From assembly GCA_023128415.1 (NCBI GenBank), contig JAGMEA010000019.1:1-61219 (forward strand): a stretch of DNA of 61,219 nucleotides, in the 5' to 3' direction. Of the stretch, positions 1 to 61,219 are shown piece after piece. The notes beneath the pieces were generated by a model. The model did no database searches and had not been told where the DNA came from. It saw nothing but the letters and a program-made list of their open reading frames with translations. Numbering within the stretch: the stretch's first letter is position 1; every line of letters starts with the position of its first letter. The stretch comes from Candidatus Babeliales bacterium. Its GTDB lineage: Bacteria > Babelota > Babeliae > Babelales > UBA12411. The position numbers and the translations under genes are program-made.

Positions 1-265
1 TTATATCTCTATCTAAACTAAGGTTGCATTTTTCGCAATTGTAAATCCTCTCAGATAAAGACATATCTTTTATACTTCCACATCGGGAACAACTCTTTGA
101 GCTAGGAAACCACCGATCAATCATTATCACATTCTTACCAGACCACTTTGCCTTATATTTCAGCATCTCTATAAATGAATGCCATCCACAATCACCTATC
201 GATCGTGCAAGTTTGTGATTCTTCATCATTCCTGACACATTCAAATCTTCTATTGCAAAGCTCTT
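1..265 (-). pseudogene. tnpB: C-terminal remnant of an IS200/IS605-family TnpB (OrfB) gene. It runs off the window start, and the N-terminal part is missing or degraded.
   Basis: Own minus-strand translation: KSFAIEDLNVSGMMKNHKLARSIGDCGWHSFIEMLKYKAKWSGKNVIMIDRWFPSSKSCSRCGSIKDMSLSERIYNCEKCNLSLDRDI. This shows IEDLN, KNHKLARSI, a CxxC..CxxC zinc finger and DRD. An in-frame TAA sits at 266-268, and only an out-of-frame scrap (IQYARVHKRALQ) lies upstream. Confidence 0.75.
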
Positions 266-613
266 TTATGGACACGGGCATATTGTATCCTTTCTGTTGG
301 TGATACACCAATTGATATTTTGAAACTTTACATTAAAAAACAAACTATTCTAAAATAATTTCTTCAGACCTATGGTCTTACAGCTATCCATCTCCACCTA
401 AATCAAATAGATTATAGATGGAGAATTCCGCGGTGTCTTGTTAAATGTAGCTACTTAAACACATTTGAGTCTAGACCTCACCCCATTTGAAAAAACTGGC
501 TTAAAATATCACATAAAGTTAAAAATAGAAAAGCCTTATATCTAGCTTTTTTCTCTGCAAAGAACTAAGCTAAAACACTGAGAAAGGTTGAACTATAAAA
601 CAAAGAAGAAAAA

Positions 614-1477
614 ATGTCTCAACTTATACAACTTAGACGCAAAATTAAATCTATTAAAACAACACAAAAAATCACTTATGCTATGCGGCTAATTTCGATG
701 TCATTATACTCCCGACACGAAAAAACAAATGTCCCATTAACCCACTATAGTGAACAACTTGCCAGAACATTTCTTTCGCTGTCTCACCACTCACCAGGTT
801 GGAATAATGAATTACTTTTCCCTAAAGATACCTTAGACTCCACTCCTTTAATAATTATTGTAACTTCATCTAAAGGTCTATGTGGTGGGTTCAATTCAAA
901 TTTGCTAAAATATTTTAAGCAAAATGTTTTTTTTGAAGAACACCAAACCCCAACCTTTATTACTATTGGTTTGCGAGCATTTAATTTTGCAAAACAACAA
1001 AAGCTGCATCCTATTTTAAACCACTATAATGATTTTAATTCAAGAAATTTCAATGCCATCACAGATGCAATAGTAAAACTTATATCGAACAAAGAAAATT
1101 TTTCTTCCATTACCTTTTATAGCAATTTTTTCAAAAGCTTTTTTGTTCAAAGACCAAAAAAAACTCTAATTACTCCTGTCAAAAAAGATTTAGTTGAACT
1201 TTCGGATTATGAAATGGATGATGAGCCAATTTTAGAACAAAATCAAATAGAAATTATGGATTTTCTTGCTATACGTTTTTTAAGAAGCAAAATTTTACAA
1301 ATTTTATTTCAATCGATTTTATCAGAACAAGCGGCCCGCTTTTTAGCAATGGATAATGCTACAACCAATGCAAATAAATTTTTAGAAAAGCTAACTCTTC
1401 AGTACAACAAGGCAAGACAATCTTTAATTACTAAAGAACTATCTGAACTCTCAGCAAGCTTTGGAAAATTTTCTTAA
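614..1477 (+). CDS. atpG: F-type ATP synthase gamma subunit
   Basis: N-terminus LRRKIKSIKTTQKITYAM and C-terminus SEQAARFLAMDNATTNANKFLEKLTLQYNKARQSLITKEL are the hallmark gamma-subunit termini. No atpA or atpD flanks it. Confidence 0.85.
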   Translation: MSQLIQLRRKIKSIKTTQKITYAMRLISMSLYSRHEKTNVPLTHYSEQLARTFLSLSHHSPGWNNELLFPKDTLDSTPLIIIVTSSKGLCGGFNSNLLKYFKQNVFFEEHQTPTFITIGLRAFNFAKQQKLHPILNHYNDFNSRNFNAITDAIVKLISNKENFSSITFYSNFFKSFFVQRPKKTLITPVKKDLVELSDYEMDDEPILEQNQIEIMDFLAIRFLRSKILQILFQSILSEQAARFLAMDNATTNANKFLEKLTLQYNKARQSLITKELSELSASFGKFS

Positions 1478-2808
1478 GAATTTAGGCTTTTATAAAAAGA
1501 AAAAGATTGTTCTTTCTTAGGCCCTTTTGGACCGGCAGTGTCAAACAAAGAGACTTTTCCTCCGAGAAGCATTAGTTTTTCTTCTAATCGATCGTAACCA
1601 CGGTTCCAATGGCTTAGTCCACTTACCTTAGTCTTATTCTCGGCAACCAACCCTGCCAATACTAGTGCGCATGATGCTCTTATATCAGAGGCAATAACAT
1701 CGCTACCATAAAGCTCTTCAACTCCCAAAACGGTAGCCTTCATTCCATTAACTATTATTTGGGCTCCCATTTTCTGCAACTGAGATACATGCATAAAACG
1801 ATTCTCGAAAACAGTTTCTTCAATAATACTTTTTCCTTCAGCAACACATTGAGCTACCATAAATGGTGCTTGTAAATCTGTTGGAAATCCTGGATATGCT
1901 CCAGTTTTAAAATTGACAGCCTTAGGCCTATTAGTTGATTTTAAACTTATGCCAAAACCATCCTTTCCTATAGAAACTGTATGCCCCATTTCCAACAATT
2001 TTTCTAAAAAAATATCCATAGTATAGGCATAAGCTGTTGGCAAATTTATTTCTCCGCCTGTAATGGCTGCCGCAATTAAAAGCGCACCCGCCTCAAGCCG
2101 ATCAACTATCACATCATGTTCTATTGGAAAAAGATTATTAACTCCTTCAACTCGAATAACAGCCCCAGGCTCTATAAAAATTTTTGCGCCCATTTTCTTT
2201 AGAGCATCTACTAAGTCTAAAACTTCCGGTTCCAATGCTGCATTCACTATAGTTATCGTTCCGGCCTGTAAAACTGCAAACATTAAAAAGTTTTCTGTCG
2301 CTCCAACTGAAGGATATTCTAAAATAATTCTTTCATTCATCCTTCTTGGAAAAAATGAAGCATTTAAATATTTTTTATCTTCCTTGAAAATCACACCTAG
2401 TTTTCTAAAACCTTTAATGTGATAATCAATAGGCCTTGCACCAATCAAACAACCGCCGGGAAGAGCAACCCTTGCCTTGTTAAAACAAGCAAGCAATGGG
2501 CCCATCACTAAAATTGATGCACGCATCTTATTCATAACTTCGGGTTTAACTTCATAACGATTAACATTGCTAGTATCAACTTCTAAAATGTTAGTACTTG
2601 GTTCAAATAGAACTTCCGCTCCTAAGTCTTTAAGAAGTGAAATCATTTGCAAAACGTCAGCAGAAGAAGGAACATTTTTTAACGTTGATTTCCCTCTTGT
2701 TAATAACAAAGAAGCCATCATAACAAGAACTGCATTTTTTGCTCCACACAAATCAACTGTTCCTTTAAGTGACAAAGATTTTTCTACAAGTAAATATTCT
2801 TTGGACAT
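1474..2808 (-). CDS. murA: UDP-N-acetylglucosamine 1-carboxyvinyltransferase
   Basis: 444 aa. Typical MurA N-terminus (GTVDLCGAKNAVLVMMASLLLTRGKSTLKNVP) and EPSP-synthase-fold length. Its end overlaps atpG by 4 nt, convergently. Confidence 0.9.
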   Translation of the reverse strand: MSKEYLLVEKSLSLKGTVDLCGAKNAVLVMMASLLLTRGKSTLKNVPSSADVLQMISLLKDLGAEVLFEPSTNILEVDTSNVNRYEVKPEVMNKMRASILVMGPLLACFNKARVALPGGCLIGARPIDYHIKGFRKLGVIFKEDKKYLNASFFPRRMNERIILEYPSVGATENFLMFAVLQAGTITIVNAALEPEVLDLVDALKKMGAKIFIEPGAVIRVEGVNNLFPIEHDVIVDRLEAGALLIAAAITGGEINLPTAYAYTMDIFLEKLLEMGHTVSIGKDGFGISLKSTNRPKAVNFKTGAYPGFPTDLQAPFMVAQCVAEGKSIIEETVFENRFMHVSQLQKMGAQIIVNGMKATVLGVEELYGSDVIASDIRASCALVLAGLVAENKTKVSGLSHWNRGYDRLEEKLMLLGGKVSLFDTAGPKGPKKEQSFSFYKSLNS

Positions 2809-2904
2809 TAGAAAACCTTAACATTACTACCCAAATAAGTAGACTATTCTTAGTACTGAATGCTATTATTAATAATAACCAATTTTATCAACAAATGCAG
2901 CAAT

Positions 2905-3651
2905 ATGTTCAACAAAAAAATTACTTGTATCATACCAGCTCGATTAAATTCTATTCGTTTTCCTAAAAAAATTCTTTCTTCTATTTTAGGAAAACCGATC
3001 CTACAATGGGTTTTCGACGCTGCATCAAAAATAAAAAAATTTGATTCTGTTTTGTTTGCCATTGACTCCGAAGAAACAAAAAAAGTTTTAAAAAGCTTTA
3101 ATGCTCCATATGTAATGACTTCTCAAAATTGTCCTTCTGGAACACACAGACTGATAGAGGTAATGAAAACAAAAATAATAGATAGCGACATCTGGGTGAA
3201 CTGGCAAGCAGATGAACCTTTTATTTCAGAAAAAATGATAAATGATTTGTTAAAATCTTCCAAAAAATCTAAAACTGATGTGTGGACTCTAAAAAAAGAA
3301 ATAATAAATAAACAAGAAATTATTTCACCAAATACTGTCAAAGTAGTAAGTGATTTTAATGACAAAGCGCTTTATTTTTCTAGAAGTCCTATTCCTTACT
3401 ACAGAGAAAAAATAGAACAAGAAAAATATTTTAAGCATATTGGCATCTATGCTTATACAAGGGATGCTCTCAAAGTTATTGATTCGTTATCATCATGCCA
3501 CTTAGAAGATGCAGAAAAACTGGAGCAACTAAGATTTTTATATTATGGTTTAAGAATAAAAGTAAATGAAACAAAATATGAAGCTTTGGGAATTGACACT
3601 GTAGAAGATTTGAAAACAGCAGAAAATTATGCGCGCACTTCTCTTACATAG
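2905..3651 (+). CDS. kdsB: 3-deoxy-manno-octulosonate cytidylyltransferase (CMP-KDO synthetase)
   Basis: ITCIIPARLNSIRFPKKILSSILGKPILQWV and WVNWQADEPF motifs. The start is moved to the internal Met (MFNKK) of ORF 2860-3651. Confidence 0.85.
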   Translation: MFNKKITCIIPARLNSIRFPKKILSSILGKPILQWVFDAASKIKKFDSVLFAIDSEETKKVLKSFNAPYVMTSQNCPSGTHRLIEVMKTKIIDSDIWVNWQADEPFISEKMINDLLKSSKKSKTDVWTLKKEIINKQEIISPNTVKVVSDFNDKALYFSRSPIPYYREKIEQEKYFKHIGIYAYTRDALKVIDSLSSCHLEDAEKLEQLRFLYYGLRIKVNETKYEALGIDTVEDLKTAENYARTSLT

Positions 3652-3660
3652 GAAAGAAGA

Positions 3661-4293
3661 ATGAAACAATTATATAAAGGAAGATTAGAAGTTGTCTGTG
3701 GTTCAATGTTTTCTGGGAAGACAGAAGAACTTTTACGCCGTTTAAAACGTGCAGAGTACGCTAAAAAAAATGTTCTTACTCTCAAGCATCATTTAGATAA
3801 TCGTGCAAGCTACACATGCATAGCCTCTCACAATGGACAAAAGCGAGAAGCCTTTCCAATGGGCGGATCAACTGCAAGAATTAATAAAATATTAGAATTA
3901 GCACAAGATGACGTTGATGTCCTTGGTATAGATGAAATTCAATTCTTTCCTAAAAATATTGTCGATGTTGTAAAAGAACTAATCGATATGGGAAAAACGA
4001 TTATTGTTTCAGGCCTTGATATGGATTTTAGAGGTGAACCTTTTGGAATAATGCCCACCCTACTAGCGTTAGCCGATAACATAACAAAACTAAAAGCTAT
4101 TTGTGTCATTTGTGGAAAAGAAGCTCATAACACCCAAAGAATAATCAATGGTATGCCAGCCAAATACGATGACCCTATTATTTTAGTAGGAGCATCTGAA
4201 TGCTATGAAGCCCGTTGCAGAGATTGTTTTGTAATGAAAAAAGATCCCATGAAAGTTCATACACCACAAACACAAACAATAGCTCAAATCTAA
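3661..4293 (+). CDS. tdk: thymidine kinase
   Basis: GSMFSGKTEELLRRLKR P-loop, IDEIQFF, and a C-terminal zinc-ribbon cysteine pattern (CxxC...C..C). Confidence 0.9.
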   Translation: MKQLYKGRLEVVCGSMFSGKTEELLRRLKRAEYAKKNVLTLKHHLDNRASYTCIASHNGQKREAFPMGGSTARINKILELAQDDVDVLGIDEIQFFPKNIVDVVKELIDMGKTIIVSGLDMDFRGEPFGIMPTLLALADNITKLKAICVICGKEAHNTQRIINGMPAKYDDPIILVGASECYEARCRDCFVMKKDPMKVHTPQTQTIAQI

Positions 4294-4299
4294 AACTAC

Positions 4300-5658
4300 A
4301 TGTCCCAGTTAAGTAAAATAAAACAGATTTACTGTTGTTCAACGTGTGGTCATACAACTGGTAAGTGGTTGGGCCGTTGTCCAAATTGTAATGAATGGAA
4401 TTCTTTTATAGAAAAAAAAGAATCCTTATTATCCAAAACAGATTCTTTTAAAATTTCAAATCCAGCAAAGTTATTCACTTTAGATAAAATTGAATCTGAT
4501 GAATCAGACAGAATGCTTTCTGGAATCAGTGAATGGGATAGAACTCTTGGTGGAGGAATATTACCTGGATCATTTTTAATTTTAACTGGTGATCCGGGAA
4601 TAGGAAAATCAACATTACTTCTACAAATTGCAAACAAAATATCAACACAATACAAAGTAATATATTTTTCTTCAGAAGAATCATTACGACAGGTTCAGGG
4701 GAGAGCAAGAAGATTAAAATGCAACAATACAAAACTTTTATTTTCAGATGAATCTACTTTAGAAAATGTTATTGCAACAGCCTTAGAAGAAAAACCAGAT
4801 CTTTTAATATTAGACTCTATACAAAATTGTAGCATTGAAAAAACACAAACAATTCCTGGAACACCTGCCCAACTTCGTGAATCTGGTTTTCATTTAATGC
4901 GCTTGGCCAAAGAAAATAAAATTTCTATTTTGATAACTGGTCATATAACAAAAGATGGCCACATGGCTGGACCAAAACTTTTAGAACACATGGTTGATGG
5001 TGTTTTTTATTTGCAGGGTGAAGAACGCTGGCAAACAAGAATTTTGCGCTCAGTAAAAAACCGCTTTGGAAATATTAATGAAATTGGTTTTTTTGAAATG
5101 GAAGAATCTGGCCTTGTACCAGTTGAAGACATTAACAAACAATTATTGGAGGAAACTTCAGAGGCACCAGGAGCGGCTTTGATTAGTTACGTTGAAGGCT
5201 CTCGCCCTATTATTTTAGAACTTCAAGCATTATCTGTACCATCTAAATTTGGGGTTCCTCAAAGAGTTGTAACAGGAATAGATCATAAAAGAGTTGTTCT
5301 TATTGCTGCTATTTTAGAAAAATATTTAAAAGTTCGTCTAAGTTCGCACGACATTTTTTTTAAAGTTTCTGGAGGATTTAAAGTAACAGACAGTTCTATT
5401 GATTTGGGAATCGCCCTAGCCCTTTTATCCAGCTACTTTCAAAAGCCAATAAAAGAAAAAGCCGTTTCTATGGCTGAAGTGAGTTTAACAGGACAAATTA
5501 AACCTACTCATCAAGTAAATAGCTGCGTCAAAGAAGTTCAGAAATTTGGAATCAAAAAAATTTTTATAGCAAAAGATCAAAGAATTGAAACTTCCATCAA
5601 AACAACAAGATTTAGAAATGTTTTTGAATTATTAAATTTATTTCCAGAAGATGTTTAA
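4300..5658 (+). CDS. radA: DNA repair protein RadA/Sms
   Basis: N-terminal zinc finger CSTCGHTTGKWLGRCPNC, Walker A GDPGIGKSTLLLQ, KNRFG motif, and a Lon-like C-terminal domain. Confidence 0.9.
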   Translation: MSQLSKIKQIYCCSTCGHTTGKWLGRCPNCNEWNSFIEKKESLLSKTDSFKISNPAKLFTLDKIESDESDRMLSGISEWDRTLGGGILPGSFLILTGDPGIGKSTLLLQIANKISTQYKVIYFSSEESLRQVQGRARRLKCNNTKLLFSDESTLENVIATALEEKPDLLILDSIQNCSIEKTQTIPGTPAQLRESGFHLMRLAKENKISILITGHITKDGHMAGPKLLEHMVDGVFYLQGEERWQTRILRSVKNRFGNINEIGFFEMEESGLVPVEDINKQLLEETSEAPGAALISYVEGSRPIILELQALSVPSKFGVPQRVVTGIDHKRVVLIAAILEKYLKVRLSSHDIFFKVSGGFKVTDSSIDLGIALALLSSYFQKPIKEKAVSMAEVSLTGQIKPTHQVNSCVKEVQKFGIKKIFIAKDQRIETSIKTTRFRNVFELLNLFPEDV

Positions 5659-5678
5659 TAATCTTCTTCATAACAAAA

Positions 5679-7541
5679 TTATTCCACAGTAACAGACTTA
5701 GCTAGATTTCTTGGCTTATCTATTGGGAGACCCAATTCCTTTGCAATTTGATAAACAAAAAACTGCATTAGTCCTATCATGGCCAATGGTACTAACAATG
5801 GTTTAACTTTAGGAATTATAAATGCATAATCTGCCAAGTTAATCAATTCTTCCTGACCATCAAAAGCAAAAACAACTAAATGGCCCAATCTTGCCTTAAC
5901 TTCCTGAGCATTGGCTACAACTTTGTCATAAATAACATCATCTAAAACAGAAAAAAGAATTACTGGAGTTTTATTATCAATTAAAGCAATTGGCCCATGC
6001 TTCAATTCTCCAGAAGGATAACACTGAGCAAAAATATAAGAAACTTCTTTAAGTTTTAATGCTGACTCTAAGGCAAATGGGTAGCTTATATGCCGTCCCA
6101 AGAAAATAAATCTATCAAAACTAGAATAACGAGGAGCTAAATGTTTAATTATCTCATCCTTATAAGTCTCTATAGTTGTCTCTAAAATTTCAGTGGCTAC
6201 TAAAAGATCCTCTTGAGAAATGCGCATTTGCTCTTCAGACATCAAACCTTTTTCCACAGCTAACTTACAAGCCAAATAGTATAGAGAAGCCAACTGACAT
6301 GAAAAAGCCTTAGTAGAAGCTACTGCTATTTCAGGGCCAGCTTGCATCAGAAGAAACCCATCTGATTCGCGAACCATCGTACTTGAAGGAGTATTTGTTA
6401 GAGCAATAGTTGGTATATTACTTTTAGACTTTACAAGCCTCAAAGCTTCTAAAGTATCTGCTGTCTCCCCAGACTGAGAAACCATTATATAAACACTATT
6501 CTCATCCGGAAAAAAGGGCATGTATCTAAACTCAGAAGCAAGATAAACTTTGGTTTGAATTTTGGCTATGGTTTCGAAAAAGAACTGGGCTATTCTAGCA
6601 GCATGCCAAGAAGTTCCTGCACATACCAAGTTAATAGTTTTTAAATTTTTAACCTGACCTAGAGTCAAGCCAAGTTGATCCCAAAAGCTATCCTCTAAAC
6701 CTTCTCCGTTCAAAGAATTATAAAAACGGATAGTTTTATCTATAGCCAATTTTTGCTCATAGATTTCTTTAAGCATATAATGTTCAAAGCCGGATTTTCC
6801 AGTATGAATATAACGAGCGTCAACTTCCCGTGATTCAATTTTCAATGGGTTGTTAGAAAAATCATATAGAGAAATAGAATCTTCTTTAACTAGAGCAAAG
6901 CTATCATCAGGCAAGAATAAAACTTTTTGCGTAATATCAGAAAAAACCAACGGATCAGAAGCAACGAACATTTCACCCTCTCCAATTCCAACAACAACCG
7001 GAGAGCGATGCCTAACAACAATAAGTTGCTCAGGATAATCTTCCATTAAAAAAACTAGGGAATAAGCACCCTCAAGTTGAGACACTAATGCTTTTATCGC
7101 TTGTTTTAAATCATGATGTTCAGCTAGAAGAGATTCAAAAAGATGAGCTATTGTTTCTGTGTCGGTGTCCGAATAAAACTCATGACCCGCAGCTTTTAAT
7201 TTTTTTCGAATCTCATCATAACGCTCTATAATCCCGTTATGAATCACAGCTATACTTTTTTTACAATCGAAATGTGGATGCGCATTTACTTCGTTGGCAA
7301 CTCCATGAGTTGCCCACCTGGTATGCCCCATTCCAATAAATCCGTCATGGGGAGACCCGTTCAATTGGTCTTTAAGAACAGATAAACGCCCCTTGGCTTT
7401 AGAAAAACTTAAATGTTTATGTTGAGAATCAATGCAAACGAATCCAGCAGAATCATAGCCGCGATATTCTAAACGCTGCAATCCCTCCAAAACATACTTT
7501 CTACACTTTTTTTTGCCAATATAGGCCGCTATACCACACAT
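5679..7541 (-). CDS. glmS: glutamine--fructose-6-phosphate aminotransferase
   Basis: MCGI N-terminal nucleophile, two SIS domains, C-terminal KSVTVE, 620 aa. Confidence 0.95.
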   Translation of the reverse strand: MCGIAAYIGKKKCRKYVLEGLQRLEYRGYDSAGFVCIDSQHKHLSFSKAKGRLSVLKDQLNGSPHDGFIGMGHTRWATHGVANEVNAHPHFDCKKSIAVIHNGIIERYDEIRKKLKAAGHEFYSDTDTETIAHLFESLLAEHHDLKQAIKALVSQLEGAYSLVFLMEDYPEQLIVVRHRSPVVVGIGEGEMFVASDPLVFSDITQKVLFLPDDSFALVKEDSISLYDFSNNPLKIESREVDARYIHTGKSGFEHYMLKEIYEQKLAIDKTIRFYNSLNGEGLEDSFWDQLGLTLGQVKNLKTINLVCAGTSWHAARIAQFFFETIAKIQTKVYLASEFRYMPFFPDENSVYIMVSQSGETADTLEALRLVKSKSNIPTIALTNTPSSTMVRESDGFLLMQAGPEIAVASTKAFSCQLASLYYLACKLAVEKGLMSEEQMRISQEDLLVATEILETTIETYKDEIIKHLAPRYSSFDRFIFLGRHISYPFALESALKLKEVSYIFAQCYPSGELKHGPIALIDNKTPVILFSVLDDVIYDKVVANAQEVKARLGHLVVFAFDGQEELINLADYAFIIPKVKPLLVPLAMIGLMQFFVYQIAKELGLPIDKPRNLAKSVTVE

Positions 7542-7563
7542 TATAATTCTAAAAAGTAAAAGA

Positions 7564-7962
7564 TTATCTTTTTACAAACTGAAATTTAGCACGAGCACCT
7601 TTTTGGCCATACTTTTTACGCTCTTTAACGCGAGAATCACAATGTAGAAGTTTTGCTTTTTTAAGAACTAAACGTAAATTGCTGTCATTAACAACAAGTG
7701 CTCTGGACAAACCGAGCTTAACCGCACCAGCCTGGGAAACTATACCACCGCCTTTAACATTAACATCTGCATCAAATTTATTTGATAAACCAACTGTTTT
7801 GAAAGGTAGCAATACCAAATTCCGACTGATATCCGTATCAAAATATTCTGAGTACTTACGTCCATTTACTAAAATTTCACCCTTGCCTGGCTTGATCCAT
7901 ACACGAGCGACAGCGGATTTTCTGCGTCCAACACCATGATTTGCAGAAGTTGTTGTAGCCAT
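7564..7962 (-). CDS. rpsI: 30S ribosomal protein S9
   Basis: GRRKSAVARVWI..., C-terminal ERKKYGQKGARAKFQFVKR. The start is set at the second Met. No rplM lies upstream. Confidence 0.9.
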   Translation of the reverse strand: MATTTSANHGVGRRKSAVARVWIKPGKGEILVNGRKYSEYFDTDISRNLVLLPFKTVGLSNKFDADVNVKGGGIVSQAGAVKLGLSRALVVNDSNLRLVLKKAKLLHCDSRVKERKKYGQKGARAKFQFVKR

Positions 7963-8102
7963 AAAATTCAATTTCCCCAAAATTTAATTAACTTAGTCTA
8001 AATCAATAAGATTCAATTACTCACTGAGACTACAATAGAAGGCAAGATTTGTCAAAAATATAGCCTAAATAACAGAAACTAGAAAACTATATATTATAAA
8101 AA

Positions 8103-8534
8103 TTAGTCACGCACAACATAATTTTTATAAATATTAGACAAAGAGCTACCCTTTAATTCCCAGTCAGGTACGTCAAACTTGTGTGAAACAGCAACTTTGG
8201 TTTTAAACAACTCAACCCTAGCATTTCTATGTGCAATATAAAAAACATAGGCATTTTTTTCACCAACGACGTTTATAAGATAGTGCCCTGGACCACTAAA
8301 AGAAAATGGTACAGTCTGCCCTGCAAGGAAACTAAACGAGCGTATATTTTTCTTATCATTTTCTGTTGCTTCAACAAGCTTCTTTTTTACTTCTTTGACT
8401 CCCTCCAAGTAAACAATTGAGCCGTCCTGGGCCCCTCCTGTTCTATTACTTAATATACAAAGCTCTTGCGATTCTGCCTTCAAACCCACTAACAAAAACA
8501 TAAACCCTGCTAACAAAAAAACTATTTTTTTCAT
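8103..8534 (-). CDS. small secreted hypothetical protein, paralog of 8641-8994
   Basis: Signal peptide MKKIVFLLAGFMFLLVGLKAE. GGGAG lies 5-6 nt before this ATG. It shares GxGHYxIN...Y(I/V)(V/F) with its neighbour. Confidence 0.5.
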   Translation of the reverse strand: MKKIVFLLAGFMFLLVGLKAESQELCILSNRTGGAQDGSIVYLEGVKEVKKKLVEATENDKKNIRSFSFLAGQTVPFSFSGPGHYLINVVGEKNAYVFYIAHRNARVELFKTKVAVSHKFDVPDWELKGSSLSNIYKNYVVRD

Positions 8535-8640
8535 ACTTACTCCCAATTAATCCTATGCCAAATATTTTCACATAACAAAAATTATTAACTCATAAGAGCA
8601 TAGTCTCTATACTTCTATCAACGTGGAAGCCTCTAAATAT

Positions 8641-8994
8641 CTATAAGACGTTTTCATCATATTCAACATGAACAAATTCTTTAAAAAAAACAACTGTAGC
8701 ATTTGGCTTCTTAACAAAAACAATGTAATCGCGTCCTATGTTCTTCATATTAATACGATAATGCCCAGCACCTTTAAATGTAACTTTTCTATTAAAACAT
8801 GGATTTACTATAAATTCTTCACTGCTCGAGTCGTCAAAAAGATTAGTAGGTGATTGTTTTCCATTCATTAAATTTCCTAGAAAAACAACAGATCCACTAA
8901 GAACCTCAAAATCATCATTTGCTATAACAAATAGATCTGCTTTCAACCCCACACTTAAAAGCATAACTCCTATTAACAAAATACTTTTTTTCAT
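8641..8994 (-). CDS. small secreted hypothetical protein, paralog of 8103-8534
   Basis: Signal peptide MKKSILLIGVMLLSVGLKAD. Shared motifs KGAGHYRINM and ATVVFFKE. Confidence 0.5.
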   Translation of the reverse strand: MKKSILLIGVMLLSVGLKADLFVIANDDFEVLSGSVVFLGNLMNGKQSPTNLFDDSSSEEFIVNPCFNRKVTFKGAGHYRINMKNIGRDYIVFVKKPNATVVFFKEFVHVEYDENVL

Positions 8995-9107
8995 TTAAAC
9001 AATCCTACAGATTATAGTGTCGTAACCATCTAGAACCAAATAATAACTAATATTTAAATTAAAAGAGACTAACAATGTTATCAACATTTACAATAAGAAT
9101 GTCTCTC

Positions 9108-9182
<75 letters not shown>

Positions 9183-9183
9183 A

Positions 9184-10011
9184 CTAACTTTCGTGAGTTT
9201 CCTGGCAAGAAATGCAACGTGCCGCATAAGGAGAATGCTCTAGCCTGGTATCAGAAATCGGTTTTCCACAACTTATACAAACCCCGTACTCACCCTTATC
9301 TATTCTTAACAAAGCCTCTTCTATTAACTTAGCTTCGCTAATTTCTGTATTTTGTATAGAACTTTGTAAATTTTCCATATTTAAAGCGGACGCTTCATCG
9401 GCACTATCCATAATCTGACGTTCTCTCTTAGAACCCTCTTCCGACATCTTTTTCAAAAAAGCTGAAAACTCTGCTCTTTTGGATAATAAACGCTCTTTCA
9501 TTTTTCGCAAAAAACTATCTCTATTTTCCATTACACTTTCCTCCCTACCATTTCTTCTCTCCTCAAAGAACCTTTTTAATAAACGGGCACTCTCCTTACT
9601 ACCCAATCCACCTTTTACTAGTAAACCTTCCTTGTATATCGAAAAAGCTTCTTTATTGTCAATACCACATCCAAATAATGGTGAAGAAGCCCCAAAGAAA
9701 ACCGCTTTTAATCTACTAAGATTAATAAGTCCAAAGCACATAAGGCAAGGCTCTAAAGTTACATAAATACTGCAGTCATCTAATCGCCAGTCTCCCCGAA
9801 CCTTACAAGCTTCTGCTATTGCTAAAATTTCAGCATGTCCGATCTGACAACCCATATGCTCAGCACGATTATGCGCACTACTTATAACAGTCCCTTTGTC
9901 ATCAACAATTATAGCACCAACAGGAACTTCTTCCTCACTCAATGCATACTTAGCTTGTTCCAATGCCAAATTCATATAAAATAGATGTTTAATATTGTCT
10001 GTAGCACACAT
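9184..10011 (-). CDS. tadA: tRNA-specific adenosine deaminase (TadA) fused to a C-terminal DksA/TraR-type C4 zinc-finger domain
   Basis: The N-terminal half has HAEILAI ... TLEPCLMC (CDA zinc motifs). The C-terminal half has ...EEALLRIDKGEYGVCISCGKPISDTRLEHSPYAARCISCQ (CxxC-N17-CxxC, DksA-like). It is one uninterrupted 275-aa ORF. Confidence 0.8.
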   Translation of the reverse strand: MCATDNIKHLFYMNLALEQAKYALSEEEVPVGAIIVDDKGTVISSAHNRAEHMGCQIGHAEILAIAEACKVRGDWRLDDCSIYVTLEPCLMCFGLINLSRLKAVFFGASSPLFGCGIDNKEAFSIYKEGLLVKGGLGSKESARLLKRFFEERRNGREESVMENRDSFLRKMKERLLSKRAEFSAFLKKMSEEGSKRERQIMDSADEASALNMENLQSSIQNTEISEAKLIEEALLRIDKGEYGVCISCGKPISDTRLEHSPYAARCISCQETHES

Positions 10012-10189
10012 AATGTTCTAAGATTCCTCTATGTATTTTTAACTATTGTGAAATAAAAGATACAACATAGCAAGAATGCCCTAAAAATACGGTAGTTTTA
10101 ACAAAATCACATTAGTAAAAACAAGGTATCTCTGTTATAATGAAAAGAACTAATCAGAAGCTTTTTTAGAATGGATAAAGGAATTTTAT

Positions 10190-13165
10190 ATGATCGATAA
10201 GGAAAAGGAAAAGTTAAGCTTCTCTCCGGGAAATTCTGGAAAGTATGGCGCCAAAGCTATTAAAGTCCTTGAAGGTCTAGATGCCGTTCGTAAACGTCCG
10301 GCTATGTATATAGGATCTACAAGTTTAAGTGGTCTTCACCATCTAGTATACGAGGTTGTAGATAACTCTGTTGACGAAGCACTTGCCGGGATATGTAGTA
10401 AGATAAAAGTAATCTTACATAAAGACGGATCATGTTCAGTTTTAGATAATGGTCGTGGAATACCCGTAGATAAACATCCAACAGAAAAAATATCTGCTGC
10501 TGAAGTTGTTCTAACAAAGCTTCATGCTGGAGGAAAGTTTGACAAAGATTCTTACAAATATTCGGGCGGTCTACACGGTGTTGGAATTTCCGTAGTTAAT
10601 GCCCTTTCGGAAGATTTAGAAGTAAAAATTTATAGAGACAATAAAATATACCAACAGTTTTATAAAAAAGGAAAGCCACAATCTCCTTTAAAAGAGGTTG
10701 GGGAAATTGAATTAAATGGTACTTATATAAAATTCAAACCTGATTCAAGCATTTTTGAAGTTACAGATTTTAACTTTGATGTTCTTTCTGCAAGATTTAG
10801 AGAGCTTTCTTTTCTAAACAAAGGCCTCAAAATCGAAATTAATGATGAGAGAACAGAACAATCCCACAGTTATCTTTTTGAAGGCGGAATTGCTTCATTT
10901 GTAAAACATGTTAACACAAAAAAAACTCCTCTGTTCAAAGAAGTTATTGAACTTAGTAAAGAAGATGATGTTTATGTTGTAGATTTTGCTTGTCAATACA
11001 ATGACGGCTATAGCGAACAAACATTTAGTTTTGTAAATAATATTCGAACAGTTGAAGGTGGAACCCATGAAGCAGGTTTTAAAAGTGCTTTAACAAAAGC
11101 ATGTAACAAATTTGCGCAAAAAACTAACCTTTTAAAGGATGGGAATTTATCTAGTGATGATGTTCGAGAAGGACTTGTTGCTGTTCTTAGTATAAAAGTT
11201 CCAGAACCTCAGTTCGAAGGACAAACAAAAACAAAACTCGGTAATGCTGAAGTTAAAGGTGTCGTGGATTCATGGCTATATTCTTTCTTTACAGAATATT
11301 TTGAAGAAAATCCTACAATCGGGAAAAAAATAATTCAAAAGGCTCTTTTGGCTCAACAAGCAAGAAGTGCAGCAAAAAAAGCTCGGGAATTAACTAGAAG
11401 AAAAACAGCATTAGAATCTTCAGTTCTTCCAGGTAAACTTGCTGATTGCTCAAATGACAATCCTGCAAGTACCGAATTATATATCGTGGAGGGCGATTCG
11501 GCCGGAGGATGTTTCTCTGGTGAAACCAAAGTTGCTTTAGTTGATGGCAGAAATTTAAGTTTTAAGGATCTTGTTAAAGAGCACCTGGAACGCAAGCAAA
11601 ATTATTGTTATACAATCACAAAAAATGGTTCAATAGATATAGCTCCAATTAAACATCCTAGAATTACAAAAACAAATGCGAAAGTAATCAAAATTGTTCT
11701 TGATAGTGATGAAGAAATAGCATGCACACCAGATCACTTGTTTATGTTAAGAGATGGATCTTATAAAAATGCTGAAGAACTAAAGACTAAAGACTCTTTA
11801 ATGCCTTTATATAAAAGTGAAGATAAAGAGCTCATTTTAGATCCTAAAAAATTAAAGTATATATGCTCAAAAACATTAAAAAATTCTTCTATAACAACAA
11901 ACACTAGCTCTCTAACTTTTTTTCATAACCACAAAATTAAAAAAATCGTTTCGATTAATAAAAAAATAGACGTTTATGATATTGAGGTAGATAAAACCCA
12001 CAACTTTGCCTTATCATCAGGAGTATTCGTACATAATAGTGCCAAACAAGCACGTGATAGACATACGCAAGCTATTTTACCATTAAGAGGTAAAATTATT
12101 AACGTAGAAAAAGCACGTCTAGACCGTATGTTAAACAATAATGAAATTAAGGATTTAATTACTGCAATTGGTGCTGGCATTGGAAATGAAGAGTTTGACT
12201 CAACAAAAGCTAGATACCATAAAATTATAATCATGACTGATGCCGACGTCGATGGCTCTCACATAAGAATTTTATTATTAACATTCTTTTTTCGACACAT
12301 GTTGCCTTTAATTGAAAGTGGATATCTATATATAGCACAGCCACCTCTTTATAAGGTAAAAGTAGGAAGAGAATCCCGCTATTTAAAAGATGATTCTGAA
12401 TTGACAGGATTTTTATTTGATTGGGCAGCTGGCAGTACCGAGCTAAAAATAAATAATCACAATTTCTCTGGTGATAATTGGAACAAACAATTAGAAAATA
12501 TACTGAAATACAACAGAGAACTTGAGAAACTAAGTCGTATCTTAGAGGTTGGTCCTAAATTTTGTCATGAATTAGCATTATTCTTAAAAGAAATTCAATG
12601 GGAAAAGGACAAGTATGATCTACAAACAACAGTAGATAAACTAAAAGAATATTTTTCCAAGTATGAAATTTCTGGGCTTGAAGAAGAAAACAATGAAGAT
12701 GAACTCGCACTAGAAGGTGATGTCGCTCCAAAAGCTATTTTAACATTTAAACATCTTAAGAGAACTTGGGAACTTCCAACCAAATTTTTTGGAATGGAAG
12801 AATCCGGGGTTTTATTAGATCTTTTAAGGCATATTGAACTTTCAGAAAAAGAACAATGGATATTAAGCCATACTGGAAAAGAACTTAAGAAAGAGGGTCT
12901 TGGATTGATAAGCCTTTGCGATACTATTATCAAAACAGGTAAATCTTTAATGACCATACAAAGATATAAAGGTCTTGGAGAGATGAACCCGGACCAACTT
13001 TGGGAAACAACTATGGATCCAAAAACAAGAAGTTTATTAAAAGTTAATATTGAGGATGCAATCGCGGCAGACCAATGGTTCACAGCTTTAATGGGTGATG
13101 TTGTGGAAGACCGCAAAGAATATATTGCGAAGCACGCACATTTCGTCAAAAATCTAGACGTATAA
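10190..13165 (+). CDS. gyrB: DNA gyrase subunit B, interrupted by an in-frame mini-intein
   Basis: GLDAVRKRPAMYIGST, GHKL ATPase and TOPRIM motifs (EGDSAGG / SAKQARDR split by the insert, IIMTDADVDGSHI), C-terminal YKGLGEMNP. Confidence 0.95.
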   Translation: MIDKEKEKLSFSPGNSGKYGAKAIKVLEGLDAVRKRPAMYIGSTSLSGLHHLVYEVVDNSVDEALAGICSKIKVILHKDGSCSVLDNGRGIPVDKHPTEKISAAEVVLTKLHAGGKFDKDSYKYSGGLHGVGISVVNALSEDLEVKIYRDNKIYQQFYKKGKPQSPLKEVGEIELNGTYIKFKPDSSIFEVTDFNFDVLSARFRELSFLNKGLKIEINDERTEQSHSYLFEGGIASFVKHVNTKKTPLFKEVIELSKEDDVYVVDFACQYNDGYSEQTFSFVNNIRTVEGGTHEAGFKSALTKACNKFAQKTNLLKDGNLSSDDVREGLVAVLSIKVPEPQFEGQTKTKLGNAEVKGVVDSWLYSFFTEYFEENPTIGKKIIQKALLAQQARSAAKKARELTRRKTALESSVLPGKLADCSNDNPASTELYIVEGDSAGGCFSGETKVALVDGRNLSFKDLVKEHLERKQNYCYTITKNGSIDIAPIKHPRITKTNAKVIKIVLDSDEEIACTPDHLFMLRDGSYKNAEELKTKDSLMPLYKSEDKELILDPKKLKYICSKTLKNSSITTNTSSLTFFHNHKIKKIVSINKKIDVYDIEVDKTHNFALSSGVFVHNSAKQARDRHTQAILPLRGKIINVEKARLDRMLNNNEIKDLITAIGAGIGNEEFDSTKARYHKIIIMTDADVDGSHIRILLLTFFFRHMLPLIESGYLYIAQPPLYKVKVGRESRYLKDDSELTGFLFDWAAGSTELKINNHNFSGDNWNKQLENILKYNRELEKLSRILEVGPKFCHELALFLKEIQWEKDKYDLQTTVDKLKEYFSKYEISGLEEENNEDELALEGDVAPKAILTFKHLKRTWELPTKFFGMEESGVLLDLLRHIELSEKEQWILSHTGKELKKEGLGLISLCDTIIKTGKSLMTIQRYKGLGEMNPDQLWETTMDPKTRSLLKVNIEDAIAADQWFTALMGDVVEDRKEYIAKHAHFVKNLDV
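11510..12037 (+). other. 176-aa mini-intein (HINT domain only, no homing-endonuclease-sized insert) within gyrB
   Basis: The insert lies exactly between EGDSAGG and SAKQARDR. It starts with Cys (CFSGETKVALVDG, block A), has TPDH (block B) and VYDIEVDKTHNFALSSGVFVHN (blocks F/G), and the +1 extein residue is Ser. Confidence 0.85.
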
Positions 13166-13188
13166 GATAAATAAAATACCTAATGGAT

Positions 13189-13217
13189 AAAGAGCTCTGA
13201 AAAAAGAGCTCTTTTTT
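13189..13217. terminator. bidirectional rho-independent terminator between convergent gyrB and the threonine aldolase gene
   Basis: AAAGAGCTCT-GAAAAA-AGAGCTCTTT is a 10-bp perfect stem. It is followed by TTTTTT on the plus strand and preceded by an A-rich run. Confidence 0.6.
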
Positions 13218-13229
13218 CTTATCTAAAAA

Positions 13230-14261
13230 CTATTTCAAAATTTCTTTTATTAATAATAAAAAGTCATCAATTTCTTTTTCTGTCGTTGAAAAAGAAGTCA
13301 TAAGGCGTACTTCATTAATATTTTCGTCCCAAATATAAAAATGATATTTTTTTTGCAATATATCAATGCATTGTGCAGGAATAGAAACAAAAACAGAATT
13401 ACTTTCAACCTTTTGGGTTATTTTTATTTGTGAAAAATTTGTTAATCCCTTTTCTAAACGCTTGGCCATTTTATTAGCAATCAAAGCATTTTCATGCCAT
13501 AAATTATCAGATAAAATTTTATAAAATTGGGTTGATATAAATCTCATTTTTGAAGCAAGTTGCATGCCTTGTTTTCTTATATATTTAAAATTTTCACTAA
13601 GCGCTTTATTAAAAAATATTACAGCTTCACCAAAAAGCATACCATTCTTAGTTCCACCAAAAGACAATACATCAACTCCGACATTCCTTGTAATATCAGA
13701 TAAAGAAACACCAAGATAAACTGCAGCATTAGCTAATCTAGCACCGTCCATATGTAAAAACATATTATTTTTATGAGCAAAATCAGAAAGAATTTGAATT
13801 TCTTCTGGCGTATAAACTGTACCTTTTTCTGTTGTTTGAGTAATGGCAATTACCTTTGGTTGAGCATGATGTTCGAAACCAAAGGTAATATGTTTTTTTA
13901 TTAAATTTACCGTTAATTTACCATCAAGTGTTGGTACATCAATTAGCTTGCATCCAGTAAAATTTTCTGATGCATTACATTCATCTACATTTATATGAGC
14001 ACTTTCAGCACAAATAATCGAATTATAAGAATTCGTTATAGTTTTAAGCCCTAAAACATTAGCTGCTGTTCCATTAAATACAAAATAAATATCTACATCA
14101 GATCCAAAATATTTTTTAAATTCTGATATTGCTTGTTCTGTATAATAATCATAACCATACGCAGAAGCAGCTCCTAAATTAACCTCTTCAATCGCCTTAA
14201 TTATTCTAGAATCAGCAGCTGAATAGTTATCACTGGCAAGATTTATAATTGGATTGTCCAT
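13230..14261 (-). CDS. threonine aldolase / beta-eliminating lyase family PLP enzyme
   Basis: LHMDGARLANAAV and LSFGGTKNG motifs, about 343 aa. The start is set at the internal Met MDNPIINLASDNY. Confidence 0.7.
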   Translation of the reverse strand: MDNPIINLASDNYSAADSRIIKAIEEVNLGAASAYGYDYYTEQAISEFKKYFGSDVDIYFVFNGTAANVLGLKTITNSYNSIICAESAHINVDECNASENFTGCKLIDVPTLDGKLTVNLIKKHITFGFEHHAQPKVIAITQTTEKGTVYTPEEIQILSDFAHKNNMFLHMDGARLANAAVYLGVSLSDITRNVGVDVLSFGGTKNGMLFGEAVIFFNKALSENFKYIRKQGMQLASKMRFISTQFYKILSDNLWHENALIANKMAKRLEKGLTNFSQIKITQKVESNSVFVSIPAQCIDILQKKYHFYIWDENINEVRLMTSFSTTEKEIDDFLLLIKEILK

Positions 14262-14336
14262 AAGATTTAACCTATATTTTATAAAAAAGCCCAAAGTTAA
14301 AGTATTAATTTTTTTTTAAGTTGCCTAGAAATAAAA

Positions 14337-15788
14337 TTATTCACCTGATGGACCAGCAGCAGCTCGGTCAACAACTGCTCGTCTACGACCATCAGATAAT
14401 TGTGAAACCGTAAATGGTGCCTTTTTTAATTCAAATTTTCCTCTTGAAGAAATACAAACTTCCGCACAAGAATAGCCTTGGGTACCTTCTAATAATGGTG
14501 GGCTAGAAACAACTGTGTAAACTTTATCACCCATTTTGGACACACCTGAATTAGCAGCATCATGATCATGTCCCCTAAAAACCGCTTTAATCTGATAGGG
14601 AATACACTTAGTATACTCCTCTAATAGCTTTCTAGTTATATCTGTACCCAAACTATTACGAAAAGTATAACTGTCACTTTCATAACCTTCCCCTTCATGA
14701 AAATCTACCCACAAGAGTTCTAAATCTAAGGGACTAGTAAGAGGTCTTTCTTCCACAGATTTTGTTTCATCTTCATAATGTTGAACAAACGTTTGTTCAC
14801 CTTTTCTTATTCCAACTAAAGTAAATTTTTTTGCAGGATTACGTTCATTTAAAAACGAGTTAATTTCTAAACCATGCTGTAAACCACCATGCATAAAGCA
14901 AAATACATCCCCACCATGAACCAACGATAAAGAAGCTGGAAAAAGTTCAAATACTTTATAAATATTTAGCGCTTCTAGCTCAGAAAAACCAATGTTTTCT
15001 AATTCCAATTCAAAATACATTTCATCAGAAGCTCGAAAACATGTAAAGTGCTCATGATTTCCCCTAAGCAAAAATACATTTTCAAAATTTCGAAGTTTAA
15101 TCTCTAATACATCAATAAGCGTTTGAACTCCATCGTCTCCTCGATCGAGGTAATCTCCAAGAAAAACTAAATAACAATTAGGATCAATTATTTTACCATT
15201 AGAATCTATAATTTTTTCACCCTCTAACATATTTAAAATATTAGAAAGACAAACTTTTTCCCCATGTAAATCACCAATAACAATCAATTTAATTTTTTTA
15301 TTTTCTGGAACAATCAATTTTTGAATAAACGGTTGAAAAGGCATAAATGACGATAATCTATCTGCAAAAACTAACTCTCTATAGTCAGATAAGCCCTTAC
15401 GCAAAAACCAAGCATCCGGCTTATTAATTTCCTCTAACGCCCTTTCTTCATACCGTAATACAACTTCTTGCAACTTTGCCTTTTTCTGCTCATTTTCTTT
15501 AAGAACAGATGAAATAAACATGCGTAAATCATTAGAAACGGAACCGATTTGTTCCTCACTGCCCTCTATTGCTTCAATAAATTTATCAACAGCTGGATTG
15601 CCCTTACGATCATAAAAAGGATCACGTAACTCTAAAAATCTCTCATAACGTTCCAAAGAATTATCAATCTCTTGAATCTCACCCAATGAATGAAGCATCT
15701 CCATAAGATCATATGGAACCAAAAAATTAATAGAAAAAATTAGAGCGAAAATAGCTGTTTTTAACTTAAATCCCATTTTTTTCTCCAT
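14337..15788 (-). CDS. secreted PPP-family (eukaryote-like) Ser/Thr-type metallophosphatase with a roughly 170-aa N-terminal extension
   Basis: GDLHG, GDYLDRG, GNHE, HGG and RGHDH motifs occur in the canonical order. The N-terminus is hydrophobic and signal-like (KTAIFALIFSINFLVP). Confidence 0.75.
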   Translation of the reverse strand: MEKKMGFKLKTAIFALIFSINFLVPYDLMEMLHSLGEIQEIDNSLERYERFLELRDPFYDRKGNPAVDKFIEAIEGSEEQIGSVSNDLRMFISSVLKENEQKKAKLQEVVLRYEERALEEINKPDAWFLRKGLSDYRELVFADRLSSFMPFQPFIQKLIVPENKKIKLIVIGDLHGEKVCLSNILNMLEGEKIIDSNGKIIDPNCYLVFLGDYLDRGDDGVQTLIDVLEIKLRNFENVFLLRGNHEHFTCFRASDEMYFELELENIGFSELEALNIYKVFELFPASLSLVHGGDVFCFMHGGLQHGLEINSFLNERNPAKKFTLVGIRKGEQTFVQHYEDETKSVEERPLTSPLDLELLWVDFHEGEGYESDSYTFRNSLGTDITRKLLEEYTKCIPYQIKAVFRGHDHDAANSGVSKMGDKVYTVVSSPPLLEGTQGYSCAEVCISSRGKFELKKAPFTVSQLSDGRRRAVVDRAAAGPSGE

Positions 15789-15882
15789 TTTTAGTAATCA
15801 TTACTCAAAAATCTATATATATAATATTACAATATGAAAAAAAACAAGCAAAAGCCCCTCCAACGCATTCCCATTAAATCTA

Positions 15883-16803
15883 TCAAGAAAATTGGGATTT
15901 AAATTTTTTGGCAAATTTAGTGCCCATTTTAATACTAGATTCATAACCTTTTTTGGAATTATCCACAAAATGGTCGTCGATCAAAATTGTGTCTTCCTTA
16001 AGAAGAAGAACAATGGTAGAACCACCAAAAGCAAAATATCCAACCTCACCACCTTTTTCGCACTGCTCTTTGGAGACATAAGTTTCAACAACTTTACCAA
16101 CACATAAAGCTCCGACAAGAACCATTACAACCTTATCAAATTCATTAGAATTTAATTTTATTAAATGTCGTTCATTGGTCATCAAAGGTTGTTCTCCAAC
16201 TTCATAAGCAATAGGATTTACAGAATCAAATTTACCTGTAATTACTTTATGTTCTGAAGGAACACAATTAAAGGGAAAATGAATTCTGTGATAATCGGAA
16301 GGAGATAATCTAAAAATCAACATAGTTCCATTTTCAAACTCTGAAGCTAATTTTTTATCACCCAAAAAAGTTTTCAAATTAAATTCTTTTGATTTAACAA
16401 AAAAATTATCTGCTTTAGAAATATTATTAATAACAAATAATTTACCATCCACAGGAGAAACAATATCCCCTTCCTCAATTACCCTAGCATCAGGCTTTAG
16501 CCTTCTTATAAAAAACTCATTAAAAGTTTTATAGCTAGATAAAGGTTCTGAGCATTCATCTATGTCAATGCCGTTCTTTTTAGCAAAAGAACTAATGTGT
16601 AATCTACTGATTCTAGAATTGGCATAATAACCTGCCAGTTTATTAAATCCACCCTTAGTTAGAAAAGAACGAACCCAATAGCCAGCTTTACTTTTATAAA
16701 AAAATCTTAATGAACGTGGTGTTTTATTCATATCATCACCCTGATTAGCAAAAACCAAAGAGCTAAAAAATAACAATAAAAAACAATATTTAAATAACTT
16801 CAT
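15883..16803 (-). CDS. psd: phosphatidylserine decarboxylase proenzyme
   Basis: Self-cleavage region GYFAFGGSTIVLL, plus DYHRIHFP. Confidence 0.85.
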   Translation of the reverse strand: MKLFKYCFLLLFFSSLVFANQGDDMNKTPRSLRFFYKSKAGYWVRSFLTKGGFNKLAGYYANSRISRLHISSFAKKNGIDIDECSEPLSSYKTFNEFFIRRLKPDARVIEEGDIVSPVDGKLFVINNISKADNFFVKSKEFNLKTFLGDKKLASEFENGTMLIFRLSPSDYHRIHFPFNCVPSEHKVITGKFDSVNPIAYEVGEQPLMTNERHLIKLNSNEFDKVVMVLVGALCVGKVVETYVSKEQCEKGGEVGYFAFGGSTIVLLLKEDTILIDDHFVDNSKKGYESSIKMGTKFAKKFKSQFS

Positions 16804-17443
16804 TTAAAAAACCAGTAATAAAAAGTTGTTTTGCTTCATTTAAATTCATTCCCCTGCTTTGTAAATAAAAAATATCTTCATCACTAATATTGCTAATTGC
16901 GGCTCCATGCTGACAAGAAACATCTTCTGCTTCAACTTCTAACTTAGGTATAGAAACTACTCGGGCAAGTTCACCCAATAAAAGATTTTTATTTTCTTCT
17001 TTAGCTCTAACACGCTGTGCATTCTTTTCTATACGAATTAAGTTTTTACAAAAAAGCTTAGAACTTCCATGTAACACACTTTTGACACATAAATCACTAA
17101 CGCTATTCATTGCAAAATGATGTTGAACAGTGTTTAGTCTTAAAACAGAATTTTCTTCTCCTTCATAAATGCAATTAATTTGAGCTGATGAGCCTTGGCC
17201 TATAAAAGAAAATTTTAAACTTTTGCTAATTTCATCATACTTATTTCTAAATTTCATTGAATAAAATAACGAACTATTATTTTTTAATAAAAAATTTATC
17301 ACAACACCATCTAAGAAAAGATCATCTACTAATGAAATGTTAATATTTTTTTCTATTTTGATTTCTATATCACCAAAAACGTTATATTTTTCAACTATTT
17401 TTTTTAAGTAAAATGTTCCAGAGTTAGAAAGCAAAATTTCCAT
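16790..17443 (-). CDS. sufD: Fe-S cluster assembly protein SufD (short form)
   Basis: Its position after sufB, and the C-terminal CQHGAAISNISDEDIFYLQSRGMNLNEAKQLFITGF typical of SufB/D. Only 217 aa. Confidence 0.75.
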   Translation of the reverse strand: MEILLSNSGTFYLKKIVEKYNVFGDIEIKIEKNINISLVDDLFLDGVVINFLLKNNSSLFYSMKFRNKYDEISKSLKFSFIGQGSSAQINCIYEGEENSVLRLNTVQHHFAMNSVSDLCVKSVLHGSSKLFCKNLIRIEKNAQRVRAKEENKNLLLGELARVVSIPKLEVEAEDVSCQHGAAISNISDEDIFYLQSRGMNLNEAKQLFITGFLNEVI

Positions 17444-17445
17444 TT

Positions 17446-18834
17446 TTAACCTATACTACCTTCCATTTCCATTTCTATAAGTCGATTCATCTCTATTGCA
17501 AACTCCATAGGAAGTTCTTTTACAAAAGGTTCTACAAACCCATTAACTATCATTGATAATGCATCTTGCTCCGAAATTCCCCTACTCATTAAATAAAAAA
17601 TTTGTTCTTCTCCAACTTTATTTACTCTAGCTTCATGCCCTATATCAACATTTGATTCTGCTATATCGATATATGGATAAGTATCAGAACAAGACTTATT
17701 ATCTAAAATGAGTGCATCACATTGAACAAAAGATTTGCAATTCTTCATGCCATTGGGAACTTTTACAACTCCACGATAACTGCAACGTCCGCCATCCTTA
17801 CTTATAGATTTTGAAACAATTTTAGAACTTGTATCAGACGCTAAGTGAATAGCTTTCCCTCCAGAATCTTGTATTTGCTTCTCTGATGTCGCCATTGCTA
17901 TGGAAAGAATATCTGCTCTCGCTCCTGTACCTTTGAGAACAACACAAGGATATTTCATAGTAATACCACTGCCCAAATTTCCATCAACCCACTCAACCAA
18001 TGCATTTTCATGTGCAACTGCCCGTTTAGTCACCAGGTTATAAACATCTCTAGACCAATTTTGTATCGTTGTATAACGAACCCTAGCATCTTTTTTAGCA
18101 ATAATTTCTACAACCGCACTGTGTAATGAGTTTCTGTTATAGATAGGTGCTGTACAACCTTCTATGTAATGAACAAAGCTACCCTCGTCTGCAATAATTA
18201 AAGTTCTTTCAAATTGTCCCATTTGCTTAGAATTAATTCTAAAATACATTTGAAGAGGCATTGTAATGTGTACTCCCTTAGGAACATATACAAAGCTGCC
18301 ACCACTCCACACGGCGCTGTTTAAAGCTGCAAACTTATTATCATTTTTCGGAATTACAGAACCAAAATATTTTTTAAACAGTTTTGGATATTTTTTTAAT
18401 GCAGTATCTGTATCAAGAAAAATCACACCCTTTTCCGTCCATTCTTTCCGGAGCTTATGATACACATTTTCTGATTCAAATTGAGTTGATAAACCGGCTA
18501 AATATTTTTTTTCAGATTCTGAAACACCTAACCTATCAAAGGTATTTTTTATATCTTCAGGGACTTCATTCCAGTTAGCCGAAGTTTTTTCTACAGGCTT
18601 AACATAATAATATATATCGTTTGGATCTAAGTTTTTTAGTTTAGATGGGCCCCAGTCAGGCAGGAGTCGATCTTCAAAACATTTCAGCGACTCAAGACGG
18701 TATTGAAGCATCCATACAGGCTCTTGTTTTCTAAAAGATATATTTTTAACAATTTCTTCATTCAAACCCTTTTGAGATTTATAAATGTAATTTTCAGGAA
18801 TAAAGAAATCCCCATTAATATCTTTTTCTATCAT
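17446..18834 (-). CDS. sufB: Fe-S cluster assembly protein SufB
   Basis: 462 aa. Contains [45 protein letters not shown]. Confidence 0.95.
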
Positions 18835-18885
18835 AATAGTTTTTTCAAAAAAACCTTCTAAGGTTATTTTATAATAATAATGCTA

Positions 18886-19086
18886 TCAATCAATTTCTAA
18901 CAATTGCTCTTCTTCATGAATTTTATCAGATATCTCTATAAAAAATTTTAGTGCCCGTTCCTCATCCGTTTCATCCTTTATTACAGAAATATCCGCCAGC
19001 CTCTTATAAAATTTAGGATGCCTATCAAACCAATCAAAAAGAACATGAACATTCATGCCTAAAAATAACGCTAACAAAAACAACAT
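18886..19086 (-). CDS. small hypothetical protein inserted between sufC and sufB
   Basis: 66-aa ORF with an N-terminal hydrophobic helix. No recognisable motif. Support comes from position only. Confidence 0.3.
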   Translation of the reverse strand: MLFLLALFLGMNVHVLFDWFDRHPKFYKRLADISVIKDETDEERALKFFIEISDKIHEEEQLLEID

Positions 19087-19093
19087 GGTATCC

Positions 19094-19852
19094 TTAGTTA
19101 CTAAAACCCGATGTCTCTAATTTCTTTATTAGTTCAATACCACCAACCTCTTTTATGCTTCCATCACGCATTATATGAATATGTTTAGGATTTAAATAAT
19201 TTAAAATTTTTAAGTTATGTGAAACGATAATAAATGCTACACCCTGATTCTGTAACGCTTTTATTGCTTGCCCAACAATTTTTACAGAGTCTATATCCAA
19301 ACCAGAATCAATCTCGTCTAAAATTACTAGTTTGGGTTGTAAAACTAACAATTGTAATGCTTCAGCTTTTTTCTTTTCCCCTCCAGAAAAACCAACATTT
19401 AGTGGCCGACCAAGAAAATTTTTATCCAATTTTAGTTTTTCAGCCTTTTTTTCTACTAAACATCTAAAATCTTTAACTCCTAGCTGCCTATCTGTACCTT
19501 TGTAAAGCACATTATATGATTGACGAAGAAAATCAATCAATGGAACTCCATTGACTTGATATGGGTGCTGAAAAGCTAAAAATAATCCCTCTTTTGCTCT
19601 CTTATCGGGAGACAAATCAATAAACTTTTTGTTATTAAATAAAAGCTCACCTGAAATAATTTTATACTTTGGGTGACCCATTATTACATAAGCAAGGCTA
19701 CTTTTCCCCGAACCATTTTGTCCCAAAACAGCATGGGTTTCACCCTCTCTAACTTGAAGGTGAACATTTTTTAAAATTTCTTTACCATCAACATGAACTT
19801 TCAAAGCTTTTATAGATAAAAGCACCTTTTCCCCCAAAGTTTGAAAAATCAT
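19094..19852 (-). CDS. sufC: Fe-S cluster assembly ATPase SufC
   Basis: Walker A GQNGSGKSSL, ABC signature FSGGEKKK, Walker B LVILDEIDSGLD. Confidence 0.95.
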   Translation of the reverse strand: MIFQTLGEKVLLSIKALKVHVDGKEILKNVHLQVREGETHAVLGQNGSGKSSLAYVIMGHPKYKIISGELLFNNKKFIDLSPDKRAKEGLFLAFQHPYQVNGVPLIDFLRQSYNVLYKGTDRQLGVKDFRCLVEKKAEKLKLDKNFLGRPLNVGFSGGEKKKAEALQLLVLQPKLVILDEIDSGLDIDSVKIVGQAIKALQNQGVAFIIVSHNLKILNYLNPKHIHIMRDGSIKEVGGIELIKKLETSGFSN

Positions 19853-19893
19853 TTAAAAATATAAGCATAGGGAAATAGACAAAAAAAACAATT

Positions 19894-20688
19894 CTAGGAG
19901 AAGAAATACCTAGGATTTACTGGGCGATTTTTATAAAGAACCTCAAAATGAAGATGATCTCCAGTGACCCTGCCAGTGTGCCCTACATAACCTATAACTT
20001 GACCTTGGGCAACTATATTATTGGGTTTTTTATGGCTAACAATTCTACGCCTAAGGTGTGCATATCTAGTTTTGTATCCACTACTGCCATGCCTTATTAA
20101 AATCATGTTACCAAATGTTCCAGCAGGACAAGACATTTCTACAATGCCTGAAGCCGCTGCTACAACAGGCGTTCCCTGTAACGCAGCAAGATCCCACCCC
20201 TTATGTAGACGACACCCTCTTTTGCCAAAATATGAACTAATCCAAAACTTGGAAGGATCCACAGGCCAAACAAAAGAACCCTTAGGAACCTTAGGAACAT
20301 GACGAGCAACATAGTGCTTACGTCTCATCGTATTCAAAGGCTTAGAACGAAGACGTTGCATCCGTTTCTGCTTTAAATAGCGCTGCATACAGTACTTGCA
20401 TTTATGCAAGTGAGATGGATATTTATTAGAAGATCGTTTGGTACGCCTAGATGTGGACTTAGATATTTTCTGCTCAAAAGATATGGGAGGCAAATCGCGA
20501 TAAGCATATAGCCTCCCACCACTTACGTCAGCTATTTGACTAACTAACTCAATATCACCGGGAATAGAGGAATCTCTAGTTTGATCACTAAAAATCCCTT
20601 GGCGCGTCGCAGAGTTATTTTCCGCATGCGTAACAACCAGAAACCACAAAACTGTAGCCAGTTTAATACGAAAAGTAATTTGTGACAC
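19894..20688 (-). CDS. M23 family metallopeptidase
   Basis: HKGWDLAA ... GYVGHTGRVTGDHLHFEV (HxxxD / HxH LytM motifs). N-terminal signal peptide. Confidence 0.8.
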   Translation of the reverse strand: MSQITFRIKLATVLWFLVVTHAENNSATRQGIFSDQTRDSSIPGDIELVSQIADVSGGRLYAYRDLPPISFEQKISKSTSRRTKRSSNKYPSHLHKCKYCMQRYLKQKRMQRLRSKPLNTMRRKHYVARHVPKVPKGSFVWPVDPSKFWISSYFGKRGCRLHKGWDLAALQGTPVVAAASGIVEMSCPAGTFGNMILIRHGSSGYKTRYAHLRRRIVSHKKPNNIVAQGQVIGYVGHTGRVTGDHLHFEVLYKNRPVNPRYFFS

Positions 20689-20713
20689 TACCCTACCCAG
20701 ATGTTAAATTATT

Positions 20714-20962
20714 TTACTTTTCGTCCTCGTCATCATCTGTTAAAACATTACCCAATATGCCGCCACCAACTGCACCAGCTGTTCCACCAATTATAGCGCC
20801 AGTTCCGCCACCTGCAGCAGCTCCAATTCCTGCACCAGCTGCTCCACCTAAAACGGCTCCTGCTGCTGTACCCTTTTCCTTTTTAGTGCAACCAACTATC
20901 ACAAGTGATGCACCAAACAATAATGCTAAAACTACAACTTTGGTTATATTTTTTGAAGGCAT
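20714..20962 (-). CDS. glycine-zipper lipoprotein
   Basis: Lipobox LVIVGC followed by GAVLGGAAGAGIGAAAGGGTGAIIGGTAGAVGGGILG and an acidic tail. The start is set at MPSKN. Confidence 0.65.
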   Translation of the reverse strand: MPSKNITKVVVLALLFGASLVIVGCTKKEKGTAAGAVLGGAAGAGIGAAAGGGTGAIIGGTAGAVGGGILGNVLTDDDEDEK

Positions 20963-21027
20963 TATTCCTCTCCTCTCTAAGAATGTTATTACTGTACTAG
21001 TCAATTCAAAAAAGTTTTTTAATTATA

Positions 21028-21768
21028 TTAAATTTCTTCTACCTCTACTTTACTTATCCAACCAATACCACCATCAAATTTAATTTTATAGTAGCCGTTC
21101 AATTCCTTACTGATAACAACTTCTAAAACTTCTGGAAGCTCTCCCAATACAGAAAAACGATTGTCTGGACCTGACAAAAGTTGAGCCTGGGGCTTAACTA
21201 CAACACCATATCGTCTAAACTCTAAACTATATCTTATAGCCAGAAGTGTACCAAAAATAGCAATAAGTAAAAATAACAAAATAATTAAAATCTTATGTTT
21301 ATTTCTATAAAGAAATTTCAAATATACAAATAAAAATAACCATAATGCTAAAAATAGAATCTGCAACACTGAAAGCGGTACGGAAATAAGGTACGAAAAA
21401 ACTTCATTTTTAAATTTTGCAAGAAAAGTTGTAAGTCTGTCAGTATACGATCTAGGCAAAACTTTTTGCTCCACAGTGGAAATATTATGTCTCAAATCAC
21501 TCTTATTCCAAATACCCCAATGTTTTTCTGCCTTTTTCCAATAAGCTAACGCTAAACCATATTTTTTTTGTTTATATGCACAATTTCCTAGATTGTAATT
21601 AATAATTCCACTCTTTTTAGGAATGCTATTGTACAAATTAAAAGCTTCCTCAACCTTGCCTTCTTTATAATACTCATTAGCTTGTAAAAAGCGTTCTTGA
21701 TAATTAACTGCCGTTAAATTTAAAGAAGAAAACAAAAATAATAAAAATAAAACTTTCATGAATATCAC
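21028..21768 (-). CDS. batE: BatE-like protein (TPR, transmembrane segments, C-terminal SH3)
   Basis: TPR-like N-terminus, two TM helices, SH3b-like C-terminus (YYKIKFDGGIGWISKVEVEEI). It is last in the batABCDE order. Confidence 0.65.
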   Translation of the reverse strand: MIFMKVLFLLFLFSSLNLTAVNYQERFLQANEYYKEGKVEEAFNLYNSIPKKSGIINYNLGNCAYKQKKYGLALAYWKKAEKHWGIWNKSDLRHNISTVEQKVLPRSYTDRLTTFLAKFKNEVFSYLISVPLSVLQILFLALWLFLFVYLKFLYRNKHKILIILLFLLIAIFGTLLAIRYSLEFRRYGVVVKPQAQLLSGPDNRFSVLGELPEVLEVVISKELNGYYKIKFDGGIGWISKVEVEEI

Positions 21769-23516
21769 TTTTCTTTTTTAAATTCTTTTTTGTTTATTAG
21801 ATTAACCCATTTTAAAGTTTCTACAAATAGGCTGCCTTTATCAACTTTTTCTTTTTCAACAGTAGAAAAGGAAAATCCCGCAATTCTGTGAAAATAATCT
21901 AAAAATTCCTCAATTTTTTCAAATGGCCAATCTCGATTCAATAAAAGGTCTCTAATCCAATCTTCACTAACAATACTTTCAGAAACTGAAAATTTATCGG
22001 CAAAAAAGGCTAACCAAAATGAATATAACTTTTTAACCTCACCACCAGTCTGCAATGTTTTCAATCTATTTTTTGCCGCAAATAAAGCCTCATGAGGCCA
22101 AATCAAGGAAGAGATTTTTTGCCTTAAAAATGAGTACGTCATACCTAAACTCCTGCTAGCAAAAACAACAGCAGGCAACAAAATCAAAAATAAAAACACC
22201 CAAAAATTTAATCTATTATCTCTTTCTGTAAAAAGACGGCCGTCCTCTTCAATTGAACGAATATCATTTTTTAATTTAGGATTAGAAATTTCAACTGAAC
22301 CAGTTCCAGTTGTTTTAAGCTCGTTAAATGCAACAACTTTTTCTCCCTTGATATCTAAATCTATAGGCTTACTGGTTAAAGTTTGAATCTCTCTTGACGT
22401 AGTATTAAAATATGTAAGCTTTTGTCCTGGGATCTCCCATTTACCCGGTTCATTCACCTGCAAAACATATTCAAAAAACTTTTTTCCATTATCAATATCC
22501 GCTACAACATTAGAGTCATAACACTTAAAGGAATCTGATAGGTTTAACTTAGGAGTTGCAATTTGCTCCAAATTGCCAGTGCCCTCTATTTCAACAGTAA
22601 GCTTTATTGGCTCATTCACTTGAGCTTCTTTCGAATCAACATTGATAGCAAAGTTTTTAATATTGCCAACTGCATCAACTCTTTCATTTAACTTAGGAAG
22701 ATCCTCAACATTAATTGTTAAAGCATTTGAATCAATTTTACATTCCCTAAACTGTGGTCTAAAAAAATCTGTAAACATATCATCAAAAAAACCTCTCCTT
22801 GTAGAAAGAAGCTCTTTGTATTGGGCCTTAAATGGCTCAATTGTTTTCATGCCAACTTTAATTGGCGTTAAAACAAAAGATTTTTCTATAACATTAAAAG
22901 GAGTCCCATTTAAAACTTCTGCCCCTCTATTAATATTCGCAACCTCTTTTACCATAAAACCAGGTATTTCTGGGGGGGCAAGATAAAGATTAGCAATATT
23001 GCCCTTATAATAAAATTTCGCAATAAGTGTTAAAGATTCACCTACAACAACTTTATCTTTATCAGCAATCAGTTTAAAAAAAACACTGTTATTTAAATTC
23101 TGCCTGCTTCTAACATTTTTGGAAGAACTTTTATTCGAAGACGAAACTTTAATCTTCAAATTATTAGAAGCTACTTGTTTCCCGTCAATTTTGACAGTAG
23201 CTGGACCTATTTCATACTCACCTTCTTTATCAGCTTGTAACTTATAAAGATAAGTGGTCTCAGAGGATATATTACCATTAATAAGAGTAACTTTTTTTGA
23301 AGAGCTTCTACCCACAATGTCAAACTTATTAATTCCCAAAAGCTTTAAATCTTCTGCTGATTGATTTGATGAAGATATAATTGCTTTAACCTGAAAGGTA
23401 TCGTCGATATTGATTTCTGTGTTGCTTAGTTCCAAGCGAACTTCAGCACAATTTAAATATGTAAAAAATAATAAGAAAAAAAATAATAAACGTTTCACTT
23501 TAGCCCCCATCACCAA
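21765..23516 (-). CDS. batD: BatD-like oxygen-tolerance protein
   Basis: 583 aa, signal peptide, repeated beta-rich modules, TM helix near residue 440. It lies between the TPR BatC and BatE with 4-7 nt overlaps. Confidence 0.7.
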   Translation of the reverse strand: MVMGAKVKRLLFFFLLFFTYLNCAEVRLELSNTEINIDDTFQVKAIISSSNQSAEDLKLLGINKFDIVGRSSSKKVTLINGNISSETTYLYKLQADKEGEYEIGPATVKIDGKQVASNNLKIKVSSSNKSSSKNVRSRQNLNNSVFFKLIADKDKVVVGESLTLIAKFYYKGNIANLYLAPPEIPGFMVKEVANINRGAEVLNGTPFNVIEKSFVLTPIKVGMKTIEPFKAQYKELLSTRRGFFDDMFTDFFRPQFRECKIDSNALTINVEDLPKLNERVDAVGNIKNFAINVDSKEAQVNEPIKLTVEIEGTGNLEQIATPKLNLSDSFKCYDSNVVADIDNGKKFFEYVLQVNEPGKWEIPGQKLTYFNTTSREIQTLTSKPIDLDIKGEKVVAFNELKTTGTGSVEISNPKLKNDIRSIEEDGRLFTERDNRLNFWVFLFLILLPAVVFASRSLGMTYSFLRQKISSLIWPHEALFAAKNRLKTLQTGGEVKKLYSFWLAFFADKFSVSESIVSEDWIRDLLLNRDWPFEKIEEFLDYFHRIAGFSFSTVEKEKVDKGSLFVETLKWVNLINKKEFKKEK

Positions 23517-24529
23517 TTTTTCTGACCTGGCACATAATTATTCATCTTACCTGCAACACCTTGTTTTATTAAAGCTTTTTGTATCTTTTGTTCATCGGCT
23601 TGTAAGTTGTCTAATAATGCACCCATCGCTCTTAGCTCTCGATTATCCATCTTTGCTTCCGACATAGAAGGCTGCTGCTCTTTCCCACTTTTTTGTGACG
23701 CTTCCTCTAGGGCTTCTTTTTCTTTTGATTTATCCCCACCATTTTTATTTTCTTCTTTTTGCTCTTCACATTCTTTCTGATCTAACTTTTCCTCATCCCT
23801 TTTTTGCTTTCCGTCTTTATCATTCTCATTCTTTTGTTGATCATTTTTGTCTTTATTCTCATTACCATTTTGTTTTTCTTCGTTCTGCTTGCTCTCGTTC
23901 TTTTCTGATTCTTTCTTATTGTTGCAGCCACAATCCTTATCTTGCTTGTTTTCTTCCTCTTTTTCCTTTTTATCTTTCTTATCCTGACCTTCTTGTTGCT
24001 TTTTTTCGTCTTGGTTTTGCTGATTCTGCTGCTGTTGTTTTTTTTCTAGTTCTTTCAATAATTCTTCTGCATGCTTTTTATTAACCTGAGCAGGCTTATC
24101 GGAAGGATCAAGCATTAAAACTTCTTTATATTTTTCTATAGAAACCTTTACTTCTTTCATGGAAGCATCCAACACTTTATCTTCTAATTTTTGATTTTTC
24201 CAATTTTTTCCAAGCATAGATAATGTATTTTTATAAAAAGTGTTGCCATTATTAAAAATCGTTTTTGATTTTAATTTAGGATCAGAACTATTTAAAGCTC
24301 TATCAAAATTTAGCTTTGCCTCTTCAAACTTGTTTTGCTTATATTGTGTAACTCCTAAGTCGTAATTGATAATGGCATCATCAGGCACCTCAACTTGTAA
24401 GGCTTTTAACAAATCTTCGGTCTTCTTATAATCTTTATTTCGAAAAGCACCATTAGCCTCTCTTAGTGAACCAAATAAAGAAGAGGACAATAAAAATAAA
24501 AACAAAATAAGTTTTATCATAAAAGCCAC
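23510..24529 (-). CDS. batC: BatC-like TPR protein with a long K/E/Q/N-rich low-complexity tail
   Basis: TPR repeats (NYDLGVTQYKQNKFEEAKLNFDRAL), then about 150 aa of QQQNQQNQDEKKQQEGQDKKDKKEKEEENK-type sequence. Confidence 0.6.
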   Translation of the reverse strand: MAFMIKLILFLFLLSSSLFGSLREANGAFRNKDYKKTEDLLKALQVEVPDDAIINYDLGVTQYKQNKFEEAKLNFDRALNSSDPKLKSKTIFNNGNTFYKNTLSMLGKNWKNQKLEDKVLDASMKEVKVSIEKYKEVLMLDPSDKPAQVNKKHAEELLKELEKKQQQQNQQNQDEKKQQEGQDKKDKKEKEEENKQDKDCGCNNKKESEKNESKQNEEKQNGNENKDKNDQQKNENDKDGKQKRDEEKLDQKECEEQKEENKNGGDKSKEKEALEEASQKSGKEQQPSMSEAKMDNRELRAMGALLDNLQADEQKIQKALIKQGVAGKMNNYVPGQKNW

Positions 24530-25530
24530 TCAATCAATAGAAATAACCAAGCTGCAGCCAAAAACCATGGGTATCTATCTTCAAATCTGGAAAAAGTTCT
24601 TTCTTCAAATTTTTCTTTTTCAAATTTTTCTATATTTTTAACAAGCATTATTAAATCTGAATCATCGTAAGACGCCTTAAAATACGCTCCTCCAAGATTA
24701 TTACAAATACCCTGCAATAATTTTTCGTTTAATTTAGACAAAATTGGCTTATTATTTTCATCTTTTTCATGGCCAACTTGCTTTCCATGCTGGTCCAAAA
24801 TAGGAACCGGTGCTCCCCCAACACTACCAATACCCAAAGCAAAAAGACTAATGCCCAAGCTAGATGATTTTGTTTTTACTACTTCAAAACTATTAGAAAA
24901 ATCTTCTCCATCAGTTAAAAATAAAACTAATTTGTTTTTTCTTTGTTTTTGCTTTGAAAATACTTCTACCGCCCTAGAAAAAGCTTTGTCGAAAGCTGTT
25001 GTCCCAGAAGAAATTGATTCTGCATCTACTTGATTCAAAAACATTTTGAACGCAGAATAGTCAGCCGTAAGAGGACAAGAAATAAATGCTGAGCCTGAAA
25101 ACAGTATTAGTCCCACGCGCTCAAAAGACAATTTTTCTAAAAGATTTCTAATTTTTGATTTTGCAAACTCTAAACGATTTGGTTTAAAATCTTTTGCTAA
25201 CATGCTCCTAGATACATCAAGAACAATTAATAAATCCCGGCCTTCTTGAACAATATGTTGATCCTTTTTGCCCCACTGAGGCCTAAGAAGAGCAATAAAA
25301 AGCACCCCTAGAGACAAAAGCTTTAAAAATAATTTTAGACGTTGGTTTCTTAATGAAAACCCAGGAAAGACTTTAGAACTTTGCTTCGCTGAAACCAAAG
25401 TAAAATAGGTTTTCTTAAGACGATAAAAATTCTTAATAAATAAGATTCCCAAGAATAAAAAGACAGGAAATAGAAAAATCCTGTCTAAATTAGCAAAATA
25501 AATGCCATCTATCATATGATCCCACGCCAC
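24517..25530 (-). CDS. batB: BatB-like von Willebrand factor A domain membrane protein
   Basis: N-terminal TM helices and a VWA MIDAS motif (LVLDVSRSM). Confidence 0.75.
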   Translation of the reverse strand: MAWDHMIDGIYFANLDRIFLFPVFLFLGILFIKNFYRLKKTYFTLVSAKQSSKVFPGFSLRNQRLKLFLKLLSLGVLFIALLRPQWGKKDQHIVQEGRDLLIVLDVSRSMLAKDFKPNRLEFAKSKIRNLLEKLSFERVGLILFSGSAFISCPLTADYSAFKMFLNQVDAESISSGTTAFDKAFSRAVEVFSKQKQRKNKLVLFLTDGEDFSNSFEVVKTKSSSLGISLFALGIGSVGGAPVPILDQHGKQVGHEKDENNKPILSKLNEKLLQGICNNLGGAYFKASYDDSDLIMLVKNIEKFEKEKFEERTFSRFEDRYPWFLAAAWLFLLIEWLL

Positions 25531-26501
25531 TTAAATAATATTAAAAAAATTTCTAAGGCAAATATAAAAAGCATTAGCCAGAAGAAATTTTCATAAGCTT
25601 CATGATAATTATGAAAAATATTTGTTTCTAAATTAGTTTTTTCAAGTTTATCGATAGTATTATAAATATTTCTCATCTCACCAGGATTATTAGCCCTAAA
25701 AGCCTTTCCCCCTGTCTCATTCGCAATTTTTTCTAAAATTCTCATATCTAGAGAGGCACCAGCCTGCAAAACTCTCCCTAGCGGATCCATTCCATAACCG
25801 CCAGCTTTTCCACCGACACCTATTGTATAAACCTTTATTCCAAATTTTTTGGCCAATTCTATCGCAACTTCAAACGAAATGCTGTCCGGAGAAGGAATTC
25901 CATCAGTTAATAAAATAACAATTTTGCTTTTTGCCCTAGAATTACGTAACCGATTTACCGCCGTTGCTAATCCTTTTCCTAATAGCGTAGCATTCGGATT
26001 TAAAAAGCCTATGTGCAATTCATTAACAATGTTTTTTAAAATATGTTTATCTAAAGTCAAAGGACACCTAGAAATAACATCTCCTCCAAACAAAACTATT
26101 CCTATAGGATCATTTGTTCTTTTATCTATAAATTTAATGGCCTCTGATTTTGCTACCTCTATTCGAGAACGACGGTCCTGTAAATCATCAAATAACTCCA
26201 TACTTCCAGAAACATCTAAAGCTAAAACAATATCTACTCCGTCAACATTGAGTATAGAATTTGAATCTACCCATTGCGGCCTAGCAATAAGAAATATAAG
26301 CCCAAATAAAAAAGAAGAACGAAGAACAAACAACACTTTTTTATGAAATGAACTTTTAGAAAACTTTGACTTGCTCAAAATAGAGGTTAATGGAAATTTA
26401 TATATTGGTGTTTTATAAAATTTTAAACGATATAAAATAGCCAATAAAAAAATCGGCACTAAAAAATAAAATATTTGGTAATAAGCAAAACGCAGAAACA
26501 T
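25512..26501 (-). CDS. batA: BatA-like von Willebrand factor A domain membrane protein
   Basis: TM helices, MIDAS LALDVSGSM, LLTDG, and a C-terminal TM. Confidence 0.75.
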   Translation of the reverse strand: MFLRFAYYQIFYFLVPIFLLAILYRLKFYKTPIYKFPLTSILSKSKFSKSSFHKKVLFVLRSSFLFGLIFLIARPQWVDSNSILNVDGVDIVLALDVSGSMELFDDLQDRRSRIEVAKSEAIKFIDKRTNDPIGIVLFGGDVISRCPLTLDKHILKNIVNELHIGFLNPNATLLGKGLATAVNRLRNSRAKSKIVILLTDGIPSPDSISFEVAIELAKKFGIKVYTIGVGGKAGGYGMDPLGRVLQAGASLDMRILEKIANETGGKAFRANNPGEMRNIYNTIDKLEKTNLETNIFHNYHEAYENFFWLMLFIFALEIFLILFKWRGII

Positions 26502-26590
26502 GTATATCCTTGCTACTAATTATAGGCGTAATTGTAGCAAAAATCATCAACTAAACAAACTGGAAGGCAAATAACTTTTCAGTAAAACCT

Positions 26591-27316
26591 TTATTCTAAG
26601 TGCTTTTCATACCAATCAGAGACAAAATTCCGCTGTTCCTCTAATGTTTTATCATTATCAAAAAGAACTGGTTCTCCTATATAAACATCAACTGGAACAT
26701 TAGAATTGATAATGCAACTCTTTTTGGGCAATACTTTATCAAGACCTTTAATAACAATCGGAATTATCGGCCTATTTAGTTTTTTAGATAAAATTAAAAA
26801 ACCTTCCTTTAATGGCAAAAGTTTGCCATCTTCCGATCTTTGTCCTTCTGGAAATAGTAAAATATGAAGATCTTTATCTTTTGAAATTTTATAAAGTTTT
26901 ATAAATGCTTTAAAAGACTGCTCTGTAGAATTTTTATCAATAAGAACATTCATTCTATTTAATAGCCAACCAAAAATTGGAATTTTTCCATAACTAACTT
27001 TAGAAATCCAAATGTGCGGATATGACCCCACTAAGCTTTCAAGAACAGGTATATCTAACGCAGACAAGTGGTTAGCTATAAAAATGGCTGGATTGTTTGG
27101 ATATTTAGGAAGATTATTTTTACCGTTTACAGTTATAGAAATAAAGGTCGACTTTAATAAAAGATTCTGCCAGACACTGATAATTTTAAAGTAAAATTTA
27201 TTTGTATAGCGCTTTTTGCCAGACATAAAAGAAATCAAAAGACCCAATATAGAAACTATTAACCCAGATAAAAGCCAAATGATCCAAGTTAAAAAAGATT
27301 TTAATATATTTTTCAC
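26591..27316 (-). CDS. plsC: 1-acyl-sn-glycerol-3-phosphate acyltransferase
   Basis: NHLSALD (HX4D) and FPEGQRS motifs. N-terminal TM helix. Confidence 0.8.
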   Translation of the reverse strand: MKNILKSFLTWIIWLLSGLIVSILGLLISFMSGKKRYTNKFYFKIISVWQNLLLKSTFISITVNGKNNLPKYPNNPAIFIANHLSALDIPVLESLVGSYPHIWISKVSYGKIPIFGWLLNRMNVLIDKNSTEQSFKAFIKLYKISKDKDLHILLFPEGQRSEDGKLLPLKEGFLILSKKLNRPIIPIVIKGLDKVLPKKSCIINSNVPVDVYIGEPVLFDNDKTLEEQRNFVSDWYEKHLE

Positions 27317-27324
27317 TATTACTT

Positions 27325-28110
27325 TTAAGAAAATAATTTGTAATGCGAGTGCTTAACTTTTGAATAATAGTTAACTAAATAGCTACTCATTATTGTACTA
27401 ACTATCAGAAAAAATGACGGGAGAATAAATATTAAAAACCCTATTACTTGCCAGCTTTTTAGGCCAAATAGAAAAATCATAGTTCCGAAAATAAGCCCGA
27501 AACTTAAGCCTGCAATACCCGCCACAAGAAAAAGTAAAATGTTGATTATTAAAAAAAATGGTAAAAAATAAAGAACAAGTTTTGCTCCCTTCTTAACAGA
27601 AACAAAAATATCCTTAAATCTTCCCTCTGAATCCAAATAGAATAAAAGCATGGGAATCAAAAAAAATGTTGCCCACTTGAATAAAACTACAAATAAAATA
27701 GAAATAAGAAAAAAGCCTAAAAAATACCTAAAGCTGCCTAGAAAATAATAAATATCTTTCCGCTCTAAAGATGGTCTTAATGCCAATAACGATAAAAAAT
27801 GCAAAAGACCAAAAATGATATAAGAAACAAAAATAAAAAATAAAAAGGATCTTGGTTTTGTTAATAAAGACTGTTGAGAAATTAAAAGGTTTATATCTAT
27901 CTTAAATAGATATAAACATAAGGTTGTTATTGAAGGAATAACAATAAATAAAAGCCACCAAAAACTGACTAATAAACTTTTTATAGCAGAAAAACTAGCT
28001 TTAAAAGATAGTAAAAATAATATTTTTAGATCAGCCCACTTAAATTGAGCTAAAGATTCCCTCCATGTAGAGCCAATACCCTCAAACATATAGATCTCCT
28101 GCTTTTCCAT
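27325..28110 (-). CDS. multi-pass membrane protein, unknown function
   Basis: 261 aa with at least 6 hydrophobic helices. No recognised catalytic motif. Confidence 0.5.
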   Translation of the reverse strand: MEKQEIYMFEGIGSTWRESLAQFKWADLKILFLLSFKASFSAIKSLLVSFWWLLFIVIPSITTLCLYLFKIDINLLISQQSLLTKPRSFLFFIFVSYIIFGLLHFLSLLALRPSLERKDIYYFLGSFRYFLGFFLISILFVVLFKWATFFLIPMLLFYLDSEGRFKDIFVSVKKGAKLVLYFLPFFLIINILLFLVAGIAGLSFGLIFGTMIFLFGLKSWQVIGFLIFILPSFFLIVSTIMSSYLVNYYSKVKHSHYKLFS

Positions 28111-28408
28111 TAATGTTGATAATTATGCCCCTAATTGTAGCCATTTTTTAAAAATTGAAAAACGGTGCTTCCTCTCTCGAGGGGATATATTCGAGTATTC
28201 TATGCCTATTTTTCTGAAAAATCAAAAATCCTAGTATATAATTACTTAATCATATATTTCATTATTAAAATATGATTCTTCTAGCAAACAATAGACCAAT
28301 AAGATATCACAAAATTTGACACACCAGAAAAATTACGCTTATCCTTAATAAATAAGTCTGACAAATAAGATTATATTTAATTAAATAAAAAGTTGAGTTT
28401 ATAAAATC

Positions 28409-30673
28409 ATGCCTAAGACTGATAAACATCTTCTTATTGTAGAGTCACCCGCAAAAATCAAAACCCTTTCTAAGTTTTTAGGAAAGGATTATAAGATTTT
28501 ATCCACCTTTGGACATATAAAAGATTTACCCCCCAAAAAGCTTGGCGTAGAATTTAATGAAAAGACCGGCAAAATCAAACTGGACTACACTCCTCTCAAG
28601 GATAAAGCCAAAACTATTAAAGAAATAGTCTCTGCAGCAAAACAAACTGGCGATGTCTTTTTAGCATCTGATCCTGATCGTGAAGGAGAAATAATTTCTT
28701 GGCATGTTAAGCAAGAAGTTGAAAAAGTAGTAGATAAATCCAAAATCTACCGTATAACCTTCAACGAAATTACAAAGCCTGCTGTAACAAAAGCTATAGA
28801 AAACAAAGGCAAAGTAGATGTACTTAAAGTTAACGCCCAACAAGCACGTCGTGTACTTGATAGATGGGTAGGTTACGAAGTGTCTCCTATACTTTGGAGA
28901 AAACTACAAAAGGGACTATCTGCTGGTAGAGTACAATCAGTAGCTCTTCTTGTAATATGTAATCGTGAAGAAGAAATTTTAAATTTTAAGCCTGAAGAAT
29001 ACTGGTCCATTCACGGAACATTTAATAAAAACAAGGCAAGCTTAATCGCAGAGCTTGTAAAAATAAATAACAAAGCTTTTAAATTAACCAATAAAGAACA
29101 ATCCGAAAAAACTGTTGCTGATCTAAAAAAACAAAATTATTCAGTTACAGATATTCAAGTAAAAAAGAGAATAAAGAAACCAGTCGCTCCCTTTATGACC
29201 AGTTCTTTACAACAAGCATCCTTCAACCAGCTTCATTTCTCTGTTAAAAAAACAATGGACATAGCACAAAAACTTTATGAAGGTTTGCCTCTTTCAGAAT
29301 CTCATCCAGAAGCTTTAATTACCTACATGCGTACGGATTCGTTAAGGCTTTCAGAAACCGCCTTAAATGATGGTAGAGGATTTATTAAAGAAAACTTTGG
29401 CAATAAATATTTATCTAAAACTGCCAATGTTTATGAAAAATCTAAAAGTCAGGATGCTCACGAAGCAATCAGACCAATTAATGTTAATGTAACTCCAGAG
29501 ATAGCTAATCGTTATCTACCTAAAGATGCCGCAAAACTTTATGGCCTTATTTGGAAGCGTTTTGTTGCCTCACAAATGACCCCAGCGGAATATCAACAAC
29601 GTCAAGTCAATATTGAAGGTGGAAAATATTTATTCCGCATCACTGGATCTACTCTAATATTTGACGGTTTTCTCAAAGTTTATTTGGTAGAAGATGAAGA
29701 TGACAAAAAAACAGTTATAATTCCAAAAGAAATAACAAAATCTACGATCCTAAATCTAAAGGTTGTAGATCCAAAACAACATTTTACTCAACCACCCCCT
29801 CGCTATACAGAAGGTTCTCTTGTAAAAGAGCTAGAAAAACAGGATGTTGGGCGTCCAAGTACCTATCAAACGATTTTATCTACAATTCAAAAACGTGACT
29901 ATACAACAGTTGATAAAAAAAAGTTTATGCCAACAGAACTTGGGATGACTGTTAACAAAATGTTAACAGCTAATCTCTCCGACATAATCAATGTGAAATT
30001 TACCGCAAAAATGGAAGAAGATTTGGATAAAATCGCAAGTGGTGATGTAAAACGGGATGATGTTCTTGTAAAGTTTTATAAAAAATTTAAAAAAGATTTA
30101 AAAACTTTTGCTGGAGCAGAAACAGGTAGAGAACCTGTACTAACAAAATTAAAATGCCCTAAGTGCGGTAAGCCGCTAGCAATACGTTTTGGAAAAGCTG
30201 GAAGATTTTTAGGTTGTACAGAATTCCCAATATGCGAATTTACAGCCAACTTTAAAGAAAAAGAAGATGGAAGTCTCGAGATACTTAAGCCAGAAAAACC
30301 AATGGTTTCTGACATAAAGTGTCCTAATTGTGGTAAAAAACTTATTCAAAAAATGGGTCGCTTTGGTCCGTTCTTAGCTTGTCCTGGATATCCAGAATGC
30401 AAATATATCCATCAAGAAAAATTAAAAACAAAATGCCCCGAGTGTGGTGGAGAAATTGTTAAAAGAAAATCTGCTAGAGGAACTTTTTGGGGTTGCAGTA
30501 ACTATCCTAAATGTAAGTTTGCTATTTTTGGCGAAGTTATAGAAAAACCTTGTCCAAAATGCAAAACACCCTACTTATTAATCACAAAAGACAAAGATGG
30601 AAAAGTTACTTATAAGTGCAACAACAAAGAATGTAACTATAGTGAAGAAGTAAAAGAATCTGCAGAAAGTTAA
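28409..30673 (+). CDS. topA: DNA topoisomerase I with four C-terminal C4 zinc ribbons
   Basis: TOPRIM N-terminus LLIVESPAKIKT, DPDREGE, active-site region ITYMRTDS, and repeated CPxCG...C..C modules. Confidence 0.95.
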   Translation: MPKTDKHLLIVESPAKIKTLSKFLGKDYKILSTFGHIKDLPPKKLGVEFNEKTGKIKLDYTPLKDKAKTIKEIVSAAKQTGDVFLASDPDREGEIISWHVKQEVEKVVDKSKIYRITFNEITKPAVTKAIENKGKVDVLKVNAQQARRVLDRWVGYEVSPILWRKLQKGLSAGRVQSVALLVICNREEEILNFKPEEYWSIHGTFNKNKASLIAELVKINNKAFKLTNKEQSEKTVADLKKQNYSVTDIQVKKRIKKPVAPFMTSSLQQASFNQLHFSVKKTMDIAQKLYEGLPLSESHPEALITYMRTDSLRLSETALNDGRGFIKENFGNKYLSKTANVYEKSKSQDAHEAIRPINVNVTPEIANRYLPKDAAKLYGLIWKRFVASQMTPAEYQQRQVNIEGGKYLFRITGSTLIFDGFLKVYLVEDEDDKKTVIIPKEITKSTILNLKVVDPKQHFTQPPPRYTEGSLVKELEKQDVGRPSTYQTILSTIQKRDYTTVDKKKFMPTELGMTVNKMLTANLSDIINVKFTAKMEEDLDKIASGDVKRDDVLVKFYKKFKKDLKTFAGAETGREPVLTKLKCPKCGKPLAIRFGKAGRFLGCTEFPICEFTANFKEKEDGSLEILKPEKPMVSDIKCPNCGKKLIQKMGRFGPFLACPGYPECKYIHQEKLKTKCPECGGEIVKRKSARGTFWGCSNYPKCKFAIFGEVIEKPCPKCKTPYLLITKDKDGKVTYKCNNKECNYSEEVKESAES

Positions 30674-30695
30674 AAAGGGCCTCGAATGAGGCCCT
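30672..30695 (-). terminator. rho-independent terminator, best on the minus strand after sppA
   Basis: AGGGCCTC-GAAT-GAGGCCCT is an 8-bp GC-rich stem. On the minus strand it is followed by TTTTT. Confidence 0.5.
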
Positions 30696-30701
30696 AAATT
30701 C

Positions 30702-31697
30702 TTATTGTATAATTATTGAGTTTTGTGAGCTTTTGGCATTAATTTTATCTTTCACTTTTATAACCAAATTAGAAAATGATTCCGCAAAGCTCTCTTGAGT
30801 ACCAAATATTGTTTGTAAAATTGTCCCTTGAGCAGGATCCATTAAAACAACTTCGCCTTTATGTGGCATCTCGCGTTTTTTAAGAATTTCTACAATTGCT
30901 GCTTTTGCATCAGAAAGATTTCCATTCTCATCAACCAAACCTATTTCCTTAGCTTGCTTGCCTGAAAAAATTTGGCCATCCGCCCATTCCTTAACATTTT
31001 TCAAATCCAAATTAGAACGACCTTCAACAATATCCTGACAAAACGTTTCATAAACATCATTTACGTGATTTTGAAGATATTTGCGTTCTTCAGCTGTTAC
31101 CTCTTTAAAAGGATCACCAATAGTTTTATACTTTCCAGCCTGAACTTTTTCAACATCAGTTTTTCCCTTAACTAAACCAGCACCATTAAGTTGATAGAAA
31201 GTTGGAGTTTCCTTAAATTGACCATATTGCATAAAAACTCCGATACTTCCAACAGTAGAAGTTCTTGGGGCAACAATATAATCACATGCAGAAGCAATGT
31301 GATAAGCAGCAGAAGCACAAAGACTATTAACTAGAGCTATTACTGGCTTCTTTTTGTTGGCTAATCTAATTTCCTTAGCAAGCATTTCTGCACCAGCAGG
31401 TATTCCGCCTGGTGAATCAAAGCGAAACAATATTGCTTTAATATAATCATTTTTCACATAGGATTCCAAAAGCTTAGTATACTCTGAACAATCCCCAATA
31501 AAACCCTTCATATCAACACATCCAACATATGTATTCTTATGCATATGTACTACTTTTCCTACTATAGCAGCAGCCCCAACTATACCGACTCCTACAAGGA
31601 CCGGGTTTAAATCTATCCCCCGATTCTCCTCAGATGAACAATATAAATTTGTTCCCAAAAAAGATGCTGTAACTAAAATTGCTAATATCTTTTTCAT
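30702..31697 (-). CDS. sppA: signal peptide peptidase SppA (36K type, S49)
   Basis: ASAAYHIASACDYIVA and GSIGV serine region. N-terminal signal anchor. Confidence 0.85.
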   Translation of the reverse strand: MKKILAILVTASFLGTNLYCSSEENRGIDLNPVLVGVGIVGAAAIVGKVVHMHKNTYVGCVDMKGFIGDCSEYTKLLESYVKNDYIKAILFRFDSPGGIPAGAEMLAKEIRLANKKKPVIALVNSLCASAAYHIASACDYIVAPRTSTVGSIGVFMQYGQFKETPTFYQLNGAGLVKGKTDVEKVQAGKYKTIGDPFKEVTAEERKYLQNHVNDVYETFCQDIVEGRSNLDLKNVKEWADGQIFSGKQAKEIGLVDENGNLSDAKAAIVEILKKREMPHKGEVVLMDPAQGTILQTIFGTQESFAESFSNLVIKVKDKINAKSSQNSIIIQ

Positions 31698-31761
31698 AAT
31701 TAAAATCCCTAGTTAAAAGCGTAATTTAAAAAGTATTAACAGGATAACATAGCGTTAAAAT

Positions 31762-31789
31762 AAAAAAAGCGCCTTTTTAAAGGCGCTTT
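31762..31789 (-). terminator. rho-independent terminator after the 31814-32278 gene
   Basis: AAAGCGCCTTT-TT-AAAGGCGCTTT palindrome. On the minus strand it is followed by TTTTTTT. Confidence 0.55.
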
Positions 31790-31813
31790 AAAGGAGGAGA
31801 GTAGAAGTTTTTA

Positions 31814-32278
31814 TTAAGCTTGTGCTTTCGCATTTAGTAATTTTTTTATCTCTTCATCGAAAGCATAAATATTTTTATTCATAGATTTAAGCCATACTTC
31901 GTAATCTTTCCAACCACGTTCTGCCGGCCAATAGTCAGAACCATGAACTTTCTGAGACAAACCTAAAATAATCATCAAACCCAAAACGGTCCCCGATAAC
32001 GATTCTTTCATTTGCTCTAAATTGCCATAGTTAAGCTTTTTTATATTTCGATCAAACTTATTTTTTAAATTTTCAATTTCGTTTTGATCACCACAACTTT
32101 TATCAAAACCCTCAAGCAAAGTATCTTGTACTCTCTGAGCAAGCATTTTTATATATTCAAGTCGATACTCAGACAAACTTTTAAGTGATGAAGAAACTTT
32201 GTCATCATTAACAAAATCAGAATCTTTTATAAAATCTAATAATGAAGATTTAGTAGCAGCTTTAAATTGCTTTTTCAT
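31814..32278 (-). CDS. hypothetical protein
   Basis: 154-aa ORF with its own terminator. No recognised motif. Confidence 0.4.
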   Translation of the reverse strand: MKKQFKAATKSSLLDFIKDSDFVNDDKVSSSLKSLSEYRLEYIKMLAQRVQDTLLEGFDKSCGDQNEIENLKNKFDRNIKKLNYGNLEQMKESLSGTVLGLMIILGLSQKVHGSDYWPAERGWKDYEVWLKSMNKNIYAFDEEIKKLLNAKAQA

Positions 32279-32430
32279 GAAGCCCTTTCTAACGAAGTTT
32301 CTAGTTGAACCCTTATCGTACTATTCAACCTAACACATATTTTCAATTTGTCAATATTTTTATAAAAATAATATATAAAAAATTCTGCCAGAAAAACCCC
32401 TTTTTAACAAAAAAAGGTGATTATTAGGCA

Positions 32431-34152
32431 TTATGCACCAACTAACTTCATAAGCATATTTATTAACATCCAGATAGATTCACTGGCAAAAACACCTGAC
32501 CAGAAGGGTAAATAATTGTCTGGTTTTTTAAAAAATTTCGAGAGTATGCCGCCGGCAATTAATCCTATAGAAATACTGTTAGGCATCAAAATTCCACTTA
32601 ATACTAAAGCTGGATTTACTCTGAACTTTTTAACAATTAGTCCATATAACCCACCTAATAATAAAACCCAATAATTAAAGTTGGTGGACTGCACGAGCAA
32701 AGCCCTTGTTTTACCACGGTAAGCAAATAATTCCGGAGAGCCTACTTGAAAGTTGGTAAATATAAGCCAAAGTAAAAATCCCATTCCTAGGGCAGAAACA
32801 ATTAATCCTAGCCACTGATACTTTCTAATCCTTTTAAACTTGATATCGCACAGTTCGCCAACTTTATAATCAAATAAAAGATCGGAAGCAACAGCGCTGC
32901 AAATATTAACAAAGACACATAAAATTGTGATTTGAATATAATCCAACTTAAAAATAAGCATTGCTGGAATCATCACAAATGTAGCAAATCGCCCAAAGGG
33001 GATTAGTCCAACCGAAGCACCCAACAAACAAAGTTGATATGCAGCTACAAGAGTAAAGACAATTATGAATAATTGAGAAGCAAATGAAAATTTTAAATAC
33101 GATAAAAACGCAACGACACCAAAAAAAACAATACAGAAATCTAAAATATCACGTGCCCTTGTCTGCAATTTTCTAAAAAACTTACTTTTGGGAATTTCGG
33201 CTGAAGGCATTGGAGTTGGTAAAATACCTGGCATATTGTTACCTAAAAACAATTTTAGAATAGAATTTTTAATTGTTTTTATATCAACATAATCTTTAAC
33301 TGTATTAAAAAGAATTTTTGGATATTTGCGCATCTCTGAAAAAGTTCCAACCAGAACTAAACCACTACAAAAAGCCAAATTGAATGCGCCTGAATCCTGT
33401 GGATCAAAAAGCTTGAATGGTAAATACACAGCATGGTGATTGATTGGATATAAAATCAAATACTTGGAAAGCATTCCCACAGCTAAGGGAACAGAGATAA
33501 CAGCTCCAGCAATAAATCCAACAGCCCAAAGCGTCGGCCCCTGATAAAATGCAAATGCTAGTTCTTTACCAAAAATACTTGGTAAAAGATAAGCAACTTT
33601 TGGAAACAATCCTTTCAAGTGATAAAAACCGTCTCTTATAAAACAAAATAAGCCAGTTGAAGAAAGACCGGTTAGCATGTGTTTAATTTGCCAGCCTTCT
33701 GACTGGGAAGTTATCATTCTATGTATTAAAAGACTGACTGGAAATTTTAATTTTTCTCTATAAACAAGTTTTTCACCGAATAAACGTGCCAAATACATTC
33801 CCAATGCACCAGCAGAAAGTATCGATCCCGCAATAATAGAACAAAAATAAAATGGGGAAGCTATCCACGAGTTAAAAATTTCTGGATCTAAAAAATATAA
33901 AGTTGGCAAAGTAAAACCTATAGCAACAGCAACTAATGCCCCGACCGATCCAACAGTTTGAGTCAATGCCATCTCTTGATTTTCAATGTGCTGCGGTTTT
34001 CTTTTTCTTCTAAGTTTTAAAAGAACGCTGGTAAATAAAACTAAAGTAGGAGCAATCCATGGACCAATACCAGTAACCATTGATACGTATGCGAGAATAA
34101 TTGATGAAAAAAGAGCAAAAAAAGTACCTACTATCCCGACAAATAAATTCAC
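32431..34152 (-). CDS. polytopic membrane transporter, probably OPT (oligopeptide transporter) family
   Basis: 573 aa with about 14-16 predicted TM helices. The size and topology resemble bacterial OPT proteins. The family assignment is by impression only. Confidence 0.55.
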   Translation of the reverse strand: MNLFVGIVGTFFALFSSIILAYVSMVTGIGPWIAPTLVLFTSVLLKLRRKRKPQHIENQEMALTQTVGSVGALVAVAIGFTLPTLYFLDPEIFNSWIASPFYFCSIIAGSILSAGALGMYLARLFGEKLVYREKLKFPVSLLIHRMITSQSEGWQIKHMLTGLSSTGLFCFIRDGFYHLKGLFPKVAYLLPSIFGKELAFAFYQGPTLWAVGFIAGAVISVPLAVGMLSKYLILYPINHHAVYLPFKLFDPQDSGAFNLAFCSGLVLVGTFSEMRKYPKILFNTVKDYVDIKTIKNSILKLFLGNNMPGILPTPMPSAEIPKSKFFRKLQTRARDILDFCIVFFGVVAFLSYLKFSFASQLFIIVFTLVAAYQLCLLGASVGLIPFGRFATFVMIPAMLIFKLDYIQITILCVFVNICSAVASDLLFDYKVGELCDIKFKRIRKYQWLGLIVSALGMGFLLWLIFTNFQVGSPELFAYRGKTRALLVQSTNFNYWVLLLGGLYGLIVKKFRVNPALVLSGILMPNSISIGLIAGGILSKFFKKPDNYLPFWSGVFASESIWMLINMLMKLVGA

Positions 34153-34382
34153 AACTATTCTCCCTTAACAGATAATTTGCATTAAAAATATTCTCAAATA
34201 TTATCACAAAGATTTTTTAAAAGAAAACGCCCCTAAATTAAGGCATTTTTTATATTTAGATCATTTAAATATGAATACAAAAATTTAATAGTTTAGACTA
34301 AATTTAGGTCAGGTTTTTGCAGAAATCCCTATTTAGGCTAAAATTAAAAGACTCGATTCTACTTTAGCAAAAGGAATTCGCT

Positions 34383-35894
34383 ATGAAAAAATTAATAATC
34401 CTTACCTCTCTTCTTTTTTTCTCTCCTAATATATTTATGTCAGAAAATATAGTACCAGAAGAAATACAAGAGCCTATCCCTCTTTTTCCCGATGAAAATT
34501 TAAAAGAATTATTAGAAGTAATTGAAGAAGCTAGTGAAATAGTAAAACTTGAAAATTCAGAAACAACAACTAACAATCTCGCAAAAGACCGTTACGATCA
34601 TGAAACTTTTATTTTAGCTAATGATGAATCACAATCTTATAAATTAAAATCAGAAATAAGAAAAACAGCAGAGCAACTAAATATCGCGCTAAATGGTTCA
34701 AAATTTTTTGATACAACAGATATTTGCAATACACCTCTTACACATCAAAATCTCCTTAAACAAGGCGCTAGAGAAATAATTATCAAAACTGAAGATAATA
34801 TAGAACTATTTTGCATGTTCTTTGACAGAAAAAGAAAAAATAATGATCGTGTTGTCGTAATTGGGCCAGGATTTACAAATGAAAAAGAAAAAATGGCCCC
34901 TCTAGCATATACCCATATAGATTCTGACGTTTTAATAATGAACTTTAGAGGGCATGGAAATAAAGGACCCTCTTTAAATCCAATTAAAAAAACTTTAGGG
35001 ATTGATTCAGCTGTACGACTAGGAGGCGAAGAAGAAAAAGACGTGTTTGCAGTAGTAAAACATCTTAGAAATTTATCTGGAAAATATTATAAACAAATTG
35101 TAGGACATGGGATTTGCTACGGCGCTCTTATTTTTGCAAAATCTCAAGGAGTTAAAGAATCTCAAGGAGAAGTTTTATTCGATAAACTCATTCTTGATGG
35201 AACATGGAAATCATTAAATGGTTTTAAGGAAAAAATTATTAATGATCCTATGCTCATTGTAAATCCACAAAAAGGTGGAGCTTCGAATTCTGTAAAATGG
35301 ATATTTGGAAAATCATGGTTTAATAAATCATTACAACACATAATAGAAAAGACCTGTAAAATAAAATTTGATGATCTTGATGTAACTAATTATCTAAAAC
35401 ATATTAAAATTCCAGTTTTATTTTTTTACGGAAAAGATGATAAAACCATTTATCGTAATGAATTTGAAGCTATATGGAATTCAACTGCAAGCCAACAAAA
35501 AATAGCTTGTATTACATCTATAGAGCACGTTTGGAATCATTTAAAATTAAAAGAATTTTACAAGTTAATGTCGGAACTATTTATAGAAAGCAAAGATATA
35601 AATAATTTGCTACCAATATTAAATGATCAACAACTACTTTTAGAACATTTGTTTGAGCGACTTCAAAGTACGGCTGACGAACTTCCAGATGAAAGTGCAT
35701 TTAAACCACTAAAACAATCCAAAACTTTTTGGCAAAAAACTAAACCAACATTAATCCTAACAACTTTGGCATTGACCAGCTATTACGCATATTCTCATGA
35801 CAAGCTATCTAAAGATGGTATTGGATCGCTATTTCATGGAATAGGAAATATGTTTAAAAAAGAAAGTTTTGATTTAACTCCACCAGAAAATTAA
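34383..35894 (+). CDS. secreted or membrane-anchored alpha/beta-fold hydrolase with an apparent Cys nucleophile elbow
   Basis: Signal peptide, GPGFTN, elbow VGHGICYGA (G-x-C-x-G), later GKDD and a His region, and a C-terminal TM helix. Confidence 0.55.
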   Translation: MKKLIILTSLLFFSPNIFMSENIVPEEIQEPIPLFPDENLKELLEVIEEASEIVKLENSETTTNNLAKDRYDHETFILANDESQSYKLKSEIRKTAEQLNIALNGSKFFDTTDICNTPLTHQNLLKQGAREIIIKTEDNIELFCMFFDRKRKNNDRVVVIGPGFTNEKEKMAPLAYTHIDSDVLIMNFRGHGNKGPSLNPIKKTLGIDSAVRLGGEEEKDVFAVVKHLRNLSGKYYKQIVGHGICYGALIFAKSQGVKESQGEVLFDKLILDGTWKSLNGFKEKIINDPMLIVNPQKGGASNSVKWIFGKSWFNKSLQHIIEKTCKIKFDDLDVTNYLKHIKIPVLFFYGKDDKTIYRNEFEAIWNSTASQQKIACITSIEHVWNHLKLKEFYKLMSELFIESKDINNLLPILNDQQLLLEHLFERLQSTADELPDESAFKPLKQSKTFWQKTKPTLILTTLALTSYYAYSHDKLSKDGIGSLFHGIGNMFKKESFDLTPPEN

Positions 35895-35898
35895 TCTT

Positions 35899-36819
35899 TT
35901 ACAAAATCTTATTTAAAAAACTTTGTACCTTTTTTTTGTATTCATTTGGATAATGTCTTTCCACTGTTCCATGAAAAACTGGAGGCGCAATCCAAATCTT
36001 TGCCTTATTACCTGATATAAAGGATTTAGAATACAATTCGAGCGAGTGTTCTGTTGGTACAATCGTATCCGTAGAAGAATGTATAAATAGTATTGGAGTT
36101 TTTACATTCTCTATCAGCTTGATCGGCTTCATCTTTGAAACATCGCAATCATAAAAATATTTAGCCATTAATCTAATAAAGAAAACAAAGGGGAAATTTG
36201 GAAGTCCTGAATGGTAAGTAAACGCAGCATCTATTGCGCCATCAAGATCTTTGAATGAAGAATCTAAAATAAGAGCGTCACAAAGATCAGGTCTTAAAAA
36301 AGCAGCCCTTAAAGATGCTGATCCTCCCATAGATAAACCTAAAATAACAAAAGGTAATTTTTTTTGAAGATCAACTGTATTGCGAAAAAATTTGGCAGCA
36401 GAAATAACATCACAAGCTTCAGAAAGTCCTAGGGTAGTAATATATCCATCACTTTGACCATGTCCTCTAAAATCAAACATAAAAATATTATAGTTATCAA
36501 AATTCTTCATGAATAATTTCATAAATTCTTTTGTTCGCTGAAAACCATGGCACAACAGAACATTTCCCCTAGCTTCTTTTTTACGAATAAGTAATCCGGA
36601 TAATTTTAGATCATCAGTTGTATCAAATTTTACTTCTTCGGCATTATAATCTTTAATCAATCTTTCTCTAAAGCGTTCGGCATGAACAGAAACAGGTTCG
36701 CCTTTGACCAACGGATCAGATCGGAAAATCAACCTTCGAAGGGAAATAAAAGAAACTGTAAGAATGCAAATTATTATTAGTAAAAATATAAAAAAAAGAA
36801 TATTTTTTAAAATTTTCAA
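35899..36819 (-). CDS. alpha/beta hydrolase (serine)
   Basis: N-terminal TM anchor, LCHGF, elbow GLSMGG, HSSTDTIVP, and a His near the C-terminus. Confidence 0.7.
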   Translation of the reverse strand: MKILKNILFFIFLLIIICILTVSFISLRRLIFRSDPLVKGEPVSVHAERFRERLIKDYNAEEVKFDTTDDLKLSGLLIRKKEARGNVLLCHGFQRTKEFMKLFMKNFDNYNIFMFDFRGHGQSDGYITTLGLSEACDVISAAKFFRNTVDLQKKLPFVILGLSMGGSASLRAAFLRPDLCDALILDSSFKDLDGAIDAAFTYHSGLPNFPFVFFIRLMAKYFYDCDVSKMKPIKLIENVKTPILFIHSSTDTIVPTEHSLELYSKSFISGNKAKIWIAPPVFHGTVERHYPNEYKKKVQSFLNKIL

Positions 36820-37163
36820 AATTCTCCCTCAACAATATTGCGTCCTGAAATAAAATGCCAATGCATATGAAAAACACTTTGACCAGCTTCTTTACCATTA
36901 TTCGACAAGGTATTAAAAGCTTTGGGATCAGGCAGATCATTTGCTAATTCCTTAATAATCTCGATCATGTGCCAAACAAGCTCCTTGTCTAAAGAAGTAA
37001 TCGTACTTAGATTAACAATATGTTTTTTGGGAATAACAAGATAGTGAACTGGTGCTTTAGGAAAAATATCTTCTATAACGATAACAGTATTGTTTTCTTT
37101 TATAATCTTGGCTGAAATTTCTTTATTAATAATTTTGCAGAAAATGCAATCTTGAGAATTCAT
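36816..37163 (-). CDS. HIT family (histidine triad) protein
   Basis: CIFCKII... and HMHWHFISG triad. The start is set at MNSQD, because the longer ORF (to 37307) reads through the tRNA-Leu gene. Confidence 0.85.
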   Translation of the reverse strand: MNSQDCIFCKIINKEISAKIIKENNTVIVIEDIFPKAPVHYLVIPKKHIVNLSTITSLDKELVWHMIEIIKELANDLPDPKAFNTLSNNGKEAGQSVFHMHWHFISGRNIVEGEF

Positions 37164-37178
37164 AAAATCTCCTAATTC

Positions 37179-37265
37179 TGGTGCCGAAGGTCGGAGTCGA
37201 ACCGACACAGTGTTTCCACCGCGGGATTTTGAGTCCCGTGCGTCTACCAGTTCCGCCACTTCGGC
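37179..37265 (-). tRNA. tRNA-Leu (anticodon CAA), long variable arm, CCA encoded
   Basis: Minus strand: GCCGAAG-TG-GCGGAACTGGTAGACGC-A-CGGGA-CTCAAAA-TCCCG-CGGTGGAAACACTGTG-TCGG-TTCGACT-CCGA-CCTTCGGC-ACCA. Confidence 0.9.
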
Positions 37266-37310
37266 TGATACTAAGATTAATAGTACCACAAGCCCTTTGA
37301 AAATCAAGGT

Positions 37311-38520
37311 TTAAAGCCCTGTCCCTATAGCGAATATGGGCATATAAACTGCTATCATTAAAACTCCTATAATAAGTCCAACCAAAACAATCAAGCATGG
37401 TTGCACAATGATTGTAAGAGTTTCAAAAACACGATTTAATTCTTCCTCAAATATAAAAACTGCCCTATCTAGCATTTCTATCAATTTACCCGACCGCTCC
37501 CCTACTGCGATAATAGCGATTAGTTCTTTAGGAAAGTATGTGCTTCCAATTAAGCTTAATGCCTCTTCTAAAGAATTGCCTCTTTGAACAAGTTTTATTA
37601 AATCTAAAAATTTATTTTTAAAAAATAAACTTCTTACGTTCTGTTTAGAATTATTGATTGATTCGATCAGGGGTACTCCACAGCGGAGTTGTAAAGATAA
37701 GGCGTAGACGAATCTAACAAGGTCTAATTTGTGTAATAATTGACCAACCACCGGCAGATTAAAAAGAAATTTATCTAGTTGAATCTTATATTTACTATCA
37801 ACATAAAAACGAAAAATTACAAAACTAAAAAATGTTAGCAAACTGATTATTATTACTGCGGGCATAAAATTATTGGCTATTGCAAATGTAAGTAACGTTA
37901 ACTTTGGTAAAGGTTTATCTAAAGATTTTAAAATAATTTCAAATTGAGGAATAACAAAGACAAAAATAACTGACATCAAAACCAATCCTATCCCTAAGGT
38001 CAAAAACGGTAATAGAAGAGACTGTTTAAGTTTCTTTTTAAATGATTCTTTCCAGGATAAGTAATTCGCCAAACGAAAAAACACTGTTTCCAAATCGCCA
38101 GAAGCTTCTCCTATTCTTACTGTTTGAACCATTATTGGTGAAAAAATATTTTTATGTTTATTAAGACTATTCTGAAATGATAAACCTGTTTTAAGGTTTT
38201 GAATCATGTCTTTAATAGCAACATGTAACTTTTTAGAAAAAAATTTGGCGTTAACTAGTTCTAAAGAATTTATTAAAGAAACGCCGCTACTAAGAAAAAC
38301 CGATAAGCTAGAAAAAAAAATATATTAGTTCTGAAGGCAAAACCTTATTTTTGAAAAATTTATAATTTTTTATTTTTTGTTCTTCGAACCTTAATAGCGC
38401 TATACCGCTTTTAAGTAAATGCTGTTTTAGCTCTGCTTCTGAGTTCAATGTTAAATAACCATTAAAAGTTTTTCCTTGCTGGTCAATGCCTTTCCAGTAA
38501 AACTTTTTTTGTTGCTGCAT
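37311..38520 (-). pseudogene. pilC: type IV pilus / type II secretion platform protein PilC/GspF, split by a frameshift in a T9 (plus-strand A9) run
   Basis: ORF 38308-38520 is the PilC N-terminus. ORF 37311-38207 is the remainder. The shifted frame between them reads SSLSVFLSSGVSLINSLELVNAKFFSKKLHVAIKDMIQNL with no stop. The total is 1210 nt, so 402 codons after removing 1 nt. Confidence 0.75.
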
Positions 38521-38804
38521 TAAATGCTCATTTGTTTTTCCAATCCAAACTTGGAAAGAACCTCATTATAGGAAATATCAGCATCTATTTTGACTCGTTT
38601 TTTACGCGAAATTGCTCCCATCAAGATTGAAACTTGTTTACGATCTATACCTAAAAGCTTAGAAATAAGTCTTAAAAGTTCATCATTAGCTCGTCCACCC
38701 TCTGCTGGACTTTTAATAAAGCACTTAATTGCACCTGACTTCTCAAGAACAAATCGTTGCTTTCTCGATGAGGGTTCTACCTTCACTTCTATTATTAAAG
38801 CCAT
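38520..38804 (-). CDS. YggU / DUF167 family protein
   Basis: IKSPAEGGRANDELLRLISKLLGIDRKQVSILMGAISRKKRVKI matches the DUF167 core pattern (ApP..GkAN..l..fL). Confidence 0.75.
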   Translation of the reverse strand: MALIIEVKVEPSSRKQRFVLEKSGAIKCFIKSPAEGGRANDELLRLISKLLGIDRKQVSILMGAISRKKRVKIDADISYNEVLSKFGLEKQMSI

Positions 38805-38831
38805 AATATTATGGAACCTCCTAGTTTAAAG

Positions 38832-38859
38832 TTGAGTGATTTTTTGTTTATAGTATACT
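38832..38859 (+). promoter_or_regulatory. candidate sigma70-type promoter for the tRNA-Arg/Ser/Ser cluster, embedded in a 10-bp inverted repeat
   Basis: TTGAGT-N16-TATACT ends about 15 nt before tRNA-Arg. AGTGATTTTT (38835-44) and AAAAATCACT (38861-70) are perfect inverted repeats bracketing the -10. Confidence 0.4.
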
Positions 38860-38873
38860 TAAAAATCACTTCA

Positions 38874-38950
38874 GCGCCCATAGCTCAACTGGATAGAGTA
38901 CCAGACTACGAATCTGGCGGTTAGAGGTTCGAGTCCTCTTGGGCGCACCA
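38874..38950 (+). tRNA. tRNA-Arg (anticodon ACG), CCA encoded
   Basis: GCGCCCA-TA-GCTCAACTGGATAGAGT-A-CCAGA-CTACGAA-TCTGG-CGGTT-AGAGG-TTCGAGT-CCTCT-TGGGCGC-ACCA. Confidence 0.9.
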
Positions 38951-38962
38951 GTAAGGTTCTTT

Positions 38963-39054
38963 GGAGAGATGGCTGAGTGGCTGAAAGCACTCGCCTGCTA
39001 AGCGAGTATACGGAGAAATCTGTATCGAGGGTTCGAATCCCTCTCTCTCCACCA
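38963..39054 (+). tRNA. tRNA-Ser (anticodon GCU), long variable arm, CCA encoded
   Basis: GGAGAGA acceptor, anticodon arm CTCGC-CTGCTAA-GCGAG, long variable arm, T-arm GAGGG-TTCGAAT-CCCTC, TCTCTCC-ACCA. Confidence 0.9.
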
Positions 39055-39082
39055 TTAAATTTTATGATATACTAATCTATAC

Positions 39083-39174
39083 GGAGAGGTGGCAGAGTGG
39101 TCGAATGCGGCGGTCTTGAAAACCGTTATTCCGGGAGACCGGAATCGAGGGTTCGAATCCCTCTCTCTCCTCCA
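39083..39174 (+). tRNA. tRNA-Ser (anticodon UGA), long variable arm, CCA encoded
   Basis: GGAGAGG acceptor, anticodon arm GCGGT-CTTGAAA-ACCGT, variable arm TTCCGGGAGACCGGAA, and the same T-arm as the preceding tRNA-Ser. Confidence 0.9.
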
Positions 39175-39204
39175 TATAATGCATATAGGGAATTAAAAAA
39201 ATCT

Positions 39205-39654
39205 ATGCCAACAAACGAACGCAGCCTTAAAACTTATCTGGTTATTACTCCTTTTGAAAATCCTGATTCACAAACCAGAGCAAGGCTACTTTCCGTTAAA
39301 TCCAAACAATATTATAAAGATGCTATGACCTTATTTAATAGCAATTATTTTCGTATTAGAACAAAAAGGCATCATCGGTTTAACCTTTTATGGCCTGCAG
39401 CTTCATCATTCATACTTCTATATCATCTCGCAATTGAAATTATATTAAAAGCCTTAATTATTTTGAAAACATCCAAAGAACCAGATCATACTCATAATCT
39501 TAGGGCTTTATTAAAGACATCAGTCGAAAAATATCCTAAATTGTCTTCAATTAATGATAACTCGGAATATATGCAATTTTTAGACGAATTAGGCCCCCCC
39601 CCCAAATTTAATGGAGTGTCGTTATGGACCGTCAATAACAGTTTTCAACCGTAA
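39205..39654 (+). CDS. HEPN-domain-like protein, apparently truncated by a frameshift at a C10 tract
   Basis: LLYHLAIEIILKALIILKTSKEPDHTHNLRALLK fits the HEPN helix-2/3 pattern (E..lKAl....g....tH.L..L). The start is set at the first ATG after tRNA-Ser. The expected downstream RY-containing helix lies in the +1 frame. Confidence 0.6.
   Translation: MPTNERSLKTYLVITPFENPDSQTRARLLSVKSKQYYKDAMTLFNSNYFRIRTKRHHRFNLLWPAASSFILLYHLAIEIILKALIILKTSKEPDHTHNLRALLKTSVEKYPKLSSINDNSEYMQFLDELGPPPKFNGVSLWTVNNSFQP
39594..39603. repeat. homopolymeric C10 tract at the HEPN/GNAT frame junction
   Basis: Counted directly: ...TTAGG CCCCCCCCCC AAATTT. No comparable G/C run was noticed elsewhere in this AT-rich window (next longest seen: G7 at 22972-22978). 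Confidence 0.95.
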
Positions 39655-40537
39655 TAAAAAAAAGGGCTGGAAAAAAAAACCTCCTTTAGAAGAAATAAAG
39701 ATTATGATAATGGATTTTTTTAAAGTTCTCTCAGAAGAATTAGATAAAAGCTTAGATATAAATATAAAAATAGAAAATAACTTGAAAGAAAAACTCCTAT
39801 ACTTTCCATCTAAAATTAAATCCATGCAAGTAACAACAATCGATAATATGTCCTTGATAGATTCAAAACTTTCATCAAATACCTTTAATGCTATCTGCGA
39901 CGGAACGATCACAAAAGAATTAGCTCAACAAGTAGTAGACTATTATCAAAAAATTAATTCCCCAATGGCCTGGTGGATAGGACCAAATTCACAAAAAAAT
40001 GATACTGATGAAGTTTTAAAATCTGCGGGACTAGTACACGATGAGACGGATGTTGGAATGTTTTGTGATCTATCGAAAATACCAGATAGTTATCCAATGC
40101 CGAAAACTCTAAAAATTAAAATCTGTAAAACCCCTCAAGACTTTATAGATTTTGGAGAAGCAGCATCTACTTGCTTTGACTCACCAGACAATATAAATGT
40201 TAAAAAATTTTACAAACAAGTTGGACTCCTTAATAAGAAAGATTTTTCCAACTCTGTTTCATATATTGGATATGAAAATGATCAACCAATAGCTACAGCT
40301 TTTCTCCTATTGACAGATGTTGCCGGTATTTATGATATTACAACACACCCTGAAAAAAGAAATAAGGGTTATGGCTCTGCTATGTTCTATAAAGTATTAG
40401 CTGAAGCCAAAGAGCGTGGATATAAAGTTGGGGTCTTAGAAGCATCACCATCAGGTCTGAATATTTATAAAAGATTTGGATTTGAAGAAATCTGCAAATT
40501 CAATGTGTGGAGCAACAAAGGAATTATTAAAAAATGA
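39611..40537 (+). CDS. GNAT family N-acetyltransferase. Its 5' part, in this frame, continues the HEPN domain.
   Basis: The C-terminal half has IATAFLLLTDVAGIYDITTHPEKRNKGYGSAMFYKVLAEAKERGYKVGVLEASPSGLNIYKRFGFEE (motif A R-x-x-G-x-G). This frame is open from 39593. The true start is uncertain (39611, 39702 or 39824). Confidence 0.75.
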   Translation: MECRYGPSITVFNRNKKKGWKKKPPLEEIKIMIMDFFKVLSEELDKSLDINIKIENNLKEKLLYFPSKIKSMQVTTIDNMSLIDSKLSSNTFNAICDGTITKELAQQVVDYYQKINSPMAWWIGPNSQKNDTDEVLKSAGLVHDETDVGMFCDLSKIPDSYPMPKTLKIKICKTPQDFIDFGEAASTCFDSPDNINVKKFYKQVGLLNKKDFSNSVSYIGYENDQPIATAFLLLTDVAGIYDITTHPEKRNKGYGSAMFYKVLAEAKERGYKVGVLEASPSGLNIYKRFGFEEICKFNVWSNKGIIKK

Positions 40538-40543
40538 AGCTAC

Positions 40544-40572
40544 TTGACGCGGTGCGTCAAAAGTGTTACACT
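40544..40572 (+). promoter_or_regulatory. candidate promoter with palindromic operators for the relBE-like operon
   Basis: TTGACG-N17-TACACT. The -35 lies within the palindrome TTGACGC-GGT-GCGTCAA, and the -10 within the near-palindrome AGTGTTACACT. It sits 48 nt upstream of the antitoxin ATG. Confidence 0.5.
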
Positions 40573-40620
40573 TAAACATGAAATTGATAATTATTAATCG
40601 CTGGTCGAGATGGGGTTATT

Positions 40621-40842
40621 ATGCCTACCAAAAATCCTAGAGTTAACATTACTTTTGAAGAAGCAACGGCTGCTATGCTTAGTTCTTTAGCAAAGCAAGA
40701 ACAAAAGTCTTTATCTAGTTTAGCTAAAGAACTAATTCTAGAAGCATTAGAGAGAAGAGAAGATATGGTTTTATCTTCAATTGCAAAAACTCGTGATTCG
40801 GGAAAAGGAAAAAAAATAAAGCATAAAGATGTCTGGAAATAA
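40621..40842 (+). CDS. type II antitoxin, RelB/ParD-like (ribbon-helix-helix)
   Basis: 73 aa. RVNITFEEATAAMLSSLAKQE is an RHH-like N-terminus. It overlaps the toxin ORF by 14 nt. Confidence 0.7.
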   Translation: MPTKNPRVNITFEEATAAMLSSLAKQEQKSLSSLAKELILEALERREDMVLSSIAKTRDSGKGKKIKHKDVWK

Positions 40843-41110
40843 GCCGTATAAAGTTGAATACCTAACCTCTGTTATTGATGAGGACATTTCTAAGCTAAAT
40901 AAAAAAATAAAATTGATGATTAAAAGGGCAATAGAGAAACAACTAATGCTTGATCCTATTGGATTCGGTAAACCCTTGCGCTACAGCTTAAAGGGACATA
41001 GGCGTTTACGTGTTAGTAACTATAGAGTCGTATATCGTATTAACGCTAATTCAAATGTAATTCTTATTGTAGCAATAAAACATAGAAAAGAAATTTACGA
41101 AAAATTATAG
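40829..41110 (+). CDS. relE: type II toxin, RelE/ParE superfamily
   Basis: 93 aa. DPIGFGKPLRYSLKGHRRLRVSNYRVVYRINANSNVILIVAIKHRKEIY is the classical RelE/StbE pattern. Confidence 0.85.
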   Translation: MSGNKPYKVEYLTSVIDEDISKLNKKIKLMIKRAIEKQLMLDPIGFGKPLRYSLKGHRRLRVSNYRVVYRINANSNVILIVAIKHRKEIYEKL

Positions 41111-41199
41111 TCGCTTCACAAACAACTATATAAAATTTATCTAAATACTTTTAACCCACACAACACTCTTGCTATATCTGATTCTAAAAAGGAGTAGCT

Positions 41200-41412
41200 A
41201 TGTCCACCGAAAATATAAATTACGATTTAGTAAAACTACTTAAATCAAAAATGGATAATGTTTGGAGACTAGAAAAGTTTTACTGTAAAGACGCAGAAGA
41301 CGCTAACTGCAAAAGCTTGGAAAGCTTAAAACAAATCTTAGAAAATGAAAGTCTGCATGTAAAAATGTTAAAAGAAGCTATAAAAGAAAGAATGGATGCT
41401 GGAATTTTTTAA
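41200..41412 (+). CDS. small hypothetical protein
   Basis: 70-aa helical ORF preceded by AAGGAG. No recognised motif. Confidence 0.35.
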   Translation: MSTENINYDLVKLLKSKMDNVWRLEKFYCKDAEDANCKSLESLKQILENESLHVKMLKEAIKERMDAGIF

Positions 41413-41432
41413 ATAATAAAGGTTTTTAGATT

Positions 41433-41648
41433 ATGATGTACGAAATTAGTAAAACACTAATTAGATTAGGATTAGCATTAATCTTAATAGGAGTAATAGT
41501 ACGGTTTATTCCACGATTTGATTTTGCACCACTTCCTGGAGATATAGTAATTAGAAGAGAAAATTTTACTTTTTATCTTCCTATTACAACAATGATTTTA
41601 ATAAGTCTTCTCCTAACAGTGTTTGCCAATTTATTTTTTAGAAAATAA
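41433..41648 (+). CDS. DUF2905-like small membrane protein
   Basis: PLPGDIVIRRENFTFYLPITTMILISLLLT matches the DUF2905 signature as I recall it. Confidence 0.55.
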   Translation: MMYEISKTLIRLGLALILIGVIVRFIPRFDFAPLPGDIVIRRENFTFYLPITTMILISLLLTVFANLFFRK

Positions 41649-42257
41649 TTATTCTGTACCAAAATATCGATCACCAAAATCACCAAGACCCGGAACTATG
41701 AATTTTTTATCATTAAGCTCCGGGTCTATTTGTGCCACATATATTTTAATCTTAGGAAACGCTTTTTGTATCCTATCTACACCTTCTTGTGCCGCAATTA
41801 CGGCAACAAAAACAATTTTTTCCTCTTTGATTCCTGTATCCAGTAAAATTTTTAGAGCAGCCTCTCCACTTCCCCCTGTAGCTATCATAGGATCTAAAAC
41901 AAGTACGTTATCTTCTGATCCAACCTTAGGAATATTAGAGTAATAAAGCTTTGGGTCTGCAGTTTCTTCATCACGCCTAAGACCAACAAAGCCCACACCT
42001 GCCCCCTGATAATAATTCATAAAAGGTTCCATCAACAAAATTCCGGAGCGTAAAATTGGAACCAAGATACAATCATTTTTTAATTTAACTCCATTGGCTG
42101 TGTCCACAGGAGTTTTGAGAGAAAAAGAATCTTTTTGTAAAAATTGCGATGTTTCTGCGGCTAAAATAGACCCTAGTTTATAAGCAGCTGTTCTAAATTC
42201 AGCACGTGCAGTATCTTTGTTTCTTAAAATAGTTAATAGTATGTCTTTCATTTCCAA
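41649..42257 (-). CDS. upp: uracil phosphoribosyltransferase
   Basis: VPILRSG, VLVLDPMIATGGS (PRPP loop), C-terminal VPGLGDFGDRYFGT. Confidence 0.9.
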   Translation of the reverse strand: MEMKDILLTILRNKDTARAEFRTAAYKLGSILAAETSQFLQKDSFSLKTPVDTANGVKLKNDCILVPILRSGILLMEPFMNYYQGAGVGFVGLRRDEETADPKLYYSNIPKVGSEDNVLVLDPMIATGGSGEAALKILLDTGIKEEKIVFVAVIAAQEGVDRIQKAFPKIKIYVAQIDPELNDKKFIVPGLGDFGDRYFGTE

Positions 42258-42342
42258 ATCCTACTTTTCTTTTCAAAATACTTGAATACAGAATAAAACA
42301 TGCGATAAATCTAAGTCAACATGCCTTATACTTGAGGAAACT

Positions 42343-42978
42343 ATGTTATTTAAAAATAGAAAAGATGCCGGAATAAAACTCGTCCGAAAACTTAACAACT
42401 ATAAAAACAACAAGGATGTTTTAGTGATAGGACTACCTCGTGGTGGTGTTATTGTCGCATATGAAGTGGCAAAAAATTTAAATGCCAAGCTAGATATTAT
42501 TGTTGTTAGAAAAATTGGTGCACCATTTAGACCAGAACTAGCAATAGGAGCAATCACTCAAGATGGTGAACTAATACTAGATAATGAACTTTTTCAGTCC
42601 CTAGGAGTAAAAAAAGAATATTTAGATCAACAAGTTGAAATAGAAAAAAAAGAAGCTCAACGTAGATTAAATTTATACAGAAAAAATCGTTCACCGTTAC
42701 AATTAAAAGACAAAATCATAATTTTAGTTGATGATGGAATAGCAACAGGTTCATCAATACTGGTAGCTATAAAATCTATTAAATCCAAACAACCTCAAAA
42801 AATAATTGTCGCTGTTCCTGTTGCCCCACCAGATATTTTTAAAAAAATCGAAAAAGAAATTGACGAATTTATTTGCTTAGAAATACCAAGCTGTTTTGAT
42901 GCTGTAGGGAGTTTCTATGGAACCTTTCCACAAACAGAAGATGAGGAAGTTATAGAAGTATTGTCTGGAGAAATTTAG
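42343..42978 (+). CDS. phosphoribosyltransferase-domain protein
   Basis: FKNRKDAG N-terminus, GLPRGGV, IILVDDGIATGSS PRPP-binding motif. Confidence 0.75.
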   Translation: MLFKNRKDAGIKLVRKLNNYKNNKDVLVIGLPRGGVIVAYEVAKNLNAKLDIIVVRKIGAPFRPELAIGAITQDGELILDNELFQSLGVKKEYLDQQVEIEKKEAQRRLNLYRKNRSPLQLKDKIIILVDDGIATGSSILVAIKSIKSKQPQKIIVAVPVAPPDIFKKIEKEIDEFICLEIPSCFDAVGSFYGTFPQTEDEEVIEVLSGEI

Positions 42979-43020
42979 ATATGTTATCTTTCGTGAAAAG
43001 TTAAAAATAAAGGATAAAAT

Positions 43021-43539
43021 ATGAATAAAAATCTCACTTTAAAATATTCTGCTCTTTTTCTTGTAGCATTAATAACAATAAATATGGGTGGCGGTGGAGA
43101 AACAAGCATCCTTCCTGATCCTTACCATACAGAATTAGAAGATGATCAAAAGGTCTTCGTAGCAACTCTTTTACAAAATGGTGAGGGAAAAAAGGTTAAA
43201 AAAATAAATTTTGCAGGAAAAACAACTATTGAAAACGTTAAAGAAGAAGGGCAAAATCCTGCCATATCAATTTCTAGAACCATAGACTTATCTACAACTA
43301 AAAAACTGACAATCGTGGATATGGCTAAAGATCCTAAATACGTAATAGTAAACCAAGAAAAAACTGATGGCTCCACTGTCGACAACCTTTTGGTTCCTAA
43401 AAATATCATCGTATCTGGAATAGGCTTAGGAACAGGAATAAAAGGTGACAGAATCTATGGCCGTTTACATATTTTTAGTGCAATAGAAATACATCACGGT
43501 GAATCCGGGAGAGCTCAAGAAAAAGATATTATTAATTAA
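43021..43539 (+). CDS. hypothetical secreted protein
   Basis: N-terminal hydrophobic segment. No recognised motif. Confidence 0.4.
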   Translation: MNKNLTLKYSALFLVALITINMGGGGETSILPDPYHTELEDDQKVFVATLLQNGEGKKVKKINFAGKTTIENVKEEGQNPAISISRTIDLSTTKKLTIVDMAKDPKYVIVNQEKTDGSTVDNLLVPKNIIVSGIGLGTGIKGDRIYGRLHIFSAIEIHHGESGRAQEKDIIN

Positions 43540-43577
43540 AATCTAATGGGCTCAAAGAATTTACCTACTTAAAATTT

Positions 43578-44207
43578 TTAATTAGTAATACAGTATGTTT
43601 CTTTAAAGTATCTCTTCGCGTCCTCCATGCCGAAAGATCTTTCTACCATCTCATCAAGGCTTTCGGAAGTATCATCTATATATCTATCCCATTCAAGTAA
43701 AGCTTCATCTACTTCTTCTACAGTCATTGTAGACTCTGCTAATTGATATACTAATGCCCAAGGCAATAATCCATTTGCAAGAAAATAGTCTCCTAATTCT
43801 TCGTCATCAGGAAAAGTACATGTAGAACCTACAGGCGCCTCTGTTGCGGATGCTGCCATTGGAGCAGTAATTAGCATCGATAAGAAAAGTGTCCCTAAAA
43901 AAGCTTTTTTTGATAATCTAAAACTGGGGTTTTTTCCAAAAGATCTCCTAATAAATTTCCGAACTAAACCTTTTGCTATTTCAAAAGATTGACCGTCTAT
44001 GGCCTTTGGTTGTCCAATACTTGTTTTTCTCAAATATCTAGTTAGATTTCGGGAATCTTGCATTTGTTGATGTCTATCTGGAGTTTTATATGATCGGTAA
44101 CCTTTTACAACTGCTTTATCATGTTTATATCTGTTACCACCAGGAAATAAAGTGCTTAAAGAAAATGTTGCTAATATTAGAAAAAGCATTTGTTTTAAAA
44201 TATTCAT
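43578..44207 (-). CDS. hypothetical secreted protein
   Basis: Signal peptide, basic middle region, second hydrophobic helix, acidic C-terminus. Confidence 0.4.
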   Translation of the reverse strand: MNILKQMLFLILATFSLSTLFPGGNRYKHDKAVVKGYRSYKTPDRHQQMQDSRNLTRYLRKTSIGQPKAIDGQSFEIAKGLVRKFIRRSFGKNPSFRLSKKAFLGTLFLSMLITAPMAASATEAPVGSTCTFPDDEELGDYFLANGLLPWALVYQLAESTMTVEEVDEALLEWDRYIDDTSESLDEMVERSFGMEDAKRYFKETYCITN

Positions 44208-44369
44208 TAATTAATCTTTCAATTTAATATGTTTAAAAAAATTCAATCTTATCAAAAATACATAATGCATTAACCTTATGGACACTTCTTAATAATATCT
44301 AAAAATTTAAATCACTTAAAACGGGCCTATGATCCGAAGGATACAATTCTTTTTTAAAATTATTATCCC

Positions 44370-44408
44370 AAAAAAACCGGTAGGTTTTACCTAATTGGCA
44401 AAACCTAC
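44370..44408 (-). terminator. rho-independent terminator after the AbrB-like gene
   Basis: Minus strand: GTAGGTTTT-GCCAATTAGGT-AAAACCTAC, followed by CGGTTTTTTT. Confidence 0.6.
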
Positions 44409-44426
44409 TCTTTAATCCCTTAACAG

Positions 44427-44861
44427 CTATTGCTTAATTTTTCCATCTACAACATTAGAATAAAACGGATATCCTAATGCAATAGCTGCCTCTTTCATTT
44501 CTTTATCCATTTTAGCCAACTCAGGAACATATTTGAGGCGAAGAGCTAAAAATTCTTTAAGCATGTTCATAGAATCTGGATTCTTTTCAACGGTTTGACA
44601 AAATTGACGCATTTGCCCTTCCATAAGCCCCTTCATTGGACTAGCAGAACCAGTAATAGATTCTATTCTATTATGAATATTTTCAACATCTAACACAATA
44701 GAATCTGTTGGCTTTGCCTTTTCTGAAGCCTTTATGATAAGGACATCACCTTCGATTCTCAATTTTAATATAGAACCTTCACTTATATTAAGTAGCTCTA
44801 AAATGGCACGATCAAATACCAATGCATTGCTGTTTCCATATTTAACCAATTTTTTAAGCAT
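44427..44861 (-). CDS. AbrB/MazE/SpoVT-type DNA-binding domain protein with a roughly 90-aa C-terminal extension
   Basis: N-terminus KLVKYGNSNALVFDRAILELLNISEGSILKLRIEGDVLII is a swapped-hairpin barrel antitoxin-like motif. No obvious toxin partner lies adjacent. Confidence 0.6.
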   Translation of the reverse strand: MLKKLVKYGNSNALVFDRAILELLNISEGSILKLRIEGDVLIIKASEKAKPTDSIVLDVENIHNRIESITGSASPMKGLMEGQMRQFCQTVEKNPDSMNMLKEFLALRLKYVPELAKMDKEMKEAAIALGYPFYSNVVDGKIKQ

Positions 44862-44993
44862 TGTTTTTCCTATAAATCTTTATGCGTTATTACGATGTAG
44901 AGCCAAAACATGATACAATGTAGTAACTTTGTCAAATAGGGCGATATAATCGTATAAACAATTAAAATTTTGTACAAGGATTTAGTAAGATAT

Positions 44994-45043
44994 TAAAGGC
45001 AAATTGGCTGGAGATAGCCGACACACTTCGAACTTTTGATTGG
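44994..45043. repeat. conserved intergenic repeat, copy A
   Basis: TTGGCTGGAGATAGCCGACACACTTCGAACTTTTGATTGG. It ends 8 nt from the stop of the ATPase gene. Confidence 0.9.
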
Positions 45044-45050
45044 ATAATCT

Positions 45051-46172
45051 TTATAAAAATAGATTTGATAGGTATTTTTCAGCGTCCAATATCCTGATTC
45101 CCATTTTCTTTTGTTCATGACGTAAAAATTGAACTAACTGAATAGCTGGATAATTATATCTTTCATGAAAATGAATTAATGATCTGCTAAGCACACTATT
45201 AGATAACTTTACCTCGATAATACTTTCAACCTCTTTCTGGCACACTAAGGCAAAATCTACTTCCAATCCATCTTTTGTTCTCAAGTAATGTAAAGCATAT
45301 TCCTTAGCTTGATAATCAATTTTGGCACAAACATCCTTAAGTAAACTAACCGCAACTAGATTCTCTAATTTTGCACCATCATCGCCCTGAACAAGACCTG
45401 TATCAAAAAAATACAGTTTTGGTTCTTTTAATAGGCTTCGTGCAATATTTTTTGAATAAGGAGTCACCCTAAAAATAATAAATAAAGCTTCTAATATTTG
45501 AATATATTTTTTTATAGTTGTTGGTGACACTGCAACGTCTTCAGATAAAGACTGATAAGAAACAGGGGTTCCAACCTTATTTCTTAATAAATTAAAAACA
45601 AGCTGCATAGCTTTTACATTATAAACTTTGTCTATCTCAAAAATATCCGTACTTAAGAGACTATTAATGTATTGTAGTCGCCACCTATCAGCATTAATAT
45701 CATCTTTTGATAAATAAGGCTCAGGAAACCCGCTGCGTGTTATTAACATCTCCATATTAATAGGTTCACCCAGCTGTTTAAGTTCAGCCAAAGAAAGTGG
45801 ATATAAGCTATGGCGAAAATATCTTCCAGCTAAAGAATCGCCTAACTGATTGTAAATATCTAATCTCGCACTACCAGTTACCAATATGCGCATTGATTCT
45901 GGCTTTGTATCATATACCCCTTTAAGATAGTTCTTCCAGCCTTCCATCTTATGTAATTCATCAAGAATCAAAAGATCTGTTGTTGGCAACCAGGACTGCG
46001 CATTAATAACTTCACGATCCAAAACTTGATCATAATTTAGATAAACACCTCTAGAAAATTCCCTAGCAATCTCTTTTGCTAACCACGTTTTCCCTGTTTG
46101 ACGTGGGCCCACAATAAGTACAATTTTCTTCTCTAGATCCTTAAGAATCATTTTCTTTTGTATTCTGTTCAT
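45051..46172 (-). CDS. AAA+ ATPase (AAA_14 / DUF4143-type) with a C-terminal PD-(D/E)xK-like motif
   Basis: Walker A GPRQTGKT, Walker B LILDELHK. The C-terminus GLEVDFALVCQKEVESIIEVKLS fits D...ExK. Confidence 0.8.
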   Translation of the reverse strand: MNRIQKKMILKDLEKKIVLIVGPRQTGKTWLAKEIAREFSRGVYLNYDQVLDREVINAQSWLPTTDLLILDELHKMEGWKNYLKGVYDTKPESMRILVTGSARLDIYNQLGDSLAGRYFRHSLYPLSLAELKQLGEPINMEMLITRSGFPEPYLSKDDINADRWRLQYINSLLSTDIFEIDKVYNVKAMQLVFNLLRNKVGTPVSYQSLSEDVAVSPTTIKKYIQILEALFIIFRVTPYSKNIARSLLKEPKLYFFDTGLVQGDDGAKLENLVAVSLLKDVCAKIDYQAKEYALHYLRTKDGLEVDFALVCQKEVESIIEVKLSNSVLSRSLIHFHERYNYPAIQLVQFLRHEQKKMGIRILDAEKYLSNLFL

Positions 46173-46300
46173 TATCCCCTCAAATTTTTAGACCTTACTT
46201 TACGACTATAACATATTGCAATGGCGAAAAGTCAAGACTTTTATGCATTACGATGGTGAAAAGTCGGATTATTGTTATAGGAACATGTCTGAAATTTATT

Positions 46301-46333
46301 TGGCTGAGATAGCCCGTACACCGAACTATCGAG
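46301..46333. repeat. degenerate copy (F) of the intergenic repeat
   Basis: TGGCTGAGATAGCCCGTACACCGAACTATCGAG. It has the same orientation and the same order of GGCT..AGCC and CGAAC blocks. Confidence 0.6.
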
Positions 46334-46347
46334 TATAATATTATATA

Positions 46348-46440
46348 TGGAATGCTTTCTAACTTTGCAAAAAAGACGCCTAAGGAAGTTTCTAAACCAG
46401 CTAAACTAGGCTCCAAACATACATAGGAAGCCTTTCTAAT
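46348..46440 (-). pseudogene. about 90-nt relic of an APC-family permease gene, paralogous to 55633-56838
   Basis: By eye, DNA is about 80% identical to 56043-56135. Translation SYVCLEPSLAGLETSLGVFFAKLESIP compares with LYACLGPSLSGLEAPLGIFFTKLESIP in the intact gene. ORF 46195-46452 is otherwise meaningless. Confidence 0.65.
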
Positions 46441-46495
46441 ATTATAACTCATTGTACAAACATTCTGAGTATCTTTAAGAGGTTGAACCGACTAT

Positions 46496-46837
46496 TTAAT
46501 AATTAATTTCATTTTTTTCTAATTCCTCATACTTGTAATGTATAAAAAACAGACGGCAACGCTTACTAACCTCACATGGTTCCCATGATAAAACCATCGT
46601 AATTCTATCGAAAGAAACTATTGGGCAATAATCACTCGGTATATAAGAATTTTCAGGAAGAACGGGATTTTCAGGATTACCATCTTTTGAATACAAAAGA
46701 AATTCATGTGAAAAATTTGTACCCTGCAATGTTAACATTTTTTCAAGAGATGTAATACATTCAGAAGAACTATTTAACGACTTTTTAAGTAAAGATGCCT
46801 CTTTTTCTAATTCTTTTAAAGTTTTATCAAATGACAT
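46496..46837 (-). CDS. hypothetical protein
   Basis: 113-aa ORF, with GGAG 6 nt upstream of the ATG. No motif recognised. Confidence 0.35.
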   Translation of the reverse strand: MSFDKTLKELEKEASLLKKSLNSSSECITSLEKMLTLQGTNFSHEFLLYSKDGNPENPVLPENSYIPSDYCPIVSFDRITMVLSWEPCEVSKRCRLFFIHYKYEELEKNEINY

Positions 46838-47074
46838 TTCTACTCCTTATATTATAAATTTTATAAATATTATAAGTTTTATAACCGTAATCAAACGTTA
46901 AAAGGCCCAATCAAGGGAAAGAATTTTTTCTAAAAAGCATGAACTAACACAAAAATTTTTAAAAAACTCTTTGTAATCAATCAAAACAACTTAGATTAAT
47001 TACCTTGGTCTTAGTTTATTTTAATAAAAAAATCTAAAAAATCAAAATTCCACGCATCCTAGAGGGCAATGCTG

Positions 47075-47123
47075 TTACCAAACCTGGCTGGAGATAGCCG
47101 GCACGCTTCGAACTTTTGACTGG
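47075..47123. repeat. conserved intergenic repeat, copy B
   Basis: TTACCAAACCTGGCTGGAGATAGCCGGCACGCTTCGAACTTTTGACTGG. Confidence 0.9.
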
Positions 47124-47421
47124 CAAAGCTTATAAAAAAACCTAACTAATTCAAGACTTTATGAGAGAACTACCTAATTACAATATTTTTTCCAAAAATT
47201 AAGCCCCTCTTACTAGGACTCACTCAGTACTTAAACATTTCTGGGTAGCGTTGTTGAGGATGACTCTACTGAAATTAAAACAAGTCATAAACATGCTCTA
47301 AAATCCAAAATGTCATAATATTACCGTTCAGGTTAGGTACATTCATCAGAAGACAATGATACAATATAGGCAAACCCAACATTGCTATAAGTAACAAAAG
47401 TAAAGTTGCAGTAGAACTTTT

Positions 47422-47892
47422 TTAGGAGTTATTTTTATTAACGAAATAAAATCCGCCTAATTTAGTTCCGTATGCAAATGCTAAGAAAATAATTAATGCC
47501 AATAAATCGCAGAACGCTCCATTAACAAGTAGTGCCAAAACTGCAATAGGAATTATACCTATACCTAAAGAAGCAAGACCTATGTAAACACCTAGCGCAC
47601 CCCAAATAGCATAAGTTACACAGATCCCTTCAAGGCTTATCAATAGAAAGAAAAAAACTGATGAAATGATCATTCCTATGCCAGCATAGTTTCTTGTTTT
47701 TTCAAAAAAGCCAAGAGGAAGAAGGATTAATAAATTGAAAACAAAAACTATCCACGGAAACCAGCCTAACCATGTTAAAAAAAAATCTGCAAATCTAATA
47801 AGAACAGCAAGATGCATTATACACAATAGAAACATACCAATGAGAATAATAAATCCAATAAATAGATTCTTCAAATTTTTTAACATTTGCAC
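47422..47892 (-). CDS. small multi-pass membrane protein
   Basis: 156 aa with 4-5 hydrophobic helices. Confidence 0.45.
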   Translation of the reverse strand: MQMLKNLKNLFIGFIILIGMFLLCIMHLAVLIRFADFFLTWLGWFPWIVFVFNLLILLPLGFFEKTRNYAGIGMIISSVFFFLLISLEGICVTYAIWGALGVYIGLASLGIGIIPIAVLALLVNGAFCDLLALIIFLAFAYGTKLGGFYFVNKNNS

Positions 47893-47933
47893 GACATACC
47901 CCCATTTTTATAAAAAATAATCGTTTAATAATT

Positions 47934-48218
47934 CTATTTGCTTCTTGCGTAGGGATTAACATATTTATATCCACTACTAGGCTTAAAATATCCAGAGACT
48001 ATTTTTGTTTTTCTTAATCCATTTACACGACTAACTTGACCAAAGCCAGCATAAGGCGCCTTCTGTACATAACCTCTAGATTTACCATAATGCATGGAAT
48101 AACTTCTTCTGTTGGAAAAATTAGTAGAATAAGCGCATCTTCGAGCGAAAAAGGCATTCATAGGAACTACAAAGAGACATGTAAAAATAAGAATTTTTTG
48201 TATTTTTGATATCTTCAT
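47934..48218 (-). CDS. small basic secreted protein
   Basis: Signal peptide followed by an R/K/Y/G/S-rich sequence. Confidence 0.35.
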   Translation of the reverse strand: MKISKIQKILIFTCLFVVPMNAFFARRCAYSTNFSNRRSYSMHYGKSRGYVQKAPYAGFGQVSRVNGLRKTKIVSGYFKPSSGYKYVNPYARSK

Positions 48219-48430
48219 AATAACCCTCCAATTTATTATAAAATTCCCTATAATTTCATGTTATATTAGTTAGAAAGCCCCGTCAAAAGGCCTTTTAAGT
48301 AAAAAACAACCAAAAGCATAGATTTTTTTAGAAAATTGCTTATTTTATCAAGATAAATAGAACTAAATTATTCATCGATTTTGTTAAAAATTTTAACAAA
48401 ATAATGTGATTTAAAAATCTTTAGAGAACA

Positions 48431-48488
48431 TACAAAACCTTACCAAAGTTGGCTGGAGATAGCCGGCATACTACGAACTTTTGATTGG
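48431..48488. repeat. conserved intergenic repeat, copy C (long form)
   Basis: TACAAAACCTTACCAAAGTTGGCTGGAGATAGCCGGCATACTACGAACTTTTGATTGG. Confidence 0.9.
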
Positions 48489-48546
48489 AAAAATATAAGC
48501 CAACCCAACATTATTTATAAATTAAAGTCTTAATATCCAGGTTTTA

Positions 48547-49419
48547 TTATCTTTCTAGTAGAGCTTTCGCCTCTTCATCAGTCAACCATTCTTCATGGTC
48601 CACTAGATGATTATACTGAATAGAAATAATATTTGCATCAAAATGGCTAGCCATATGCATTGAACCATTATAAACATATCCTTCAAAAAGAATTTTGCGT
48701 TTATATATCTCAGATGCTACCAATTTAACTTGCTCTCTATCATCATCAAAAAAAATAATCCGTTTAGGTTTATAATGCATATAATCCAAAAATGCCCCTA
48801 AGACCGCACCCTTTGTGCTACGATTTGTTAACAAAATACCTTTATAAAAAACCGGATAAAACCCCTTATCATCGTGATATAATGTTTTTAAAATAATGTC
48901 AGGAAATTTGGTTACACTAAAATTAATGCCAACTTCTTTCAGTTTATCATAGCGCCATTTGGGAAAATCTCGTATAACACCCATAGTACCCGTACTAAAT
49001 CTACTCAAAGCAAGAACTTCTACTTTTCGCTCCTGTAATGTTTTAATCATCTCAGGCACAATAGCTTCTATAATAAGAGGAACCTCCTTAGCAAGACGCT
49101 TACTAAGAAGATATTTTTTATTTTTATCTGTTCTCTTAAATGCAGTATCTGCAATTTTTTCAATTTCTTTTTTATGTGCAAGAAAATTTGATTTCCAAAA
49201 ATTTTTGCTCGGTGAAACGATAAGTGTATCATCAATATCAAATAGGACTAATGTGCCTTCATCAGCGCTATTTAATGCTTTTTGAACTTCTTTAAAAGAT
49301 TCTATACTTACTATATTGAAGCGACTGGCTGAATAAGACTTAATAAAAATTAGTAAACCAACAAAAAAAATTAATGCACTAATAAAAATAAACTTTATCT
49401 TATTAACATTCATAATCAT
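48547..49419 (-). CDS. membrane-anchored HAD-superfamily-like hydrolase
   Basis: Signal anchor, LVLFDIDDTLIV (DxDxT motif I), IIFFDDD (motif IV-like). Confidence 0.55.
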   Translation of the reverse strand: MIMNVNKIKFIFISALIFFVGLLIFIKSYSASRFNIVSIESFKEVQKALNSADEGTLVLFDIDDTLIVSPSKNFWKSNFLAHKKEIEKIADTAFKRTDKNKKYLLSKRLAKEVPLIIEAIVPEMIKTLQERKVEVLALSRFSTGTMGVIRDFPKWRYDKLKEVGINFSVTKFPDIILKTLYHDDKGFYPVFYKGILLTNRSTKGAVLGAFLDYMHYKPKRIIFFDDDREQVKLVASEIYKRKILFEGYVYNGSMHMASHFDANIISIQYNHLVDHEEWLTDEEAKALLER

Positions 49420-49454
49420 CCAGCCTATATTTAAGTGTTATAATAGAAACGGAA

Positions 49455-51158
49455 TTAAGACCACAAGTAACTATAAATTTTTGAAAAAATAGCCCTTAAA
49501 GAACCTATCGAATTATGCGCCAGAGTTGATTTGGATTTGGTTGCCATAAGAGTAGTTGAAGTTTTTACGCCTTTATCTGCCATAGAAATAACATACTCGG
49601 GTTTTAAATTAATAGAATGTTGACTTATATAATCTAAAACATCTCTTTCAAAATCATTTTGCTCTCTATTTACTAAAATGATATTTTCTAAAAGATTGAA
49701 TTTGCCAATGAAATACAATGGAGCCGTTGCCCCATGAGAAGCATTATCAAACGATAATCCCCCTATAGAAAACATAGCTAAATCCAAATTTTTAGCTATA
49801 GCATAAGGAATTGCAATTTTTGTTCTTGGGTGAAACCATTCACCTTGCCCATAAAATGACACTACTCTATCTGTAGGTGGGAAAAAAAATAAATTTTGTA
49901 CATTATTTTTATCAACTTTAAGAGCATAAGCCCTCTTGGATTCTGATAGAAAAGTAAATCCCACCGCTCCCCTAGTGTCACTACTATCATAAACAATCCC
50001 AGAAAATAACCCCCTAGAAAATGAAATACTTCTAGGCCTATTTATTCCTGCCCTAATAAAACTATTCCATATAGTCTTTTCAATTTTCTCCTGTTCTTTT
50101 TGTGCATCTTCTTCATATTCTTCGACTTCCTTTTCTATGGCTTTATTAATATCTTGATAAGTTTTTTCTGAAGAATTACTTCCCCTATAAATAAGATACC
50201 CATTCCGTTGCCTAGACCTAATTTCAACTTCTAAAACTTTTTTAAGTAAATCTATACTTTCACTTTTTCCCAAAATAGAAATAAATGACTGAATATATTC
50301 ATCACCTATTAGATTGCGATTTAACATAGAATGCAAAAAAGATGGATCTAATAATCCATAAAATGCTGATAGACAATTTTCACGTTTTATTCTAATAATA
50401 TTTTCAATTAATTCATCGAGAATTTCTTTAAATATAGGAGTAAGTTCTTCTGAATTTTCAATAAGTTTGTTAAAATCAATACCCTTTCTCAAAAAAAACT
50501 GTGTAATAATTTTTTCTATAAAAAAATTGGCCTTTTTAACTGATTCGAATTGATTAGTTTTATTAAAAATTTCCCAAACTTTATCAGTGTTTCCATCAAC
50601 GATTGTCGTTTCTATCTGTTCTGACATAGAATAAACATATTTATTAAAATCACTTGCATCTCTAAATAAACCATCCTCACCTCGATTTATAATAAAAGTA
50701 TATTTTATAAACTCTGATGGTTTACGTAGTTTTTTTTCTTTAAAACGTTCATCCGCAATAAAATCTGGAGCAATAAATTGTCCTGTTTCAATGTCATAAT
50801 TAAAATGAATTAAATTTAATAAAAAAAGTTCGAATAAAACTGATGGAATAAATCCTATATTCAAATTTTCACAATCTGTTCGAATTTTTCTTCTAAGAAA
50901 AATTTCTTCAGCATATGCTTCGTCTGAATAAAGCTTTTGCTTTTCTTCCTCCGTAATTCTATTTAAAGGATTCATACTCATAGGAAATTGATACTTTAAC
51001 CGAATATCAATTGCCTTTCGATAATTTGTATTCAAATCAGCCAAGGGTACAACTCGAGAGCCAATCTCATTCCAAATAAAATACTCTGAATGTAAAAAAT
51101 GAAAGGAAAAACTATATAATATAAAACAAAGTAATTTCTTATTTTTCAAATTTATCAT
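49455..51158 (-). CDS. large hypothetical secreted protein with a C-terminal region carrying R / S-x-S / Q-x-E ADP-ribosyltransferase-like motifs
   Basis: 567 aa with an N-terminal signal-like helix. LIYRGS (R325), FLSES (S405-S407) and GQGEWFHPR (Q438-E440) occur in ART-compatible order. Confidence 0.45.
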   Translation of the reverse strand: MINLKNKKLLCFILYSFSFHFLHSEYFIWNEIGSRVVPLADLNTNYRKAIDIRLKYQFPMSMNPLNRITEEEKQKLYSDEAYAEEIFLRRKIRTDCENLNIGFIPSVLFELFLLNLIHFNYDIETGQFIAPDFIADERFKEKKLRKPSEFIKYTFIINRGEDGLFRDASDFNKYVYSMSEQIETTIVDGNTDKVWEIFNKTNQFESVKKANFFIEKIITQFFLRKGIDFNKLIENSEELTPIFKEILDELIENIIRIKRENCLSAFYGLLDPSFLHSMLNRNLIGDEYIQSFISILGKSESIDLLKKVLEVEIRSRQRNGYLIYRGSNSSEKTYQDINKAIEKEVEEYEEDAQKEQEKIEKTIWNSFIRAGINRPRSISFSRGLFSGIVYDSSDTRGAVGFTFLSESKRAYALKVDKNNVQNLFFFPPTDRVVSFYGQGEWFHPRTKIAIPYAIAKNLDLAMFSIGGLSFDNASHGATAPLYFIGKFNLLENIILVNREQNDFERDVLDYISQHSINLKPEYVISMADKGVKTSTTLMATKSKSTLAHNSIGSLRAIFSKIYSYLWS

Positions 51159-51380
51159 CCTTAACTAAAATCAACATTTTAAAATCTATTAAGTTTCAAA
51201 TAATTAATTTAAGTTATTTTAGTAAAACTAAGCAAAACAAGACAACAAGTTCAGAAAACAACCTTTAAAAAAACACATATCTCTGGCTGTTAAATGGCAC
51301 TAAAGACAATTTAAATCTAATAGCAATACGATTGATTGCGAAATGATTATAACAAGAACTATAGCTGAATTTTATATATA

Positions 51381-51433
51381 ACCTTACAAAACATTGGCTG
51401 TAGATAGCCTACACACTTCGAACTTTCGAGTGG
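51381..51433. repeat. conserved intergenic repeat, copy D (variant)
   Basis: ACCTTACAAAACATTGGCTGTAGATAGCCTACACACTTCGAACTTTCGAGTGG. It ends 17 nt from the stop of the hydrolase gene. Confidence 0.85.
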
Positions 51434-51449
51434 AGTAATATCCCCTCTG

Positions 51450-52241
51450 TTAATATAACTCGCGTTTAAGTACCTTATAAAATTCCTCTTTTGCTTCTTT
51501 TTCAATCCAAGGTGTATGCCCACAATTTCTAAGAAGTATTAAATGAAATTTTTTTAAAGTCACTGATAATGGTTTTTCAACACCTTCAACTGGATGTGGA
51601 TCATAATCACCATGTATTGCCACAACAGGGCAGTGAATTTTTTTACCAAAGTCTAGAAGTTTACCACTTTTTCTCAACTCACTAGCTTCTTTCCAAATAG
51701 ATTCATAAACATCATAATTAAACTCTATCTCTTCATTAGTATCTTTTAATGGGTTATAAGAATCTGTTTTTTTAAAATATTTAACTAAATCAAGAAAAAT
51801 TTTGCTCTTATCCATTGATGCTGAACTATTAATAATTTTCAAAAGATCGTTTCTTTTTAATTTATCTTCTTCTGTTAAACGCCTCGAACGGGTATTAGCA
51901 AGACTACTTACATATGATTCTTCAAACGGCCCACTACTTAAAAGTATAAGTTTCTTAACAAACGAAGGATTTTGTGACGTAAAAATAAACGCTAGCCATG
52001 CTCCCCATGAATACCCAATAAGTGTTATTGGTAAAGAAGCTTCTATTTGCAATATATTCTTTAATTCTTCAAGCTGACCATCAATTGTTAATTTTTTTGG
52101 CAATGGCTCCAAAATGCCATGCATTTTGGAAAGCTCTTTTGCAACGGGAGCCATTTCACCTGAGGCACCAGGTCCACCATGTAGAACGACAACATTATAT
52201 GGTGACTTACCATATTTTCTTAAATTTTTAACTGTTTTCAT
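51450..52241 (-). CDS. alpha/beta hydrolase, prolyl aminopeptidase-like
   Basis: VVLHGGPGASGE, elbow GYSWGA, CGHTPW. Confidence 0.75.
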   Translation of the reverse strand: MKTVKNLRKYGKSPYNVVVLHGGPGASGEMAPVAKELSKMHGILEPLPKKLTIDGQLEELKNILQIEASLPITLIGYSWGAWLAFIFTSQNPSFVKKLILLSSGPFEESYVSSLANTRSRRLTEEDKLKRNDLLKIINSSASMDKSKIFLDLVKYFKKTDSYNPLKDTNEEIEFNYDVYESIWKEASELRKSGKLLDFGKKIHCPVVAIHGDYDPHPVEGVEKPLSVTLKKFHLILLRNCGHTPWIEKEAKEEFYKVLKRELY

Positions 52242-52360
52242 TAATAAGGTCCTATCTATATAGTAGCAATAGTCTTTGAATTTTATAGCTTTTAAGAATT
52301 CTTATATAAAGATTAAAAAATCAATAACTACGTCTAATATTAACGTGAAAAAAGATACTA

Positions 52361-52418
52361 TACAAAACCCTACCAAACCTGGCTGGAGATAGCCGTAACA
52401 CTTCGAACTTTTGATTGG
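52361..52418. repeat. conserved intergenic repeat, copy E (long form)
   Basis: TACAAAACCCTACCAAACCTGGCTGGAGATAGCCGTAACACTTCGAACTTTTGATTGG. Confidence 0.9.
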
Positions 52419-52663
52419 GATGAATACAAATTCAATCAAAAATTATTTGTCAAATAAAAGATTCCTAATCTGCTCTGCCTTAGAACCCAAAACCTTGATA
52501 TTGAGATGGCACCATCGACATAAACTTATCGCAACCTATGTTAAGAACATCAAAAAGAACTTGCAGTTCCTTAGCAATACTCGATTTATCTGAACTAGTT
52601 ACCCCATTAAGTAAGATGATCATAAAATATGTCACTTCTTATTTAGTAATAAAACTACTTTCG

Positions 52664-53743
52664 TTATTTTAAATTTTTATTTCCTACAAATAAAGAAATT
52701 AAAATTTCGTTGAATCTTTCAGGCTCTTCAAAAGGTGGATGATGTCCAGAGCAATCAAACCAAATCAATTCTTTTTTAGGAGCATTCAATTTCTCTAAAT
52801 ATTCTGCTGCTAATTTTGAAGATACTTGATGATCATGCCTACCTAAAAGAAAATAGACCGGAACATTTAATTTTAAAACTTGTTCAAATAAATTCACATT
52901 AAATATTTCTGACCAAAGAAATTTTAATGATATTTTTGATCCCAAAACAAACCTTATTATATCTTGCCAGGAATATTCCTTAATACTCAGCATTTTAGGA
53001 GCCCAATGCATTATATATCCATCTCTACCATAAGCACTCCCCCCAAACTTCGTAAGCCATTTTCTTTCAATTTTTACATCCTTAATATCTTTACCTGGAG
53101 GAAATTTAATTTTGCTTAATTCAGATAACGCTTTTTTATTATTTCGCTTTTTTGCTTCTACTAATGCAAATTCGTAACTAAGTCGTTCTGAATCTTTTAC
53201 ATTTGCAACTTGTCCTGTTCCAATGTAAGCTATTAGATCTTCTGGATATTTATGTGCATAAAAAGTACCTAAAATAGATCCCCAAGATTTACCTAAAAGG
53301 TAAACTTTATCTCGTTTAAATCTTTTTTTAAGATATTGAATTAATTCATGAAGATCAGATACAAATGTATCAATGTTCATAGATTCTGGGGGAATGTTTT
53401 TATTATAAGACTTTCCACATCCTCGTTGATCCCAACCAACTGTAAGAAAATAATTTTCAAGGTCGTTATTATAGTAACGAAAAAGTGCATGCTCAGATAT
53501 TCCGGGACCACCATGCAAAAAAATAAAGATTGGATTGTTTACATTAGAACCACGCAGGAGAACCCATTGTTCAACTCCGCCTAAAGAAAGATATATTTCT
53601 TCAGCTATACTATTTTTTATCATTTTACCTTCATTATCAAGAAATGGACTTGTAGAAGTATTTCGAGATATCCAGAAAATAACAAGAATAAAAATAAATA
53701 TTATTATAACTATTTTCAAACCTAATAAAATACGATCTGGCAT
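52664..53743 (-). CDS. membrane-anchored alpha/beta hydrolase, prolyl aminopeptidase-like (paralog class of 51450-52241)
   Basis: FLHGGPGISE, elbow GKSWGS, SGHHPPFEEP. Confidence 0.75.
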   Translation of the reverse strand: MPDRILLGLKIVIIIFIFILVIFWISRNTSTSPFLDNEGKMIKNSIAEEIYLSLGGVEQWVLLRGSNVNNPIFIFLHGGPGISEHALFRYYNNDLENYFLTVGWDQRGCGKSYNKNIPPESMNIDTFVSDLHELIQYLKKRFKRDKVYLLGKSWGSILGTFYAHKYPEDLIAYIGTGQVANVKDSERLSYEFALVEAKKRNNKKALSELSKIKFPPGKDIKDVKIERKWLTKFGGSAYGRDGYIMHWAPKMLSIKEYSWQDIIRFVLGSKISLKFLWSEIFNVNLFEQVLKLNVPVYFLLGRHDHQVSSKLAAEYLEKLNAPKKELIWFDCSGHHPPFEEPERFNEILISLFVGNKNLK

Positions 53744-53762
53744 TAATTAATCTTTTAAAATT

Positions 53763-54515
53763 CTATTTATTTTCAGACTTTTTTTGCCTGACAATCTCTT
53801 CTTCAATACATTTTACCAGAGGATATTCTTTCAATTCCGGATAAAATTCATGCTGTTGATCATAAGCTAATTTTGATGGTATTTGTCCAGCACTATTTTT
53901 AATATCATTTGAAGCACCATGCTCTATAAGCAATTTTATAACATCCCTATAATCTTGTAATCTTTCTTGATAGCATTTATGATATTCTGGTTCTTTTGAT
54001 GGATATATCCACATTTCACCACATGCTGCATCGTGAAGTGGAGTAAAACCATCCTCACTTGACTTGCAGTTTGGGTTGGCATCATTATCAAGTAAAACTT
54101 TAACAGCTTTTGCATTACCTCCACATGCAGCGATACTTAAAGAAGTACAGCCACTTCCGTTATTTTCAATATCTGCACCAGCCTTAATCAAAGCCTCCAT
54201 TACCTTTGAAAGATTGCGCTCAGCGGCCCACCACAAAGCCGTTCTTCCATAGCTATCTGGAAAATCAACTAATGCCCCTTCACTAAGAAGTGATTCTATT
54301 TTCTTAATTTGTATAGGTGCCATTTTCTCTGCTTCAGCTCGAACAGATTCAAGATGATTATTCACAAAAAATTCAACATCTGATGCAAAAATTACATTAT
54401 GTAATGGCGCATATCCATTTTTTAAAATATTGTGATTAGGTTTAGCTATAATAAAATTCTGATTTACAAGAAAAATTAATGTGAATAATGAATTAATAAG
54501 TTTTCTAATTGTCAT
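53763..54515 (-). CDS. secreted ankyrin-repeat protein
   Basis: GRTALWWAAERNLSKVMEALIKAGADIEN, GFTPLHDAA, LLIEHGASNDIKN. At least 4 ANK repeats follow a signal peptide. Confidence 0.85.
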   Translation of the reverse strand: MTIRKLINSLFTLIFLVNQNFIIAKPNHNILKNGYAPLHNVIFASDVEFFVNNHLESVRAEAEKMAPIQIKKIESLLSEGALVDFPDSYGRTALWWAAERNLSKVMEALIKAGADIENNGSGCTSLSIAACGGNAKAVKVLLDNDANPNCKSSEDGFTPLHDAACGEMWIYPSKEPEYHKCYQERLQDYRDVIKLLIEHGASNDIKNSAGQIPSKLAYDQQHEFYPELKEYPLVKCIEEEIVRQKKSENK

Positions 54516-54639
54516 GATACCCCCAGATGTTTAAAAAGAATAATAATACAATTGTATCTTAGAAATACAAACTTGCAAAAGGGCTATTTGGGCTCGAAAA
54601 AGCATAAAACATAGGTTTTTTAGAAAGTTACTTATTTAA

Positions 54640-54867
54640 TTATTCATCCAAATCTTTTTTACCGTCTTTATATCCCTCCATATAATAGCTATCATTAGAA
54701 GATTGAGGCGCTATTTTGTCATAAGCATCATCATGACCATCATCATACTCATCATAAGCGTCTTCACTATTGATTTCTTCTAAACCATTATGATTACTAC
54801 AAGAACCTAAGCATAAGACTGCAAATAATAAAAGAGCGATTGATAGATTTCGAAAATGCACCAACAA
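54640..54867 (-). CDS. small acidic lipoprotein
   Basis: Lipobox LCLGSCS, then a D/E/Y-rich sequence. Confidence 0.5.
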   Translation of the reverse strand: MLVHFRNLSIALLLFAVLCLGSCSNHNGLEEINSEDAYDEYDDGHDDAYDKIAPQSSNDSYYMEGYKDGKKDLDE

Positions 54868-54911
54868 TCCTTGATTAGAAAAATAAAAAATCTGATTAAA
54901 TTTCTTTTAAC

Positions 54912-55457
54912 TTAATCTCTTGAATTATTAAACACTTTAAAAATTTCAATCGAATTAAAACCTTCTCTAATAGAAAGCCAGGATTCATTAAATTCCTTTT
55001 CTTTTCCATAATCACATAAACAATCAACTGCAGCCACGGCCCTATTTTTTAGTTCAACAAATTTTACTGCTTCCACATGATTTGAAATAACTACCTTTTC
55101 AAATTGTTTTACTATCCAATTTTTATTACCCTTTTTATTATGCTTAAAAGCGAGTGTATTTTTTGGCTTACTTAAATTTATTTCTTTACATCCTTTAATA
55201 AAATTTGCTGATGGTTCTTCAAATAAACTGAGAAGCTTTTTCATATTTTCTACCTGGACTTGAGAGTTTTGCCCTTGGGTATCAGAATAATTAAGAGTAA
55301 TGTTGTCTCCAACATGTGATTTATTATTTTCGCCAGATTGAGAAATGAGATTATTGTCATCTCTACCAAAACTCAAGGATTTATTATCACTACCAAAATC
55401 GCCCAAATATTTTTTAAAAATTTTTATCCTTTCACAAATAAATTTAAATATGCTCAT
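54912..55457 (-). CDS. hypothetical protein
   Basis: The start is set at MSIFKF, because the longer ORF (to 55565) reads through tRNA-Gln. Confidence 0.4.
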   Translation of the reverse strand: MSIFKFICERIKIFKKYLGDFGSDNKSLSFGRDDNNLISQSGENNKSHVGDNITLNYSDTQGQNSQVQVENMKKLLSLFEEPSANFIKGCKEINLSKPKNTLAFKHNKKGNKNWIVKQFEKVVISNHVEAVKFVELKNRAVAAVDCLCDYGKEKEFNESWLSIREGFNSIEIFKVFNNSRD

Positions 55458-55490
55458 CGTATTCCTCTTTAAAAAATTTAAATTGAACCT

Positions 55491-55564
55491 TGGCTGGGAA
55501 GAGAGGATTCGAACCTCTGTTGCTGGATCCAGAATCCAGAGTCCTGCCGCTAGACGACTTCCCA
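55491..55564 (-). tRNA. tRNA-Gln (anticodon CUG), CCA encoded
   Basis: Minus strand: TGGGAAG-TC-GTCTAGCGGCAGGAC-T-CTGGA-TTCTGGA-TCCAG-CAACA-GAGG-TTCGAAT-CCTC-TCTTCCCA-GCCA. It has the U1-A72 pair typical of tRNA-Gln. Confidence 0.9.
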
Positions 55565-55632
55565 CTTCACCATAAGTTTTAACAGATTTTTATCTTTTGA
55601 AAACCCACCAATAGCTTCTTTTCACATTATCT

Positions 55633-56838
55633 TTATAGAATAAGACCTTTTACACACTGATAAGATATATAGAGGCATGAAACAACGCTCAAATAAGCCA
55701 CAATCTTAGGTAGCACAATTTGATCCCTTTTAAATTTATAAAACTTGAGGAAAGCAAAAACTGTTAGGAAATAACATACAACTATTCCAAATACAACTAT
55801 ACGTTGCAAACTAGGTAGTTGCATCATACTCAGCGCAAAGAAAAGAGAGACTATTACTTGTAAAACTATACACCAAATAGGCATACCGTGCTTATTCGTG
55901 CGAGTAAAAATTAAAAATTTATTTAAATCTTTTGCTATCGCAAACATATTCCAATTATTAGCCTGCATAATTCCATAATAAGCTCCCATCATTGAAAGTA
56001 AAATAAAGCTATTTGCTAACATTTTTCCGGCAGAATCTAAAAATGGAATACTTTCTAACTTTGTAAAAAAGATACCTAGGGGAGCTTCTAATCCTGATAA
56101 GCTAGGCCCCAAACATGCATATAAAGAAAATTGAAACAATGCTAGTAGTGAAGCAACGAGTAAAAATGATGTTACAACTATTTTATATAAATGTTTTTCT
56201 CCACCCTTAACTGTATGTCCAATAGAACAACAAGTTTCAAATCCCATCATTGCATATAGCGCAATTGGAAGAGCTGAAGAAAACCCACCAACAGTTGGCA
56301 GTGTTTCAACAGTAAAATATGATGGTGTAAAGATAAAACCTAATAACAATATTGCTGCTAATACAGGAATTCCTTTTAAAAACATAAAGATCAATTGTAA
56401 CTTACTACCAAACTTCATACCCCTGGCATTTAAAAATCCAAAGAGAATAGCAGTTACAATAATTAATAGAGAACCAGAAAACTTTGAAAATATAGGAAAT
56501 ATACTAGGTAAATATTCTAAAACAATAGCCCTCAGCAAAACTGCTTGTGAAATAGTTTTAGCAAAAAAGTAAGTAACCACACCTATAGTTCCAGCAGTTA
56601 CTCCTAAGCCTTCTTTACTGTAAGAAAACAGCCCGCCTTCTACGGCTGGATTAATTTTTGCAAGTTCTGCTATAACTAAAACTAATGGCAAAACCATTAA
56701 TGCCATTACAACATAACTTAATGCACTTAAAGAACCTGCTAAGGATGTAAGAGGCGACAAATTAACAAAAACACCAGCCCCCATCATAACATTCATATTC
56801 ATTATAATAACAAGCCAAAAATGAATATTATTTTTCAT
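55633..56838 (-). CDS. APC-superfamily amino acid permease
   Basis: About 401 aa with 12 TM helices and GAGVF near the N-terminus. The start is set at the ATG (MKNNIHF) preceded by GGTGGA. The ORF-track start is GTG. Confidence 0.8.
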   Translation of the reverse strand: MKNNIHFWLVIIMNMNVMMGAGVFVNLSPLTSLAGSLSALSYVVMALMVLPLVLVIAELAKINPAVEGGLFSYSKEGLGVTAGTIGVVTYFFAKTISQAVLLRAIVLEYLPSIFPIFSKFSGSLLIIVTAILFGFLNARGMKFGSKLQLIFMFLKGIPVLAAILLLGFIFTPSYFTVETLPTVGGFSSALPIALYAMMGFETCCSIGHTVKGGEKHLYKIVVTSFLLVASLLALFQFSLYACLGPSLSGLEAPLGIFFTKLESIPFLDSAGKMLANSFILLSMMGAYYGIMQANNWNMFAIAKDLNKFLIFTRTNKHGMPIWCIVLQVIVSLFFALSMMQLPSLQRIVVFGIVVCYFLTVFAFLKFYKFKRDQIVLPKIVAYLSVVSCLYISYQCVKGLIL

Positions 56839-56953
56839 AATTCCACCCACCACTTAAAATAATCTTGAAAATTTAACTACTATTTTTTTATTCTTTAAGA
56901 AGGATTTATGATTCTTGCCCAATCCTACGCCCCCAAGATTTTGACACAAGACT

Positions 56954-57193
56954 ATGGCTTCAATTTACTATCAGAAGAGAAAAAATTCAACCAAAGGACA
57001 AAAGACAATGAAAACCTACTGGAATAATGGTTTTAAAAAAATTATAGGCATTTTACTCATAATTATAGGCATTCCAGGGCTTTTTCTTCCATTTTTACAG
57101 GGAATAGTTTTTATTATTATAGGAACAACTTTGTTAGGAAATAAAAAATTAATTAGTTATCTAAAAAAAATAAAGCATCACTTCAGTAAGTAG
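56954..57193 (+). CDS. small two-TM membrane protein (PGPGW/DUF454-like impression)
   Basis: IIGILLIIIGIPGLFLPFLQGIVFIIIGTTLLG. Confidence 0.4.
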   Translation: MASIYYQKRKNSTKGQKTMKTYWNNGFKKIIGILLIIIGIPGLFLPFLQGIVFIIIGTTLLGNKKLISYLKKIKHHFSK

Positions 57194-58379
57194 CTCCAAC
57201 AACCTGATATAGTTTTTCTTCTACTACTGGAGGACGTGTTTTAAGTCTCTCCAATAGAGAACTCAACCTTCTCCTTTGCTCTGGAGTTAAAACTGAAACA
57301 TCTGCAACAACGCCACCATTAAACTCCTTAATAAGGGGATTTTCTCTTTTAGAAACATCCTCAACAAAAGATGTACTTTCTTCTGCTACAGTAGGTCCAC
57401 TGTTATCTTCTCCCTCACTACCTGACCCTTCAACTGTTTCAGACGGCTCGCTTGGTGGCTCTCCAACATTTTTATCATCCTGGTCCGCACCACCAGAAGA
57501 AGCTGAACTTACGGAACTCTTATCAGTCTCTAAAGAATTTGATTTTGAACTGAACATTTTCTTTAACGACTCAAAATCTTTGTTCTGTAATGCTATTTTT
57601 ATCTTATCAAGCTGATCTACTAAGGACGAGTAATATTCGCCACCCATATATTTTTGATCATATAGATATAAAAGATAAACAGTTGTAACAGCCGTAAGAC
57701 CTAAGGCGGTAAATTTCAAAAGCTTAGAACCTTTTTTCTTTTTTCTTGCAACAGAAAAAGAACCCTCTCTCAAATCAGAATCTTGAACAACTCCACCGTA
57801 GCTACTCTGACCGCTCCGTGACTTGTCATCATATATTGGCTTTTCATCTTCGACATCTACCCTTGGTTCTTCTGTTTTTTCTTCAAGTTGAGGGGTTATT
57901 TCAACCGGCTCTATAATCTCTTCCTCTTCTAACTTTTCTTCATTTTCTTCAAGCTCATTTAAAAGGGAATCTATATCGACAGAAGAGTTTACAACTCCAC
58001 CTTCTTCTTTAATTTTCTTTTTGAGCCTTTCAACAATGTTATCCTCAACATCTAGACTAGAAAAAATAGACAGCATTTTTTCTGCAGATTCCCGACCTAC
58101 CTTTTCATGCATTTTTTCCATTAGTGCCCGGCTAACAGCTGCCTGTAAAATATTTCGTTCAATTCCTGATTCTTGGGCTTTAATAAGGGCCCAGAGAAAT
58201 TTTTCAACGCTATTTTCTGTAATAGCGGTACCCAACTCTCTTTTTAAACTTTCTTCCGTTCTAAGAAACTTGAGAACATAAACGTTTGAATCTGGCTGTT
58301 CTGGAAAAATATATGATTTAGAAAAAATTGAAACTACCAGGGAAACCTGTAATAAAATAGGAAAAAGCTTTTTCGTCAT
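57183..58379 (-). CDS. acidic secreted/membrane protein, unknown function
   Basis: Signal peptide after MTKKLF (GAGGG lies 7 nt upstream), E/S-rich regions, one internal TM helix (KFTALGLTAVTTVYLLYLY). Confidence 0.45.
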   Translation of the reverse strand: MTKKLFPILLQVSLVVSIFSKSYIFPEQPDSNVYVLKFLRTEESLKRELGTAITENSVEKFLWALIKAQESGIERNILQAAVSRALMEKMHEKVGRESAEKMLSIFSSLDVEDNIVERLKKKIKEEGGVVNSSVDIDSLLNELEENEEKLEEEEIIEPVEITPQLEEKTEEPRVDVEDEKPIYDDKSRSGQSSYGGVVQDSDLREGSFSVARKKKKGSKLLKFTALGLTAVTTVYLLYLYDQKYMGGEYYSSLVDQLDKIKIALQNKDFESLKKMFSSKSNSLETDKSSVSSASSGGADQDDKNVGEPPSEPSETVEGSGSEGEDNSGPTVAEESTSFVEDVSKRENPLIKEFNGGVVADVSVLTPEQRRRLSSLLERLKTRPPVVEEKLYQVVGATY

Positions 58380-58600
58380 TAACATACCCTCGATGCAAGT
58401 CAAACAAACTCTAAGCAAGCCACAACTTACACTCAAAGAATATCCCTGTCAACACAAAATAAGTCGACCCTTAAAAGCTCCTTTAAAAAGACAATCTATA
58501 ATTCTAAATAAGCTATGAATTCAAACATTGAATACCAGAATTTAAACAAAAAAAGAAGGTGCCGAAACACCTTCTTAAAGTCTATTTAGTATACTTTTAA

Positions 58601-59218
58601 TTAAGCATCAAGACCCATAAATTGATCTTTAAGCTCTACTGCATTAACAGCAGAAGCAGCTTCAACAGCAGAAGCAGCTTTAACAACTTCACCAGAAGTT
58701 CTACTTAACCAAACTGGCTTACTAGGCAAAGCTGGCATATGTAACCAAGCTGGCTTACTTAACCAAGCTGGCTTACTAGGCAAAGCTGGCATATGTAACC
58801 AAGCTGGCTTACTAGGCAAAGCTGAACTACCTAATTCACCAAATGTTTTACCTGTGTAAACTTTAGCTCCAACCACTAAAGCACCCGCTCCAGCAACTAT
58901 TCCCACTGGAATAAGGATAGCTTTTTTGTGATCCGCAGACCAAGCCCAAACAGCTTTACCACCATTGGCTAATCTGTTTCTCAAACCTTCAGCAACTGAT
59001 GCCTGAGCAACAACTGGTGCCTGAGCAACAACAGCAGCTTCGTCAACAACTGGTGCCTGAGCAACAACTGGTGTCTGAACAGCAACTGGTCCACGTGCTT
59101 CAGCTATTTGTCTTGCTATAACCGACTCAGCATTTTCTGGATAACCAGCTATTAATGCACTACCTGTTACAGAAAAAACCACAGCTACCAAAGCAACTTT
59201 AAGAATGTTCTTATTCAT
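58601..59218 (-). CDS. repeat-containing membrane/surface protein
   Basis: The start is at MNKNILK (GGAGG lies 5 nt upstream). It has a signal peptide, AQAPVV repeats, a TM helix, and SKPAWL(HMPALP) repeats. Confidence 0.5.
   Translation of the reverse strand: MNKNILKVALVAVVFSVTGSALIAGYPENAESVIARQIAEARGPVAVQTPVVAQAPVVDEAAVVAQAPVVAQASVAEGLRNRLANGGKAVWAWSADHKKAILIPVGIVAGAGALVVGAKVYTGKTFGELGSSALPSKPAWLHMPALPSKPAWLSKPAWLHMPALPSKPVWLSRTSGEVVKAASAVEAASAVNAVELKDQFMGLDA
58704..58824. repeat. intragenic tandem repeat, 54-nt unit x about 2.2 (built from 18-nt subunits)
   Basis: Units 58704-58757 and 58758-58811 differ at one base. A partial third unit follows. It encodes LSKPAWLHMPALPSKPAW. Confidence 0.85.
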
Positions 59219-59457
59219 TGTAACCTCCATTAGAGTTACTAGTTATACTAACTCCAAAGCCCTACAAGGACTCTAGAAAAGGGCGATATACCCTTATTCA
59301 CGAGATTACATCCACCTATATTCCTGTCAAAAGCCCCAAACCAAAGAGACCTAAAAAAAGGGCTAAAAAAAGATATTTTTTGAAAATTTTAGAAAAAAGC
59401 AACAAAAAAGGAGGAAGTTTTACCTTCCTCCTATAAATTTAAAGCTTGATTATCAAA

Positions 59458-60933
59458 TTAGAATGATAATGAAGTTTTTCCGTATACAGACCATTGCTCT
59501 AAAGCAGTGTTTCTGTCTGCAAATTCGTAAGATCCGCCAAGACCGATCATTCCTTTAGCATCAAATACTTTACCTGTTAACCCTACACCAGCAAAAATCT
59601 TGTGTGTAAGTGCACTCTTATGAGTAGCAGAATCTAGGTTGAACTTAGTATCTGGATCTACAGCTGTTACACTGCTATCGGCTGTAGGAACAACTTGACC
59701 AACTGTAGCATCGCTATAGGTACTTGCTGTTCCACCAAAGTTGATACCAACGCTTTGATCAAATGTCTTGTCGAGGCTAATTTTTTCACTGTCTTTCCAC
59801 CATAGGTTGTAACCGGCTTCAACATTAAGAGAAGACTTTTTGTAATGCAATGCTGTGAAAAGATCTACTCTACTACGAGGTGTTATTTTAACATCTTGTG
59901 TAAAGTAGTTAATTCCTGGAACTACTCCTGCAACTAAAGCTGTTCCAACTTCATTTAATTTTCTCAATGTAAGATATCTTGTCCATGGACCATTGGTTAA
60001 GTCGAATGAACGTCTTTCAGTATCAGAGAAAAGATATCTATATTTTGCATCTAACTGTACAGAAACTTTAGCCTTTTTCCACGTAGTAAGTTCCCAGTCA
60101 AGATTTGTTCCTGCTCCAAGTCCCCAGTGTACATTACCAACTGTTGGTTCAAATACATATTCTGAAGATGGTCTTACACCTGTAGGAATTAATGCATCTA
60201 AATAAAGACCCCAGTGTTTTGCTTCATTTTTTCTCCAGAAGTTCCAACCCAATTTAATTTGAGCATCATCAAGTCCTGTATGACTCATTGATGTAGGTTT
60301 GAACTTACCGAATAACCAATCCGAATTGTTCAAAGCATTGATCATGCTTGTTTCTGCGTCATGTATGGTATCAAATGTAGCTGTTCTGGTTTCTGTTATA
60401 TCTAAAGCATGTCTTACATGAACAATAGGAAGTAAAACGCCTAACCACAAACCCTTAACCCACTTACTCATATCATGATGTGTATTTATTATAGCACCAT
60501 AAGCTTCTCTATCAGGTCTGATAGCAATTGTTGATTTATATTGACTAGAACTTGATTGGACACCGAACCAACGAGGATTGATATCTCTATCTGTTGTTGC
60601 CGTTAAACTCACACCAAGTTCAGCTACCTGAAGGGAAGTTTTATTTCCCAATAAGAAGTAACGTGCTAAATCCTGTTCATTGGTTGATCCTTCATAGAAG
60701 TATGTATTTTGCATCTTGATGATAGATCTGTCTTCTGGCTGCACATAATCTCTATCTTCACGCATGTCGTGATACAAGCAGTAGTTGTGAAGTGCTAACT
60801 CCTTTTCAGAATTTTCTGCATATGAACGTGGCATGAAGAACGTTTGTGAGGTTACATCTCCCGCCATAAGGTAAGAAGTAACCGATGAAAGAACCGCCAC
60901 AACGGTCAAAACCCTCTGCAAAGATTTCTTCAT
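59458..60933 (-). CDS. putative outer-membrane beta-barrel protein (porin / major OMP candidate)
   Basis: Signal peptide MKKSLQRVLTVVAVLSSVTSYLMA (AGGAG lies 8 nt upstream), alternating beta-strand pattern, aromatic-rich, C-terminal ...GKTSLSF ending in Phe. Confidence 0.6.
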   Translation of the reverse strand: MKKSLQRVLTVVAVLSSVTSYLMAGDVTSQTFFMPRSYAENSEKELALHNYCLYHDMREDRDYVQPEDRSIIKMQNTYFYEGSTNEQDLARYFLLGNKTSLQVAELGVSLTATTDRDINPRWFGVQSSSSQYKSTIAIRPDREAYGAIINTHHDMSKWVKGLWLGVLLPIVHVRHALDITETRTATFDTIHDAETSMINALNNSDWLFGKFKPTSMSHTGLDDAQIKLGWNFWRKNEAKHWGLYLDALIPTGVRPSSEYVFEPTVGNVHWGLGAGTNLDWELTTWKKAKVSVQLDAKYRYLFSDTERRSFDLTNGPWTRYLTLRKLNEVGTALVAGVVPGINYFTQDVKITPRSRVDLFTALHYKKSSLNVEAGYNLWWKDSEKISLDKTFDQSVGINFGGTASTYSDATVGQVVPTADSSVTAVDPDTKFNLDSATHKSALTHKIFAGVGLTGKVFDAKGMIGLGGSYEFADRNTALEQWSVYGKTSLSF

Positions 60934-61219
60934 ACTTTGCTCTCCTTTTAAATAACTCAATAAAATAACCCACAGAAATCTCTTCTGTCGTAGCAATGAT
61001 AGATTACTTTTTGCAACAATAGCAAGATTTTTTCTATTTTTTCTTCACAAAACGTACGAATTAATTGTAAATAAAGGACTTTTTAACATGTTTTTTTTTA
61101 TTAACTAAAAAATACTTTTCAAAAGATTGTCTAAACCCTAATTTACAAAAGATTAAATATGGAAGGTGAACTACCGACCACTAAGCTTGAAGCTTTAGTG
61201 GCGGCTTCCTGCTTCGCCC

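Follow-up and report, generated by a model that had tools for sequence, protein, structure and literature searches.

A ten-cytosine tract splits a HEPN-like domain between two frames in a "Candidatus Babeliales" bacterium: a candidate slipped-strand switch of a HEPN-GNAT gene fusion

Introduction

Is a run of ten cytosines that interrupts a gene of an uncultured cold-seep bacterium a slipped-strand switch, a step in gene decay, a recoding site, or an error in the data? The run lies in a 61,219-nucleotide stretch of a "Candidatus Babeliales" bacterium (GenBank assembly GCA_023128415.1, contig JAGMEA010000019.1, positions 1 to 61,219, forward strand), the whole of which was analyzed and is called the window below. 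An earlier note, made from the letters alone, placed the run inside a HEPN-like open reading frame (ORF) upstream of a GNAT acetyltransferase ORF and read it as either a phase-variable junction or a homopolymer error. Our analysis shows that the tract is real and intrinsically hypermutable and that it shifts the frame; as a switch, it is a candidate only.

Results

Poly-C tract and its place in the window

The features needed for the argument are the following.

39594..39603, plus strand: C10 homopolymer, sequence CCCCCCCCCC, with the flanks TTAGG and AAATTT
39205..39654, plus strand: HEPN-like ORF as read with C10, 149 aa, truncated; Pfam HEPN PF05168; homologues align over about residues 19-131, and the profile hidden Markov model (HMM) over positions 11-131
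39604..39769, plus strand: remainder of the HEPN-like domain beyond the tract, read in the +1 frame that also contains ATG 39611; located by alignment, BLASTP, and HMM; corresponds to helix 158-180 in the model of the homologue P0028
39710..40537, plus strand: GNAT acetyltransferase as annotated, 275 aa; Pfam Acetyltransf_1/7/9/10 above cut-offs
39205..40537, plus strand: whole HEPN-GNAT fusion frame, for which the tract must be C9 (443 aa) or C12 (444 aa)

The sequence bears out the position of the C10 run within the HEPN-like ORF, where it fills codons 131 to 133 without interruption and is at least as long as the 7 to 8 bases at which G/C runs are hypermutable. No other G/C run in the window reaches 8. 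The earlier note was also right that the AT-rich window (32.7% GC) holds nothing comparable, the runners-up being a G7 at 22972 and two C6 runs. Under an i.i.d. model, 0.0024 runs of at least ten C are expected in 61 kb, and one is observed. Likewise, CCC is the rarest kind of Pro codon in the window (8.7% of Pro codons, 0.3% of all codons), and the expectation for three of them in a row is 4e-4 in the 15,290 codons examined. Because both C10 and CCC-CCC-CCC are so rare, the tract is not a by-product of composition or coding. Three long homopolymers lie between the start of the tract and the GNAT start, namely, C10 itself, an A8 at 39646-39653, and an A9 at 39671-39679 (plus strand), the latter two inside the post-tract HEPN segment (NRNKKKGWKKKPP).

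Reading frames and tract variants

The most plausible start of the HEPN-like ORF is ATG 39205, which lies 31 nt after tRNA-Ser(TGA) at 39083-39174. With C10, translation from this start reaches a stop at 39652-39654, which is the 17th codon past the tract, as the note had counted; the final 16 residues of the 149-aa ORF (KFNGVSLWTVNNSFQP) are out-of-frame sequence. The +1 frame, which the note had described as open through the GNAT domain, is indeed free of stops from 39593 (right after TAG 39590-39592) through 40537. Beyond the tract it contains no stop, against 2 and 6 in the other two frames. In silico, C9 gives a protein of 443 aa and C12 one of 444 aa, which share the GNAT stop at 40537, in agreement with the single HEPN-GNAT protein of about 444 aa that had been predicted; C8 and C11 give 134 aa and 135 aa, respectively. 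A one-unit change of the tract thus toggles between an intact and a truncated product, and the product of the ON state holds the complete family domain. By inspection, no consistent Shine-Dalgarno sequence was found among the window genes, so the internal GNAT starts cannot be ranked. A promoter and terminator scan returned no more signals than shuffled sequence.

The tract splits one HEPN-like domain

A profile was built from 11 homologues with the window sequence left out, and the three forward frames were searched with it. The upstream (5') frame covers HMM positions 11-131 with E=5e-27 (formally the alignment extends to 159, but it is weak beyond the tract), and the +1 frame matches positions 132-177 of 182 (E=3e-10). 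The claim that the HEPN domain continues in the +1 frame past the tract is therefore upheld, and since the homologue profile changes frame at C10, the tract splits one HEPN-like domain. The same is seen from both sides in pairwise comparisons: most homologue alignments to the 149-aa ORF stop at residues 129-131, i.e., at the tract, and the +1-frame peptide gives an ungapped BLASTP match to the C terminus of the homologue P0037 (E=1e-10). In the C9 reading, the window sequence matches seven homologues from end to end. The post-tract segment contains the invariant RY...N...GW..K....E and the last core helix (PLEEIKIMIMDFFKVLSEELDKS), and all seven family-invariant residues (R139, Y140, N150, G154, W155, K158, and E163 in the C9 reading) are kept, all of them after the tract in the +1 frame. 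Identity to the homologues is 0.35 after the tract (0.47 among the homologues) and 0.43 in the pre-tract core (0.41 among the homologues), numbers that are small and a difference that is not significant.

Assignment to the HEPN group is supported by Pfam HEPN PF05168, which scores 24.7 bits on residues 71-128 (cut-off, 22; profile positions 29-82 of 117), and by precomputed PF05168 matches in four homologues. The AF2 model of P0028 is helical (pLDDT 83, pTM 0.80), and its six best Foldseek matches in the PDB are all HEPN proteins (4nqf, the HEPN toxin 7bxo, 1wol, 2hsb, sacsin 3o10; further down, 8xeh), with probabilities of 0.93-1.0, target-normalized TM scores of 0.54-0.64, and weak E values of 0.013-0.29. 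On this model the tract site falls in the loop after helix 118-129, with the RY motif and the long last helix 158-180 following it. The C10 tract is thus predicted to sit in a loop of a HEPN-like four-helix domain, before the RY motif and the last core helix. Because that last helix is encoded after the tract, the 149-aa product lacks a core helix.

The family is best called HEPN-like, and any activity of it is putative. The Rx4-6H or Rx4-6D RNase motif is absent from it, as no H or D stands 5-7 residues downstream of the invariant R139; an H first occurs at +10, where it varies within the family and is missing in the window copy. No MNT partner of the HEPN-like gene was found in the window or at 11 related loci, where the neighbors vary, and a PDB sequence search with the HEPN profile returned nothing meaningful.

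Relatives of the HEPN-like protein

The family was detected only by exhaustive HMMER search and was missed by word-based search; a word-based search with the fused N terminus returned only the window's own 149-aa ORF. Among 1.84 billion representative proteins, the exhaustive search found nine relatives, six of which are stand-alone proteins of 177-205 aa. Eleven related loci (10 metagenomic loci with a full-length match and 1 Logan locus) encode intact proteins of 180-208 aa. All HEPN-like homologues are stand-alone (177-208 aa), lie in a single frame, and are free of the tract. None of the 11 related loci has a GNAT neighbor or a G/C run of 7 or more. The earlier note had held that orthologues forming separate genes without a tract, together with reads uniformly supporting C10, would refute phase variation. 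The homologues are unfused and tract-free, and to that extent the comparison leans against it, but they are not syntenic orthologues.

The family of about 180 aa is very rare, with about 20 public members, and has an extra N-terminal region. Its members come mostly from marine-sediment-type metagenome contigs, and their neighbors (loci L009-L018 and L100) are diverse genes of mobile or conflict type, among them HTH/XRE, RelE-like toxin, resolvase, Fic-like, restriction-endonuclease-like, and SbcCD genes.

Alignment of the window sequence with the homologues shows a two-column gap at "PP" in seven of seven homologues, exactly at the tract, where the homologues read ELG-KNFDGIRY and the window reads ELG-PPPNLMECRY. 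As judged from this alignment, the C10 run contains a lineage-specific insertion: to an ancestral tract of roughly C3, two Pro codons (six bases) and one frameshifting base have been added.

GNAT acetyltransferase and the fusion

The annotated GNAT ORF starts at 39710, and 39611 and 39704 are further in-frame starts. The ORF from 39611 has 308 aa, and the conserved GNAT core begins near its E55 (about position 39773). When the fused sequence was searched against 5.8 billion proteins, the matches were the 275-aa GNAT of the window itself and 25 relatives (254-274 aa, 42-54% identity). All 25 are stand-alone proteins that begin at a Met aligned with M34 of the 308-aa ORF (ATG 39710). No fused HEPN-GNAT (C9 or C12) protein is present among these 5.8 billion public proteins. 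The genomic contexts of the GNAT relatives differ from one another, and none has an upstream HEPN gene; one of the relatives carries the label of a Wolbachia MAG.

The first 16 to 20 residues or so of the annotated GNAT are the last HEPN helix, so that the stretch MDFFKVLSEEL is at once the end of the HEPN domain and the annotated GNAT N terminus, a refinement of the earlier note. The HEPN homologues end at "...SEELDKSLDI", which corresponds to residues 41-50 of the 308-aa ORF, leaving about 6 residues between the end of the HEPN domain and the GNAT core, with no stop between them. These alignments show a true, lineage-specific, in-frame gene fusion, in which the HEPN-like gene has lost its own stop, in this genome alone, and the last HEPN helix has taken the place of the variable N terminus of the GNAT.

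The GNAT keeps 48 of 48 family-invariant residues, including R-x-x-G-x-G; the acetyl-CoA motif Q/R-x-x-G-x-G/A is present as RNKGYG, with G253, Y254, and G255 invariant. The GNAT family profile matches Legionella VipF by sequence (E=8e-5). VipF is also the top structural match of the AF2 model of the 308-aa ORF, followed by other tandem GNATs; this model has low confidence (pLDDT 62), and only its GNAT half was used, as a lead. PADLOC found no defense-family match for the fusion, for one homologue, or for the two small downstream ORFs. No phase-variable HEPN gene was found in the literature, and the HEPN survey of Anantharaman et al. mentions no GNAT (PMC3710099). Both the HEPN-like family and the single case of its fusion with a VipF-like acetyltransferase are new facts, if minor ones.

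Surroundings of the locus

A cluster of tRNA-Arg(ACG), tRNA-Ser(GCT), and tRNA-Ser(TGA) genes (38874-39174, plus strand) lies immediately upstream of the HEPN start. Neither a downstream direct repeat of the tRNA-Ser 3' end nor a GC anomaly was found, and hence no sign of a recently integrated island or of its boundary. The GNAT is followed directly by a type II toxin-antitoxin pair (plus strand), in which an RHH_5/DUF6290 antitoxin gene (40621-40842) overlaps a ParE-family toxin gene (40829-41110), followed by two small ORFs (70 aa, then DUF2905). Farther away, GyrB (10190-13165, plus strand, 991 aa) contains an intein: residues 441-519 match the NCBIfam intein N-terminal splicing region, and the match to the gyrB model is broken at residue 441. 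TopA (28409-30673, plus strand) partially resembles the chlamydial TopA/SWIB model, below cut-off, and SufB (17446-18834, minus strand) has its closest GTDB match at 75% identity in an entry labelled "uncultured Pseudomonadota."

A second frameshift next door

A neighboring gene carries a similar lesion.

38312-38320: A9 run (T9 on the coding strand), which splits one minus-strand gene into 38520..38308 and 38207..37311; pilC/gspF-type T2SSF

This A9 breaks an orphan pilC/gspF-like gene, 1.3 kb from C10, into ORFs of 70 aa and 298 aa. An A8 would give back a protein of 402 aa with two T2SSF stretches and a continuous "...ELIYFFSSLSVFLSSGVSL..." motif. The A9 is confirmed by a Logan contig at 32.9x, and the other samples have no coverage there. 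The frequency of such lesions was assessed by changing 122 homopolymers (A/T of at least 7, G/C of at least 6) by ±1 and 364 shorter runs by ±1 or ±2. Apart from three chance merges, long flanking ORFs were merged by only two runs, C10 and the A9 at 38312-38320. The merges by short runs, at 21774, 41634, and 59365-59409, were set aside as chance, for they joined separate neighboring or noncoding ORFs. Both the C10 and the pilC lesions are of +1 base, and each lies in the longest run of its kind. The pilC lesion thus weakens the case for C10 as a specially evolved switch and strengthens the explanations by gene decay and by slippage-tolerated frameshifts.

The tract in independent assemblies and samples

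The window is an ENA scaffold of a cold-seep metagenome, and this scaffold has C10. C10 is found again where the same run was assembled independently by Logan (32.6x), and Logan contigs of three more samples from this study cover the tract with 0 mismatches and 0 gaps, likewise reading C10. The tract length is therefore C10 in four of four samples of one study, at the level of the contig consensus, in which minority lengths are invisible. Otherwise the four samples are sequence-identical and thus evidently contain one strain. In one sample (X3, 4x) the contigs break at the tract, yet both pieces carry the full C10; a reading of this break as tract variation was rejected, given the depth and the full C10 on both sides, in favor of a coverage effect. 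A chimeric join through a poly-G read artefact was also rejected, because the homology crosses the tract with the expected spacing. JGI metagenome contigs were scanned with a DNA pattern that fixed both flanks exactly and left room for 4-20 bases in between; there was no hit and hence no alternative allele. No RNA runs containing the locus were found, and the runs of two other cold-seep studies (X5 and X6) do not cover it.

With two assemblers and four samples agreeing on C10, an assembly error is unlikely, and of the two readings offered by the earlier note, that of a homopolymer error has lost most of its ground.

Discussion

A possible slipped-strand switch in the OFF state

As the best explanation we tentatively propose a slipped-strand switch between ON (fused) and OFF (unfused), sequenced here while OFF, a candidate that we would back a little less readily than not. 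Replication slippage may have lengthened a tract of about C3 to C9, which is in frame, the additional Pro-Pro being tolerated in the loop, and one more C would then have produced the frameshifting C10. In the C10 state ribosomes would stop 17 codons past the tract and release a 149-aa HEPN fragment from which a quarter of the domain is missing and which is probably inactive. The acetyltransferase would be made only from the internal ATG at 39611, 39704, or 39710, without the HEPN domain. Loss of one C or gain of two would restore the HEPN-GNAT protein of 443 or 444 aa. By analogy with measured slippage rates, the locus should flip between split and fused at appreciable frequency. Where measured, G/C runs of such length slip at about 1e-5 to 4e-3 per division: in Campylobacter jejuni the rates are 1.8e-3 for G10->G9, 1.0e-3 for G9->G10, and 3.7e-4 for G10->G11, and phase-variation frequencies in mismatch-repair-proficient meningococci are 1e-4 to 1e-5 (PMC3401435).

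Several observations argue for the switch. The domain is split exactly at the tract, and the insertion is absent from 7 + 10 homologues. The tract is a perfect C10, built from the least used Pro codon of a genome with 33% GC, and a ParE/RHH pair stands beside the gene. The post-tract frame is free of stops and retains seven of seven invariant residues, which points to a recent or reversible lesion. Against the switch, C10 is uniform at the consensus level in four samples, and public collections contain no ON-state protein; one long G/C tract per 61 kb gives no sign of a genome-wide contingency-locus strategy; the adjacent pilC-like gene is broken by +1 in an A9, which fits plain gene decay; the post-tract segment is slightly more diverged (not significantly); and the HEPN-like family lacks Rx4-6H. 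A stronger version, in which the locus is a working switch of protein architecture, alternating between the fusion and a free, internally started acetyltransferase plus a dead HEPN stub in a conflict-type gene beside ParE/RHH, seems to us unlikely.

Possible decay, recoding, or artefact

Gene decay is nearly as likely as phase variation. Assuming fixed pseudogenization, the extra C, an ordinary slippage mutation, would have inactivated a dispensable HEPN moiety in a gene-losing genome, the GNAT would survive from an internal ATG, and reversion would have no biological role; doubtful as we hold this to be when taken by itself, it is a serious contender. It accounts well for the second +1 homopolymer frameshift (A9, 38312-38320) in the pilC/gspF-like gene 1.3 kb away, for a C10 that is uniform in four samples while the fused allele is found nowhere, and for a GNAT family that is a stand-alone protein everywhere else, and the slightly greater divergence of the post-tract segment (0.35 versus 0.47; not significant) points the same way. 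It sits less easily with 35 post-tract codons that the GNAT does not need and that are still open, with seven of seven invariant residues, with a C10 that is perfect in spite of the AT-biased composition, and with a gene that has no other lesion. Alternatively, C10 would be the normal state and full-length HEPN-GNAT would be made by recoding, either through +1 ribosomal frameshifting (tRNA-Pro, CCC-C, Pro-Pro-Pro stall) or through RNA-polymerase slippage. A +1 shift on any first CCC codon re-pairs with CCC and yields exactly the C9 protein, and CCC-C has been documented as a sequence on which tRNA-Pro, above all the UGG isoacceptor, is prone to shift by +1 (PMC4519876). Homopolymer frameshifts of endosymbionts are rescued by transcriptional slippage (PMC5009743), and the present AT-rich genome has two +1-type homopolymer frameshifts in otherwise intact genes. 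However, basal CCC-C shifting is low, and the 0-frame codon after the run is AAA, neither a stop nor an obviously hungry codon. No stimulatory element was found, and the site is conserved in no orthologue, the relatives being tract-free and in one frame. Moreover, transcriptional homopolymer indels are mostly insertions in A/T runs (PMC5574713), whereas for rescue the present C run would have to change by -1 or +2. We therefore regard recoding as improbable.

Least credible of all is that the data are wrong, i.e., that a sequencing or assembly artefact hides a true C9 and the genome simply encodes a fusion gene. Homopolymers are classic sites of indel errors, all data come from one study and presumably from one platform, and the nearby second +1 homopolymer frameshift could mean a systematic error. 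Against this stand the agreement of two assemblers at 32.6x and three further libraries with C10 and zero gaps. Frameshift-like behavior was seen in just 2 of the 122 runs (A/T of at least 7, G/C of at least 6); a change of 1 or 2 bases in the other three A9/T9 runs (14309, 47777, and 61091) joined no ORFs on their flanks, and the A9 at 39671 fits the frame that reads into the GNAT. With so few runs affected and the other A9/T9 runs untouched, a general +1 bias is not evident, and an artefact is very improbable.

Significance

To our knowledge, phase variation has been studied almost only in host-adapted pathogens. If the stronger reading, that of a working switch of protein architecture, is true, this locus would be a phase-variable domain fusion in an uncultured, possibly host-associated cold-seep bacterium. 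Should the tract prove to vary, an uncultured lineage of the deep sea and a HEPN/GNAT gene of conflict type would join the known cases of homopolymer phase variation, and the switch would attach and detach a domain instead of silencing a gene. If the tract is invariant, the locus still serves as a clean example for annotators, in which a "hypothetical protein" ORF and a "GNAT" ORF are one fusion gene broken at a homopolymer, and likewise for the pilC-like gene.

Comparison with known systems

The locus resembles the contingency loci of Campylobacter jejuni (cj0031, cj1139, and capA), Neisseria, and Haemophilus in having a perfect intragenic G/C run of 8-11 in an AT-rich genome. As in C. jejuni and Neisseria, a one-unit change toggles the frame, and the tract length is in the range for which 1e-4 to 4e-3 changes per division were measured (PMC3401435). 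It differs from the C. jejuni and Neisseria loci in showing a single C10 allele at consensus and one tract in 61 kb and in that HEPN-GNAT is not a surface or restriction-modification gene. Furthermore, the OFF state would here detach an N-terminal domain from an enzyme that is possibly still made internally. The slippage-rescued frameshifts of Buchnera, Blochmannia, and Citrobacter tssM are likewise single-base indels in the longest homopolymers of otherwise intact genes, and two such indels lie within 1.3 kb here. Those cases are poly(A/T) and are rescued mostly by insertion, whereas one of the present runs is poly-C and needs -1 or +2. With tRNA-Pro +1 frameshifting (EF-P / m1G37) the tract shares three CCC codons, each followed by C, and a Pro-Pro-Pro stall motif; CCC-C shifting is an error that is normally held low, and its use at the C10 locus would be hypothetical.

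As to the two domains, the HEPN-like family is like PF05168 and HEPN-MNT proteins (4nqf, 7bxo, 1wol, 2hsb, and 3o10) in its Pfam match above cut-off and its fold matches, and unlike them in having neither Rx4-6H nor an MNT partner, at a size of about 180 aa. The GNAT, a member of a family of about 268 aa, is like Legionella VipF (PDB 7wx5/6wqb) in having a degenerate N-terminal half and an active C-terminal half with R-x-x-G-x-G, but identity to VipF is only about 17 to 20%, and the structural likeness is drawn from the model with pLDDT 62.

Follow-up and report, generated by a model that had tools for sequence, protein, structure and literature searches.

Six copies of a short repeat, five of them well conserved and one degenerate, were found within 7.4 kb of a 61,219-nucleotide stretch of a Candidatus Babeliales bacterium contig (hereafter the window), all of them co-oriented and intergenic (Table 1). 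The repeat array is real, with no copies expected by chance, and the repeat lies outside the attC, dif, terminator, CRISPR, tRNA-derived att and Rfam classes and is probably not a REP element. Its conservation across genomes indicates that it is a functional site. The reading favoured here, with a probability of roughly 0.35, is that the repeat may be a double-stranded DNA site recognised by a protein, at which promoter-bearing modules would be joined or exchanged within a conserved plasticity locus.

Table 1. Repeat copies, gene modules and flanking features of the array, with the distances of each copy to the neighbouring genes
Feature	Position	Strand	Distance from preceding stop (nt)	Distance to next start (nt)	Basis
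Conserved left flank: 172-aa gene of unknown function, after PRTase gene	43021..43539	+			
Last array module: 144-aa protein, weak SpoVT/AbrB/MazE-type N-terminal match	44427..44861	-			domain search
Repeat copy A	44994..45043 (core 45005-45043)	+	7	132	nhmmer E=2e-18
Module F-A: AAA_14/DUF4143/HTH_11 ATPase	45051..46172	-			domain search
Repeat copy F, degenerate, with indels	46301..46333 (46297-46334 by nhmmer)	+	162	128	nhmmer E=2e-4
Permease-gene fragment, 89 nt, remnant abutting copy F	46342..46430	-			repeat search
Module B-F: 113-aa protein without family match	46496..46837	-			
Repeat copy B	47075..47123 (core 47085-47123)	+	298	237	repeat search, pattern scan, nhmmer
Module C-B: 94-aa putative secreted protein and 156-aa membrane protein	47422..48218	-			
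Repeat copy C, complete upstream extension	48431..48488 (core 48450-48488)	+	58	212	repeat search, pattern scan, nhmmer
Module D-C: 567-aa protein (signal-peptide-like N-terminus, without family match) and DUF2608 (HAD-like) protein	48547..51158	-			
Repeat copy D, most diverged of the good copies	51381..51433 (core 51395-51433)	+	16	222	repeat search; nhmmer E=8e-18
Module E-D: 263-aa alpha/beta hydrolase, proline-iminopeptidase-like	51450..52241	-			
Repeat copy E, complete upstream extension	52361..52418 (core 52380-52418)	+	245	119	repeat search, pattern scan, nhmmer
Truncated CPT-like ORF, 47 aa, remnant just upstream (gene sense) of copy E	52480..52623	-			
tRNA-Gln, right side of variable minus-strand region	55491..55564	-			

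The 39-nt core of the repeat reads TGGCTG-N-AGATAGCC-N7-T-N-CGAACTTT-N-GA-N-TGG on the plus strand, with 30 of its 39 positions invariant and no indels among the five good copies (pairwise core identity among copies of the window being 32-37/39). Scanning with this 39-nt pattern at up to 3 mismatches gave four matches, compared to 0.00 in 100 shuffles; copy D, which differs from the pattern by more than 3 mismatches, was recovered by repeat search and nhmmer. The repeat spans from the 39 bp of the core to approximately 66 bp in the fullest copies, and the upstream extension that an earlier note on this DNA had described for copies C and E, and in partial form for B and D, was seen in these copies as TACAAAACCYTACCAAA. 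The same note had claimed a variable block of exactly 6 nt; this is right, given that the five good copies have no indels in the core, and the block was found to be semi-variable in sequence ([AGT][CA]A[CT][AG]C). The positions it had assigned to the six copies were all reproduced (pattern scan, repeat search and nhmmer), as were their single orientation, their intergenic placement and the absence of any further copy in the 61 kb, the last of which was found to extend to the 10 kb past the right end of the window (nhmmer --max; approximately 71 kb in total). Start-to-start spacings of the good copies are 2080, 1365, 2945 and 985 nt on the plus strand, and the GC content of the core is 49% versus approximately 31% in the surrounding region. 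The repeat arrangement was identical in the NCBI contig, the ENA scaffold and the Logan contigs, and its recovery in three independent assemblies rules out an assembly artefact.

The repeat was found at every module junction of the array, with the genes on either side being unrelated. Copy A is situated between the AAA_14 gene and the gene for the 144-aa AbrB/MazE-like protein, copy C between the DUF2608 gene and that of the 94-aa protein, and copy D between the 263-aa hydrolase and 567-aa protein genes (distances in Table 1). Copy F is found 8 nt from the permease-gene fragment with the AAA_14 gene following, copy B is separated by non-coding DNA from the preceding 156-aa membrane-protein gene and is followed by the 113-aa protein gene, and copy E lies approximately 60 nt past the truncated CPT-like ORF, with the hydrolase gene next. 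No paralogy was identified among the array proteins, and the flanks of the copies were found to have no motif in common besides the repeat, with only AT-rich low-complexity k-mers downstream. A marginal similarity was observed downstream of copies A and F (CATCGTAAT..GCATAAA). Modules of the array carry their own upstream regions of 120-240 nt with promoter-like sequences. That of AAA_14 fits tightly between its two copies, beginning 33 nt after F and ending 7 nt before A; its gene possesses a conserved promoter palindrome of its own (approximately 46173-46265), and the module, comprising promoter and CDS, is conserved at different loci of four further Babeliales. Few proteins of the clade are as conserved as the AAA_14/DUF4143 ATPase, which is thus not obviously accessory cargo. 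A cassette-like organisation, as had been suggested for this region, is supported by the location of the copies at the joints of unrelated modules and by a relative with other cargo at the syntenic locus.

The locus is positioned on the minus strand, immediately beyond the conserved genes for the PRTase and the 172-aa protein and downstream of tRNA-Gln, in a window showing no GC-skew switch, and orthologues of the 172-aa gene mark the same locus in L008 and in the distant relative L001. An exact-pattern scan of genome contigs returned one true relative of the repeat, in L001, along with two chance matches, making L001 the only other genome found to carry the motif, as a single copy. This copy occupies the syntenic position (L001 1320-2116, corresponding to window 42709-43530 at approximately 55% amino acid identity) and is likewise flanked by minus-strand genes, the preceding stop being 25 nt and the following start 148 nt away, while the cargo surrounding it differs from that of the window. 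Its core matches the copies of the window at 33-37 of 39 positions, with flanks at random-level identity. The core of the relative is therefore as similar to the window copies as they are to each other, which argues that the repeat sequence itself is constrained. Taken from this sequence comparison, the pattern means that some 30 fixed core positions are probably under purifying selection, well above the information need of an ordinary operator. The motif is known from two genomes and, since the relative has a single copy, behaviour as an array is limited to one. Searches of metagenome and viral contigs gave chance matches only, and BLAST against plasmids and phages gave no match to the repeat. 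Homologues of the 172-aa flank gene were obtained from one 3.2 kb contig only, which was without an array, and neither repeat search nor a loose regular expression revealed analogous repeats at other Babeliales loci. AAA_14/DUF4143 was the only cargo type adjoining a copy in both genomes, with the gene of L001 only 25% identical to that of the window; a functional link between the repeat and this ATPase was rejected, as AAA_14 genes of 78-80% identity at four other Babeliales loci were without the motif.

The location of the relative's single copy at the syntenic locus argues for vertical retention and against transposition. A small selfish or REP-like interspersed repeat that accumulated by chance in one long-intergenic, weakly constrained region is very unlikely to account for the array. 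The repeat is indeed short, intergenic, GC-richer than its surroundings and contains a small palindrome, with a decayed IS605-type TnpB gene nearby, but it is present in a single orientation, is absent from the other approximately 64 kb of contig searched and has no terminal inverted repeats or target duplications, with no RAYT or Y1 transposase seen. Elements of the REP/BIME/REPIN type are dispersed, palindromic, often arranged as inverted pairs and accompanied by a RAYT, whereas the copies described here are singletons in one cluster and one orientation, with no RAYT in approximately 71 kb.

Conservation to this degree also weighs against the view of the repeats as passive scars, in which modules were integrated serially at a gene 3' end or att site with a replacement end, leaving att or gene-end remnants without present function. 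Neutral scars would not remain 85-95% identical where orthologous proteins are approximately 55% identical, and with no integrase found, this origin is distinctly unlikely. What would suggest it is that the core in gene sense reads QSKVRSV[P/S/T]AISSQ[V/L]W and then a stop in copies B, C and E (...SQD and then a stop in the copy of L001), with five of the nine variable sites in one codon phase, and that the array is downstream of a tRNA gene and has gene remnants beside its copies. A coding remnant (plus frame WLEIAxTLRTFDW; gene-sense frame QSKVRSVPAISSQVW then stop) was rejected, as the period-3 bias was non-significant (binomial approximately 0.15, before correction for frames), copy D has an in-frame stop, the translated frames had no Pfam match and no array protein was found to end in the peptide. 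An att site derived from tRNA-Gln was likewise rejected. The two share GTTCGAA and CCAGCCA-GGTT, with an alignment that 9-16% of shuffles (varying by copy) equalled or surpassed, so that the resemblance to the 3' end of tRNA-Gln is at the level of shuffles, and no second copy of this 3' end was present in the window at up to 3 mismatches.

Placement relative to the downstream genes would be consistent with a shared cis-regulatory site, namely an operator or upstream activating sequence recognised by a single regulator, such as the 144-aa AbrB/MazE-like protein, that co-ordinates the genes downstream of the copies. Every copy, including that of L001, is located 119-237 nt upstream of the next start in a constant gene-sense orientation, a range tighter than that from stop to repeat (7-298 nt), and promoter-like sequences occur between the repeat and the genes. 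Conservation acts on sequence rather than structure, and the array encodes a putative DNA-binding protein with a copy of the repeat upstream of its gene. This explanation is possible, if doubtful: 30 invariant positions over 39 bp are well above typical operators, the genes following the copies show no common functional theme and are not the same in both genomes, the repeat is restricted to a single 7.4 kb stretch with no regulon-wide spread, and there is no conserved spacing to any promoter element. Furthermore, the best-conserved downstream gene (AAA_14) is the one with the degenerate copy, and it possesses its own conserved promoter/operator in genomes without the motif. Sigma-54, sigma-70, ECF and FliA promoters were considered as identities for the repeat itself and rejected, with spacing off by one or the second element unconserved, and the promoter scan gave no promoter-like matches overlapping the cores.

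Transcription of the minus strand from E to A may otherwise yield a single long RNA or a few of them, with the motif CCAAUCAAAAGUUCGAAG...GGCUAUCUCCAGCC serving as an RNA intercistronic element, i.e. a processing, stabilising or weak termination/insulation signal 3' of the upstream cistron. Genes just outside the array end in canonical strong terminators approximately 20-25 nt past their stops (59432-59409, 58576-58553 and 44408-44380, the last of these after the final array gene), while the terminator scan identified none between E and A, and next to an intact upstream gene the repeat takes the position of a terminator (7, 16 and 58 nt past the stop). The repeat also contains a small invariant hairpin, GGCU-N6-AGCC. 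However, fold energies for all copies on both strands were like those of shuffles (z -2.4 to +0.6, mostly approximately 0), and RNAalifold returned an invariant 4-7 bp stem with a single marginal double change where the stem ends (6 sequences, low power), amounting to essentially no compensatory change in the hairpin. The GNRA-type loop reported in the earlier note was not conserved, with GAGA replaced by TAGA in D and by AAGA in the L001 copy, and the weak outer complementarity it had proposed was unsupported by folding. No terminator was called at any copy (criterion: G+C-rich stem of >=5 bp with a T-run), with no U-tract present; an Rfam search at gathering thresholds identified tRNAs only, and at E<=10 over 44900-52500 there was no match at any copy. 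Intact copies B and E are 245-298 nt from the last intact stop, and linear sequence conservation of this strength is unusual for a structural RNA signal. An RNA element, which had been offered as one option for the repeat, is thus unlikely, given the shuffle-level folding, the lack of covariation, the unconserved loop and the lack of an Rfam match.

Folding of copies B, C and E as single-stranded DNA on both strands gave energies of -3 to -6.8 kcal/mol (z -0.7 to +0.9 versus shuffles), the only hairpin common to all folds being one of 4-5 bp. This shuffle-level result contradicts an attC-like folded single-strand site. With no sign of RNA or folded-ssDNA structure, the data point to recognition of the repeat as duplex sequence.

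Comparison to known site classes bore out the claim that the repeat fits none of them, with no match to attC, dif, REP, terminators, Rfam families or tRNA-derived att sites. Arrays of tRNA-anchored islands, e.g. islands of the tycheposon type, are built with partial-tRNA att repeats. The present array is similar to them in having a variable region downstream of a tRNA with direct repeats between cargo modules, but its repeat is not derived from tRNA-Gln and no integrase accompanies it. Xer dif and pdif sites are also short and conserved, with a 6-nt less-conserved block, and bound gene modules; these are 28-bp sites with inverted arms (11-6-11), whereas the repeat has no inverted arms and no conserved XerD arm (TTATGTTAAAT-like). 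The sequences GAGATAGCCG / TTCGAACTTT around the 6-7 nt variable block are not mutual inverted repeats, and no ATTATGTTAAAT-like arm is present. Moreover, pdif sites alternate in orientation, unlike the copies described here, which are all direct.

CALINs are attC clusters without an integrase (Cury et al. 2016, PMC4889954). Like integron attC arrays and CALINs, the array consists of short, co-oriented sites that resemble each other and are spaced by less than 4 kb in a one-way array of unrelated, mostly uncharacterised genes, an agreement with the attC/CALIN spacing criterion that is geometric only. The sites sit just after ORFs as in attC arrays, no integrase is found near them as in CALINs, and, like sedentary chromosomal integrons, the platform keeps to one conserved locus of the chromosome while its cargo is lineage-specific. 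Unlike attC, no copy has R''/R' boxes (RYYYAAC...GTTRRRY) when read on both strands, the nearest candidates (GTTCGAA and GTTTGGT) having broken purine positions, and there is no extended imperfect palindrome or long ssDNA hairpin with extrahelical bases. Typical integron cassettes are promoterless, in contrast to the modules of the array with their long upstream regions and own promoters, and the host, of a Dependentiae-like phylum with a small AT-rich genome, is atypical for integrons.

Promoter-early stem-loops (PeSLs) of T4-type phages (Arbiol et al. 2010, PMC2839356; Comeau et al. 2014, PMC4122927) provide a second analogy. These flank ORFan modules and act as homology patches for module gain, loss and exchange (PMC2839356, PMC4122927). 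Similarly, the repeat is a short conserved intergenic motif packed in a hyperplastic region, flanking unrelated modules in one orientation, with no dedicated recombinase encoded beside it. PeSLs are sigma-70 promoters joined to stable G/C stem-loops that end transcription, while the repeat lacks both a promoter consensus and a stable stem; in addition, it is in a bacterial chromosome rather than a phage, and recombination, demonstrated for PeSLs, is here only inferred.

No recombinase, integrase or transposase was identified among the array proteins or scanned neighbours (Pfam, NCBIfam, PADLOC), and no PF00589-type or other recombinase was found in the ORFs of 43-61 kb, in large ORFs elsewhere or in the gene table of the 10 kb that follow the window, such that the lack of a recombinase observed previously holds for the array and the scanned flanking ORFs. 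The sole trace of a mobile element was a decayed IS605-type TnpB remnant approximately 9 kb away. The core lacks clear dyad symmetry of the kind shown by core sites of tyrosine/serine recombinases, and the three assemblies are identical, showing neither presence/absence polymorphism nor a circular junction or alternative context. Gene wreckage was identified beside two copies, namely the permease fragment at F (83% identical to 56038-56126 within the intact permease) and the truncated CPT-like ORF at E. Around the copy of L001 there is a recent segmental duplication (94-96%), and this together with the remnants at F and E suggests that the locus is recombinationally active in both lineages. 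The flanks of the copies were found to be mosaic, B having an E/C-like left flank and an A-like right flank, and D having an L001-like right flank (AGTAATAT, also seen in the L001 copy). This is the pattern that exchange within the core would give.

The favoured reading, an exchange site, would thus describe the repeat as a sequence-constrained duplex site marking the joints of independently evolving, promoter-bearing modules, putatively recognised by a protein encoded elsewhere in the genome. It may be an exchange point where modules are gained, lost and shuffled, the exchange being driven by a site-specific recombinase or, as for phage PeSLs, by homology-facilitated recombination between copies. 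Such a site would resemble attC arrays or phage PeSLs by analogy without belonging to either. It is fairly unlikely that the repeat is the recombination site of an undescribed Dependentiae/Babeliales gene-capture platform, integron-like in function and without attC or IntI. In such a platform, a conserved chromosomal 'landing pad' beside the PRTase/172-aa genes would gather complete promoter-bearing modules, and a recombinase encoded elsewhere would act on the 39-bp duplex site, which would be nearly unchanged since the lineages split.

The Dependentiae/Babeliales live as intracellular parasites in protists and remain uncultured; to our knowledge, essentially nothing is known of how they acquire and turn over host-interaction genes. 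If the repeat is an operator or RNA signal, it would be among the first cis-regulatory elements defined for the phylum. If it is a dedicated, sequence-specific junction site within a conserved locus, it would represent a new way of acquiring genes as modules, separate from the integron paradigm, and would provide a simple sequence handle with which variable effector loci may be found in MAGs.

Five well-conserved copies (A to E) and one degenerate copy (F) of a repeat with a 39-nt core were identified on the plus strand, at exactly the positions reported in an earlier note on this DNA. Searching with the core pattern at up to three mismatches matched four copies against 0.00 expected (100 dinucleotide shuffles), with copy D, which exceeds three mismatches, being picked up by a repeat search instead. 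The core of the good copies was free of indels and invariant at 30 of its 39 positions. An nhmmer profile made from the repeat copies, as had been proposed, recovered all five good copies at E values of 1e-18 to 1e-20 and copy F at E=2e-4; with the --max option, no further copy was found in the 61-kb window or the 10 kb past its right end, approximately 71 kb of the source genome in all. This clustering is hard to square with a REP-like selfish repeat, which is considered very unlikely. As three independent assemblies of this organism (NCBI DAOWJI010000022.1, Logan contigs and a scaffold from ENA) all show the arrangement, the array is not an assembly artefact.

Positions of the repeat copies and other features (in the window unless another contig is named)
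Feature	Position	Strand
Run of minus-strand genes	43578-61000	-
Copy A	44994-45043	+
Copy F (degenerate)	46301-46333	+
Copy B	47075-47123	+
Copy C	48431-48488	+
Copy D	51381-51433	+
Copy E	52361-52418	+
AAA_14/DUF4143/HTH_11 ATPase	45051-46172	-
AAA_14 promoter region	~46173-46265	
Permease fragment (89 nt)	46342-46430	
Matching part of intact permease gene	56038-56126	
Truncated CPT-like ORF (47 aa)	52480-52623	
ParE toxin/RHH antitoxin pair	40621-41110	
PRTase	42343-42978	
GyrB ORF (991 aa)	10190-13165	
Signal-peptide protein ORF (209 aa)	58601-59230	
Its 18-nt tandem repeat blocks	58702-58845, 58989-59104	
TnpB remnant (99 aa)	~61181-61480 (9454-9753 in contig L012)	
CPT-family gene (295 aa), contig L015	3627-4514	
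67-nt repeat, contig L009	15539-15605, 17912-17978	
First duplicated segment, contig L001	1828-2139, 5948-6260	
Second duplicated segment, contig L001	3018-3431, 6226-6642	

The window is AT-rich (~32% GC) and chromosomal, encoding MurA, RadA, GlmS, an intein-containing GyrB, SufB, TopA and a Bat operon, and shares the gene order OPT-hydrolase-HIT-PilC-PF1765-tRNA-Ser with a contig of GCA_021734185.1, whose AAA_14 protein is labelled 'Candidatus Babeliales' by NCBI. This places the source organism as Dependentiae/Babeliales-like. The splicing domain of the GyrB intein (residues 455-616) is inserted ahead of the Toprim domain, while the 814-aa GyrB of another Babeliales contig (L009) is seemingly without an intein. 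A ParE/RHH pair was found between a tRNA cluster and the UPRTase/PRTase genes. Acquisition of the PRTase gene by horizontal transfer is suggested by its best homologues (57-61% identity), some of which are annotated as Candidate Phyla Radiation proteins (Uhrbacteria, Parcubacteria, Harrisonbacteria, Peregrinibacteria). Outside the array, the tandem repeats of the signal-peptide ORF give its protein a 6-aa periodicity.

The copies lie in long intergenic gaps (189-584 nt) of the minus-strand gene run, 7-298 nt past the previous stop codon and 119-237 nt ahead of the following start. The fairly constant latter distance would suit a shared operator, but this reading is doubtful, as the information content of the motif does not fit, the targets are heterogeneous and the best-conserved gene is preceded by the degenerate copy. 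The modules between copies encode, in order, an AbrB/MazE-like 144-aa protein, an AAA_14/DUF4143 ATPase, a 113-aa protein, secreted or membrane-bound proteins of 94 aa and 156 aa, a 567-aa protein with a DUF2608 protein, and an alpha/beta hydrolase; they showed no mutual relationship, in agreement with the earlier description of the cargo as unrelated. Gaps with a long distance from the last intact stop codon hold gene wreckage: an amino-acid permease fragment 8 nt from copy F, 83% identical and on the same strand as part of an intact gene 9.7 kb away, and a truncated chloramphenicol-phosphotransferase-like (CPT) ORF ~60 nt from copy E. A full-length CPT-family gene was observed beside an ankyrin gene in a further Babeliales contig (L015).

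The AAA_14 ATPase, which matches the PADLOC candidate defence family PDC-S01, was found to be 78-80% identical to homologues at unrelated loci in four other Babeliales contigs (L009, L010, L015, L016; ~9900-11122). Compared between the window and L009, the one locus also having those genes, it is conserved above GyrB (63-78%) and SufB (62%). A conserved promoter region (CGACTAAA...AGTCTTGACTTTT...TTTAGTCG) travels with the gene, its -35 box lying between inverted arms whose sequences vary between genomes yet remain complementary. L009 also carries a 67-nt intergenic repeat, its two copies 97% identical and flanking a 738-aa gene. This repeat, which has no sequence relationship to the 39-nt motif, has a terminator-like hairpin at its end (AAAAAGCCAGG...CCTGGCTTTTTT).

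The suggestion that the repeat might be an RNA element was not supported. On both strands, every copy had a minimum free energy equal to that of shuffles, all that RNAalifold kept was an invariant 4-7 bp hairpin lacking meaningful covariation, the first base of the supposed GNRA-type loop varies (G, T, A), and Rfam returned no family match, either at gathering thresholds or with a relaxed cutoff of E<=10. An intercistronic RNA signal would fit the absence of canonical terminators inside the array and their presence at genes outside it, but it has no structural support and is unlikely. The copies themselves were ruled out as terminators by a terminator scan. They are not derived from the 3' end of the nearby tRNA-Gln, and a coding remnant was not demonstrable. 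The view that the known site classes do not fit was borne out for those compared, an attC-like site being rejected by the absence of R boxes and by single-stranded DNA folding no better than random, and dif/pdif by the absence of inverted 11-bp arms and of a XerD arm. The approximately 30 fixed positions of the motif, its unstructured nature and its strictly kept orientation indicate a putative duplex DNA site read by a protein. Also as stated previously, neither the array nor the surroundings tested encode a recombinase; the sole mobile-element trace was a decayed TnpB ~9 kb to the right. This TnpB/Cas12f-like (PF07282) C-terminal remnant, just past the window end, belongs to a decayed IS200/IS605-type element and has no similarity to the repeat; after it comes a GC-rich tail that looks structured.

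A scan of 185,579 species, each represented by a single genome, with the exact pattern, which would not catch diverged family members, yielded one true relative (contig L001, 8 kb read) and two chance matches in GC-rich coding DNA; scans of metagenome and viral contigs gave chance matches only. Sampling of this lineage is very sparse: beyond these genomes, the closest homologue of the 172-aa flank gene lies on a 3.2-kb contig. The left flank of L001 is syntenic with the window, comprising a PRTase remnant (the last ~88 codons) and the 172-aa gene, both with ~55% amino acid identity to their window counterparts. Its sole copy lies between minus-strand genes, 25 nt past a stop codon and 148 nt ahead of a start; its neighbours differ from those of the window, the only common type being an AAA_14 paralogue (25% identity). 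The motif has kept its place at a single locus since the two lineages split. The level of core identity was the most informative result. Core identity between L001 and the window copies (33-37/39) is indistinguishable from that among the window copies (32-37/39) and the flanks are at random level, so the motif sequence is either under purifying selection or exchanged between lineages. Passive integration scars, hard to square with this cross-genome conservation, are quite unlikely. An 8-nt right flank (AGTAATAT) is common to copy D and the L001 copy. Segments around the L001 copy are duplicated at 94-96% identity, so in L001 too this locus is recombinationally active. One duplicate is broken by an 878-bp segment with a VanY/M15-like peptidase gene, bounded by a short repeat (GCTATT/TCTATT).

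A putative exchange or junction site between gene modules is preferred over an operator because the motif is confined to one locus in both genomes, copies occur at every joint of unrelated modules, cargo differs between lineages, flanks are mosaic (the left of B resembles E and C, its right A), gene remnants adjoin copies and the independently conserved AAA_14 module fits closely between F and A. The nearest parallels in function are attC arrays/CALINs (PMC4889954) and the mechanistically less demanding PeSL motifs of T4-type phages, in which modular shuffling proceeds through recombination between short conserved intergenic motifs and needs no dedicated adjacent recombinase (PMC2839356, PMC4122927); the repeat departs from the defining features of each family. 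Because no movement of modules was seen and no responsible enzyme turned up, the junction reading, based on anatomy and two genomes, is tentatively put at a probability of about 0.35. Under it, the repeat copies would act as exchange points between unrelated modules.
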